In this document: positions 1 to 32,000 of the stretch, in pieces
Position numbering within the stretch: the stretch's first letter is position 1
Layout of the letters: each line of letters starts with the position of its first letter
Assembly (NCBI RefSeq): GCF_037902255.1
Contig: NZ_CP147990.1
Coordinates: forward strand, 4,320,001-4,352,000
Length of the DNA stretch: 32,000 nt
DNA from: Candidatus Electrothrix sp. GW3-4
GTDB lineage: Bacteria; Desulfobacterota; Desulfobulbia; Desulfobulbales; Desulfobulbaceae
Direction: 5' to 3'
Notes under the pieces: generated by a model
The model's database searches: none
Seen by the model: only the letters and a program-made list of their open reading frames with translations
What the model was told of the DNA's origin: nothing
Made by a program: the position numbers and the translations under genes

Positions 1-239
1 TTGGGACAGCAGGGAAGTGCTGTTTTACTGTCTTATAGTGGAGCCCTGTTGCTTTACACTGAGAAAATGGGTGCGTATGTCTTGATATTATTTTCTTAAA
101 CACAGCAGGAGGGGCTTGGCAAGGACAAAATGCCTTGCAGACCATATGGGGCATAGGAGAGGCAGGCAGGAAAACAAGAGCCTGTCTTATCTGTACTGTT
201 ATGACCTCTCCTTTTCTCTCCCCAAGAAATTAATCGCTT

Positions 240-277
240 GCTACCCCCTATGAATATTGCTACCCCCTATGAATATT
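240..277. repeat. Perfect 19-bp tandem direct repeat (gctaccccctatgaatatt x2, no spacer)
   Basis: Read directly: unit 1 = 240-258, unit 2 = 259-277, identical. Each unit ends in the palindrome AATATT. Lies upstream of the small ORF at 348 and of acr3. Confidence 0.95.
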
Positions 278-347
278 TATGCCATAAGATACCTGCTCCT
301 CACTCTTTTCAGAGGAAAACGTATTATAGTGGTTAACAGGAGGAAAT

Positions 348-464
348 ATGGATAAGATACGGTTATATTGCTGGCAGTTTGCCAACTGCAATCGTGAGCC
401 CGGAGGCGAGAAGAGCTCATTCCCAGGTAAGCAAAGGATGGGGTCTGTTGTGATGATTTTATGA
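348..464 (+). CDS. 38-codon ORF with a two-CW-domain-like N-terminal half (possible truncated remnant or small peptide)
   Basis: Below the ORF-track cutoff. AGGAGG at 338-343, ATG at 348, TGA at 462-464. Translation is MDKIRLYCWQFANCNREPGGEKSSFPGKQRMGSVVMIL. CWQFANCNREPGG fits the C-W-x-[FY]-x-x-C-x-R-x-P-G-G opening of two-CW domains as I recall them. The second CW half is absent. Confidence 0.3.
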   Translation: MDKIRLYCWQFANCNREPGGEKSSFPGKQRMGSVVMIL

Positions 465-503
465 GAAAAATATTGTTGACCAGTCGTGGTTGAGGAGGAG
501 ATT

Positions 504-1616
504 ATGGCGGAGAAGAAACTCTCTTTTTTTGAGCGCTACCTGAGCGTCTGGGTGCTGCTCTGTATCGGAGGCGGTATCCTGCTGGGCAAGGCTGTACCGG
601 AAGCCGCAGCGGCCTTGAATGGTTTTGCTGTTTATCAGGTATCCATCCCCATTGCTGTCTGTCTTTTTTTTATGATGTACCCCATCATGGTCAAGATCGA
701 CTTTGCCCAGGTGCTGCGCTCAGCCAGGACACCTAAACCGGTGCTAATGACCCTCTTTATCAACTGGGCCATTAAGCCCTTTACCATGTTTGCCATTGCC
801 TATTTCTTTTTGGGCTATCTGTTCAGGGGGTTCCTGCCCGGCACAGAAGTGCTGGCCAACGGTGAAGAAGTGGAGTTGTGGCGGAGTTATATTGCCGGGG
901 CCATTCTGCTGGGTATTGCCCCCTGTACCGCCATGGTGCTGATGTGGGGCTATCTTGCCAAGGGCAATGACGGCCTGACCCTGGTCATGGTGGCGATCAA
1001 CTCGCTGATGATGCTCCTGCTCTACGGGCCCCTGGGCGGCCTGCTGCTCAATGTCAATGCCATGCCTGTTCCCTGGCAGACCATGCTCTTGTCGGTGGCA
1101 ATCTATGTTGCCTTTCCCTTATTGGCAGGCTACCTGACCCGGAAGTGGATCATCAGCCGCAAGGGGATAGACTGGTTTAATGCAAAGTTCCTCCATCGCC
1201 TGACCCCGGTCAGTATAACCGCCCTGCTCTTTACCTTGGTACTGTTGTTCTCCTTTAAGGGGGAGATCATCATCGCTAACCCCCTCACCATTGTCTGGAT
1301 TGCCATCCCGCTCTTTGTCCAGACTATTGTCATCTTTGTCCTGGGCTATTTTGTCCTGGCCCGGTGGCTGGGGCTTTCCTACCAGGATGCAGCACCTGCT
1401 GCCCTGATCGGGGCCTCAAACCATTTTGAGGTGGCCATCGCAACAGCGGTTATCCTCTTTGGCTTATCCTCTGGTGCGGCTTTAGCCACAGTGGTGGGGG
1501 TACTGATAGAGGTGCCGCTGATGCTCATGTTGGTGGCTGTCTGTAAACGTACAGCGCACCTTTTTGGTGAGGGCGATCGGGATGAATCCCCTTATATGGC
1601 CAAACCAACGGAATAG
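504..1616 (+). CDS. acr3: ACR3-family arsenite efflux transporter (bile acid:Na+ symporter superfamily)
   Basis: ORF 486..1616. I prefer the ATG at 504, which is preceded by GAGGAGG. Polytopic hydrophobic protein. The N-terminus [25 protein letters not shown] and overall layout are typical of ACR3/ArsB-type permeases. Confidence 0.85.
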
Positions 1617-1628
1617 GAGGGGGGCGTT

Positions 1629-1883
1629 TTACTCGTAAAGGGTTGCCCCAATGAGCATGTCTGCGAATAGCTGCCAACTGGGAGTGTCGGCATTGATGTC
1701 CTCTCCATTTCTTTGCAAAGAGCCAGGAAGATCTTCAGTGTACCATGTCAATGCCTCAAGAAAGTTTTCCAGGGTTTCGTTTTCCCAGGTGGATCTTTCA
1801 TGCAGGTAGGTGTGATAAAGAAAACGGAGAAAACGAACAAAATCTTCTCGGGTCTTAATGTTGCTGGTGTCGTAATTGATCAT
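1629..1883 (-). CDS. Small soluble hypothetical protein (84 aa)
   Basis: ORF convergent with acr3. No TM segment. The REDFVRFL...WENETLENFLEAL...PSWQLFADML pattern resembles a widespread small family of unknown function. No function can be assigned from sequence. Confidence 0.55.
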   Translation of the reverse strand: MINYDTSNIKTREDFVRFLRFLYHTYLHERSTWENETLENFLEALTWYTEDLPGSLQRNGEDINADTPSWQLFADMLIGATLYE

Positions 1884-1965
1884 AGTGCACTGTGGCTAAT
1901 TGGTAGGGGTAATCATGTCCTAAGTAAGGGTTTGCTGATGATTGCATAAAACGTGCCTCGTCCTT

Positions 1966-2268
1966 TCATGCCTTAATGAGCGTCCATATCCCGATAGCAA
2001 TAAAGCCTGTGCCAGCAAGATAGTGGAGATGTCGTTCACTGATATACTGAGAAAGAAGGCCACCAACAAGCACCCCTAGGCCAGAGGTCACAATTAAGGC
2101 CAAGGAGGCCCCGAGAAACACGATGAGTTTGTTGGCTTCTTTATCTGCGGCAAAGAGCATGGTTGCCAGTTGGGTTTTATCGCCAAGTTCCGCGATAAAG
2201 ACCGTTATAAAGACTGCGAAGAAAACGTTATTGTGCAAGGCCCTAACCTCTCGTCTCATTGAAGTCAA
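1966..2268 (-). CDS. Half-size UPF0016 (TMEM165/GDT1) family membrane protein
   Basis: 100 aa with three hydrophobic segments. Carries one copy of the family signature E-x-G-D-K-T (ELGDKTQLAT). Confidence 0.8.
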   Translation of the reverse strand: MTSMRREVRALHNNVFFAVFITVFIAELGDKTQLATMLFAADKEANKLIVFLGASLALIVTSGLGVLVGGLLSQYISERHLHYLAGTGFIAIGIWTLIKA

Positions 2269-2532
2269 ATAACTCAGGCAATTGCTGCTCGTTTCCTTCC
2301 CTCTGCTGCCTACCTAGCAAGATACCCTGCTCAGCTGGAGCCCGCAAGCCCTTTAACAGCGCCTTCTCCCAAGAGAATCAATCCTCATGGCGATAAAAAA
2401 TGTCTACATACGTAAGAGATGATGGTTTTGTAAAAAGTCCAATTTTGCGAAAAATCGTACTGTAACTCGTTGAGTTGCTGTCAGTGATTTGCTAATTTCT
2501 GACTTTTCACAAAACCATCTTGCTTGGCCATG

Positions 2533-2560
2533 AAAAAAGGGCGGACATGGACGTCCGCCC
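2533..2560 (-). terminator. Rho-independent terminator downstream of the nitroreductase gene
   Basis: The minus strand reads GGGCGGAC-gtccat-GTCCGCCC followed by TTTTTT (plus-strand A-run 2533-2538). It lies 64 nt after the stop at 2624. Confidence 0.75.
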
Positions 2561-2623
2561 CTGGTGTTTCTGTGCTTAGAGTGGGGATGGGGTGAATGCG
2601 CTTCTCTGCCGATCAGGGAGGCC

Positions 2624-3286
2624 CTACTCCACAAAGCTGGCAATCTCTTCCACCGGGCTGCGCTGGGTGCGCAGGCCATTGGCTGGATCCTCTTGATCTG
2701 GATAGCCCATAGAGATCCCCAAGACCAGTCGTTTGTCCGCCGGGATAGCCAGGTACTCTTTAATCTGCTGGGCATAGTCAGTGACAAAGGCCTGGGGTAC
2801 CGTGCCTATGCCCTTGGCCTGGGCAACCAGCATCAGGGTCTGGGCAAAGAGGCCCAGATCAAAGAGGGACCAGGGTGATAGGGAACTGTCCTGATAAAGA
2901 TAGATGGCATGGGGGGCGCCGTAGAAAGAGAAGTTGGCCTTCCTGGCCCTGGTGATGATCGCCGGATCATTGAGATCCATGCCGGTGTAGGTCGTGCGCT
3001 GGCTTATGAGGCGGTCAATGCGGGCTTGTTCTGTCTCAGGCCAGGATGCTGGGGCAGGAAGGTCTGGACAGAAGGGGGTGCCGTTGTCCAGCAGCTCAAT
3101 CATCATTTCTGAGAGGCCTTGTTTTTTTTTGCCAGAAACCACCATGACCTGCCAGGGCTGACTATTCTTATAAGAAGGACTGCGGCAGGCCGTGGTAATA
3201 ATCTCTGTCAGCAGATCTCGGGGGACCGGTTTGTCCTGAAAGGCCCGGATACTGCGCCGGTTAGTGATGCAGGTGAGGGCGTCCAT
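2624..3286 (-). CDS. Nitroreductase family protein (FMN-dependent)
   Basis: 220 aa. The N-terminal TNRRSIRAFQDKPVP motif and overall length are typical of NfsB/NfnB-like nitroreductases. Confidence 0.8.
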   Translation of the reverse strand: MDALTCITNRRSIRAFQDKPVPRDLLTEIITTACRSPSYKNSQPWQVMVVSGKKKQGLSEMMIELLDNGTPFCPDLPAPASWPETEQARIDRLISQRTTYTGMDLNDPAIITRARKANFSFYGAPHAIYLYQDSSLSPWSLFDLGLFAQTLMLVAQAKGIGTVPQAFVTDYAQQIKEYLAIPADKRLVLGISMGYPDQEDPANGLRTQRSPVEEIASFVE

Positions 3287-3314
3287 ATCTCTTTCTCCTT
3301 TGTATGTAAAATGG

Positions 3315-3342
3315 GTAGGGGCACGGCGCGCCGTGCCCCTAC
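3315..3342. repeat. Perfect 28-nt GC-rich palindrome GTAGGGGCACGGCG|CGCCGTGCCCCTAC (REP-like element)
   Basis: Read directly. Sits in the 68-nt gap between two minus-strand genes. Related copies occur at 4670-4785. Confidence 0.9.
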
Positions 3343-3354
3343 GGACCGTTCTGT

Positions 3355-4644
3355 TTAATGCTTAAACGACCGCTGACCAGTGAACATCATGGCTACCTGG
3401 GGTGATGCCTCGTTACAGGCCTCGATGGTGGCATAGTCACGCATGGAACCACCTGCCTGAAGAATAGCGGTGATACCCTCGCGAATACCCACATCAGCGC
3501 CATCCCGGAAGGGGAAAAAGGCATCGGAGATCATGGTGGAGCCGGGCAGCCCCCCCCGATCCGCCTTGACCTTGGCATCAATGGCTGCTTTATCGCCAGC
3601 ATCCCGCTTGCCTTGTTCAATTTCCAGGGCCAGATCGGCATAGGGGATACCGAACTGATCAAAACAAATGATGTCGGCATATTTTACATAGGCCTTATGG
3701 ACCGCGATTTCAGCCACACCTACGCGATCCTGCTCACCCGTCCCGATACCGGTGGTGCAACCGTCCTTGACGTAGATAACTGAGTTGGAGGTGACCCCGT
3801 GTTCCACGGCCCAGCCAAAGATCATGTCATCCAGCTCCTGCTGCGTCGGTTGGCGCGCACAGGCGTATTCCTGGCCCTTCCAGGTTGCAGTGGCTGGTTT
3901 CAGGTCCGCAGCAGAACGGATAGAATTAACAGCAGACTGCTGAATAATGATGCCACCGTCAATCAGAGACTTAAAGTCAACAAAGCGGTACTTCTCAAAG
4001 TCAGCCAAGCGGTTGATGCCGTCCATGCGGATAACCCGCAGGTTCTTGGCCTTGGCCAGGATCTCCAGAGCGCCGTCCTCGAACTCAGGGGCACAAACAA
4101 CCTCCAGGTAGTTCTGGCTCATCAGTTCTGCCGTTGCCTTGTCAATGGCCTGGCTGGTGATCACGGCCCCACCAAAGGCAGCAATGCGGTCGGCCCGGTT
4201 GGCCTTATTATAGGCATCTGCCAGGTTCGCACCCACAGCAGCACCACAGGGGTTATTATGCTTGAGGATAACAGCGGCTGGTTTATCGACCAGATACTTA
4301 ATGATGTTGAGGCCATTGTCCACATCGGTGAGGTTGATTTTCCCTGGGTGCTTACCCACCTGGAGCATATCCTCTACGCTGATACCACTGACCAGAGCAT
4401 TACCCGGTTCAATGAATTTGCAGTCACCAAGGGCCAGGTTACCATTGACCAACTCATACAGAGCTGCTTCCTGATCCGGGTTTTCGCCGTAGCGGATACC
4501 GCGTTCGTCTACACCCCCGTCTTCCGTGGGTATGGCCCAGGTCCGCTTACGGTAGACCAGGGTCTGGTCGCCAAAGGAAACGGTCATATCCATGGGAAAG
4601 GAATCACCGAGGATGGTTGTGTACATTTTCTTGATGTCGCTCAT
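3355..4644 (-). CDS. AICAR transformylase-domain protein (PurH-like, lacking the N-terminal MGS/IMP-cyclohydrolase domain)
   Basis: 429 aa. RYGENPDQ matches the PurH AICARFT-domain opening motif LRYGENPHQ. The C-terminal FTGQRSFKH matches the PurH C-terminus. Only about 50 unrelated residues precede the AICARFT domain. Confidence 0.8.
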   Translation of the reverse strand: MSDIKKMYTTILGDSFPMDMTVSFGDQTLVYRKRTWAIPTEDGGVDERGIRYGENPDQEAALYELVNGNLALGDCKFIEPGNALVSGISVEDMLQVGKHPGKINLTDVDNGLNIIKYLVDKPAAVILKHNNPCGAAVGANLADAYNKANRADRIAAFGGAVITSQAIDKATAELMSQNYLEVVCAPEFEDGALEILAKAKNLRVIRMDGINRLADFEKYRFVDFKSLIDGGIIIQQSAVNSIRSAADLKPATATWKGQEYACARQPTQQELDDMIFGWAVEHGVTSNSVIYVKDGCTTGIGTGEQDRVGVAEIAVHKAYVKYADIICFDQFGIPYADLALEIEQGKRDAGDKAAIDAKVKADRGGLPGSTMISDAFFPFRDGADVGIREGITAILQAGGSMRDYATIEACNEASPQVAMMFTGQRSFKH

Positions 4645-4669
4645 GATAGTGCTCCGGGTTGTCTTGGGG

Positions 4670-4785
4670 GTAGGGGTACGGCGCGCTGTCCCTACCGGAA
4701 TTGCAAAAATTTTCGGTCAGACACAGAGGTCTGCCCCTACATACTTCCTGGGAAATAAAGGGCGAACACAGGGGGCGCCCCCTAC
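4670..4785. repeat. Cluster of three hairpin units, each ending in CCCCTAC (REP-like)
   Basis: Unit 1, 4670-4695: GTAGGGGTACGGCGCGCTGTCCCTAC, a degenerate copy of the 3315 palindrome. Unit 2, 4718-4740: CAGACacagagGTCTGCCCCTAC. Unit 3, 4760-4785: GGGCGaacacaggGGGCGCCCCCTAC. All lie in the divergent purH-like/glyQ intergenic region. Confidence 0.8.
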
Positions 4786-5174
4786 AGGCTTTCCTTCCTT
4801 GACGGACAGGGAATTTCAATTGTATAAGATGCCTTCTTGCAGAGAGCTTCTTTATACGAAAGTGCCGGGTGATTCCTTGGAATCGCCTAACCAATTTTCA
4901 TGTTTTGTTGTCCCACCCCAGGGGGTGGGATGGGGTTATATGAAAGCTCAAAAAGATAACGAGTATAATAGGAACAGAATTGGTTGCCAAGGGAGAAAAT
5001 GGGCAGAAAGTGCGCTGTTGCTGTAGCGCAGCCCTGTTTGGGTTGGGCAGGGACGACAAAATCATTTACCCCCTGTGCCTGCTGTGTTAGATTAGCAACT
5101 ATTTATACTGTTACTTCGGGTTTGTTCATTATCTCCGGGTGAGAAAAACCTCAGCAAGCAAGGGAGTGTCCATC

Positions 5175-6062
5175 ATGTATTTTCAAGATATTATCGCGGC
5201 CCTGAATAGTTACTGGGCCTCTGCTGGTTGCGTGATTATGCAGCCCTATGACATGGAAGTTGGTGCCGGAACCTTTCACCCGGCCACCCTGCTCAAGGCC
5301 CTGGGGCCGGAACCCTGGAAGGCGGCCTATGTCCAGCCCTCCCGTCGTCCCACCGATGGGCGTTACGGCGAGAACCCCAATCGCCTGCAGCATTATTATC
5401 AGTACCAGGTGGTGATCAAGCCCTCCCCGAGCAATGTGCAGGAGATGTACCTGGAGAGCCTCAAGGGCTTTGGTCTCAACCTGCTGGAGCACGATATTCG
5501 CTTTGTTGAGGATGACTGGGAGTCCCCCACCCTTGGGGCCTGGGGCCTGGGTTGGGAGGTCTGGCTTGACGGCATGGAGATCACCCAGTTCACCTATTTC
5601 CAGCAGGCCGGTTCCATTGATCTCAAGCCCATTACTGTAGAGATCACCTATGGCCTGGAGCGGATTGCCATGTATCTCCAGGAAAAGGAATCGGTCTACG
5701 ATATCCAGTGGAACGAGGAGGTGACCTACGGGGATATCTTCCTCCAGTCTGAGAAAGAGTTTTCAGCCTTTAATTTTGAAGAGGCCCGGGTGGACGACCT
5801 GATCACCAGCTTTGACAACTATGAGCGCGAGGCCTTAAAGCTGGTGGAGAAGGACTTGATCCGCCCGGCCTATGATTACTGCCTCAAATGCTCCCATACC
5901 TTTAATCTGCTGGATGCCCGTAAGGCCATCTCTGTTGCAGAGCGCACCCGTTATATCGGGCGGATTCGCAATATCGCCCGTCAGGTGGCCCAGCATTTTG
6001 TGGCCCAGCGCGAGGCCATGGGCTGGCCCATGTTAAAGGAAAAGGTCGCAGAACTGGCATAG
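5175..6062 (+). CDS. glyQ: Glycine--tRNA ligase alpha subunit
   Basis: ORF 5139..6062. I prefer the ATG at 5175 (AGGGAG 8 nt upstream), giving [15 protein letters not shown]... The protein is colinear with GlyQ ([30 protein letters not shown]). Confidence 0.93.
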
Positions 6063-6074
6063 GTTCTTAGCCGC

Positions 6075-6374
6075 ATGATCGACACTGAAGAGAGGGCGTT
6101 GTCCATGACCTGGCAGGAGATAGGAGCCTTTATTGTCCATCGTTTTGTGGCCCTGGTGACTGGCCTGGTCATCATCGCCATTATCCTCCCCAGTATTCTG
6201 CCCCCGGAGATGCTTCCACCTGACGCGGGTTGGCTGGCCCGCCATGCAAGGCCCCTGTATATCTCTGTAGTCCTTGCGGAGATGGCCCTGGTTTTCCAGT
6301 ATTGGTCAAAGAAACTACAGACTATCGGCTGGGTGCTTTTGGCGGTGAACTTTATTATGGTGGCCCTGGGCTAG
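6075..6374 (+). CDS. Small hypothetical membrane protein (about 3 TM)
   Basis: 99-aa ORF starting 12 nt after glyQ. Hydrophobic segments include FIVHRFVALVTGLVIIAIILP and IGWVLLAVNFIMVAL. No recognisable family. Confidence 0.5.
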   Translation: MIDTEERALSMTWQEIGAFIVHRFVALVTGLVIIAIILPSILPPEMLPPDAGWLARHARPLYISVVLAEMALVFQYWSKKLQTIGWVLLAVNFIMVALG

Positions 6375-6488
6375 GATTGACGATAAGGCCGACGCGAGGA
6401 CTAAAGCGTCGTAAGAAGAGAAAGGCTGAGTAAAGAAAGTACTCAGCTCTTGGAACAGAAACTAAGCGGAACAACTCGTCGTTAGATT

Positions 6489-8447
6489 ATGACCACCTAT
6501 ATAACCACCCCCATCTATTACGTCAACGCCATGCCCCATATCGGGCATGCCTACACCACTATCGTTGCTGATACCTATGCCCGTTTTCGTCGCCTCTGCG
6601 GTGATGATGTTCGTTTTCAGACCGGCACAGATGAGCATGGTGAAAAGATTGTCCAGGCCGCTGAAAAGGAAGGCGTCACTCCGCGCGAGTATGTTGATCG
6701 CATTTCTGCTTCCTTTCGTGATACCTGGCCAGACCTGGATATCGCCCCGGATAATTTCATTCGCACCACAGATGAAGATCATATCAAGCTGGTACAGGAT
6801 ATCCTGCAAAAGGTCTATGATGAAGGGGATATCTATTTTTCCGAGTACTCAGGTCATTACTGCAAGGGTTGCGAGCGCTTTCTCACGGAAAAGGAGTTGG
6901 TGGACGGCAAATGCCCGGACCACCTCACCGTACCCGAGGAAATCAGTGAACAGAACTATTTTTTCCGTATGTCCAAGTACCAGGACTGGCTGATTGAGCA
7001 TGTTGAGAGTAATCCTGAATACATCACCCCGGAGCGCTACCGCAATGAGGTGCTCTCCTTTCTCTCTGAGCCACTGGAGGATCTCTGCATCTCCCGGCCC
7101 TGCTCCCGCCTGACCTGGGGGATTCCTCTGCCCTTTGATGAGAATTTTGTCACCTATGTCTGGTTTGATGCCCTGATCAACTACCTGACCGGGATCGGCT
7201 ACCCAGACGGCTCCTGTTTTGATTACTGGGCCGCTGCCGAGCATGTGATTGCCAAGGATATCCTCAAACCCCATGCTATTTACTGGCCAACTATGATTCG
7301 GGCAATGGGGCTGCCTCCGTATCGACGCTTGCATGTCCACGGTTACTGGAATGTGGATGAGACCAAGATGTCCAAGTCCCTGGGCAATGTGATTCGTCCT
7401 GGGGAGCTGGTGGAAGAATACGGGGTGGACACGGTACGCTATTTCCTCCTGCGGGAGATGAGTTTTGGTCGCGATTCTTCTTTTTCTACAGACGCTTTGG
7501 AATCCCGCCGCAACTCAGACCTGGCCAATGACGTGGGTAATCTCTTTTCCCGGGCCCTAACCATGCTGGCCAAGTATGCCGACGCTACCGTACCAGAGCT
7601 TGATAAGGCCACCGTGACCGAGGAGGATCGGATCCTGGTGGACGCGCTGGAAAAGATGGTGGCGGACTACACTGCCTTCATGAACGCCTTTGAGTTCCAC
7701 AAAGCCTTGCAGTCAATCTGGGAGGTGATCGGTATGCTCAACCGTTTCATTGTCACCAATGCCCCTTGGGAACTGGCCAAGGAGCCGGACCAGGCTGGCC
7801 GTCTGAACACGGTCCTCTATTTCCTGGCCGATAGTCTGCGTCTCCTTGCCCTGGTGCTCCGTCCGGTCATGCCCAGTGCAGCCAGCAAGATGGCGGCGGC
7901 CCTTGGCCTGGAAGAAAAACTGGCTACAGCGGTGCTGGCAGAAGAGGGCTGTTGGGGCGCGATGTCGGCAGGCACAGTGCTCAAGCAGGGTGAGGCCCTC
8001 TTTCCTCGTTTGGCAAAGAAGAAACAACAGCAGCCTCCGGCCCAAGAAAAAAAGCAGGGCAAGAAGGGCAAGGTTAAGAAGCAAGAGGCTGCCCCGGAAA
8101 TTGATATGGAAGGGCTGATCACCTTTGAGCAGTTCGGTGAGGTCGAGTTGCGGGTAGCGGAGATCGTCACAGCAGAGAAGATCAAAAAGGCCAAGAAACT
8201 GCTCAAGTTGACGGTTAAGGCCCCGGAGGAGCGGACTCTGGTGGCCGGTATTGCCCTGTTTTACAGCCCGGAAGAGCTGGTAGGGAAAAAGGTGATCATC
8301 GTAGCCAACCTGAAACCGGCTAAGCTGATGGGCATTACCTCCCAGGGTATGGTGCTGGCCGCCAAGGAGGTCGATGCGGACGGCAATGAGCGCTTAGTGC
8401 TCTCCACCGTGGCTGGCGATATTGCGCCGGGGGCGAGGGTGGCGTAG
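6489..8447 (+). CDS. metG: Methionine--tRNA ligase with C-terminal tRNA-binding (Trbp111/EMAP-like) domain
   Basis: Has the class I HIGH motif (PHIGHAYT), the KMSKS motif, and a CxxC...C zinc knuckle (CKGCERF...CPDH). A Lys-rich linker precedes the C-terminal OB-fold region VELRVAEIV...A...KLLKL. Confidence 0.95.
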   Translation: MTTYITTPIYYVNAMPHIGHAYTTIVADTYARFRRLCGDDVRFQTGTDEHGEKIVQAAEKEGVTPREYVDRISASFRDTWPDLDIAPDNFIRTTDEDHIKLVQDILQKVYDEGDIYFSEYSGHYCKGCERFLTEKELVDGKCPDHLTVPEEISEQNYFFRMSKYQDWLIEHVESNPEYITPERYRNEVLSFLSEPLEDLCISRPCSRLTWGIPLPFDENFVTYVWFDALINYLTGIGYPDGSCFDYWAAAEHVIAKDILKPHAIYWPTMIRAMGLPPYRRLHVHGYWNVDETKMSKSLGNVIRPGELVEEYGVDTVRYFLLREMSFGRDSSFSTDALESRRNSDLANDVGNLFSRALTMLAKYADATVPELDKATVTEEDRILVDALEKMVADYTAFMNAFEFHKALQSIWEVIGMLNRFIVTNAPWELAKEPDQAGRLNTVLYFLADSLRLLALVLRPVMPSAASKMAAALGLEEKLATAVLAEEGCWGAMSAGTVLKQGEALFPRLAKKKQQQPPAQEKKQGKKGKVKKQEAAPEIDMEGLITFEQFGEVELRVAEIVTAEKIKKAKKLLKLTVKAPEERTLVAGIALFYSPEELVGKKVIIVANLKPAKLMGITSQGMVLAAKEVDADGNERLVLSTVAGDIAPGARVA

Positions 8448-8512
8448 CGGGAAGTGGTCGTTTCTGAGCTGGAGCGTAGGAACGGAAAAAAGTTCTTTAA
8501 AGAGACGTTGGA

Positions 8513-9628
8513 ATGATAACACAGCTTGAGATAAAGAACTTCAGAGGCTTCTCTGAGTACAAGATTGAGGATGTCGGGCAGGTTAATCTGCTGGTTGGGA
8601 CAAATAACTGTGGAAAAACTTCGGTTTTGGAAGCTGTTCATCTCCTGAGGTCAAGAGGAGATGCCTCTGTCTTGATTTCTCTCCTTTCTCATCGAGGGGA
8701 ATGGATTCCAAATGAAGAACGAATGCATCGTGATGCAGAAGGAGATTTATGCCGATTATTTCATGGATTCCGTTTGACAGCAAAATCAGCTTTGGTCATC
8801 AGTGCTGCTGATTATGCGATTGAAAGGTTATCGGCTTCTATTAATGAAATTCAAGTAGGTCAGCTCTCTCTGTTCAAAGATTTAGCTGACTCTGTAGGAC
8901 GATACCAACTTGACGTTGAATGGGGCTGGGATCAGGACAGACATAGTAAACAAGAATATCCCATTAGTTCTACAGGAGGCTTGTCTTATAATTATATGAG
9001 AAAGATGTCTCGTGCCAAATTAAGCATAGAAGAAGAAAACTATATAGAGTTCGTACCAGCCTCCTCGCTAGCTCCACAAGAAGTTGTTGCTTTGTTTGAC
9101 AAAATGGTTCTTACGCCGGATGAAGACTTGGTACTGGAAGCCGTAAGAATCATTGAACCGGATATTACTCGACTTGCCTCTCTTGGAGGTAGTGATCGAT
9201 ATTATCCTTTTCGATCTAGGGGCTATACTCGTAACGGCATTGTCGTCAAAAGCAGGAAGTGGGAGGAACGGATACCTATCGGCAGTTTCGGTGACGGCAT
9301 TTGGCGTCTGCTCGGCCTCATTCTCTCCCTTGTCGGCGCAAAAAACGGCACCCTCCTCATAGACGAAATTGATACCGGCCTGCACCACAGCGTGATGTCC
9401 AAGATGTGGAAGCTGATTTGCACCACCGCAAGAAAACTCAACGTGCAGGTCTTCGCCACCACCCACAGCAGCGATTGCTGGAAAATATTGGCTGACAATG
9501 CTGTTGAAGACGAAGTTGCAGATATGCCAATCCGCATTCACCGCATTGACAAGGATAAAAAGAAACCGGAAACCTTCACCAATCAGGAAATGCATCTCGC
9601 CTTGAACAGAGAAATTGAGGTGCGTTGA
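8513..9628 (+). CDS. ABC/SMC-type (AAA_15/AAA_21-like) ATPase, component A of a two-gene candidate defence cassette
   Basis: Walker A is GTNNCGKTS. There is a signature/Q-loop-like SFGDGIWRLLGL, a Walker B LLIDEIDTGLH and a His-switch ATTHS. The N-terminal LEIKNFRGF is typical of OLD/GajA/PtuA/AriA-type ATPases. Confidence 0.85.
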   Translation: MITQLEIKNFRGFSEYKIEDVGQVNLLVGTNNCGKTSVLEAVHLLRSRGDASVLISLLSHRGEWIPNEERMHRDAEGDLCRLFHGFRLTAKSALVISAADYAIERLSASINEIQVGQLSLFKDLADSVGRYQLDVEWGWDQDRHSKQEYPISSTGGLSYNYMRKMSRAKLSIEEENYIEFVPASSLAPQEVVALFDKMVLTPDEDLVLEAVRIIEPDITRLASLGGSDRYYPFRSRGYTRNGIVVKSRKWEERIPIGSFGDGIWRLLGLILSLVGAKNGTLLIDEIDTGLHHSVMSKMWKLICTTARKLNVQVFATTHSSDCWKILADNAVEDEVADMPIRIHRIDKDKKKPETFTNQEMHLALNREIEVR

Positions 9629-10269
9629 TGATTTATGAAAAAGTGCTGCTGGTTGAAGGCGAGGAAGACAAACGGGTCATTCCTGAGCTTGTCGAAGCCA
9701 ATGGCGTGCAATGGGGAGATAAACCAAAAGATCGTATTGTTGAAATTAAGCCGCTTCACGGAATAGAAAAACTCCTCGATAAAAACTTGATCAATATTGA
9801 GCTGAAGGCATCTGGTTTGAAAATACTTGGCATCATTCTTGATGCAGATGAATATCCCTCCAAACGCTGGCAAAGCATCCGCAACTGCCTGATTGAAAGA
9901 ATTCCTGACCTTCCAGAACATCTGCCGCAGTCTGGTCTGATTCATCCCGGAGAAATTAAAGTCGGCGTCTGGATGATGCCGGACAACAGAGAACGGGGAA
10001 TGCTTGAGACCTTTCTCCAATTCCTTCTGCCGGAGAACGGTAAGGAGTTATGGAGATTTTCTGAGCAAAGCTGCCTTCAGGCCAAAAAAGATCAGGGTGC
10101 TTGCTTTAAAGATTGTCACAGTGACAAAGCAAAGATTCATACGTGGTTAGCCTGGCAGAATCCACCGGGGAGACAGCTTCATAACGCCATAACTGAACGC
10201 ATTCTTTCGCCTGCTTCACCACAGGCCTCAGTATTTATGCAGTGGTTCACTGGCCTGTTTGAAGTATGA
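9628..10269 (+). CDS. Small Toprim-like protein (DUF3226/DUF4435/DUF4276-like), component B of the cassette
   Basis: The ATG at 9628 overlaps the TGA of the ATPase gene (tTGATG); the ORF track starts at the TTG at 9625. VLLVEGEEDKRVI (Glu10) and GIILDADE (Asp72/Asp74) match the Toprim E...DxD signature. 213 aa. Confidence 0.7.
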   Translation: MIYEKVLLVEGEEDKRVIPELVEANGVQWGDKPKDRIVEIKPLHGIEKLLDKNLINIELKASGLKILGIILDADEYPSKRWQSIRNCLIERIPDLPEHLPQSGLIHPGEIKVGVWMMPDNRERGMLETFLQFLLPENGKELWRFSEQSCLQAKKDQGACFKDCHSDKAKIHTWLAWQNPPGRQLHNAITERILSPASPQASVFMQWFTGLFEV

Positions 10270-10351
10270 AAGAAGTCTTTCCGTTCTGGACCTGAATGCA
10301 GAGAAACAATGAAACTCTTCCAGAGGTAATATTATCCTGTTCTGGAATGGA

Positions 10352-12499
10352 ATGATGAATAAAGACATATCGTGGCTGGCATCACAGGTGATCTATGAGA
10401 TCTTTCCTGATCGATTTGCGATCGGCAAGAGATACCGCCCTGAGGAAAAGCGTGCCCTGCCCTGTTATGGCAGGGCAACGGACTATGTGGTGCGGGACTG
10501 GCAGGCGCGGCCCAACCCCTTAACCGGGACCAAGGAGTTTTTTGGCGGCGACCTGTACGGGATTATTGACCGCCTGAATTACCTGCAGGACCTTGGCGTT
10601 ACCATCTTATACCTCACCCCTCTCTTTTTCGCCCCTTCCAACCATAAGTACGATACCACGGATTTTCTCGAGATTGATGAACAGTTCGGCGGCAAGGAAG
10701 CCTTGGTGGAACTGATTCATGCGCTCCATGCGCGCAAGATGTATCTTTTTCTTGACATCGCCTTTAATCACATCAGTGATACCCATCCCTGGTTCATCGC
10801 TGCTACCCGCAATGAGCAGCCGTACAGGAATTTCTTTATCCCCTCGGCTGGGTTCCTGGACGATGAGTTTCGCTTCCCGGACGCCCCTGATTTTTCTCTG
10901 GATGAGTTTCAAGGGCTATTCTCTGTTGAAGGCTTATGCAAGGCCATCGCAAGCCATGGTGTAAGGCCGTTGCCAGCCCCTGCAAAAGGGGGAGAATGGC
11001 TCAAGATCGATTGGCTGAATACGCTGCTCACGGACCATGGGCTCTATCAAGAACTGCTGAGCTCTGCCCAGGTCTGGAAGAGCAAGGCGGAGGAGAAGGG
11101 CGCTTTTGAGAAACTGCGCGTGCAATACGAGAAGACGGGCCATAAGGAGGATCTCAAAAGCGTCGTTCGCTTCCTTATGGAACGAGCCTATCCTGGGGAA
11201 ACGCCCAAGGTTCAGGACAGACCTTTGGTGAAACGACTCTGTGGAAAAATAAGGGCAGACTTTGATGGCATCATTGAGGGCATCGTTACAGTTCCCGAGA
11301 ACAGCGTGGCCTGGCTTAATGCCTTTATCCAGATCCCTGATCTTTACGAGCAGATCATCGTCAACAAGGGCAAGACCCTTGACCAGACAATCCAAGCCAC
11401 CCTTGAGACCCTCAAGGCGAAGTATGACAAGTCGCAAGGTGCAGCTGAGCTGGCAAGGCTCAACCGCTCTCTGCTGGAGGCCTTGTATCCCCAGGAAACA
11501 CCGATGAGCTATCAGGCCTGGCAGGGCTACCAGCCCATGCCTGAGCTCAATCTCATGGAGAGGGAGCTCCAGGGGCGGCTGTACCGTCATGAGGACAGCG
11601 TGCTGCAGCACTATCTCCGCTTGGGCGTGGATGGCTTCCGTTTTGATGCGGCCAATGATGTGGGACTCAAGACCATAGAAGATATCCGCCAGGCCCTGCA
11701 CGAGCGCTTCCCTCATGCCGTTTTTATAGGTGAACTGACCACCTATGCGGGTGACTGGATTGATCAGGAGCGCAGGTTTCATGGGGTCATGAATTATTAC
11801 CTCCATGGTGCCTTGTCTGCCTGGCTCAAGGGCGAGATCTCCTCCCTGCAGGTGAACCTTACGGTCAATGAGTACTACCAGGGATATGGCCGAGAAGGGG
11901 CCCTTTGCTCCTGGAATATTCTCTCGAGCCACGACACGGCCCGCCTGAAGACCTTGTTCTCCGACGAGAAGGTGCGAACCCTTGCCCTTATCTCCCAGTT
12001 TACCCTTCCTGGCCTGCCCTTTATCTATTATGGGGAAGAGATTGGCATGGAAGGCGGACCAGACCCGGACTGCCGGCGTCCCATGGTCTGGGACGAAACC
12101 CTGTGGGATAGCAGTACCTTGGCCCTGTACCGAAGACTCCTTGCAATTAGGCAGGAGAGGGCGGAACTGCGAGAGGGGCGCTTTACGATGCTGGGCCATA
12201 AAATGGTTTCAGATGCCCTTGCCTTTCTCCGCTATACGGAAAAAATTAATGAAGTTGCCCTGGTGGTGATCAACAGAAGCTGCGCCCCCTTACAGGAACG
12301 GGTCTTTCTCCCCCATGCCCATCTCTATCAAGGACTACGTCTCAAAGACCTCCTCGCTCCTGCGCAGACCTTTGCCATAGAGTCTGGTGGCAGTATTGCC
12401 TTGGATATACCTGCTCAGGCAGCAGCCATTCTGGTGCCGGATGACACCGCCTTTGTCAATTATGATTTTTATAAGGCCCGAAGTCTGGCTGCGCAGTAA
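10352..12499 (+). CDS. GH13 alpha-amylase-family glycoside hydrolase with a roughly 200+ aa insertion in the domain-B position
   Basis: Conserved region I is DIAFNH (aa 135-140). Region II is GVDGFRFDAANDV (aa 425-437). Region III is FIGELT. Region IV is LSSHDTAR. About 290 aa separate regions I and II, compared with the roughly 60-100 aa I recall as usual. Confidence 0.85.
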   Translation: MMNKDISWLASQVIYEIFPDRFAIGKRYRPEEKRALPCYGRATDYVVRDWQARPNPLTGTKEFFGGDLYGIIDRLNYLQDLGVTILYLTPLFFAPSNHKYDTTDFLEIDEQFGGKEALVELIHALHARKMYLFLDIAFNHISDTHPWFIAATRNEQPYRNFFIPSAGFLDDEFRFPDAPDFSLDEFQGLFSVEGLCKAIASHGVRPLPAPAKGGEWLKIDWLNTLLTDHGLYQELLSSAQVWKSKAEEKGAFEKLRVQYEKTGHKEDLKSVVRFLMERAYPGETPKVQDRPLVKRLCGKIRADFDGIIEGIVTVPENSVAWLNAFIQIPDLYEQIIVNKGKTLDQTIQATLETLKAKYDKSQGAAELARLNRSLLEALYPQETPMSYQAWQGYQPMPELNLMERELQGRLYRHEDSVLQHYLRLGVDGFRFDAANDVGLKTIEDIRQALHERFPHAVFIGELTTYAGDWIDQERRFHGVMNYYLHGALSAWLKGEISSLQVNLTVNEYYQGYGREGALCSWNILSSHDTARLKTLFSDEKVRTLALISQFTLPGLPFIYYGEEIGMEGGPDPDCRRPMVWDETLWDSSTLALYRRLLAIRQERAELREGRFTMLGHKMVSDALAFLRYTEKINEVALVVINRSCAPLQERVFLPHAHLYQGLRLKDLLAPAQTFAIESGGSIALDIPAQAAAILVPDDTAFVNYDFYKARSLAAQ

Positions 12500-12581
12500 G
12501 AAAGAGAGAGCTCGTTGGGGCGTGAGCAGCTGATACCCTAGCAGGGGCCTTACCTTTGTCCCTCAGCTGGGGGGCAAATTC

Positions 12582-13475
12582 TCAACGCAATGCAAAACGG
12601 ACAGGGACCTTCACCCACATGGATTGGGCTCTGCCTCCCACCGTCCCAGGAGAAAAGCGCCATCCTCGCACGGCCTTTAGGGCCGCCTTATCAAGAACGG
12701 CATGGCCGCTGCTGGCCAGGAGCTGCAATGCACTGACCCTGCCCTCTGCATCAACCCTGGCCTCAAGCATGACCACCCCTTCAAGCCCGCGCCTTCTCGC
12801 CATGCGGGGGTATTCCGGCGGTGGATTGGTCTTATAGAGGGGGGCTGCTTCCCGGACCACACCGGTGTTGGCTGGTGCTGTTCGGGGCATTGGCCTGATC
12901 GGGGTGGATGAGACCACCTGTCGTGTCCTGCTGACCGGAGGACGGCGAATGGGGTGGCTGCGCACCGGTTGCTGATGCGTTTGGCGAGAGGTTATTGTCC
13001 TGCGCAGAACGGGCTGCTGCCTGGGGCGTACCGACGTTTGAACACGGCTCGGTTCAGGCCTCTTCACCGGTTGCACAGCCAAGGGTTTGATCGTTTGCCG
13101 AATGACCGGGGCAAGCTTGGGGAGTGACGGAAGAGCAGTAGCAATCTTTTTTCCGGGTTTGAGCTGGAGCGGTCGGACCGCGTGGTGCTGTACCGGTGCG
13201 ATCTTGGGCAAGGCAGGCACCTTTTGCACAATCTTCTGCAGCGGTTCAGGCTTTGCTTTCGGCATTACGGGGCGGATCGGTTGATGCTCCTCCTGAACAA
13301 TCTCTTGCATCGGCGGCAGAGGAGGGGCAAGTCGCTTCAGGCTGACAGAGATCTTCTGGGGCAGGGGCTTGGGGCGCAGGGGCTGCGGCTGTTGCATCCG
13401 CCAGGAGAGCAGGGCCCCATGCAAGGTGATGGTGAGGAGGATTGCAGGGACCAGCCGCTGCCTTGCTTCGTTCAC
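12582..13475 (-). CDS. tonB: TonB family energy transducer
   Basis: N-terminal TM anchor, a long Pro-rich spacer, and a C-terminal TonB domain (PPEYPRMARRRGLEGVVMLEARVDAEGRV...AALKAVRGWRFSPG). The start overlaps the exbD stop by 4 nt. Confidence 0.88.
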   Translation of the reverse strand: MNEARQRLVPAILLTITLHGALLSWRMQQPQPLRPKPLPQKISVSLKRLAPPLPPMQEIVQEEHQPIRPVMPKAKPEPLQKIVQKVPALPKIAPVQHHAVRPLQLKPGKKIATALPSLPKLAPVIRQTIKPLAVQPVKRPEPSRVQTSVRPRQQPVLRRTITSRQTHQQPVRSHPIRRPPVSRTRQVVSSTPIRPMPRTAPANTGVVREAAPLYKTNPPPEYPRMARRRGLEGVVMLEARVDAEGRVSALQLLASSGHAVLDKAALKAVRGWRFSPGTVGGRAQSMWVKVPVRFALR

Positions 13476-13900
13476 TGCGTTACTCCCTCTGTCTCTGCTT
13501 GGAGAGAAATATTGGTCAGGCCAGCTAACCGAACCCGATCTAAGACTTGAAAAAGCTCCTGATAGGAAACCGATTTATCGGCAAAGATCTGGACATCAGG
13601 GCCCTTCTCCATATCTTCTTTCTTCTTTCCTGCAAGCATCTGCTCAAGCTGGGGGAGTTCCACCGGCTTTTCATCGACAAAGAGCTTCAGGATGCCGTTC
13701 TGATTCTGGATGGTGACACTGACCGCCTCTGCCGTCTCCAGGCCCGCCGTGCCGGATTCCGGCAGGTCCACCTGTTGACCCCGGTGCACGGCCATGGACA
13801 GCATGGCATAGATAAAAAAGACCAGCAGAAGAAAGACAATGTCGATCAGGGGCAACATTTCCACCCGGGGGGAGGTCATGGTCCGGTTCGTCAGTTTCAT
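13472..13900 (-). CDS. exbD: ExbD/TolR biopolymer transport protein
   Basis: 142 aa. Has the N-terminal motif MLPLIDIVFLLLVFFI followed by a periplasmic domain. Translationally coupled to both exbB and tonB. Confidence 0.88.
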   Translation of the reverse strand: MKLTNRTMTSPRVEMLPLIDIVFLLLVFFIYAMLSMAVHRGQQVDLPESGTAGLETAEAVSVTIQNQNGILKLFVDEKPVELPQLEQMLAGKKKEDMEKGPDVQIFADKSVSYQELFQVLDRVRLAGLTNISLQAETEGVTQ

Positions 13901-14511
13901 TTGCTCCCCTCCGCCTGCATCCTTCGGTAGCCTACCTCCAGTCGGGTGGCATATTTCTCCATGAGATGGGTCGCATTTTCAATCCGGCTCTTAAAATAAT
14001 TATAGGGAAAGACAGTGAAAATAGAGATGGTCAGGCCAGTAGCTGTGGTAATCAGGGCCTGGGCAATACCACCGGTCACCAGTTTGGGATCAGCCATGCC
14101 CGTGCTGCCGAGCATCTTAAAGGAAGAGATAATCCCGATCACCGTGCCAAGGATCCCCAGGAGTGGAGCCACCGTAATCATGGTGTCCAGCACGGTCATA
14201 AACTGGGACATCTTTTTCAGCAGATGCTGGGCCTCCGCTTCCATCGCCTTACTCATATCATAGTCCCGGTGCAGGATGCCGACCTTGAGCACCCGGACGA
14301 TGGCATCATTACTGTCTGCTGTTTTCTCTTCAATTTGTTGCCAATCCATGCTTTCGGCAACGGTGAGCACTTCATCGCGCAGGGCCCGGTTGCGCCGACG
14401 GACCATCCCTGTCCAGAACAGGCTGCGTTCCAGGATGATGGTCAGGACAATGAGCGAACAGGCGAGCAGCGGCCACATGACTAGGCCGCCGTTATGTATA
14501 ATTTCCAACAT
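13897..14511 (-). CDS. exbB: MotA/TolQ/ExbB proton-channel protein
   Basis: 204 aa with three TM segments. Conserved C-terminal region: APLLGILGTVIGII...GGIAQALITTATGL. Confidence 0.88.
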   Translation of the reverse strand: MLEIIHNGGLVMWPLLACSLIVLTIILERSLFWTGMVRRRNRALRDEVLTVAESMDWQQIEEKTADSNDAIVRVLKVGILHRDYDMSKAMEAEAQHLLKKMSQFMTVLDTMITVAPLLGILGTVIGIISSFKMLGSTGMADPKLVTGGIAQALITTATGLTISIFTVFPYNYFKSRIENATHLMEKYATRLEVGYRRMQAEGSK

Positions 14512-14739
14512 AGTAACCTTTCATTATGCGTTGTTAGGGCGATGAAAAAATGACAGCAGGCATTCGGACTGACGACAACGAATCGTTAAGAGGAAACCGG
14601 TCGTTGTCATTTCCAGACAACCTAAACCATATTGGGCTTCCTGGACAATGGGGCGGAAGACTCATTTTTCCGGGAGGATTTCCCGGGCTCCGGGCAAGCT
14701 GCTGTCTCCAAAAAGGCTTTGAGATAAAGAGCAGCCTTG

Positions 14740-15600
14740 TTACCTCTTCAGGGGATTACGAAATTCCGGGTGGATCAGGCCAGCCATAATGGAGAGTGTT
14801 TCCGCAAAGGTAACTGGCGAGGGACTGCAGGCCAGGTCTGGGCTGACCACATGGACCTGCTGGTTTTGCACAGCGCTGAGCATGGGAAAGCCCTCCCATT
14901 TCTTTTTTTCCTCCTGGGCAATCCCGGTCTCACTGCCCATCATGGCAATGATGATGACCTCAGGATTCTTCACCAGCACCTTTTCATAGCTGACGGTGCC
15001 CCTCTTCTGTTCACCGATGACGTTGATTCCATTGCTCAGGGCGATAAAATCATGGGTAAAGGAGTTCTGCGCTGCCCCGAAAAGGGGGCGGGAGCCGATC
15101 TGGAGAAAGACCTTCTTCTGAGGAAGCGGAGCAACAGCGGTCCGTACTGCTGCCACCTTTTTCTCTGCTTCCCGAATGACCTCCTCAGCCCGCTCCTCCA
15201 GGCCGAGCAGCTGGCCGAGCCGGAGAAACTGCGCACAGATCTCGGCAAAGGAGGCAGATTGTGGAAACAGCTCCACCCGCAGGCCGAGTTCCTGAAACTT
15301 TTTGAGTTGGATGGGGGAGGTCAGGCCGGTGGCCAGGATCAGGTCCGGGCGCAGGCTGAGGATCTTTTCAATGGAGACCTGCATCACCGAACCGACCTTT
15401 TCTTTGGCCTTGGCAGCCTCTGGTCGGACGCAGTAGTTGGTATTGCCGACCAGGCGACCCTCCGCCCCAAGGAGGTAGACATTTTCCGTGTTGATAGGCC
15501 CCAGGGAGACGATGCGCTGGGGGAAATTGTTTGCCTCGGCCTGTTCAGGCACCGGCGCAAGGCAGAGCAGCAGGCTGAGAAAAAGAAGGTATCTGGTCAT
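14740..15600 (-). CDS. Periplasmic substrate-binding protein of the cobalamin/siderophore (BtuF-like, type III PBP) class
   Basis: ORF 14740..15708. I prefer the ATG at 15600, which gives a signal peptide MTRYLLFLSLLLCLAPVPEQAEA. RIVSLGPINTENVYLLGAEGRLVG is typical of the family. A cobalamin riboswitch lies directly upstream. Confidence 0.8.
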   Translation of the reverse strand: MTRYLLFLSLLLCLAPVPEQAEANNFPQRIVSLGPINTENVYLLGAEGRLVGNTNYCVRPEAAKAKEKVGSVMQVSIEKILSLRPDLILATGLTSPIQLKKFQELGLRVELFPQSASFAEICAQFLRLGQLLGLEERAEEVIREAEKKVAAVRTAVAPLPQKKVFLQIGSRPLFGAAQNSFTHDFIALSNGINVIGEQKRGTVSYEKVLVKNPEVIIIAMMGSETGIAQEEKKKWEGFPMLSAVQNQQVHVVSPDLACSPSPVTFAETLSIMAGLIHPEFRNPLKR

Positions 15601-15640
15601 GATTTTTATAAAAAGACGAGAAAGTTTACTGGCAGGCAGG

Positions 15641-15682
15641 CAAAAAAAATCCCCGAATCTGTATACGTATACAGATCCGGGG
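15641..15682 (-). terminator. Intrinsic terminator of the riboswitch expression platform
   Basis: The minus strand reads CCCCGGATCTGTATAC/GTATACAGATTCGGGG, a roughly 16-bp stem with one G-U pair. It is followed by A and then T8. It lies between the aptamer and the btuF-like start codon. Confidence 0.8.
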
Positions 15683-15791
15683 ATGCCCTGTTTAATCCAC
15701 GAATACACATCAGCCGAGCCTTCTTTACCATGAAGGCGGACTTTGCTCAGCAGCGCTGCGTCTCCGGTAGGCTTGAACTGACAGCGTTATT

Positions 15792-15948
15792 TTCAGACAG
15801 GTCTTCTGACTCCCGGATCATCCTTTGGTTGCGCCTTCCCGCATGAATCATGCAGTGGCATTGTGCAGCCTTTGTCCCCGGTTACAGCGGCGGGCCCGTC
15901 CCGGATTCGCACCGGGTTCCCTATTAAGCTCAGTGAGGAGCATCTGAA
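15792..15948 (-). promoter_or_regulatory. Cobalamin (B12) riboswitch aptamer
   Basis: The minus strand reads TTCAGA...AATAGGGAACCCGGTGCGAATCCGGGACGGGCCCGCCGCTGTAACCGGGGACAA...GCCACTG...GGGAAGGCG...GAGTCAGAAGACCTGTCTGAA. This contains the conserved GGGAA/GGTG-AATCC/CCCGC-CTGTAA core, GCCACTG, and the B12 box. The P1 stem is TTCAGA/TCTGAA. Confidence 0.9.
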
Positions 15949-16324
15949 GTATGGCAGGTAGATTACCTGAAACATAATACTACTGTCAAGAAGATGCGAA
16001 TAAATCTGTCCGGGTTCTGGAATGTATGCTCACCTGTTGATCCTGAGCATGCTGGGACATGTTACGAATGCGAGGTTTCCTGTGAAAGGGAAGCAGAAGG
16101 GTGGAAGGTGCGGGACAAGTCGGATTGTGGACAATCCCTCTTCGCAACTACCCCATAACGGCTGCGCGGTTTGAGTTTGGGGGTGTGATGCCGGGATGGG
16201 TACTTTTTTCCATTGTAACAGTGAATTTATCCTTGCTTTGTGAGTGGTTTTATGTTTATCGTCAGAATTATTGACGATTCCTGGGATATACTGAGAAACC
16301 TAGTACAGCGCGGCGCAAATAACC

Positions 16325-17080
16325 CTATGCTTTTAACGGCAACCCATTAAATGTCCATTTGTATGGTTTTGCCATTGTCGCATTAAAGTAATCAATAAAG
16401 TCGAGCAATTTGCTCCTGAGATCTTTTTTTGATGTAAAATTACCTCTTTTAATGATTTTCTTAGTAAGAATACCAAACCAAATTTCTACTTGATTGAGCC
16501 ATGAACAGTGTTTTGGGGTATAAACAAAGCGAATTGCATGGTCTTTCTTCCTGAGAAATTCGGCTCTGCTTTTCATTGATTTCAAAATGCCTTGTTTCCC
16601 TTTGACGCCTAAATTATCTTTTATTTCGCATAATTCACTGACCAACTTGACAAGTGATTCCGACTTATGAGTATTGAGCTGATCAGCCACAAAGACCCAC
16701 TCCCGAGTTTCCGGATCGCTTAATATAAGGCTTCGAATATGTTCGCAAAAATCATGTTCGTCCCGAGTGTCTCCTATGCTGGGAGAGACGACTTCACCGG
16801 TCACTACGTCAAAGTTTGCAATGAGCGAGAGTGTTCCGTGCCTGATGTACTCAAACTCAATCCGCTCCGGCTTTCCCGGCTCTATCTTTTTTGTCGGATT
16901 TTTCCTCTCAAGAGCCTGTATTCCGGTATTTTCATCAATACTGATGGTTCGCCTGCCGTTTATTACCGCCTTTCGGGGAGCTTCGTGGTATGTTTCACAG
17001 ACATCTTTCACTTCTAAAACAAACAGTTCTTCATTGTCATGATTGGGATTGAGCCAATACCGACTATGATGAGGTTTCAC
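16325..17080 (-). CDS. IS630-family transposase, DDE catalytic part (orfB)
   Basis: 251 aa. Contains ISIDENTGIQA (first D), VFVADQLNTHKS (second D) and HCSWLNQVEIWFGIL (E region), as in DDE_3/IS630-Tc1 transposases. This frame is open from the A-run and overlaps orfA. Confidence 0.8.
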   Translation of the reverse strand: MKPHHSRYWLNPNHDNEELFVLEVKDVCETYHEAPRKAVINGRRTISIDENTGIQALERKNPTKKIEPGKPERIEFEYIRHGTLSLIANFDVVTGEVVSPSIGDTRDEHDFCEHIRSLILSDPETREWVFVADQLNTHKSESLVKLVSELCEIKDNLGVKGKQGILKSMKSRAEFLRKKDHAIRFVYTPKHCSWLNQVEIWFGILTKKIIKRGNFTSKKDLRSKLLDFIDYFNATMAKPYKWTFNGLPLKA

Positions 17081-17621
17081 ATCGGTTTCTTTTTAAAAAT
17101 CGGCCCACTTGACGGTCCGAAATTCCAGAGGTTATCCCACGCTTATTGCATTCATCCGCCAATTCCCTACTGCTCCATTGAGAAATTGGACGACCGCTTT
17201 CTTCGGGATGCTCCAGTGCAACTGCTAAAATCTGACAATATTGTTCTGAAGAATAAGTTACTGGTGCTCCCGGACGCGGATTATCTTTTAAAACTTCTCG
17301 AATACTTTTTTCCAACTGATTGGCATTTTGGGGATCAGTCTCTATTTGCATTAAAGTATCTTGGTTGGCCAGCCACTTGTATCTCCAATGTTTAACCTTG
17401 TCGATACTGCAACTCATGACTTTTGCAATCTTTGAGTTCGGTTTTCCTTTCTCAATCTCCAATATTAAAGAAGCCCGACTTACCTCACGAAAATCAGCTG
17501 TTGATTGTCGAGCTATTTTTGACAAAATTTCTTTCTGTTGTTCGGAAACAGCAATTGATGGCGATTTGGGTGTAGGCATTTTCGAATCCATGTGTTGCAA
17601 GATTGTTGTCAATATACGCAA
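17064..17621 (-). CDS. IS630-family transposase, N-terminal HTH part (orfA)
   Basis: 185 aa with helix-turn-helix-like segments (SKIAKVMSCSIDKVKHWRYKW; RELADECNKRGITSGISDRQVGRFLK). The ORF ends inside the tta-aaa-aga A-run region. Confidence 0.8.
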   Translation of the reverse strand: MRILTTILQHMDSKMPTPKSPSIAVSEQQKEILSKIARQSTADFREVSRASLILEIEKGKPNSKIAKVMSCSIDKVKHWRYKWLANQDTLMQIETDPQNANQLEKSIREVLKDNPRPGAPVTYSSEQYCQILAVALEHPEESGRPISQWSSRELADECNKRGITSGISDRQVGRFLKRNRCETSS

Positions 17622-18049
17622 TCAAAAAGGATTCATGATACAATATTATTGTGCAAAAAAGCAGTGTTTAATTTACGCTGAGCTGTACTAGTGGTGGGTG
17701 TCACAGATTAGAGATTGAGTAAAGTGGACCCCATTGTCAAGACTATGCAGCACCCGAAGGGCTTGGCCTTGAGAGAATCGTGACGCATTGCTACAGGGGC
17801 TCACCAGCCAGCGGCAACTCCCGTTCCTCATAGTACACCTCAGCTGGACATCTGCCGCCTAAGCTACCTTGGCCTTCAGTTTACTGCTGTACTTTTTTCT
17901 TTTCATAGGTTCTCCCGTTGAAACACAGTGCAGAGGAGCGTTGGTAGCCGAAACAGGCCCGGGAGGAGTCGGCGGACTCCGGCCTCAAAGAAAAACAAGC
18001 AGTTGGCTCCGAAATCCAGAGCTAATATGGGTTAACCATGCTAGCATGA

Positions 18050-20187
<2,138 letters not shown>

Positions 20188-20195
<8 letters not shown>

Positions 20196-20535
20196 AAAAT
20201 CAGACAGCAAGCGTGCGCAAGAGGAGACAGTGTTTAGTCGGGAAGTTGGCACAAAGGCGGCACGCAAGCTCAAGGCGCAGCGTAACGCCACGCCGGGTGT
20301 CTGGTTTGGCCTGGGCATGATGGGACTGGTCGGCTGGTCGGTGGCGGTGCCGACGCTGCTCGGTGCAGCGCTTGGTCTCTGGTTGGATAACCAGCATCCG
20401 GGCCAGTATTCCTGGACACTGGCACTGTTAATGGCCGGACTTGTGATCGGCTGTTTCAATGCCTGGATTTGGATTGCCAAAGAAGACCGGGCCATGCGAG
20501 AGGAACAGGAGGATAAGGAGGATAATGATGACTGA
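20188..20535 (+). CDS. atpQ: N-ATPase accessory membrane protein AtpQ (ATPase_gene1 / AtpZ-AtpI-like)
   Basis: 115 aa with two TM segments (VWFGLGMMGLVGWSVAVPTLLGAALGLWLD; WTLALLMAGLVIGCFNAWIW). The ATG overlaps the atpC stop. Sits at the third position of the N-ATPase operon. Confidence 0.8.
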
Positions 20536-20890
20536 AACGTTAACCTTGATGCTGACATTGATGCCAGTCTGGGTGACCGGAGGAATGATCGGAGTAATGT
20601 TTTTCGGCGGACTCTGGTGGACAGTGCAAAAGGCGCTTTCATCCACACGACCGGCACTGTGGTTTTTCAGCAGCTGGCTGCTGCGGATGAGCCTTGCCCT
20701 GACCGGATTTCACCTTGTTGCGGGCGGCCATTGGCAACGGCTACTGATCTGTCTTCTGGGCTTTGTCATGGCACGCCCGGTCGTGACACGGCTGACCCAA
20801 TACAGCGTCCCTCCGAAACCCTGTATGGCGAGTCTCGGAGAGACTCGCGTACCTGATGCGGAGACACAGGAGGTCAAGGATGCGCCTTAG
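20525..20890 (+). CDS. atpR: N-ATPase accessory membrane protein AtpR
   Basis: ORF 20459..20890. I prefer the ATG at 20525 (MMTETLTLML...), which overlaps the atpQ stop. Hydrophobic protein with a membrane-embedded Arg (SWLLRMSLALTGF). Sits at the fourth position of the operon. Confidence 0.75.
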   Translation: MMTETLTLMLTLMPVWVTGGMIGVMFFGGLWWTVQKALSSTRPALWFFSSWLLRMSLALTGFHLVAGGHWQRLLICLLGFVMARPVVTRLTQYSVPPKPCMASLGETRVPDAETQEVKDAP

Positions 20891-21581
20891 CCCCGATGAA
20901 ATCATCTTCTGGCAACTGGGTTTTTTCAAACTCAACGCCACCATTGTCTTTACCTGGGGACTGATGCTCGTGCTGGCCGTCGGCGCCAGACTCATCACGC
21001 GCAAACTGTCCACCGATCTGGAACGTTCCCGCTGGCAGAACCTGCTGGAAATCGTGGTGACCGGCATTGAGCAACAAATCAAAGAGGTGGGCCTGACGCA
21101 GCCTCGGCAATATCTCGGCTTTTTGGGCACGCTTTTCCTGTTTGTCGCCGCAGCCAGCCTTGGCACCGTCATTCCGGGCTTTGAGCCGCCCACCGGTTCG
21201 CTCTCGACCACGACGGCACTTGCGCTGTGTGTGTTTGTGGCTGTGCCGCTGTTCGGCATTGCCGAGCAGGGGGTGAGCGGTTTCCTCTCATCCTATGTGC
21301 AGCCGACGTTCATCATGCTGCCCTTTAACATCATCAGCGAAATTTCACGGACACTGGCCCTGGCCGTCCGTTTGTTCGGCAACATGATGAGCGGGGCCAT
21401 GATTATCGCTATTCTGCTGACCATCACGCCGTTCCTCTTTCCCATTGTCATGACGCTGCTCGGCCTGCTCACCGGCATGGTGCAGGCCTACATTTTTAGC
21501 ATCCTGGCCGCAGTCTATATCGCGGCCGCCGCCCAAGTCCATAAGTCCAAACTTCAACCGCAGCAAACCGTTGCAGCATGA
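20880..21581 (+). CDS. atpB: N-type ATPase subunit a
   Basis: ORF 20856..21581. I prefer the ATG at 20880 (AGGAGG at 20868-20873). Contains the conserved stator Arg region LALAVRLFGNMMSG. Confidence 0.9.
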   Translation: MRLSPDEIIFWQLGFFKLNATIVFTWGLMLVLAVGARLITRKLSTDLERSRWQNLLEIVVTGIEQQIKEVGLTQPRQYLGFLGTLFLFVAAASLGTVIPGFEPPTGSLSTTTALALCVFVAVPLFGIAEQGVSGFLSSYVQPTFIMLPFNIISEISRTLALAVRLFGNMMSGAMIIAILLTITPFLFPIVMTLLGLLTGMVQAYIFSILAAVYIAAAAQVHKSKLQPQQTVAA

Positions 21582-21605
21582 ACGACAACAAACAAAGGAG
21601 ATACC

Positions 21606-21890
21606 ATGTACAGCAGCATGACTATTATCGCGGTGGCATCCATTGTCATCGCTGGCATTACCACCGGTTTCGGCTGTTTGGGGCCAGCACTAGCCGAAGG
21701 CAGGGCGGTCGCGACAGCCCTGAGTTCGCTGGCCCAGCAGCCCGATGCCTCCGCCACGATCACTCGGACCCTGTTTGTCGGTCTGGCAATGATCGAATCC
21801 ACGGCCATTTACTGCTTTGTGGTCTCGATGATTCTGATCTTCGCCAATCCGTTCTGGAATTACGTTATCGCCCAAGCTGCGGGACAGTAG
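21606..21890 (+). CDS. atpE: N-type ATPase c subunit (proteolipid) with a full Na+-type ligand set
   Basis: 94-aa helical hairpin with loop motif AQQPD. Helix 2 carries IESTAIY (E64, S65, T66, Y69). Helix 1 has E31 at the position of Q32 in the Ilyobacter tartaricus c subunit. Confidence 0.92.
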   Translation: MYSSMTIIAVASIVIAGITTGFGCLGPALAEGRAVATALSSLAQQPDASATITRTLFVGLAMIESTAIYCFVVSMILIFANPFWNYVIAQAAGQ

Positions 21891-21894
21891 ACCT

Positions 21895-22677
21895 ATGTTA
21901 ATCGATTGGTTCACCGTCGGTGCGCAGGCACTCAACTTTCTCATCCTGGTGTGGTTGATGCAGCGATTTCTGTACAAGCCCATTCTGCACGCCATTGACG
22001 CGCGGGAAGAGCGGATCGCCACGGAACTTGCGAACGCCGACGCGAAAAAGGCCGAGGCCCGACAGGAGCGCGACGAGTTCCGGGACAAGAATGAGGAAAT
22101 GGACCGACAGCGTGCCTCGCTGTTGAGCAAAGCAACAGAAGAGGCGCAGGCCGAACGAGAACGGCTCCTCGACGAAGCACGGCAGGCTGCGGCGGCCTTG
22201 CGTTTAACACAGCAGGAAGCCTTGAGAAACGAACAACAGAACCTGCACCAGGCACTCATCCGCCGGACACAGCAGGAAGTTTTTGCCATCGCACGTCAGA
22301 CGCTGACCGATCTCGCCGGGACGAGTTTGGAAGAACGTCTGGGCGAGGTGTTCACGCGCCGCTTACGCGAAATGGACGACCAGGCGAAAGCAGATCTCGC
22401 CGAGGCCCTGGAGACAACAGGGAAGCCCGCGCTCGTGCGCAGCGCAGGTGATCTGCCTGTCGAGCAGCGCGCAGCGATACAAAAGGCGCTCAACGAAACC
22501 TTCTCGGCCGACATCCACCTTCGCTTCCAGACCACGCCGGACCTGATCAGCGGTATTGAACTCACCGCAAATGGACAAAAGGTGGCCTGGAGCATTGCGG
22601 ATTATCTGGCATCGCTGGAAAAAGGTGTCGATGAACTTCTGAAAAAAAAGATAAACTATAAAGAGGGTCTAACATGA
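21895..22677 (+). CDS. atpF: N-type ATPase subunit b (long form with delta/OSCP-like C-terminal part)
   Basis: 260 aa. N-terminal TM segment, a long charged helix ([27 protein letters not shown]...), and a C-terminal [20 protein letters not shown] resembling the delta C-terminus. No separate atpH gene is present, as expected for N-ATPases. Confidence 0.88.
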
Positions 22678-22853
22678 AAGAAGGCACAATGGATTTTTGG
22701 CGTATCATCCTGTCTGTCATCATTCCGCCGGTAGGGGTCTTTTTACAGGTCGGTTTCGGTCTCCATTTCTGGATCAATATCCTCCTGACCTTATTGGGCT
22801 ATATTCCGGGGCTGATTCATGCGATCTGGATTATTACAAGAAAAACAAACTGA
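22674..22853 (+). CDS. Pmp3/YqaE (UPF0057) family small hydrophobic protein, not in the ORF track
   Basis: My own translation: [59 protein letters not shown] (59 aa). It closely matches E. coli YqaE as I recall it (...ILPPLGV...[18 protein letters not shown]). The ATG overlaps the atpF TGA (ATGA). Its stop lies 2 nt before the atpA ATG. Confidence 0.88.
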
Positions 22854-22855
22854 GG

Positions 22856-24436
22856 ATGAAGGAACCGATAAGTAGGGAAGCTGAGGGCCTCAAGAACGTT
22901 TTCGACAGCGCGTTTGCCGGAATAAGCCAGGTGCGGAAATCGTTCAAGCCGCAACTTATGCCCCGTGAGGTGGGCACAATCACCGGTATCGCCACCGGCA
23001 TCGCCAAGGTCTCCGGGCTGCCCGGCGTGGGCTTTGAGGAACTTGTGCAATTTCAAGGTGATGTACTCGGTATCGCGTTCAACGTGGATGCAGACGAAAT
23101 CGGCGTTGTCCTGCTCGGCGAATACTGGCGCCTCCACACGGGAGATGAAGTCCAACGCACGGGCCGGGTCATGGACGTGGCCGTGGGCGAAGGATTGCTG
23201 GGGCGCGTCATTGACCCGCTTGGTCGGCCGCTTGATGGCAATGGGCCGATGGCCGCAAGCGAGCGTCTGCCCATTGAACGCCCTGCCCCGCCCATCATGG
23301 ACCGCGCGCCCGTCACCGTGCCGCTCCAATCCGGTCTCAAAGTCATTGATGCGCTCATTCCCATCGGGCGCGGCCAACGCGAGTTGATCCTGGGTGACCG
23401 GCAGACGGGCAAGACCACCATTGCCATCGACACCATCCTCAACCAGCGCGACCATAATGTGCTGTGCGTGTATTGTGCCATCGGCCAGCGTGCGTCCGCT
23501 GTAGCCAAGGCCGTGGCCACCCTGCGGGAAAAGGGAGCCATGGAGTACACCGTCCTCGTCGTGACCGAGGGCAACGACCCGCCGGGCCTTACCTACATCG
23601 CGCCTTACGCTGCAACCAGTATTGCGGAGCATTTCATGGAAGCGGGTCGAGACGTGCTGATCGTGTACGACGATCTCACCCATCACGCCCGCGCCTACCG
23701 CGAACTCTCGCTCCTGCTGCGCCGTCCGCCCGGTCGCGAAGCCTTCCCCGGCGACATCTTTTATATCCACTCGCGGCTGCTGGAACGCGCCACACACCTG
23801 CGCGAGGAACTCGGTGGCGGCTCCCTCACCGCCCTGCCCATCATCGAGACCGAGGCGCAAAACATTTCCGCCTACATTCCGACCAACCTGATTTCCATCA
23901 CGGACGGGCAGATCTACCTCTCGCCGTCCCTGTTTGAATTGGGCGTGCTGCCGGCAGTCGATGTGGGCAAATCCGTTTCGCGCGTCGGCGGCAAGGCGCA
24001 ACGGGCGGCCTTCCGCGCGGTGGCGGGCGACCTCAAGCTCGCTTACGCGCAGTTCGAGGAACTTGAGACCTTTGCCCGCTTTGGTGCCCGCCTAGATCAA
24101 GATACCCGCAAGATTATCGAGCACGGACGGCAAATCCGCGCCTGCCTCAAACAGCCGGAATTTGCCCCGGTGGCCGTGCCCGCACAAATCGCCGTCCTGC
24201 TGGCCTTAACTGTGGAGCTGTTCGATGAGGTGGCGTTGGACCGGATGACGGACGCCGAGCAGGCCGTGCGCCAGGCAGCAGCGGAGATCCCATCGGAGGT
24301 GTGCAAGCGGTTGGAGACCGCCGAACAGTTGAGCGACGAAGATCGTGCAACGATCATTGCAATCGCCCGCAAATCACTGGAAGGGTTCCAGCCTGAGACG
24401 GAATCCGAAGCCCAACCAGAAGTAACTTTATCTTGA
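22856..24436 (+). CDS. atpA: N-type ATPase alpha subunit
   Basis: ORF 22697..24436. The first 53 codons of that ORF overlap the Pmp3 gene in another frame, so I prefer the ATG at 22856 ([16 protein letters not shown]...). The P-loop is GDRQTGKT. Confidence 0.92.
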
Positions 24437-24527
24437 AGATGGCAGAAAAGTTTTCTGAACTTTCAAAAGAGAACAGAAGGGGGAATAAACCATGTTGTTG
24501 AACACAATCAAAGTAGGAGGATACATC

Positions 24528-24890
24528 ATGATTTTGAATGAATTGGCAAATAAAGTGAAAAAATCCAGGATTTCGCGAGCAAAGGATATGCGACGAAACA
24601 GAACTAAAAATATCGCCATAGGGGTCGGCATCGGCTCCGTACTGGGGGTTGCGGCCGGAATCCTGTTCGCCCCTAAATCGGGCAAAGAAACCCGGCAAAT
24701 CATTGCCGATAAAACCAGCGAAACCGTGAAGGATTTTAAAAATAACGTGTCCGCAACCAAAGAAAAAATATCCGTTTCGGCTGCGGAAAAGGGCTCTCGT
24801 TTGCGCGAAGCCGGTCAGGAAGGCGTTGCGGTCGTAAAAGAATCTTTGAGAAAATTAGGTGAAGACAAGAAGAATGAATCCAATACATAA
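24528..24890 (+). CDS. YtxH domain-containing membrane-anchored protein
   Basis: ORF 24492..24890. I prefer the ATG at 24528 (AGGAGG at 24515-24520). Carries the hallmark GIGSVLGVAAGILFAPKSGKETRQII followed by a charged helical tail. Confidence 0.82.
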   Translation: MILNELANKVKKSRISRAKDMRRNRTKNIAIGVGIGSVLGVAAGILFAPKSGKETRQIIADKTSETVKDFKNNVSATKEKISVSAAEKGSRLREAGQEGVAVVKESLRKLGEDKKNESNT

Positions 24891-25052
24891 AGTTTGACAG
24901 CCAGTACCCCACCTTTTGAATAATCGACACTTTCAGCACTGTATCAGTACGGTAAGAATGCCGAAAAATGGGCTTGCAGGTCAACTTCGAGTGTCGATTA
25001 TATTTGGTTAGCTGCTTAATTACTTTTTAAAATGCAAAAAAAGGATGGCCTT

Positions 25053-25445
25053 ATGCAAGGATCAATTACGTTGAATGAATTGGGCATATTCATCATTTTT
25101 GCTTTAATTGTCGTGGCCGGTGGATACGCCATCGTGACGCTGAAAAACATTAATGCTTTGATTAAAGTGGCTTCAGCCACGCTGCAAAAAAACCAAGGCC
25201 ATTTAAATCAAATCATTCCCAATATTAATGAGATTTCAGAAAATACCGCAAAAATCAGCGAAGAGATCAAAAAAAGCGTTGATGAGGCGGGTGAGGCCGT
25301 CAGAACCATTTCTCATGAAACCGCCGATACAGTCTTGACGATCAATGAGACCGCTGATTATCTGGCAAAATATGCCCTGGTGATCGGCGAAATTGCCAAG
25401 ACGATTGTCAATATGTTTTCATCGAATGAGAAAGCTATGAAATAA
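25053..25445 (+). CDS. DUF948-like membrane-anchored coiled-coil protein
   Basis: ORF 25032..25445; the start is at 25032 or 25053. An N-terminal TM segment (LGIFIIFALIVVAGGYAIV) is followed by LKNINALIKVASATLQKNQGHLNQIIPNINEISENTAKISEEI. This architecture matches DUF948 proteins, which I recall pairing with YtxH genes in Firmicutes. Confidence 0.7.
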   Translation: MQGSITLNELGIFIIFALIVVAGGYAIVTLKNINALIKVASATLQKNQGHLNQIIPNINEISENTAKISEEIKKSVDEAGEAVRTISHETADTVLTINETADYLAKYALVIGEIAKTIVNMFSSNEKAMK

Positions 25446-25484
25446 CGCATAAGGCGCTGATACGCCTGAACACGAGGAAACGTC

Positions 25485-26384
25485 ATGAGCGAGACTACGG
25501 CGAGTCTGCGCCGAAAGATCAGTAGTGCTGGAGATCTCCAATCCGTCGTGCGCACGATGAAGTCCTTGGCCGCTTCGAGCATCGGACAATACGAGAAATC
25601 GTTGAGCGCGTTGGCCGACTACAATCGCACGGTGGAGCTGGGATTGAGTGTCTGTTTCCGTGGTGCCAGTTCGGCGGCATTTATGGTAACCGGAGAGACA
25701 CAACAAACGGATACGGGTGAGCTGAGCGCGGTCGTGTTCGGGTCCGACCAGGGATTGGTGGGCCAATTTAATGACGTGGTGGCCGATTACGCCATGAAGA
25801 CCCTCGCAACGCTGCCCGGCAGACCTCAGGTATGGGCTGTCGGCGAACGTGTTCATGCACGCTTGACGGACGCAGGCCTGCCTTCGGTCGGCCTCTTCGG
25901 GGTGCCGAATTCCGTCAAGGCCATCACCCCGCTCATCGACCGAATACTGGTGGAAAGCGAGGCAGGTCGCAGCTCGAACGAGGGTGTTGCACCGCTTTAC
26001 CTTTTCTACAACCGCCCAGGATCAGGCCCGGTTTATGCGCCGGTCAGTCAACGACTGCTGCCTTTGGATGAAAACTGGCGGCTCAAGCTCGCCGAGCTTC
26101 CCTGGCCGACGGGAAACTTGCCCGAAATCATGGGTGACAGCGGCACGACTCTGCGTGCACTCATCCGCGAATATCTTTTCGTTTCGCTCTTCCGGGCCTG
26201 CGCCGAATCCCTTGCAAGCGAGAACGCGAGCCGTCTGGCCGCCATGCAGCGTGCTGACAAAAATATCGACGAATTGCTGGAAGACCTCAATAGAACGTTC
26301 CATAGTTTGCGCCAGAGCGGCATCGACGAGGAATTGTTCGACGTCATCTCGGGCTTTGAATCGCTGAGTGTCGAGGAGCAATGA
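25485..26384 (+). CDS. atpG: N-type ATPase gamma subunit
   Basis: 299 aa. The N-terminal LRRKISSAGDLQSVVRTMKSLAASS and C-terminal ENASRLAAMQRADKNIDELLEDL...IDEELFDVISG helices are typical of gamma. Last gene of the atpDCQRBEFAG order. Confidence 0.9.
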   Translation: MSETTASLRRKISSAGDLQSVVRTMKSLAASSIGQYEKSLSALADYNRTVELGLSVCFRGASSAAFMVTGETQQTDTGELSAVVFGSDQGLVGQFNDVVADYAMKTLATLPGRPQVWAVGERVHARLTDAGLPSVGLFGVPNSVKAITPLIDRILVESEAGRSSNEGVAPLYLFYNRPGSGPVYAPVSQRLLPLDENWRLKLAELPWPTGNLPEIMGDSGTTLRALIREYLFVSLFRACAESLASENASRLAAMQRADKNIDELLEDLNRTFHSLRQSGIDEELFDVISGFESLSVEEQ

Positions 26385-26480
26385 TGGGGCGGGTATTGCC
26401 GTTATTAAAAGCTGTTCGGTGTATCAGTGGATCCGTGGAGGTTATGCACTTCTTATGCAAATTCAGAAAGGAGATAAAAA

Positions 26481-27224
26481 ATGTTACGCAGTGTAAAAGA
26501 AATTCACAATTATGTTCTACAGGCAGAAGATGGGGAGATCGGCCGTTGCAAAGATTTATTATTTGATGACCGTTTTTGGGCCGTTCGGTACATGGTGGCG
26601 GACACAGGCAAATGGTTGCCGGGACGAGAAGTACTTTTATCCCCCATTTCACTTGGCGAACCCAACTGGAGTTCCAGATTTTTTCCAGTCCGGTTAACGA
26701 AAAAACAGATAGAAAAAGCACCGGGACTTGATGAGGACGCACCGGTCAGCAGACAGCATGAAATCCTTTGGACCCAATATTACGGCTGGCCTTATTACTG
26801 GGGCGGCCCTTATGCATGGGGAGCCGCAGCTTACCCGGGAGCGTTGTATGATGAAAAATTACCGGAAAATAAGACAACTGAAGTGGATTCAGGAGATGAT
26901 CATCTCCGTTCTGTTCATGAAGTAACGGGTTACCACATTCAAGCGACAGATGATGAGGTTGGCCATATGGAAGACTTTATCGTAGATGATGAGACTTGGA
27001 TTATCCGGTATCTGGTAGTGGACACCCGCAATTGGTTGCCGGGGAAGAAGGTGCTGGTGCCGCCGACCTGGATAGGTTCGGTAGACTGGGCGGATAATAA
27101 GGTGAGTGTTGCTCTGACCAGAGAGCAGGTCAAGGACAGCCCGGAATATGATCCTTCGACTGTGGTGAACCGTGAGTATGAAGTACGGTTATACGATTTC
27201 TACGGTCGTCCGAAGTACTGGTAA
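26481..27224 (+). CDS. Tandem PRC-barrel domain protein
   Basis: Two internal copies of the PRC-barrel pattern. Copy 1: IHNYVLQAEDGEIGRCKDLLFDDRFWAVRYMVADTGKWLPGREVLLSP. Copy 2: VTGYHIQATDDEVGHMEDFIVDDETWIIRYLVVDTRNWLPGKKVLVPP. Confidence 0.8.
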   Translation: MLRSVKEIHNYVLQAEDGEIGRCKDLLFDDRFWAVRYMVADTGKWLPGREVLLSPISLGEPNWSSRFFPVRLTKKQIEKAPGLDEDAPVSRQHEILWTQYYGWPYYWGGPYAWGAAAYPGALYDEKLPENKTTEVDSGDDHLRSVHEVTGYHIQATDDEVGHMEDFIVDDETWIIRYLVVDTRNWLPGKKVLVPPTWIGSVDWADNKVSVALTREQVKDSPEYDPSTVVNREYEVRLYDFYGRPKYW

Positions 27225-27349
27225 TAACATGAATTCGACCTAATGAATCCAGTAATCATACGTCTTGTAATATTATTTCTCCGACGTGGTTCACGTTTTA
27301 TTCCCCCGGTATCTACTAACTTTAAACAAAACGGTAAAAGGAGCAAACA

Positions 27350-27640
27350 ATGAACGAAAAAGAACTGTATCAGCAGAAAAAACAGGCTCAGCTGGACAAA
27401 TGGAAAGCAGAAGTAGACAAGCTTAAGGCAAAGGCCTCCGGGACCAGCGCCGACGCACAATTGGAGTTAAAGAAGCAGATCAAAGCACTGCAAGGCAAGC
27501 TTGAGGAGGGAAAGACTAGGCTTGCTGAAATCGCGGACGCAAGTGAAAACGCGTGGGAGTCGAGCAAAGAGGGTGTGGAATCCGTATGGGATTCGATGAA
27601 GTCCGCTTTCAGTGACGCAGCCGCTAAGTTCAAGAAATAG
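27350..27640 (+). CDS. Small coiled-coil protein (96 aa), function unknown
   Basis: AAGGAG 6 nt upstream of the ATG. Charged heptad-like sequence (QAQLDKWKAEVDKLKAKA...LELKKQIKALQGKLEEGKTRLAEI) with no TM segment. Confidence 0.65.
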   Translation: MNEKELYQQKKQAQLDKWKAEVDKLKAKASGTSADAQLELKKQIKALQGKLEEGKTRLAEIADASENAWESSKEGVESVWDSMKSAFSDAAAKFKK

Positions 27641-27736
27641 AGTTACTGCCTAATAAGTCCACCGAACGATTGTTTATAAAAGTTTACGAAAGCAATCTGT
27701 AAAAATCGCACTATTATGGCGTTTCTTGGGTATCCG

Positions 27737-27801
27737 GGAATTGCTGGTTTGATGTCATCTCCGGTTTTGAAGCACTAAGTGAAAAGGAAAAATCACCATA
27801 A
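27737..27801 (+). pseudogene. Short diverged remnant of an atpG 3' end
   Basis: 27748-27781 aligns with atpG 26337-26370 with 7 mismatches in 34 nt. Five of them are synonymous third-position changes. The remnant encodes FDVISGFEALS versus FDVISGFESLS and ends at a TAA (27799-27801). Confidence 0.6.
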
Positions 27802-27854
27802 AAAAACATTAGAATCCGACAAATCACTTGCCAAAGAAAAGGGATAAAAGTGTC

Positions 27855-29951
27855 ATGTCAAATCGAATACTGATTATCACAGGCGACACCGCCGATGCCA
27901 GGGTGCTGCAGAATGCCCTCAATGAAGCAAAAGACAATCGGTTTATTATTGAACGCTTGACGAAGCTCTCTGACGGTCTCAAACGGATTCGTAAAGGCGG
28001 CGTTGATGCCATTATGGCGAATCTGTCCCTTTCCGACAGTCAGGGGATTAAAACATTTGACAAGCTTTTTACTGTGGCGCCTCACACGCCGATCATGGTT
28101 CTCAGCGCCCTGGATGACGAAATGCTTACAACAGAAGCTGTCCAAAGCGGCGCGCAAGGCTATCTGACGAAAGGTAACTTTGAAAGTTACCTGTTATCGC
28201 AGTCGCTGCATAACATGATCCAGCGTAAGGCAATTGAGGAAACGTTTTTTATAGAAAAAGCACGCGCGGAAATCACACTCAACTCGATCAGCGACGCGGT
28301 TATCAGCACAGATGTATCTGGTAATGTTGATTATTTGAACACGGCTGCGGAAACCATGACCGGTTGGTCAAGAGAAGAAGCGCAGGGACATCCCATCAGC
28401 GAAGTTATGCAAATTATCAATGGCGTGACGCGCAAGCCCGAAAGCAATCCGGTTTATTTTATATTGCAGCAAAACAAATCGAAGGCCCTAGCTGCTGGCA
28501 CGATCCTGATCCGACGCGACGGAAACGAAGCGGCCATTGAAGATTCAGCAGCACCGATTCATGATTGGGATGGAAAACTTGCGGGTGCCGTGATTGTGTT
28601 TCACGATATTACGGCCTCACAAGTGATGATTTTGAAAATGGCGCATCTGGCGCAACACGATTTCCTGACAGACTTGCCGAATCGTATGCTGCTGAGTGAC
28701 CGTATCGCTCAGTCGATTGCTTTAGCGAAACGGCAAGGTACTCAATTGGCTGTGTTGTACCTGGACCTGGATAATTTCAAGCACATCAATGATTCTCTCG
28801 GACACTTGGTCGGTGATAAATTACTGCAATCTGTTGCACAAAGTCTACAAGCGTGCGTTCGCAGTTCTGACACGGTAAGCCGGCAGGGTGGTGATGAATT
28901 CATAGTACTGGTGACGGAGAACAAATATGTGGAACATACTGCCAATACTGCCAACAGGATACTCACTGTGTTATCAGCACCGTATTCCATCGGCGAGCAG
29001 GATATTCATGTGACGACCAGCATCGGTATCAGTGTCTATCCTGAGGACGGCCAGGATTCGGAAACATTGATCAAGAAGGCAGATACCGCAATGTACCACG
29101 CCAAGGAAAAGGGACGCAATAACTACCAGTTTTTTAAAAGCGAGATGAATGTTCGCGCAGTTGAACGGCAATTCATCGAAGTCCAATTGAGGCGGGCACT
29201 GGATCAACAGATATTTATATTGCATTACCAGCCCAAGGTCAATCTGGATACAGGTGTTATTACCGGAGTCGAGGCATTGCTGCGTATGATAGAACCGGGT
29301 TCCGGTATGGTGCTGCCCGATCGTTTTGTGTCGATCGCTGAAGATTGCGGCCTGATTGTTCCTATCGGTCAATGGGTGCTGCGGGAAGCATGTTCGCAAA
29401 CCATGAGGTGGAAAAGAGCCGGGCTGAAAACAGTTCCTGTTGCAGTCAACATTTCTGCACTGGAATTACGGCAGAAGGATTTCGTTAAAGATGTTCTTGT
29501 TATCTTGAAAGAAACAGGCCTGGAGGCTGATTGTCTGCAACTGGAGATTACCGAAGATGTATTGATGAGTGATACCGAGTCCAACATTGAAACACTCAGG
29601 CAGTTTAAGAAGATGGGGGTTCAGCTGACGGTGGACAATTTTGGCACCGGTTATTCCAGCTTGAGTTATCTGAATAAATTTCCGATTGATATCCTTAAAA
29701 TCGACCGTTCATTCGTGCATGACATTGGCTCCATTAACGACAATGGTGCTATCGCCGGAGCGATCATTGCCATGGGCATCAGTCTCAAACAACAGGTGGT
29801 CGCCGAAGGTGTGGAGGAACGGGCGCAACTAACCTTCCTGAAAGAACGGAATTGCGAAGAGGGGCAAGGTTTCTTTTTCAGTCATCCCTTGTTTGCTGAG
29901 CAATTCGCAGTACTGTTGACAACAGGCATATCCGAAACGTGCTGCAGGTAA
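27855..29951 (+). CDS. Receiver-like domain / PAS / GGDEF / EAL signalling protein (c-di-GMP turnover)
   Basis: ORF 27828..29951 starts at a TTG; I prefer the ATG at 27855. The REC-like N-terminus has Asn56 where the phospho-acceptor Asp is expected. The PAS domain contains SISDAVISTDVSGNVDYLN. The GGDEF motif is intact (RQGGDEFIVL). The EAL motifs are intact (EALLRM, DNFGTGYSSL, KIDRSF, QGFFFSHP). Confidence 0.88.
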   Translation: MSNRILIITGDTADARVLQNALNEAKDNRFIIERLTKLSDGLKRIRKGGVDAIMANLSLSDSQGIKTFDKLFTVAPHTPIMVLSALDDEMLTTEAVQSGAQGYLTKGNFESYLLSQSLHNMIQRKAIEETFFIEKARAEITLNSISDAVISTDVSGNVDYLNTAAETMTGWSREEAQGHPISEVMQIINGVTRKPESNPVYFILQQNKSKALAAGTILIRRDGNEAAIEDSAAPIHDWDGKLAGAVIVFHDITASQVMILKMAHLAQHDFLTDLPNRMLLSDRIAQSIALAKRQGTQLAVLYLDLDNFKHINDSLGHLVGDKLLQSVAQSLQACVRSSDTVSRQGGDEFIVLVTENKYVEHTANTANRILTVLSAPYSIGEQDIHVTTSIGISVYPEDGQDSETLIKKADTAMYHAKEKGRNNYQFFKSEMNVRAVERQFIEVQLRRALDQQIFILHYQPKVNLDTGVITGVEALLRMIEPGSGMVLPDRFVSIAEDCGLIVPIGQWVLREACSQTMRWKRAGLKTVPVAVNISALELRQKDFVKDVLVILKETGLEADCLQLEITEDVLMSDTESNIETLRQFKKMGVQLTVDNFGTGYSSLSYLNKFPIDILKIDRSFVHDIGSINDNGAIAGAIIAMGISLKQQVVAEGVEERAQLTFLKERNCEEGQGFFFSHPLFAEQFAVLLTTGISETCCR

Positions 29952-29954
29952 GGT

Positions 29955-30169
29955 CGAATATCTTTTCGTCTTGCTCTTTCGGCTTTCGGGCGTGTGCCGA
30001 ATCCCTTGCAAGCGAAAACGCGAGCCGCCTGGCCGCCATGCAGCGTGCCGACAAAAACATCAACGAATTGCTGGAAGACCTCAATCGGACGTTCCATAGT
30101 TTGCACCAGAGCGGCATTGACGAGGAACTGTTCGACGTCATCTCGGGCTTTGAATCGCTGAGCGTATAG
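29955..30169 (+). pseudogene. Truncated second copy of the atpG 3' end (about the last 70 codons)
   Basis: 29996-30165 aligns without gaps to atpG 26202-26371 with 11 mismatches in 170 nt (my count). Homology starts at cgaatatctttt (29955 versus 26168) and has indels in its first roughly 40 nt. The fragment starts 3 nt after the stop of the GGDEF-EAL gene. It has no 5' part and no start context. Confidence 0.85.
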
Positions 30170-30246
30170 AGAGGATTCGTTTGTTGCTAAACAAGCAACA
30201 GAACTCAGCTATGCTGTCCGCTTTCGCGTGGTCTTCAAGTAGTTAT

Positions 30247-30300
30247 CCCCGGATCAATTGCAATACATTGATCCGGGGATGCCCTATTTTTCCACGAATA
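30247..30300. repeat. Hairpin plus conserved tail, second copy of the element that forms the riboswitch terminator region at 15651-15705
   Basis: The stem is CCCCGGATCAAT...ATTGATCCGGGG (30247-30278), followed by the tail ATGCCCTATTTTTCCACGAATA. Positions 30270-30300 match 15674-15705 at 29 of 32 aligned columns, including an exact 16-mer GATCCGGGGATGCCCT and an exact 10-mer TCCACGAATA. Confidence 0.85.
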
Positions 30301-30361
30301 ACTCGACGCATCTCTCCCTTGTCCACGGGGAGCGAAACGCCCCTCCAGGATTCACCTATGA

Positions 30362-31438
30362 CTATTTTGGCCTTCGGCTGCAGGCTGTAACCAGGAGCGC
30401 CATGCGAGCGTCTGCTGGCCCCGGACCGGGGTGAAAGGGGGCAAAATCACCCACACCGGCGACAACCAGCGCCATACTGGGAATCACAGTGACGGTCTCC
30501 TTATTCCAATGCCCATTGGCCTGAAAGCTGTCTTCTGGCAGGCTGGGCCAGATCCTCTTGCCCGTATTGAACCACCAGTTCATCCCGTAATTGCCAGGGC
30601 CAAAGCGGGACTGGTTGCCGCTGCCCCCATAGGTGCCGATCCCTAAATAATCCCGGGCTGGCTTTACAGAGATGGGCAGTGATTCCGGGACCTGATTGTT
30701 GAGGTAGCGTGCAAAGAAATCCTCACTCAAGAGTTGCTTGTCCTTCCATTTGCCTTTATTGAGCCAGAACCAGCCGATCCGGGCAAAATCCCTGGGAGAG
30801 GTATGGACAAACCAGCCATATCTTCCCACCTGTTCAAAGACATCGCCATCCTGAAATTGCAGGGTTCCGAGCCTGTTCTTCTCCATGAGGATCTGATTGG
30901 GATCAGCAGCAAAAACCCTGTTGAAGAGGGTGTTATGGTAGAGTTTGATCGCGTAATCATTATAGGCAAAGGCCTGGCCAGGAGACTCGCGCCGGGCATA
31001 GCCGCTGGTCATATTCGCCAGATGATGGAAGGTTATCTCTTGGTCTTTTCCCAGCAGCTCGGGCAGAAAGGGGTTGACCTTCCCGTTGATCTCCAGCTTA
31101 CCCTCCTGAGCTGCAAAGAGCAGGAGGGTGCTGAGCACTGGTTTGGTGGCTGAGGCCCACATGGTGCGGCCCCTTGGGTTGCCCCAGGTCTTGATCAGGT
31201 AGCCGTTTTTGATAATAACCCCAGAGCCTCCAACGGCCTGGGTAAATTGCTCCAGGGGCTCTGCATTCCCGCATAAAGACTCAGCAGGTCGCTGTTTCCA
31301 CTCCTTTCCCGGAAAAACGAGGTGTTTTGTCTCGTTTTTTGCTCTGGAGCGCTGCTCCGTCATGTCTTGGGAAAGTGGGGAACAAAGAGAGAGGAGACCG
31401 AGGTAGCAGAAAAGGAGCAGATACGGAGCGTTACGCAT
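30362..31438 (-). CDS. Secreted serine hydrolase of the beta-lactamase/transpeptidase-like family
   Basis: ORF 30362..31552. I prefer the ATG at 31438, which gives a signal peptide MRNAPYLLLFCYLGLLSLCSP. Has an SxxK motif (SATK) and a YxN motif (YHN). Confidence 0.75.
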   Translation of the reverse strand: MRNAPYLLLFCYLGLLSLCSPLSQDMTEQRSRAKNETKHLVFPGKEWKQRPAESLCGNAEPLEQFTQAVGGSGVIIKNGYLIKTWGNPRGRTMWASATKPVLSTLLLFAAQEGKLEINGKVNPFLPELLGKDQEITFHHLANMTSGYARRESPGQAFAYNDYAIKLYHNTLFNRVFAADPNQILMEKNRLGTLQFQDGDVFEQVGRYGWFVHTSPRDFARIGWFWLNKGKWKDKQLLSEDFFARYLNNQVPESLPISVKPARDYLGIGTYGGSGNQSRFGPGNYGMNWWFNTGKRIWPSLPEDSFQANGHWNKETVTVIPSMALVVAGVGDFAPFHPGPGPADARMALLVTACSRRPK

Positions 31439-31451
31439 ACCCCGCGCTCTG

Positions 31452-32000
31452 TTAGCTCGCACGGTATCGTTTTCTGAAACGGGCCAGGAAAAGACCAGAG
31501 GAAGAGAGCAGGGCAATGGCAGTAATAATTTGTTCTGCCGGTGAGAACTCAACCAGGAAAAAGCTGGCCGTGAGTAGGGGCAAGAGGAGTATCCGGACCA
31601 AAAAGCGGATGATGTTATGCTGGCGGATGAAATCGGCGATAGGTGGAGAATAGGTGTAATAGAGTTTGACCAAATACAAACCAGGCTGATTTGTCATCAG
31701 ATAGAGGTCGCGGAATCTTTTCAGGAGGACAACCTGGGGCTCAAGCCCTGTTCCGTAGGCTGCGGTGGCAATGAAACAGCCCCCGCCCCCGCTCCCACTG
31801 CTGGCATTTTGGCTATTAACCAGTTGCGAGTAGAAGCCCTGAGCTATTTTTACGGACCCATCTTCATTGGGGTGGATTCCGTCAACCGTGAGACTGGACC
31901 AGTCTGAGACCACATTGGCGTAGGTATCAACCAGTGTGGTATTGCCGCTTTGCGCCAGATTGATGATACCTGGGTTATAGTTTTCCGGCTGATAGCCTGT
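31452..32000 (-). CDS. SGNH/GDSL-type hydrolase C-terminal part with a CFI-box-like C-terminal membrane anchor (5' end outside the window)
   Basis: The reading frame is open to the window edge ([34 protein letters not shown]...). DGIHPNEDG matches SGNH block V (DxxH). A Gly-rich linker is followed by [27 protein letters not shown]...[12 protein letters not shown] and then hydrophobic segments. Confidence 0.7.

Follow-up and report, generated by a model that had tools for sequence, protein, structure and literature searches.

The stretch of DNA considered here, a window of 32,000 nucleotides from Candidatus Electrothrix sp. GW3-4, contains a pair of overlapping genes standing between a metG-like gene and a gene of the alpha-amylase family (GH13). 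What do these two genes encode, and do they act together against phages? Few designs in bacterial immunity are as widespread and as little understood as modules that combine an OLD-type ATPase with a Toprim domain; to our knowledge, mechanisms are known only for PARIS, for Gabija and for a small number of OLD proteins. An earlier note on this DNA had proposed the pair as a candidate split-OLD or PARIS-like defence module and could not place it in any named system.

The gene pair and its junction

The pair consists of two open reading frames on the + strand, gene A (8513..9628, 371 aa) and gene B (9628..10269, 213 aa when counted from its ATG; an in-frame TTG is present ahead of this codon at 9625). 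The upstream neighbour of A was recognised as metG-like by Pfam and by tblastn matches to metG of other genomes, and the gene downstream of B is the alpha-amylase family member. The two frames overlap by 1 nt (TGATG), the sequence across the junction reading ...GAGGTGCGTTGATG..., and the coupling junction as a whole (9617..9630, +) comprises an SD-like GAGG (9617-9620), the TGA stop of A (9626-9628) and the ATG start of B (9628-9630). The reading frames, their overlap and the motifs that the earlier note had quoted from both genes were all reproduced in the sequence and its translations. The translational coupling that it had proposed is likewise kept across homologues: the distance from the stop of A to the start of B is -1 to +9 nt in all 73 distinct homologous pairs, and the residues E-V-R at the C-terminus of A are invariant. 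In 83 of 85 loci the gene immediately upstream of B is an A homologue. Their many homologues and conserved pairing indicate that A and B are real genes.

The G+C content of A (0.451) and B (0.458) is about 9 points lower than that of the neighbouring metG (0.548) and GH13 (0.540) genes, and the sample lines previously compared (23/60 at 8701-8760 versus 35/60 at 7801-7860 in metG) are exact. Low GC together with isolation had been taken as a sign of insertion. This was not borne out and low GC was rejected as a mark of recent transfer, since the pair is lower in GC than its flanks in 80 of 80 loci, in all hosts, and the composition is therefore a trait of the family. Re-examination confirmed that there is no integrase near the cassette and that no flanking direct or inverted repeats rise above chance; the closest mobile element is an IS630-type transposase approximately 6 kb downstream. 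No tRNA gene was found in the window, and the + strand around the cassette showed neither a promoter nor a terminator consensus.

An OLD-type ATPase

Gene A encodes an OLD-type ABC ATPase (PDC-M38A). Its Pfam matches are AAA_15 (1.8e-23) and AAA_21 (9.4e-18), in agreement with the previous assignment to the OLD/SMC-type ATPases. The PADLOC PDC-M38A model PDLC04611 matches the entire protein (1.4e-81; residues 1-371 on model positions 1-383 of 383), four additional PDC-M38A models match this gene as well, and the nearest solved structures in a profile search of the PDB are Ts OLD (6p74) and PtuA.

The ATPase motifs of A are intact and conserved. The Walker A motif or P-loop, GTNNCGKTS (residues 29-37, including K35; 8597..8623, +), is conserved across 73 homologues, with G29, N31, N32, G34, K35, T36 and S37 invariant in the alignment (A6). 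The same alignment shows invariance of L282, D284, E285, D287, G289, L290 and H291 in the Walker B motif LLIDE (281-285) and the D-loop IDTGLH (286-291; together 9353..9385, +), and of A315, T316, T317 and H318 in the H-loop ATTHS (315-319; 9455..9469, +). An ABC signature-like motif, S258-F-G-D-G262 (9284..9298, +), forms the start of SFGDGIWRLL (258-267); here G260 and G262 are invariant, and conservation of S258 and D261 reaches 90% or more. In contrast to the ATPase lobes at the two ends of the protein, an insert at about residues 65-240 (8705..9232, +) is little conserved across the 73 homologues and is a candidate sensor or oligomerisation region. The identities of A and B are correlated (r = 0.79), B is the better conserved of the two in 92% of comparisons, and the faster evolution of A falls chiefly in this central insert.

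A Toprim-like nuclease candidate

Gene B encodes a DUF3226/PDC-M38B protein, a predicted OLD-type Toprim nuclease. Pfam DUF3226, one of the families that the earlier note had put forward for B, covers its full length (8.3e-70), and two PADLOC PDC-M38B models match it, PDLC04624 at 7.9e-68 (residues 2-212 on model positions 11-219 of 220) and PDLC04623 at 1.4e-32. The Pfam OLD-like_TOPRIM model matches B of the window at 0.0074 with 17.2 bits, under the curated cutoff of 23.2, and three B homologues score above that cutoff (P0007, 26.1 bits; P0026, 25.9; P0190, 24.5), the match of P0190 spanning the entire model. At E<=0.1 OLD-like_TOPRIM is found in 21 of 65 family members and is the sole recurrent second family. 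P0007 is 80% identical to B of the window. Comparison by hhalign of the DUF3226 profile with the single P2 Old sequence placed B residues 3-76 on P2 Old 391-457 (E 7e-4) with the LLVEG and DxD motifs in register. A search for homologous proteins with the Toprim region of P2 Old gave only five near-identical fragments, and tblastn with it against plasmids gave none.

The Toprim domain is a three-layer alpha/beta fold with the sheet order b2-b1-b3-b4. In B, AF2 models, the hhalign result and P0190 together delimit a Toprim-like core (residues 5-133; 9640..10026, +) of the form b1-a1-b2-a2-b3-a3-b4-a4, with strands predicted at residues 5-9, 39-42, 66-72 and 111-117; pLDDT over this core is about 83-94 in the full-length model and 82.5 in the domain-only model. 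The hallmarks of Toprim are a glutamate after b1 and a DxD at the end of b3 (PMC12065111, PMC6755086), and in B these occur in the same order, E10 following directly on strand 5-9 and D72-A-D74 closing strand 66-72. The first lies in the motif VLLVEGEEDKRVI (residues 6-18), where E10-G-E-E-D14 (9655..9669, +) provides the Toprim glutamate and an acidic residue at +4; among 65 diverse homologues E10 is invariant and an acidic residue stands at position 13 or 14 in every case. The second (9841..9849, +) lies in ILDADE (70-75), with D72 62 residues past E10. Conservation of E10, D72 and D74, the positions singled out by the earlier note, was confirmed, D72 being present in all 65 homologues and position 74 being Asp in 58 and Asn in 7. 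The conserved glycine that Toprim domains have behind b2 corresponds to position 45, which follows strand 39-42 and is occupied by G in 48 and by S in 15 of the 65 homologues. Beyond these, E127 (in GMLETF; 10006..10008, +) is invariant in 65 of 65 and opens the helix that follows b4; it is the predicted metal-B ligand. K167 (10126..10128, +), a lysine in 64 of 65, is a candidate counterpart of BpOLD K562, an assignment that is tentative because confidence in the model is low around this residue.

On its sequence, the best reading of B is that of the catalytic half of an OLD nuclease made as a separate protein, with a Toprim core, a helical part behind it and a putative two-metal site. We regard the domain identities given here for A and B as very probably correct.

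Family membership and distribution

To judge by its profile matches, the pair is a member of the catalogued PADLOC candidate family PDC-M38: both HMMs were matched, and A and B lie side by side in the same orientation. It can thus no longer be said to fit no named system, the PADLOC and HMM searches that had been proposed returning PDC-M38A and PDC-M38B together with AAA_15, AAA_21 and DUF3226. Payne et al. (2024) listed PDC-M38 among 145 untested candidates proposed through “guilt-by-embedding”, the family having been defined on cassettes that lie inside BREX, DISARM or type I RM loci (bioRxiv 10.1101/2024.01.29.577857). Membership in this family makes a defence role plausible for the pair, which does not represent a new type of system. 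In the literature searched there was no mention of DUF3226 or PDC-M38, and no experimental test of either was found. The search for B homologues gave 1147, and none was found in phages. The distribution is patchy, with at least 587 matches in 185,579 species genomes over scattered phyla.

DUF3226 is a large family, with 2162 representative clusters at 50% identity, catalogued only as a defence candidate; nearly all of the 150 best representatives are approximately 210-230 aa long. The present analysis offers a catalytic model for it (E10, D14, D72, D74, E127 and K167 of B; K35, E285 and H318 of A), and the strictly conserved pairing and junction yield a compact cassette of 1.76 kb ready for cloning. 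As annotation, the locus is a PDC-M38 candidate defence module, neither PARIS nor a new system.

Proposed function

We favour, with some reserve, the reading that the cassette is a two-gene split-OLD anti-phage module of PDC-M38. The earlier label “split-OLD” is a good description in view of the P2 Old alignment, the OLD-like_TOPRIM signature, the conserved catalytic set and the similarity to Ts OLD. A and B would be made in fixed proportion and would form a complex in which the ATPase, sensing an infection-associated cue via its variable insert, controls the nuclease; once licensed, B would cut nucleic acid and halt phage replication, the cell probably being lost in the process (abortive infection). 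By analogy with PARIS the control may follow a “sequester then release” mechanism, a suggestion that we put forward tentatively and hold as somewhat doubtful. Nicking or degradation of DNA as in OLD and GajA is favoured because of the OLD-like residue set, including the K562-like lysine, and a tRNA or other RNA target, as in AriB and RNase M5, is possible. It seems unlikely that an ATPase with DUF3226 makes up a separate OLD-like class, in which the 213-aa effector would be the whole OLD catalytic core encoded by a gene of its own and the mechanism would be unlike that of PARIS, for example a DNA nickase or degrader gated by ATP and remaining on the ATPase, in place of a released tRNase.

Precedents from related systems that join an ATPase to a Toprim protein point in both directions, PARIS and AbiL being proven defences and HEC-01 having given no protection in the assays of Payne et al. 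(bioRxiv 10.1101/2024.01.29.577857). In favour of the anti-phage reading speaks the accessory behaviour of the pair: its genomic context differs even among cable bacteria, small plasmids carry it, and its GC content is lower than that of its flanks at every locus compared. Against the anti-phage reading stand the sub-cutoff OLD-like_TOPRIM score of B in the window, the solo setting and the lack of phage homologues. In the clade of the window the pair is mostly solo amid housekeeping genes with few defence genes nearby. A PADLOC search of 257 flanking ORFs from 35 loci gave mainly generic kinase and ABC-transporter matches, and clustering of these ORFs showed little conserved synteny. The enrichment near defence genes that the earlier note had asked about is at best weak in this clade. 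A comparison of the window with Ca. Electronema halotolerans gave 90% identity for B and 82% for metG; such conservation is unusual for an arms-race gene and counts against a defence function. On the unlikely reading of a separate OLD-like class, stable solo residence beside housekeeping genes, in filamentous cable bacteria and in cyanobacteria, could reflect a role beyond classical phage defence.

Alternative explanations

Several of these observations would also suit an addiction module of the toxin-antitoxin kind, in which B would be a toxic nuclease, A its ATP-dependent neutraliser and the main benefit the persistence of the module itself on plasmids and chromosomes rather than phage defence. 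The pair is the only cargo of a 6.4 kb mobilisable (MOBQ) ColE-type plasmid and adjoins BrnTA on an Acinetobacter plasmid, its genes are tightly coupled, it stands solo among housekeeping genes, and PARIS itself acts as a type II toxin-antitoxin system. As PARIS is both, however, addiction and defence are not exclusive; moreover, the family was discovered within RM, BREX or DISARM loci, and the variable, sensor-like insert of A suggests the recognition of changing external cues. We consider addiction as the main function distinctly unlikely.

Less probable again is a housekeeping role in nucleic-acid metabolism, whether RecF/SbcCD-like repair or RNase M5-like RNA maturation, with co-expression of the pair and metG, valS or topA. 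In cable bacteria the pair does lie directly after one of these genes, on the same strand and with short gaps, the metG-A interval of the window is among the regions that lack a promoter or terminator consensus, and the high identity of B between two species would suit such a role. However, the position of the pair differs even within cable bacteria, and its patchy distribution, its occurrence on small plasmids and its GC content, under flank level at every locus compared, speak against a housekeeping gene. No NCBIfam housekeeping model was matched above cutoff, and the weak similarity of the A N-terminus to RecF and Rad50 is confined to the P-loop segment.

It could also be argued that B is inactive, its alpha/beta domain being non-catalytic or ligand-binding and merely resembling Toprim, and that the pair works by another mechanism. 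Foldseek searches with B models of good confidence gave no significant Toprim match and did not confirm the fold, the earlier assignment of B as a Toprim nuclease being supported by DUF3226 and the OLD-like signature; in addition, no relative of B was found in the PDB by sequence or profile search, and the second Asp is replaced by Asn in the seven members mentioned above. Yet a metal-bound water can be held by Asn as well, and D457 of BpOLD acts through waters (PMC6755086). Down to 32% identity, E10, D72 and E127 never vary and D14, D74 and K167 hardly do, a pattern difficult to account for unless these residues serve catalysis or metal binding; homologues exceed the curated OLD-like_TOPRIM cutoff and the P2 Old alignment is in register. 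An inactive B is for these reasons about as improbable as a housekeeping role.

That the pair is a divergent PARIS (AriA/AriB) or AbiL proper, as its identical two-gene architecture, the AriA matches to A (2.9e-24), the full-length match of the AbiLi model PDLC02336 (7.7e-56; A 1-371 on model positions 1-340 of 340) and the label “DUF4435” on B homologues in some databases might suggest, was largely refuted by HMM tests and is very improbable, since B has no AriB or AbiLii match at E<=1, DUF4435, DUF4276 and RloB are matched by none of 65 family members at E<=0.1, the AriA models cover only the two ATPase lobes of A, residues 1-48 and 228-320, and the solved AriA is absent from the PDB relatives of the A profile at E<=0.01.

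Comparison with known systems

The split-OLD anti-phage module favoured here thus departs from PARIS, to which the earlier note had likened it, on both the effector and the ATPase side. The likeness lies in an operon of two genes, one for an AAA_15/21 ABC ATPase and the other for a Toprim effector, and PARIS remains a plausible model for the ATPase-controlled release or activation of nuclease B. In PARIS an AriA6-AriB3 assembly is triggered by anti-restriction proteins and cleaves tRNA-Lys. AriB is a DUF4435 protein whereas B is DUF3226, A lacks most of the AriA inserts, and A (371 aa) and B (213 aa) are much smaller than AriA (55 kDa) and AriB (35 kDa). AbiL has the same layout of an ATPase and a predicted Toprim/OLD protein, with a larger lactococcal AbiLi of about 453 aa. 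The design of an OLD-type ATPase with a small Toprim-fold effector recurs in HEC-01, RloAB, Mad3-Mad4 of MADS (DUF4276) and the Menshen effectors; the RloB and DUF4276 families differ from the DUF3226 of B, and an RloB protein compared with the DUF3226 profile by hhalign showed no relation to it.

In OLD proteins the ATPase and the Toprim domain share a single polypeptide of about 530-590 aa, unlike A and B, which are separate ORFs divided by a stop codon. The nearest solved relative of A is the ATPase of Ts OLD, and it is the Toprim of P2 Old, a class 1 OLD, that aligns to B in register. The two-metal site of BpOLD (6NK8) is formed by E400, E404, D455, D457 and E508 together with K562 (PMC6755086). 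Their counterparts in B would be E10, D14, D72, D74, E127 and K167, in the same order and with similar spacing, E508 standing 53 residues past D455 (PMC6755086) and E127 55 past D72; this correspondence follows linear order and not superposition. The part of B that follows E127 is short, at about 85 aa, and no similarity to the helical domain of OLD could be detected in it. With PDC-M38 the agreement extends to the order of the genes, A then B, and to full-length HMM matches for both. Whereas the founding copies of that family sit in BREX, DISARM or type I RM loci, the copy in the window stands solo between metG and GH13.

Organisation and assignment of the pair

Two ORFs lie on the forward strand of the window between metG and a GH13 gene. 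Gene A (8513-9628; 371 aa) encodes an ABC-type ATPase and gene B (9628-10269; 213 aa counted from the ATG) a DUF3226 protein. ORF translation recovered both genes at the positions that the earlier note had given them, together with all of the motifs it quoted and the 1-base overlap it had described at the junction GAGGTGCGTTGATG, where the TGA of A occupies 9626-9628 and the ATG of B 9628-9630. GAGG is present 8 nt upstream of this ATG. The C-terminal E-V-R of A is invariant across 73 homologous junctions and its codons (GAGGTGCGT; 9617-9628) include this Shine-Dalgarno-like GAGG. The 3' end of A may therefore be constrained both as coding and as regulatory sequence.

In Pfam, A matched AAA_15 (1.8e-23) and AAA_21 (9.4e-18) and B matched DUF3226 over its full length (8.3e-70) with a sub-threshold match to OLD-like_TOPRIM at residues 4-26; NCBIfam gave no match above cutoffs for either protein. 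The earlier note could not place the pair in any named system. PADLOC places both proteins in the candidate system PDC-M38 over their full lengths (A to PDC-M38A, 1.4e-81; B to PDC-M38B, 7.9e-68), and judged by sequence the pair is PDC-M38 on every count. The 'phage defence candidates' (PDCs) were predicted from copies embedded within BREX, DISARM or type I RM loci, with PDC-M38 assigned from two-gene cassettes (supplementary table 8), and the 145 PDCs are explicitly untested (Payne et al., 2024). No mention of PDC-M38 or DUF3226 was found in the literature searched. An ABC ATPase with a separate Toprim effector is of a kind already known and the family is already catalogued, as a candidate only, so we rate the pair as of moderate interest and not as a new system.

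The two genes behave as a unit. In 83/85 loci B is directly preceded, on the same strand, by an A homologue; the other two loci are cut by contig ends. The stop of A and the start of B are separated by -1 to +9 nt in 73/73 distinct pairs. Identities of A and B are correlated (r = 0.79), with B more conserved in 92% of comparisons; a faster-changing A beside a constrained B fits a variable sensor with a constrained effector.

Distribution and genomic context

The closest relatives of B (72-92% identity) are found in the cable bacteria Ca. Electronema and Ca. Electrothrix, followed by many cyanobacteria (~55%) and then by Planctomycetota, Spirochaetota and others. Distant homologues (26-34%) occur on small plasmids, with an ATPase gene adjacent wherever annotation was checked. 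The pair is the sole cargo of a 6.4 kb MOBQ ColE-type plasmid of Citrobacter and adjoins BrnTA on an Acinetobacter plasmid; no homologues were found in a search of phages. That the pair is itself an addiction (TA) module is, in our estimation, unlikely.

The order metG-A-B is common to the window and Ca. Electronema halotolerans only (identities of 82% for metG, 62% for A and 90% for B), so that between these two loci B exceeds the housekeeping gene in identity and A falls well below it. At other loci the pair is preceded by valS, topA or unrelated genes, and neighbourhood clustering revealed little conserved synteny. A housekeeping role in repair or processing appears less likely still. In five cable-bacteria loci, including that of the window, the pair directly follows metG, valS or topA on the same strand with gaps of ~55-75 nt, and rsfS-gpmI lies downstream of it in three cable-bacteria genomes.

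The earlier note had also remarked on base composition. Its counts were reproduced exactly (23/60 G+C within the pair, 35/60 within metG), and A and B have a GC of 0.45-0.46, metG 0.55 and the GH13 gene 0.54. As a sign of insertion this is unsafe: the pair is poorer in GC than its flanks in 80/80 loci (mean ~6 points), making low GC a family trait that is uninformative on recent insertion in the window. In agreement with the earlier reading, the window annotation contains no integrase and a repeat search found no meaningful repeat flanking the pair; nor was any tRNA found in the window. The nearest mobile element is an IS630-type transposase ~6 kb downstream.

The proposal of a split-OLD/PARIS-like defence module gains from the PDC-M38 match and loses on neighbourhood, since association of the pair with defence islands is weak in the window's clade. 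Among 257 flanking ORFs, PADLOC matches were mostly to generic kinases and ABC transporters, with a few Uma2 or PD-(D/E)xK genes and RM genes of type I or IIG; TIR, BrxC/D-like, RM and RloB-pair neighbours are sporadic. In line with this, candidates derived from embedding were noted to show less association with other defence systems (Payne et al., 2024). One neighbourhood of Ca. Electronema sp. JM holds two different ATPase plus Toprim-like modules, the PDC-M38 pair and, 2 kb downstream of it, a second split pair made up of an AAA_21 ATPase and RloB (L086:12712-14618). Directly upstream of metG in Ca. Electronema halotolerans are a CbiA/ParA-like ATPase gene and, after it, one that matches HEPN_RiboL-PSP weakly (L001:5243-6880). 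These two genes, absent from the window, may be another small conflict module.

Other features of the window

A cobalamin riboswitch (RF00174, 119.9 bits; 15779-15962, reverse strand) lies upstream of an ORF at 14740-15708 and of ExbB/ExbD/TonB-like genes, among which Pfam confirmed TonB_C; the region 12582-15708 (reverse strand) is probably a B12-regulated uptake operon. An overlapping forward ORF (14737-15846) had no Pfam match and is probably spurious. The window has no mobile-element gene other than the IS630-type transposase (16325-17621, reverse strand). This transposase is split into two overlapping ORFs, the first with HTH_32 and the second with DDE_3, where local GC is 0.41-0.44. An ATP synthase operon (18053-26384, forward) has the order beta, epsilon, ..., a, ..., b, alpha, gamma, which we take to resemble that of N-type ATPase operons, with small low-GC YtxH-like (24492-24890) and DUF948 (25032-25445) ORFs between alpha and gamma. 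A PRC-barrel protein gene (26481-27224) precedes that for a large response-regulator-PAS-GGDEF-EAL protein of c-di-GMP turnover (27828-29951, forward), in a stretch of lower GC (0.44-0.49).

Gene A and gene B as OLD-like proteins

Across 73 distinct homologues of A the Walker A (GxNNxGKTS), SxGxG signature-like, Walker B (LLIDE), D-loop and H-loop (TTHS) motifs are essentially invariant, and residues ~65-240 are weakly conserved. Among solved structures the A profile comes closest to Thermus scotoductus OLD (1.3e-8), PtuA from Septu and from a retron, and RecF; AriA and GajA were absent from its PDB matches at E<=0.01.

The B family comprises 1147 close homologues; clustering at 50% gives 2162 representatives, nearly all of them stand-alone proteins of 210-230 aa. 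In 65 members, down to 32% identity, E10, D72, G113, W115, M117, P118, G124 and E127 are invariant, an acidic residue is always present at position 13 or 14, and K167 is conserved in 64. Of the acidic residues that the earlier note had singled out, E10 and D72 are thus fully conserved and D74 is nearly so (D in 58/65, N in 7/65). The seven members with Asn as the second residue of the DxD retain E10, D72 and E127; they may be a variant in catalysis or a subgroup that has lost activity. That B of the window is non-catalytic we regard as improbable.

AlphaFold models residues 1-120 confidently (block-mean pLDDT 83-94 in the full-length model; mean 82.5 in a domain-only model), with the predicted order b1(5-9)-a1-b2(39-42)-a2-b3(66-72)-a3-b4(111-117)-a4(125-133). 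E10 directly follows b1 and the DxD ends b3, both hallmarks of Toprim domains (PMC12065111; PMC6755086). Besides DUF3226 the only recurrent family is OLD-like_TOPRIM (21/65 members at E<=0.1), and three homologues exceed the curated Pfam cutoff, among them P0007 (80% identical to B of the window) and P0190, which covers the whole model. An hhalign comparison of the family profile with phage P2 Old aligned residues 3-76 to Old 391-457 in the register LLVEG/LLVEG and DAD/DCD (E-value 7e-4; probability only 26%, held down by the use of a single sequence as template). By linear order, without superposition, E10, D14, D72, D74, E127 and K167 follow the order, with similar spacing, of the BpOLD active site E400, E404, D455, D457, T506/E508 and K562 (PMC6755086). 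Taken together, conservation, predicted strand order, profile matches and residue order make it probable that B is an OLD-type Toprim protein.

Proposed mechanism and comparison with known systems

A split OLD-type module is the reading that the evidence supports best. The ABC ATPase A would control B, a putative small two-metal Toprim nuclease, with the variable insert of A the likely sensor and translational coupling holding the two proteins in a fixed ratio. Infection would lead to activation, nucleic-acid cleavage and abortive infection. The OLD-like residue set of B, including the K562-like lysine, tilts the prediction towards DNA as the substrate.

Known systems offer two models for how such a pair may operate. 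In OLD and GajA, DNA is cleaved in an ATP-regulated manner by an attached nuclease (PMC12065111; PMC6755086). By sequence both halves of the pair are OLD-like, but they are split over two proteins. In PARIS (AriA and AriB) the ATPase sequesters the nuclease until a phage anti-restriction protein frees it and tRNA-Lys is cleaved. The PARIS-like identity first suggested was not sustained: B did not match any PADLOC AriB model, and the AriA models, like those of GajA and PtuA, cover only the two ATPase lobes of A. One AbiLi model does cover the whole of A (7.7e-56), but B has no match to AbiLii, and membership of PARIS or AbiL proper is very improbable. In architecture the pair resembles PARIS, AbiL, RloAB, HEC-01 and Mad3-Mad4, all of which combine an ABC ATPase with a separate Toprim effector, the Toprim of B being a predicted one.

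Follow-up and report, generated by a model that had tools for sequence, protein, structure and literature searches.

Proteins of the Pmp3/RCI2/YqaE family are found across every domain of life and affect membrane potential and salt tolerance, with no agreed mechanism or partner. N-ATPases are a widespread second type of rotary ATPase, for which a role in physiology, namely Na+ extrusion, has mostly been inferred, and a study of ion specificity in a Burkholderia N-ATPase reportedly found H+ coupling. In yeast, deletion of pmp3 hyperpolarises the membrane and renders cells Na+-sensitive (Navarre and Goffeau 2000, as cited in PMC12136403), and expression of UPF0057 proteins is reported to go up as membrane potential falls (Kwok et al. 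2020, as cited in PMC9006882). For N-ATPases, Dibrova et al. 2010 described a "highly conserved" gene order, mentioning one- and two-gene insertions only for cyanobacterial operons, and a c-subunit motif made up of a helix-1 Glu and ESTxxY; by their definition the operon always accompanies a regular F- or A-type ATP synthase as a second copy. In cyanobacteria, the related Na+-ATPase works as an electrogenic uniporter of Na+ and transports more of it once the potential is dissipated (PMC2928168); with the Aphanothece enzyme, CCCP and nitrate relieve the back-pressure that the electric potential puts on Na+ transport. Here, we describe a Pmp3 gene located between atpF and atpA of an N-ATPase operon. 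A literature search found no paper linking N-ATPase and Pmp3, or describing Pmp3 within a rotary ATPase operon, in agreement with an earlier sequence-only reading that knew of no description of such a link; a published survey of how cable bacteria adapt to salt makes no mention of this N-ATPase operon.

The window (the whole 32-kb stretch of DNA that was analysed) holds one ATPase operon, a textbook N-ATPase in the order atpDCQRBEFAG with AtpR and AtpQ (Table 1). It resembles the operons of Dibrova et al. 2010 in its nine genes, their canonical order, the presence of AtpR and AtpQ, the lack of a delta gene and the c-subunit Glu plus ESTxxY, and differs from them by three extra genes (pmp3, and the YtxH-like and DUF948-like genes) and by replacement of the atpF/atpA ATGA overlap. 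The beta, epsilon, a, c, b, alpha and gamma products all exceed the curated NCBIfam cut-offs of their alt_F1F0 models, and these models outscore the generic F-type ones except for epsilon, for which the generically named NF004871 (PRK06228) scores higher. All 77 AtpR sequences that were aligned have Arg53. The last ~8–14 residues of AtpF are lineage-specific and AT-rich in their coding, with relatives matching residues 1–252 only. The c subunit carries a Glu in helix 1 (GPALAEGRAV, LAEGR) and ESTAIY in helix 2 (AMIESTAIYCF), which corresponds to the ESTxxY Na+-binding motif. Judging from this ligand set, the enzyme is probably a Na+ pump, consistent with the putative Na+-extruding ATPase of the sequence-only reading. 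The YtxH-like insertion is also present in two other loci (L018 and L178). No Rfam family (e.g. a Na+ riboswitch) was found within or upstream of the operon, and promoter and terminator scans stayed at background level, with nothing between atpF, pmp3 and atpA.

Table 1. Genes and signals of the N-ATPase operon, in window coordinates.
Feature	Position	Strand	Evidence
atpD, N-ATPase F1 beta	18293..19816	+	NCBIfam TIGR03305 alt_F1F0_F1_bet, 882.5 bits (cut-off 752); start as called on identical contig L001
atpC, epsilon	19788..20195	+	TIGR03166 alt_F1F0_F1_eps, 164.5 bits (cut-off 100.1); Pfam ATP-synt_DE_N
atpQ (AtpI-like, ATPase_gene1)	20188..20535	+	Pfam PF09527, E=1.4e-14; TIGR02230, 139.8 bits
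atpR, N-ATPase-specific membrane protein	20528..20890	+	Pfam PF12966 AtpR, E=3e-28; TIGR03165
atpB, Fo a subunit	20880..21581	+	TIGR03306 altF1_A, 377.7 bits (cut-off 302.1)
atpE, c subunit, Na+-type ligand set	21606..21890	+	TIGR03322 alt_F1F0_F0_C, 164.4 bits (cut-off 130.85)
atpF, b subunit (b-delta-like)	21895..22677	+	TIGR03321 alt_F1F0_F0_B, 334.7 bits, residues 1–246 of 260
Shine-Dalgarno-like AAGAGGG	22661..22667	+	6 nt 5' of pmp3 ATG, within atpF coding tail
pmp3/yqaE, 59-aa UPF0057 proteolipid	22674..22853	+	Pfam PF01679; dN/dS; AlphaFold2 model; gene calls
atpA, F1 alpha	22856..24436	+	TIGR03324 alt_F1F0_F1_al, 930.3 bits (cut-off 750.5)
YtxH-like small membrane/stress protein, between atpA and atpG	24528..24890	+	Pfam PF12732, E=3.4e-15
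DUF948-like protein, between atpA and atpG	25053..25445	+	Pfam PF06103, E=1.7e-6, under gathering score; start as called in L001
atpG, gamma, last operon gene	25485..26384	+	TIGR03323 alt_F1F0_F1_gam, 414.9 bits (cut-off 282.35)

The 59-codon Pmp3/YqaE frame that the sequence-only reading had singled out was recovered with the same coordinates and the same translation, running from an ATG to a stop codon at 22851–22853. It had been called a hidden gene, which holds for the length-filtered ORF track from which it is missing and not for public annotation: Prodigal-type gene calls on public contigs include it, and NCBI labels close orthologues in Ca. Electrothrix sp. AUS4, LOE2 and Rat3/E. rattekaaiensis as "YqaE/Pmp3 family membrane protein". 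The N-terminal extension of the atpA ORF had rightly been taken for an artefact, as the TTG start at 22697 (ORF 22697..24436) is mechanical and gene callers on identical contigs use the in-frame ATG at 22856, which gives 526 aa. The product of pmp3 matches Pfam PF01679 (Pmp3) over profile positions 1–48 of 49 (E=2.2e-22, 79.2 bits, gathering score 22.9) and has 4349 database homologues at E<=1e-5. Comparing the window with L007, L008, L010, L012 and L013, which spans two embedded sub-lineages, pmp3 has a dN/dS of 0.07–0.09 at a dS of 0.39–0.51, and is thus under strong purifying selection. Given these homologues and this dN/dS, pmp3 is a genuine gene, far beyond chance. A chance open frame or a dead, unexpressed remnant might be suspected from its length of only 59 codons and its AT-richness (44% GC vs 57–62% in the neighbours). 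However, the full-length Pfam match lies far over the gathering score, a proper Shine-Dalgarno sequence precedes the start, the frame is intact in 12 other contigs despite a dS of up to 0.5, and the low GC mostly reflects amino-acid composition (GC at codon positions 1 and 2 is 0.38). We give this explanation a negligible probability, and consider it effectively refuted by the conservation data.

At its 5' end, pmp3 is joined to atpF by an ATGA overlap (pmp3 ATG at 22674–22676, atpF stop TGA at 22675–22677), and at its 3' end its stop is followed after 2 nt by the atpA ATG (TGAggATG), both as first read from the sequence. The only purine-rich stretch ahead of atpA in the window is a GAGG that directly abuts the ATG, which leaves atpA with no properly spaced Shine-Dalgarno; its translation therefore probably depends on coupling to that of pmp3. 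This packing had been described as being as tight as for a genuine subunit gene. That is accurate for the window but not for its relatives, since the ATGA overlap with atpF is confined to the window strain and the other atpF–pmp3 spacers measure 21 to ~390 nt, some of them holding a tandem repeat. The leader 5' of pmp3 (ataaagagggtgtaacATG) is kept in L003–L005. The TGAggATG junction with atpA is common to the window, L003–L005, L019 and L178, and in the sub-lineage of L006–L013 and L180 pmp3 and atpA lie 50–75 nt apart, with a separate AAGGTGG site ahead of atpA. Outgroup operons read ...CCAATGA..., with the atpF stop overlapping the atpA start, and a remnant of this overlap persists 3' of the window pmp3 (AAGGAACCGATAAGTAGG compared with AAAGAGCCAATGAACATG); the window atpA starts 4 codons 5' of where the ancestral ATG stood, a codon that has become ATA. 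These comparisons indicate that the ancestral atpF/atpA junction was a coupled ATGA overlap and that pmp3 was inserted into it.

The atpF–pmp3–atpA arrangement recurs in 12 further non-identical contigs. Loci with an embedded pmp3 are L003–L008, L010–L013, L019, L178 and L180. Carriers include Ca. Electrothrix rattekaaiensis (L178), a Desulfobulbaceae MAG and an 8.76-Mb contig of 60% GC with TrkHA before the operon (L180), so that hosts range from ~4.6-Mb Electrothrix to the 8.76-Mb, 60% GC genome. For the wider survey of N-ATPase loci, the query was an alignment of 34 AtpR sequences sharing FFGGLWWT, and the best 80 of 600 candidates were kept per scan, making frequencies outside the clade estimates. 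Among these best 80 per scan, pmp3 lay between atpF and atpA in 1/72 junctions from GTDB representatives (L019) and 0/67 from metagenomes. The 138 other N-ATPase junctions outside the clade (best 80 per scan) had no pmp3, their usual state being the direct ATGA overlap. Many of these other junctions appeared at first to hold inserts ("envelope" gaps); going by the real stop codons, nearly all were C-terminal extensions of atpF, N-terminal extensions of atpA or frameshifted MAG sequence, and the few remaining gap ORFs had no Pfam family, with the exception of one DUF2934. Three further N-ATPase operons (L181–L183) lack pmp3, and plasmid-borne N-ATPase operons also appear to lack it, as judged from blastn match coverage only.

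In a 110-taxon neighbour-joining tree of AtpA (used for topology only), all Pmp3-bearing operons fall into one clade. AtpA is very conserved (84–94% identity in the tree), its identity is a poor clade marker (85–94% across phyla), and a search with the AtpA of L180 found a "Pirellulales" operon with an AtpA that is 92% identical and no pmp3. Within a nested lineage of the clade, Ca. Electrothrix sp. L018 shows a clean in-frame deletion of pmp3 that retains all nine atp genes and fuses the pmp3 leader to codon 8 of atpA; ataaagagggtgtaacATG is kept there as well, and now drives atpA. The pump can therefore do without pmp3. Overall, pmp3 in the N-ATPase operon has a single-clade distribution with at least one secondary loss, and it does not behave as the gene of a core subunit, as it is absent from N-ATPase operons generally and was lost in L018 with the enzyme retained. 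The check suggested earlier, i.e. whether UPF0057 genes recur at other atpF–atpA junctions, thus has a two-sided outcome: they recur, but only inside one operon clade, with 138 other junctions lacking them. Because only one clade shows the association, common descent could by itself account for the recurrence.

As for the origin of the gene, the nearest stand-alone copies are Desulfobacterota genes (L179, 88%; L009, 86%; L014, 81%), and the same genome retains a second, stand-alone Pmp3 paralogue (P0071, 77%). In all hosts examined, pmp3 has a GC3 of 0.53–0.57 and the atp genes on either side have 0.61–0.79, and a GC3 deficit of 10–20 points remains after composition is accounted for. A foreign origin of the atp genes, with inserts of host-like GC, was considered and dropped: the housekeeping genes metG and glyQ of the window have 55% GC, and composition explains most of the low GC in pmp3. 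From sequence relationships, we regard the embedded pmp3 as a one-time, lineage-specific recruitment of a host Pmp3 paralogue.

The window protein shares with the Pmp3/RCI2/YqaE family (UPF0057, PF01679, COG0401) the full-length profile match, the 52–59-aa size, two hydrophobic helices and the residues R10, PP18–19, G21, G27, G29, N35, T39, Y43, P45–G46 and H49, which it has in common with free-standing bacterial homologues. Known members of the family are stand-alone and stress-regulated, whereas the window gene is embedded in a rotary ATPase operon and, in this strain, predicted to be translationally chained. Embedded and stand-alone homologues have 22 invariant positions in common, and sequence comparison of the two groups found few conservative changes and no clade-specific, interface-like signature. 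The AlphaFold2 model is a two-helix hairpin (helices 2–27 and 30–58, mean pLDDT 85.7), for which Foldseek returned no matches in the PDB; in the membrane it may be either a transmembrane hairpin or monotopic. Among solved structures, sequence similarity was detectable only for PscF/"Ric1" of the reaction centre of Chlorobaculum, a green-sulfur bacterium (PDB 7UEB chain F, 8GWA), which matches residues 6–57 with E=1.8e-4. PscF illustrates that a bacterial energy-converting complex can include a Pmp3-family peptide as a small, integral and structurally resolved subunit; the similarity is weak and the complex is a different one. Like AtpI/AtpQ/AtpR-type accessories, Pmp3 is a small, hydrophobic, non-catalytic protein of an ATPase operon that is presumably co-expressed. 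In contrast to AtpQ and AtpR, which were detected in surveyed N-ATPase operons wherever the contig covers the region, it is found in one clade, is dispensable (L018) and appears to have been recruited recently from another family, which is widespread.

Our preferred reading, at a probability of roughly 0.55, is that a host gene, inserted once, has given this salt/ion-stress operon an accessory that is expressed together with its electrogenic Na+ pump, rather than an obligatory structural subunit. A chromosomal Pmp3/YqaE gene of a Desulfobacterota host would have entered an N-ATPase operon capable of lateral transfer, on a single occasion and at the junction where atpF and atpA originally overlapped, and would then have been inherited with the operon in a clade that includes the marine cable bacteria (Ca. 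Electrothrix). If pmp3 is co-transcribed with the pump genes and, in the window strain, translated in a chain from atpF via the ATGA to pmp3 and on to atpA 2 nt after its stop, every round of pump synthesis would therefore also yield Pmp3, at levels similar to those of the b and alpha subunits. Most likely it would then do the generic job of its family and limit excessive membrane potential or cation stress, an effect of particular use once an exporter that drives Na+ out electrogenically at the expense of ATP is turned on; as bacterial Pmp3 function is poorly defined, this buffering step is borrowed from work on yeast and plants. A single insertion, selection on the protein and at least one loss make a co-expressed helper most likely, rather than a universal subunit. 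Related operons also have other ion-stress neighbours, with TrkH–TrkA fused upstream (L180), MpsC upstream, VIT1 between atpB and atpE, and AI-2E-family transporters, YtxH and DUF948 between atpA and atpG.

Pmp3 could instead be a true component or assembly factor of the membrane sector of this clade's N-ATPase, binding the a subunit, the c-ring, b, AtpQ or AtpR and tuning leak or coupling. Such a role would suit a gene that has a subunit gene on either side, is coupled in the window as a subunit gene would be, has been kept with the operon in very different hosts and is under strong purifying selection; PscF provides a precedent, and in a nematode a Pmp3-like protein and a partner together make up a cation channel (PMC12136403). 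Against this, pmp3 is absent from the 138 other junctions (best 80 per scan), from L181–L183 and, by blastn coverage only, from the plasmid operons, L018 deleted it cleanly with the ATPase intact, embedded and free copies differ by few conservative changes with no interface-like signature, and its distance from atpF varies from 21 to ~390 nt. These absences, the variable spacing, the L018 loss and the lack of a signature argue against an obligatory subunit and favour a co-expressed accessory. We consider a physical subunit role doubtful, that is, possible but unsupported. A long shot, by analogy, is the more specific version in which Pmp3 is a bona fide accessory subunit in this clade that docks at the a/c-ring or b and gates a charge-compensating cation leak or regulates Na+/H+ coupling.

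The gene may also be an unrelated passenger that was locked in because atpA needs the ribosomes arriving from pmp3, with a protein that duplicates the housekeeping Pmp3 and has no special tie to Na+ pumping. The ancestral junction was itself coupled, the atpA of the window sub-lineage has no properly spaced Shine-Dalgarno and starts 2 nt past the pmp3 stop, and the sole observed loss (L018) is an exact deletion after which atpA uses the leader and ATG of pmp3, the kind of rare event that would be seen if no other loss were tolerated. Another Pmp3 copy is present in the genome, and N-ATPase operons gather unrelated inserts (baeRF_family3, a CMAS methyltransferase, DUF2254). However, a dN/dS of ~0.08 means that the amino-acid sequence is selected, which is more than translation of the frame, and the L006–L013/L180 sub-lineage retains pmp3 despite its longer spacer and its own ribosome-binding site before atpA. 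In addition, ion transporters (TrkHA, AI-2E family, VIT1, MpsC) account for several of the other genes that were inserted or fused, a pattern that points to functional accretion and not to random cargo. We rate a locked-in passenger as fairly unlikely. The co-expressed accessory also fits what became of the link that the sequence-only reading had proposed, functional or physical, between Pmp3 and the ATPase: the gene lies inside an N-ATPase operon and is selected, but in one clade only, with a loss in L018 and no signature.

The link has one origin, one clade and at least one loss, and is known here from sequence. As a selected, operon-level association of Pmp3 with an N-ATPase, it yields a genetically testable hypothesis, namely that Pmp3 offsets the hyperpolarisation or ion stress arising from an electrogenic Na+ pump, and it was found in marine cable bacteria, whose physiology centres on membrane energetics and salinity. 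Should Pmp3 turn out to be an accessory subunit of the N-ATPase, this would provide the first molecular partner, and hence a mechanism, for a 25-year-old family of "membrane potential modulators". For Desulfobacterota, the "highly conserved" N-ATPase operons appear as platforms that collect genes for ion homeostasis and membrane stress (TrkHA, AI-2E-family transporters, VIT1, YtxH, DUF948).

The sequence-only reading had proposed a 59-codon Pmp3/YqaE gene between atpF and atpA, and this ORF is present exactly as claimed, with a full-length match to PF01679 (E=2.2e-22, 79 bits, threshold 23, Pfam search). Homologs of the product number in the thousands, the best named being "YqaE/Pmp3 family membrane protein" from Candidatus Electrothrix spp., and the genome of the window carries a second, stand-alone Pmp3 paralog (P0071, 77% identity). 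An AlphaFold2 model gives a two-helix hairpin (pLDDT 86). Between the two sub-lineages with an embedded pmp3 (the window's own and that of loci L006–L013 and L180), dN/dS is 0.07–0.09 at dS of about 0.4–0.5, and on this measure pmp3 is a real gene under selection. As it is real, selected and already annotated as YqaE/Pmp3 in its orthologs, its description as hidden holds for the first-stage ORF track alone and fails otherwise.

The gene order around pmp3 is atpD, C, Q, R, B, E, F, (pmp3), A, (YtxH), (DUF948), G. Each ATPase subunit passes the NCBI curated "alternate F1F0 ATPase" models, AtpR and AtpQ are both present (Pfam), and the c subunit has a helix-1 Glu and an ESTAIY motif; a helix-1 Glu/ESTxxY-type c-subunit motif was taken as the Na+ signature of N-ATPases by Dibrova et al (2010). 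By its subunits and motifs, the operon is an ordinary N-ATPase, and pmp3 an ordinary PF01679 member. In the window strain the operon adjoins a mobile element, and the window also holds a gene pairing typical of candidate defence systems (both in the table).

Features of the window and of compared loci (L-handles), with positions in each
Feature	Sequence	Position	Strand	Description
atpF, b subunit	window	21895-22677	+	TGA stop overlaps pmp3 start
pmp3	window	22674-22853	+	59 residues; whole-length match to Pfam PF01679 (Pmp3, "proteolipid membrane potential modulator")
YtxH-like and DUF948-like small genes	window	24492-25445		between atpA and atpG; 40-45% GC
IS-like pair	window	16325-17621	-	DDE_3 transposase and HTH_32 protein; about 700 nt upstream of atpD
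AAA_15/AAA_21 (AbiEii-like) ATPase gene and DUF3226 gene	window	8513-10269		the two genes overlap
Scar	L018	3680-3730		pmp3 leader joined to atpA
Tandem repeat in atpF-pmp3 spacer	L178	6635-6799		23-nt tandem unit GCATGGTTTCGATCCGATCGAAT, about 7 copies
Similar spacer	L019	12091-12260		
N-ATPase genes and pmp3	L123	1181-3700		atpR-B-E-F, pmp3, truncated P-type ATPase gene, HhH-GPD gene; no atpA
TrkH-TrkA (K+ uptake)	L180	467-2637		overlaps atpD start
MpsC-domain gene	L006	1734-2177		just upstream of operon
MpsC-domain gene	L007	452-895		just upstream of operon
MpsC-domain gene	L010	1769-2353		just upstream of operon
DUF2934 module	L044	12110-12277		atpF-atpA junction
DUF2934 module	L182	7186-7998		atpF-atpA junction
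DUF2934 module	L183	6958-7998		atpF-atpA junction

The atpF TGA and pmp3 ATG have two bases in common (ATGA), a Shine-Dalgarno-like AAGAGGG lies 6 nt 5′ of the pmp3 start within the atpF tail, and just GG separates the pmp3 TGA (22851–22853) from the atpA ATG (22856); the overlap and the 2-nt gap that had been described are thus both read in the window. The 579-codon ORF opening at a TTG (22697) is no more than a mechanical lengthening of the atpA reading frame, as had been suspected, and identical public contigs have atpA called from the ATG. In the window strain atpA lacks a usable Shine-Dalgarno spacing, so alpha is probably made by ribosomes that have just completed pmp3.

Neighborhoods of close Pmp3 homologs showed atpF-pmp3-atpA also on the contigs carrying P0002 (97%), P0006 (93%) and P0007 (91%), in Ca. 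Electrothrix rattekaaiensis (L178), and in L180, a genome of 8.76 Mb and 60% GC. Other close homologs stand alone with no ATPase nearby (L179, 88%; L009, 86%; L014 from Desulfobulbus sp. US1, 81%; L017, 77%). N-ATPase loci were collected from GTDB species representatives by AtpR alignment and from metagenomes by AtpF (80 each, the latter with at most 6 kb of flank), their operons were mapped, and they were searched in six frames with the Pmp3 HMM. Among these best 80 of 600 candidates per set, pmp3 was present at 1/72 GTDB junctions (L019, a Desulfobulbaceae MAG) and 0/67 metagenome atpF–atpA junctions, and the 10 kb around each of the 80 GTDB loci contained no further Pmp3 gene. It is absent from three more operons found through AtpA and, going by blastn match coverage alone, apparently also from plasmid-borne N-ATPases. 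All Pmp3-bearing operons form one clade in a 110-sequence AtpA tree, whose deep branches are weak because AtpA is very conserved. Recurrence at other atpF–atpA junctions, which the sequence-only reading had made a test, was therefore found within one AtpA clade but not at the other N-ATPase junctions surveyed.

On a short metagenome contig (L123), the place of atpA after pmp3 is taken by a truncated P-type cation ATPase (Cation_ATPase_N and E1-E2_ATPase domains) and an HhH-GPD gene; the contig is either chimeric through misassembly or an operon in decay. On the 4.24-Mb contig of L009 (Desulfobacterales), two N-ATPase operons (L063 and L064), both without pmp3, are separated by about 44 kb, and a stand-alone Pmp3 gene lies about 20 kb away from the closer of the two.

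In outgroup operons, atpF ends in ...CCAATGA and atpA starts at the same ATG, an ATGA translational overlap. This ancestral junction is split in the Pmp3 clade. In the window, 3′ of pmp3 and in the atpA frame, its remnant reads AAG GAA CCG ATA AGT AGG, compared with AAA GAG CCA ATG AAC ATG ancestrally; the old atpA ATG is now ATA, with a new ATG four codons upstream. The atpF 3′ end was rebuilt in this clade. In relatives it ends ...KPEAEI-stop, followed by a 21–36-nt spacer (between 170 and about 390 nt for L019 and L178), and the tail is extended to the ATGA overlap only in the window and identical contigs. The TGAggATG pmp3–atpA joint is kept throughout the window sub-lineage; the L006–L013/L180 sub-lineage has a 50–75-nt spacer with its own AAGGTGG site.

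Locus L018 (Electrothrix) has the YtxH/DUF948 insert in common with the window, is nested within the Pmp3 clade and keeps all nine atp genes, without pmp3 or the ancestral-junction remnant. Its scar joins the pmp3 leader, "catataaagagggtgtaacATG", directly to GAA GCT GAG GGC CTC (atpA codon 8), with the leader and ATG in frame. The polarity of change is therefore clear: L018 lost pmp3 secondarily, by a clean deletion. Among stand-alone Pmp3 genes the nearest come from Desulfobacterota, and GC3 of pmp3 is 10–20 points below its atp neighbors in every host examined, which fits a history in which a host Pmp3 gene would have been recruited into a laterally acquired N-ATPase operon.

The YtxH/DUF948 pair occupies the same atpA–atpG site in L018 and L178; an extra 437-aa ORF in L018 has no Pfam match. 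Insertions recur in this gap among the N-ATPase operons of Desulfobacterota and some others (L003, L019, L026, L027, L074, L181), the inserts being an AI-2E-family transporter, baeRF_family3, a CMAS-type methyltransferase, DUF2254 and a CitMHS fragment. In L007, L008 and L012, the atpB–atpE gap contains a VIT1 transporter gene, and other N-ATPase lineages carry DUF2934, as a separate 55-aa ORF or fused to the b-subunit C-terminus. By these maps, the "strictly conserved" N-ATPase gene order is often interrupted. The TrkH-TrkA genes of the Pmp3-bearing L180 operon and the MpsC-domain genes point to a putative K+/Na+ homeostasis super-operon.

The evidence supports pmp3 as an accessory gene co-expressed with the pump, its translation in the window strain apparently chained between b and alpha. 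Such a role agrees with same-family operons bearing TrkHA, MpsC, AI-2E-family transporters, VIT1, YtxH and DUF948. In sequence comparisons the embedded protein is nearly identical in character to free-standing Pmp3 proteins, making generic Pmp3 activity the economical assumption. Pmp3 loss in yeast gives hyperpolarized, Na+-sensitive cells (Navarre and Goffeau, 2000, cited in PMC12136403), membrane potential reportedly affects UPF0057 expression (Kwok et al, 2020, cited in PMC9006882), and the Aphanothece N-ATPase-type enzyme is an electrogenic Na+ uniporter whose transport is stimulated by a collapsed electric potential (PMC2928168). Together, these data suggest that Pmp3, when produced together with the N-ATPase, could curb the hyperpolarization or cation stress that this pump generates.

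We consider it improbable that Pmp3 is a true N-ATPase subunit, although pmp3 and the operon have reached highly dissimilar genomes together and a Pmp3-family peptide, PscF/"Ric1" (7UEB/8GWA), is a structurally resolved subunit of the green-sulfur reaction center. Against a subunit speak the restriction of pmp3 to one clade, its clean deletion in L018, its varying distance from neighboring genes and the absence of a sequence signature that would set embedded Pmp3 apart. Slightly less doubtful, but still unlikely, is a passenger locked in by its junctions: this accounts for retention in the window sub-lineage but leaves unexplained both the strong amino-acid constraint and the persistence of pmp3 in operons whose atpA carries a ribosome-binding site of its own.

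Full-text literature searches found no paper naming both N-ATPase and Pmp3, in agreement with the earlier remark that no such link was known. The founding N-ATPase paper (Dibrova et al, 2010) noted insertions in cyanobacterial operons only, in contrast to the pmp3, YtxH and DUF948 insertions of this Electrothrix operon; a later N-ATPase evolutionary survey does not mention Pmp3/YqaE/UPF0057, and neither the N-ATPase nor Pmp3 comes up in a paper on how cable bacteria adapt to salt. The novelty is the combination of pmp3 with an N-ATPase operon, not the gene or the operon singly. This link gives a moderately interesting, testable lead to what Pmp3 does and to the physiology of cable-bacterial N-ATPases.

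Follow-up and report, generated by a model that had tools for sequence, protein, structure and literature searches.

Truncated atpG 3' ends behind an N-ATPase operon of Candidatus Electrothrix look like footprints of recombination without a dedicated integrase

Why should the 3' end of a single ATPase gene occur three times in succession, with other genes lying between the copies? The question is raised by a 32,000-nt stretch of DNA from the cable bacterium Candidatus Electrothrix sp. GW3-4 (NZ_CP147990.1:4320001-4352000; "the window"), in which the operon of an N-ATPase, a putative sodium pump, ends in atpG and is followed by cargo genes and by two partial copies of atpG, termed remnant 1 and remnant 2 (Table 1). 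An earlier note had described three atpG 3' ends in the same orientation, and alignments and an nhmmer profile bear out this succession, with all three on the + strand.

Table 1. Features of the N-ATPase operon and its surroundings, in window coordinates
Feature	Position	Strand	Basis
IS630-family element with DDE_3 transposase and 35-nt terminal inverted repeats	16300..17691	-	Pfam PF13358; inverted-repeat search
N-ATPase operon, atpD-C-Q-R-B-E-F-A-(insert)-G	18053..26384	+	Pfam matches
Low-GC (42%) insert with YtxH-like (24492-24890) and DUF948 (25032-25445) genes	24437..25460	+	Comparison with other loci
Intact atpG, gamma subunit, 299 aa	25485..26384	+	Pfam PF00231, E = 2e-51, full length
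atpG 3' segment repeated further downstream	26168..26384	+	Repeat and alignment searches
PRC-barrel protein, 247 aa	26481..27224	+	Pfam PF05239
96-aa protein	27350..27640	+	ORF
Remnant 1, last 49 nt of a former non-Electrothrix-type atpG	27747..27795	+	nhmmer, E = 1.1e-6
Response-regulator-PAS-GGDEF-EAL protein, 698 aa, 47-48% G+C	27855..29951	+	Pfam
Remnant 2, last ~215 nt of a former Electrothrix-type atpG	29955..30173	+	Profile, E = 2e-67; Pfam gamma positions 227-285 of 285 on translation
Non-coding stretch after remnant 2	30176..30240	+	blastn to post-atpG DNA of L129
Terminator-like hairpin, 15-pair stem	30244..30289	+	Fold, -28 kcal/mol, z = -7.2

The operon carries the Pfam families ATP-synt_ab, DE_N, ATPase_gene1 (PF09527), AtpR (PF12966), ATP-synt_A, ATP-synt_B and gamma. 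Its order D-C-Q-R-B-E-F-A-G, with AtpR and AtpQ and without a delta subunit, places it among the N-ATPases and agrees with the order atpDCQRBEFAG in Dibrova et al. (2010, PMC2881411), with the YtxH/DUF948 insert as its one interruption. For atpD, the listed ORF opens at the first ATG; the start used, picked by eye, lies at ~18284. A putative c subunit ORF (21578-21901) has no Pfam match at E ≤ 0.01 and is so called from its position and an orthologue in locus L081. The intact AtpG shares 95% amino-acid identity with that of Electrothrix locus L001 and 92% with that of L002. G+C content is 58% in the operon, 47% in the cargo and 53% in the chromosomal flanks. An IS630 element adjoins the operon upstream and is not implicated in the repeats; its DDE transposase, 8 kb upstream of the cargo, is the sole mobile-element gene in the window.

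Remnant 2 aligns with the end of the intact gene (29955-30165 versus 26168-26371; 89% over 211 columns, E = 5e-64), and the two form the sole long direct repeat in the window. Its 5' part contains a frameshifting 7-nt tandem duplication, CTTTCGG, at 29976-29989. The gap-free core (26189-26371 versus 29983-30165, 183 nt) has 14 mismatches, 12 of which are synonymous, the replacements being D-to-N and R-to-H. The earlier count, 11 in 170 nt with nine synonymous, was thus slightly off, although its conclusion stands. A synonymous fraction of 0.33 is expected from the observed transition/transversion mix (binomial P = 7e-5). Remnant 2 groups inside the Electrothrix atpG clade; its identity there, counted over gap-free columns, is 90-92%, a value at the between-species level. 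Its left junction is only 3 nt past the stop codon of the GGDEF-EAL gene.

The DNA that follows remnant 2 resembles the DNA behind atpG in the distant locus L129 at the same offset from the atpG stop (blastn, 77% over 53 nt, E = 4e-5), a match that blastn-short settings fail to recover. Next comes the only strong long-stem hairpin between atpA and the right flank, which is probably the original operon terminator, judging from its fold and position. A related copy of this hairpin is present at 15649-15693.

Remnant 1 is much shorter, and the earlier note had allowed that its similarity to atpG might not be significant. When the whole window was searched on both strands with a profile built from 160 atpG 3' ends, remnant 1 aligned to profile positions 235-283, reaching the stop, with an E-value (Table 1) far from that of the next-best match after it in the window (E = 3.4). 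The similarity is borderline against the resident atpG alone (35 of 47 positions identical, 74%, blastn E = 7e-4; tblastn of FDVISGFEALSEKEK against FDVISGFESLSVEEQ, E = 0.04). The 7 mismatches in 34 nt reported previously are correct. Among all fetched loci, remnant 1 matches nothing but atpG genes, ~50 of them and always at the exact 3' terminus; the best blastn matches are a Desulfobacteraceae atpG end (L022; 40/46, 87%, E = 6e-10) and L048 (22/22). The stop codon is altered from TGA to TCA, the translation ends in FEALS, as in most non-Electrothrix gamma subunits, and decayed homology possibly extends back to ~27737. Because remnant 1 is nearer to non-Electrothrix gamma genes (87%) than to the resident atpG (74%), it is of foreign lineage.

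The synonymous excess in remnant 2 and the foreign affinity of remnant 1 point to functional, diverged gamma genes as the source of both remnants, and not to local decay, as had been proposed. Both extend to the natural stop position and are truncated at the left side alone, the shape that repeated insertion of newer DNA ahead of an older tail would leave. Thus, each looks like a former atpG tail with its own downstream DNA attached, and the suspected tie between cargo turnover and atpG ends holds.

The cargo itself is not uniformly new to this position. The PRC-barrel module had been regarded as cargo, but orthologues (92%) lie directly behind atpG in four loci (L081-L084), with DNA homology that extends to 27259; in L081, another Electrothrix, homology from atpG into this gene is continuous at 90.6%. 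PRC-barrel genes also follow atpG in L011 and L142. On these comparisons, the PRC-barrel gene is a recurrent atpG neighbour and not a freshly arrived, independent cargo. The 96-aa protein, which the note had labelled coiled-coil, has no Pfam match; its homologues occur near N-ATPase operons in nine loci, L011 included. The two genes form a recurring pair and are adjacent without an N-ATPase in three others. The GGDEF-EAL protein is 100% identical to P0241 (Ca. Electrothrix sp. GW3-4), its next relatives are only 73-74% identical, and homologues in two contexts (L170 and L171) have no N-ATPase nearby. As the note had stated, no recombinase is encoded here: Pfam finds no recombinase or integrase domain in the cargo ORFs of 26385-29954.

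The insert between atpA and atpG takes the place of the usual atpA C-terminal tail and has no flanking duplication. It is present in L090 and L001 and absent from L002 and L089, where atpA abuts atpG. This junction holds an insert of >300 nt in 24 of 143 loci (17%), compared with 0-5 loci for the other operon junctions.

A search of other N-ATPase loci for displaced gene fragments, which the note had suggested, was productive. Ends of atpG recur in L048, as a 60-nt fragment, and in L073, where a 141-nt repeat of the atpG end and intergenic DNA surrounds SOD cargo. An atpG 5' remnant precedes baeRF cargo in L081 and L142, L054 has an atpD 5' fragment, and L001 has an atpA 3' remnant behind an inserted 437-aa ORF, with the YtxH module continuing from this remnant and not from the intact copy. 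The remnants in L001, L081 and L142 always represent the terminus of whichever gene adjoins the insert, and the cargo separates them from the intact copy. Such footprints were found in about 8 of about 170 fetched loci, in a scan centred on N-ATPase operons, so that enrichment there is at most a possibility.

AtpG proteins are 73-83% identical across phyla. Operon DNA is 88-94% identical among Electrothrix loci, and whole-genome average nucleotide identity between GW3-4 and other species is 77-82% (PMC11247825). Within atpG, mosaic blocks of 97% contrast with 88-90%. By these sequence comparisons, the N-ATPase operon is a good homology anchor.

We propose, with a probability of roughly 0.6, that the remnants are displaced tails of earlier atpG alleles, left by successive recombination events anchored in conserved N-ATPase genes, and that they look like footprints of events by which stress and signalling genes were gained without a dedicated integrase. 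We infer the following order and route. Originally, an Electrothrix-type atpG would have ended at ~30173, ahead of its native 3' flank and the 30244-30289 terminator. DNA from another lineage, in which an N-ATPase atpG preceded the GGDEF-EAL gene, would then have paired with the resident operon and joined it 215 nt ahead of the end of atpG, so that the old tail became remnant 2. In a second event of the same kind, Electrothrix-type DNA with atpG, the PRC-barrel gene and the 96-aa gene would have joined 49 nt ahead of the end of the then-resident atpG, whose tail became remnant 1. New genes would thereby land between the last operon gene and the terminator, and because a complete atpG would be restored by each event, the pump would stay functional. 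On the conserved side, exchange would be by host homologous recombination; on the other, it might be either an illegitimate join (homology-facilitated illegitimate recombination) or, as in the displacement model for Rhs genes, a single crossover in which a circular intermediate brings in an atpG fragment together with cargo.

The succession of remnant 2, L129-like post-atpG DNA and the only strong terminator favours displacement. Under this history, the operon must have carried a foreign-type 3' end for some time, which is plausible but not parsimonious, and the junction just behind the GGDEF-EAL stop codon is tight for a random illegitimate join and counts against it. Also against it, the genomes recovered offer neither a donor nor an ancestral arrangement: none has atpG directly before this GGDEF-EAL gene, and none has an intact atpG of the remnant 2 type beside the serine hydrolase gene.

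The proposed mechanism resembles two characterized systems. In the C-terminal displacement of Rhs genes (Jackson et al. 2009, PMC2935791), 3' fragments are acquired laterally without a dedicated recombinase, and homologous recombination with a circular intermediate carrying a core fragment and cargo has been proposed. As in Rhs loci, an intact gene is followed by 3' fragments in the same orientation, of variable conserved length and each with its own downstream genes; the fragments here, trimmed at the 5' side, extend to where the gene naturally ends, and their source alleles are diverged and were acquired laterally. However, an Rhs gene displaces its own toxin tip and immunity gene, and protein diversity is the point, whereas the gamma protein is constant and the variable part consists of separate stress and signalling genes behind the ATPase operon. 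The array is also short, with two fragments. Because the cargo (PRC-barrel, 96-aa and response-regulator-PAS-GGDEF-EAL) is not a toxin with its immunity protein, the locus lies outside the polymorphic-toxin families, though it appears to work alike.

The second system comprises type VI secretion effector-immunity loci of Vibrio cholerae, where orphan arrays arise by sequential displacement. Kirchberger et al. (2017, PMC5361080), who ascribe this to homology-facilitated illegitimate recombination, note a likeness to integrons and found no integrase. It likewise has a conserved upstream anchor, an illegitimate join opposite, and older modules pushed downstream with 3' remnants. There, selection keeps orphan immunity genes, whereas nothing suggests that the remnants here are useful, and the anchor here is not a species-level secretion cluster but a laterally mobile ion-pump operon whose conservation spans phyla. 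Dibrova et al. (2010, PMC2881411) describe lateral mobility of N-ATPase operons, including plasmid copies, and stress strict conservation of gene order, and a term search of the paper for "inserted" gave no hit; the frequent atpA-atpG inserts (17% of sampled loci) and the displaced gene-end fragments differ from that picture.

A wider reading, which we regard as speculative and rather doubtful, is that N-ATPase gene termini serve as portable homology handles by which neighbouring DNA is captured by other operons without a recombinase, that unrelated phyla thereby share a pool of stress and dormancy genes, and that the repeats could excise circles that spread cargo. If so, the pool around the pump would include PRC-barrel, YtxH, DUF948, baeRF, hibernation factor, SOD, DUF2254 and GGDEF-EAL genes.

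Sequential displacement must be weighed against other origins. Cargo might have entered by ordinary illegitimate insertion and deletion downstream of atpG, with the atpG pieces merely carried along from a donor N-ATPase neighbourhood and atpG homology playing no role. In other lineages, members of the PRC-barrel, 96-aa and GGDEF-EAL families frequently lie close to N-ATPase operons, which makes it easy for donor DNA to bring an atpG end with it, and the YtxH/DUF948 insert, without flanking duplication, simply occupies the place of the atpA tail. Random carriage would not yield the regular placement of the remnants in L001, L081 and L142, nor is it expected to give two same-strand, stop-reaching, left-cut remnants in displacement order, and we consider it unlikely.

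Some integrative elements, such as islands in tRNA and tmRNA genes and e14 and phage 21 in icd, duplicate the 3' end of the gene they target: a replacement end borne by the element keeps the target intact, and a partial copy, whose differences are mostly synonymous, is displaced to the far end. These elements depend on an integrase and on a crossover core that is fixed. Elements of this type at the atpG 3' end, with the replacement end in attP and an integrase lost or acting in trans, would account for the direct repeats, for a target made whole by the copy proximal to the element and for a displaced copy at the far end. However, Pfam finds no integrase or recombinase in the window's cargo, nor in the scanned cargo ORFs (≥90 aa) of L001, L048, L054, L073 and L142, and precomputed Pfam labels give none for L081. 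Boundaries vary with the event (215 and 49 nt in the window, 141 nt in L073, 60 nt in L048), the atpA 3', atpG 5' and atpD 5' ends bear the same kind of footprint, and the repeats, 74-92% identical, share a conserved coding stretch of 34 nt but otherwise no obvious identical core. Therefore, although recombination through the atpG 3' end is a fair description of the stop-reaching, left-cut remnants, the analogy with targeting of tRNA 3' ends is not supported, and this origin is improbable. An integron cassette array was also considered and rejected: Pfam finds no IntI integrase among the scanned ORFs of 1-16300 or in the cargo, and an Rfam search of 26300-30450 is empty.

If the atpG 3' end had been duplicated locally in tandem, with later cargo insertion and decay of the spare copy, the frameshift and altered tail of remnant 2 would fit. 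We judge this origin very improbable, since 12 of 14 differences in the core are synonymous, as against 0.33 expected under free decay or, by our estimate, ~0.4 if one copy were selected (P ~ 6e-4), and since foreign atpG genes match remnant 1 better than the resident gene does.

The perfect match to P0241 points to the closed genome of Ca. Electrothrix antwerpensis GW3-4, sequenced with Nanopore and Illumina from a clonal enrichment and assembled with Nanopore reads no shorter than 4 kb (PMC11247825), as the likely source of the window. In short-read Logan contigs, the junction of cargo with remnant 2 is present in two runs (L168 and L169), and the junction of remnant 2 with downstream DNA is present in L085 (99.9% over 1868 nt). 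That the repeats arose by misjoining of strain variants is thus barely credible, even though short-read contigs break inside the repeat (L085 ends at a 34-nt exact repeat common to both copies, where L168, by position, begins and ends): on this read evidence, the junctions are no assembly artefact, both sides of remnant 2 being recovered in separate contigs.

Two displaced 3' ends of atpG, the gamma-subunit gene, lie downstream of the intact copy that closes the N-ATPase operon, which confirms the earlier note's claim of three atpG 3' ends in a row. Remnant 2 matches positions 26168-26371 at 89% identity (E=5e-64). It falls inside the clade of Electrothrix atpG genes; its identity to them over gap-free columns is 90-92%, as high as that between the Electrothrix loci compared. 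A 7-nt tandem duplication near its 5' end breaks the frame. Its gap-free core of 183 nt has 14 differences, 12 of them synonymous, where a synonymous fraction of 0.33 would be expected (P=7e-5).

Remnant 1 resembles the resident atpG weakly, with 74% identity (E=7e-4 for DNA and 0.04 for protein). It matches the exact 3' ends of ~50 atpG genes of other lineages, the top match being a Desulfobacteraceae MAG (40/46), and the peptide it encodes, FDVISGFEALS with a K/E-rich tail after it, has the form common outside Electrothrix. When a profile of 160 atpG 3' ends was searched against the whole window, remnant 1 was recovered at E=1.1e-6, and nothing else had E<3. Profile alignments of both remnants extend to the atpG stop position. 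Thus, each is a left-truncated tail still joined to its downstream DNA.

The junctions of the array are real and not an artefact. The GW3-4 genome, that of Ca. E. antwerpensis, is closed and was obtained from a clonal enrichment with Nanopore and Illumina data (PMC11247825). The Logan short-read contigs L168 and L169 span the stretch from the PRC-barrel gene to remnant 2, and the contig L085 runs from remnant 2 into the serine hydrolase (99.9%). A 34-nt exact repeat is common to both copies; L085 ends there, and L168, by position, begins and ends there. A Ca. Electrothrix sp. GW3-4 protein matches the RR-PAS-GGDEF-EAL protein at 100% identity, and an exact look-up of the window's AtpG returned no record. 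In the cargo and remnant region, neither Rfam nor tRNA scans gave a match.

Features of the atpG array and of the loci compared with it
Locus	Position	Strand	Feature
Window	8513-10269		AAA_15/AAA_21 ATPase and DUF3226 protein, between metG and an alpha-amylase-family gene
Window	15649-15710		Hairpin element, first copy
Window	16300-17691		IS630-family element (DDE_3 transposase, 35-nt imperfect terminal inverted repeats), directly upstream of operon
Window	~18.05-26.38 kb	+	Complete N-ATPase operon (Pfam scans)
Window	24437-25460		atpA|atpG insert
Window	25485-26384	+	Intact atpG
Window	26402-26466		65-nt stretch upstream of PRC-barrel gene
Window	26481-27224		PRC-barrel gene
Window	27350-27640		96-aa gene
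Window	27747-27795	+	Remnant 1
Window	27855-29951		RR-PAS-GGDEF-EAL gene
Window	29955-30173	+	Remnant 2
Window	30244-30289		Terminator-like hairpin
Window	30245-30306		Hairpin element, second copy
L001	5340-6830		atpA|atpG insert
L001	atpA 3' end		Intact atpA, then 437-aa ORF, then 107-nt atpA 3' remnant
L001	After atpG		Unrelated genes
L002	After atpG		Unrelated genes
L002	7328-7392		Copy of 65-nt stretch (78% identical)
L048	atpG internal		60-nt atpG fragment, 5 kb downstream
L054	atpD 5' end		atpD 5' fragment, 3.4 kb upstream of intact gene
L073	atpG end		141-nt repeat across atpG end, flanking SOD-containing insert
L081	4957-8985		atpA|atpG insert
L081	After atpG		PRC-barrel gene, continuous 90.6% homology to window 27259, then unrelated genes
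L081	3006-3045, 3075-3114		Repeat pair just upstream of Pmp3 gene between atpF and atpA
L081	7610-7651, 8881-8922		Direct repeats flanking AI-2E transporter gene
L081, L142	atpG 5' end		57-nt or 105-nt atpG 5' remnant directly after atpA
L088			atpA|atpG insert

The closest operons are those of other Electrothrix genomes (L001, L002 and L081), and the DNA behind atpG differs in each. The continuous homology in L081 indicates that atpG followed by the PRC-barrel gene is a shared arrangement. Among the fetched loci, the 96-aa gene, remnant 1 and the GGDEF-EAL gene are found in this strain only. In L086 and L087, from other Electrothrix, the serine hydrolase is not adjoined by an N-ATPase, so no empty or ancestral site can be defined. 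Likewise, no N-ATPase lies around the closest GGDEF-EAL homologues (L170 and L171), and thus a donor arrangement was not found; weak nhmmer matches in these two loci (E=0.003), at or near the junction of two called genes, were judged spurious. Nor does an N-ATPase adjoin the 80%-identical PRC homologues (L173-L178). Plasmid-borne N-ATPase operons exist, but the plasmid search found distant ones only (≤66%), and this cargo is absent from the one plasmid record examined. The 65-nt stretch upstream of the PRC-barrel gene (core GTGGAGGTTATGCACTTCTTATGCAAATTCAG) also occurs in L002, E. marina, 6 kb downstream of atpG and among different genes; a shared promoter or leader is one possibility.

Comparable footprints occur at other gene ends. 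In L001, the YtxH/DUF948 module is continuous with the atpA remnant rather than with the intact copy, exactly as it is with atpA in the window. In L081 and L142, the atpG 5' remnant is followed by cargo that includes a baeRF-family gene, and then by intact atpG. Insertions have a hot spot at the atpA|atpG junction, where 24 of 143 loci carry >300 nt of additional DNA, against 0-5 cases at other junctions. Its contents vary even among Electrothrix, ranging over nothing, YtxH with DUF948, the 437-aa ORF, a baeRF, methyltransferase and AI-2E transporter set, and a 3.8-kb unannotated stretch. The two pairs of short direct repeats in L081 (40-42 nt, 80-81% identity) may be further insertion footprints.

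We propose that the array formed by sequential displacement. Incoming DNA carrying N-ATPase sequence and adjacent genes would pair with the resident operon; its far end would then be joined within the end portion of the resident gene, or else one crossover would integrate a circle bearing a gene fragment and cargo. The tail of the resident gene would be shifted downstream and an intact gene restored. We infer an order of events in which the module nearest the gene would be the newest. The same logic has been proposed for C-terminal displacement in Rhs genes (PMC2935791) and for homology-facilitated illegitimate recombination in the T6SS effector-immunity arrays of V. cholerae (PMC5361080). The array is not a member of these toxin families, because its cargo is not a toxin with its immunity gene.

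Serial integration at the atpG 3' end, in the manner of elements that target tRNA genes, had been suggested earlier alongside recombination through that end. The latter part is supported; tRNA-like targeting is not. A site-specific integrative element failed the tests applied: there is no integrase, boundaries are variable and several gene ends are used. No recombinase domain was found in any cargo ORF scanned.

Homology is a plausible driver of displacement. Between phyla, AtpG proteins are 73-83% identical, and atpG 3' ends are 80-89% identical as DNA. Among Electrothrix-type loci, the N-ATPase region (window 19000-27259 compared with L001, L081 and L090) is 88-95% identical, and the YtxH/DUF948 module is mostly 95-99% identical, with one window at 92%. 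For the operon, identity among Electrothrix loci is 88-94%. The neighboring hydrolase region is 80-81% identical, and the GW3-4 genome has an ANI of 77-82% to other species (PMC11247825). The high identity of the N-ATPase region relative to genome ANI points to its recent exchange. Moreover, the window's atpG is a mosaic in comparison with L001, L002 and L090. Its identity to L001 and L002 alternates between blocks of ~97% and of 88-90%; for example, it matches L001 at 97% over nt 1-455 and then at 89%, and L002 at 90% over nt 1-227 and then at 97%. This pattern suggests recombination between Electrothrix N-ATPase alleles.

N-ATPase operons have been described as units of strict gene order that are transferred laterally in one piece (PMC2881411). 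The footprints suggest that accessory genes, too, are acquired at these operons and accumulate there in series, through ordinary recombination of an incoming copy with the resident one. In cable bacteria, exchange between species appears to be more recent for this region than for the remainder of the genome. If general, the process would allow genes to be captured across lineages without a recombinase, by way of an unusually conserved operon, and would tie the pump to a set of stress-response genes that recurs.

The right flank fits a model in which remnant 2 and its flank are the original operon end, with cargo placed between the last gene and its terminator. The ~65 nt 3' of remnant 2 resemble the sequence that immediately follows atpG in L129, a distant locus (standard blastn and MAFFT), although this similarity lends weak support because blastn-short did not recover it downstream of atpG. 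Beyond these ~65 nt lies the region's only long-stem terminator-like hairpin.

A hairpin element of ~60 nt (ATCCCCGRATC...GATCCGGGGATGCCCTRTTT..TCCACGAATA) occurs in two same-orientation copies with conserved stems and different loops. The copies bracket a 14.5-kb block comprising the IS630 element, the N-ATPase operon, the cargo and remnant 2. Its 16-nt core occurs twice, against 0.03 occurrences expected by chance, and the motif is absent from all other fetched loci except the same strain's contig. The copies could be REP-like terminators or island borders.

Within this block, the operon has the order beta, epsilon, AtpQ, AtpR, a, c, b, alpha, gamma by Pfam scans, which is the gene order given by Dibrova et al. 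(PMC2881411); the putative c subunit has no Pfam match and is assigned by position. The G+C content is 58% in the operon, 42% in the atpA|atpG insert and 47% in the 3.6-kb cargo behind atpG, compared with ~53% in the chromosomal flanks. The window's left 16 kb carries housekeeping genes such as glyQ and metG, and the AAA_15/AAA_21 and DUF3226 pair located there looks like a small two-gene defense-type insert.
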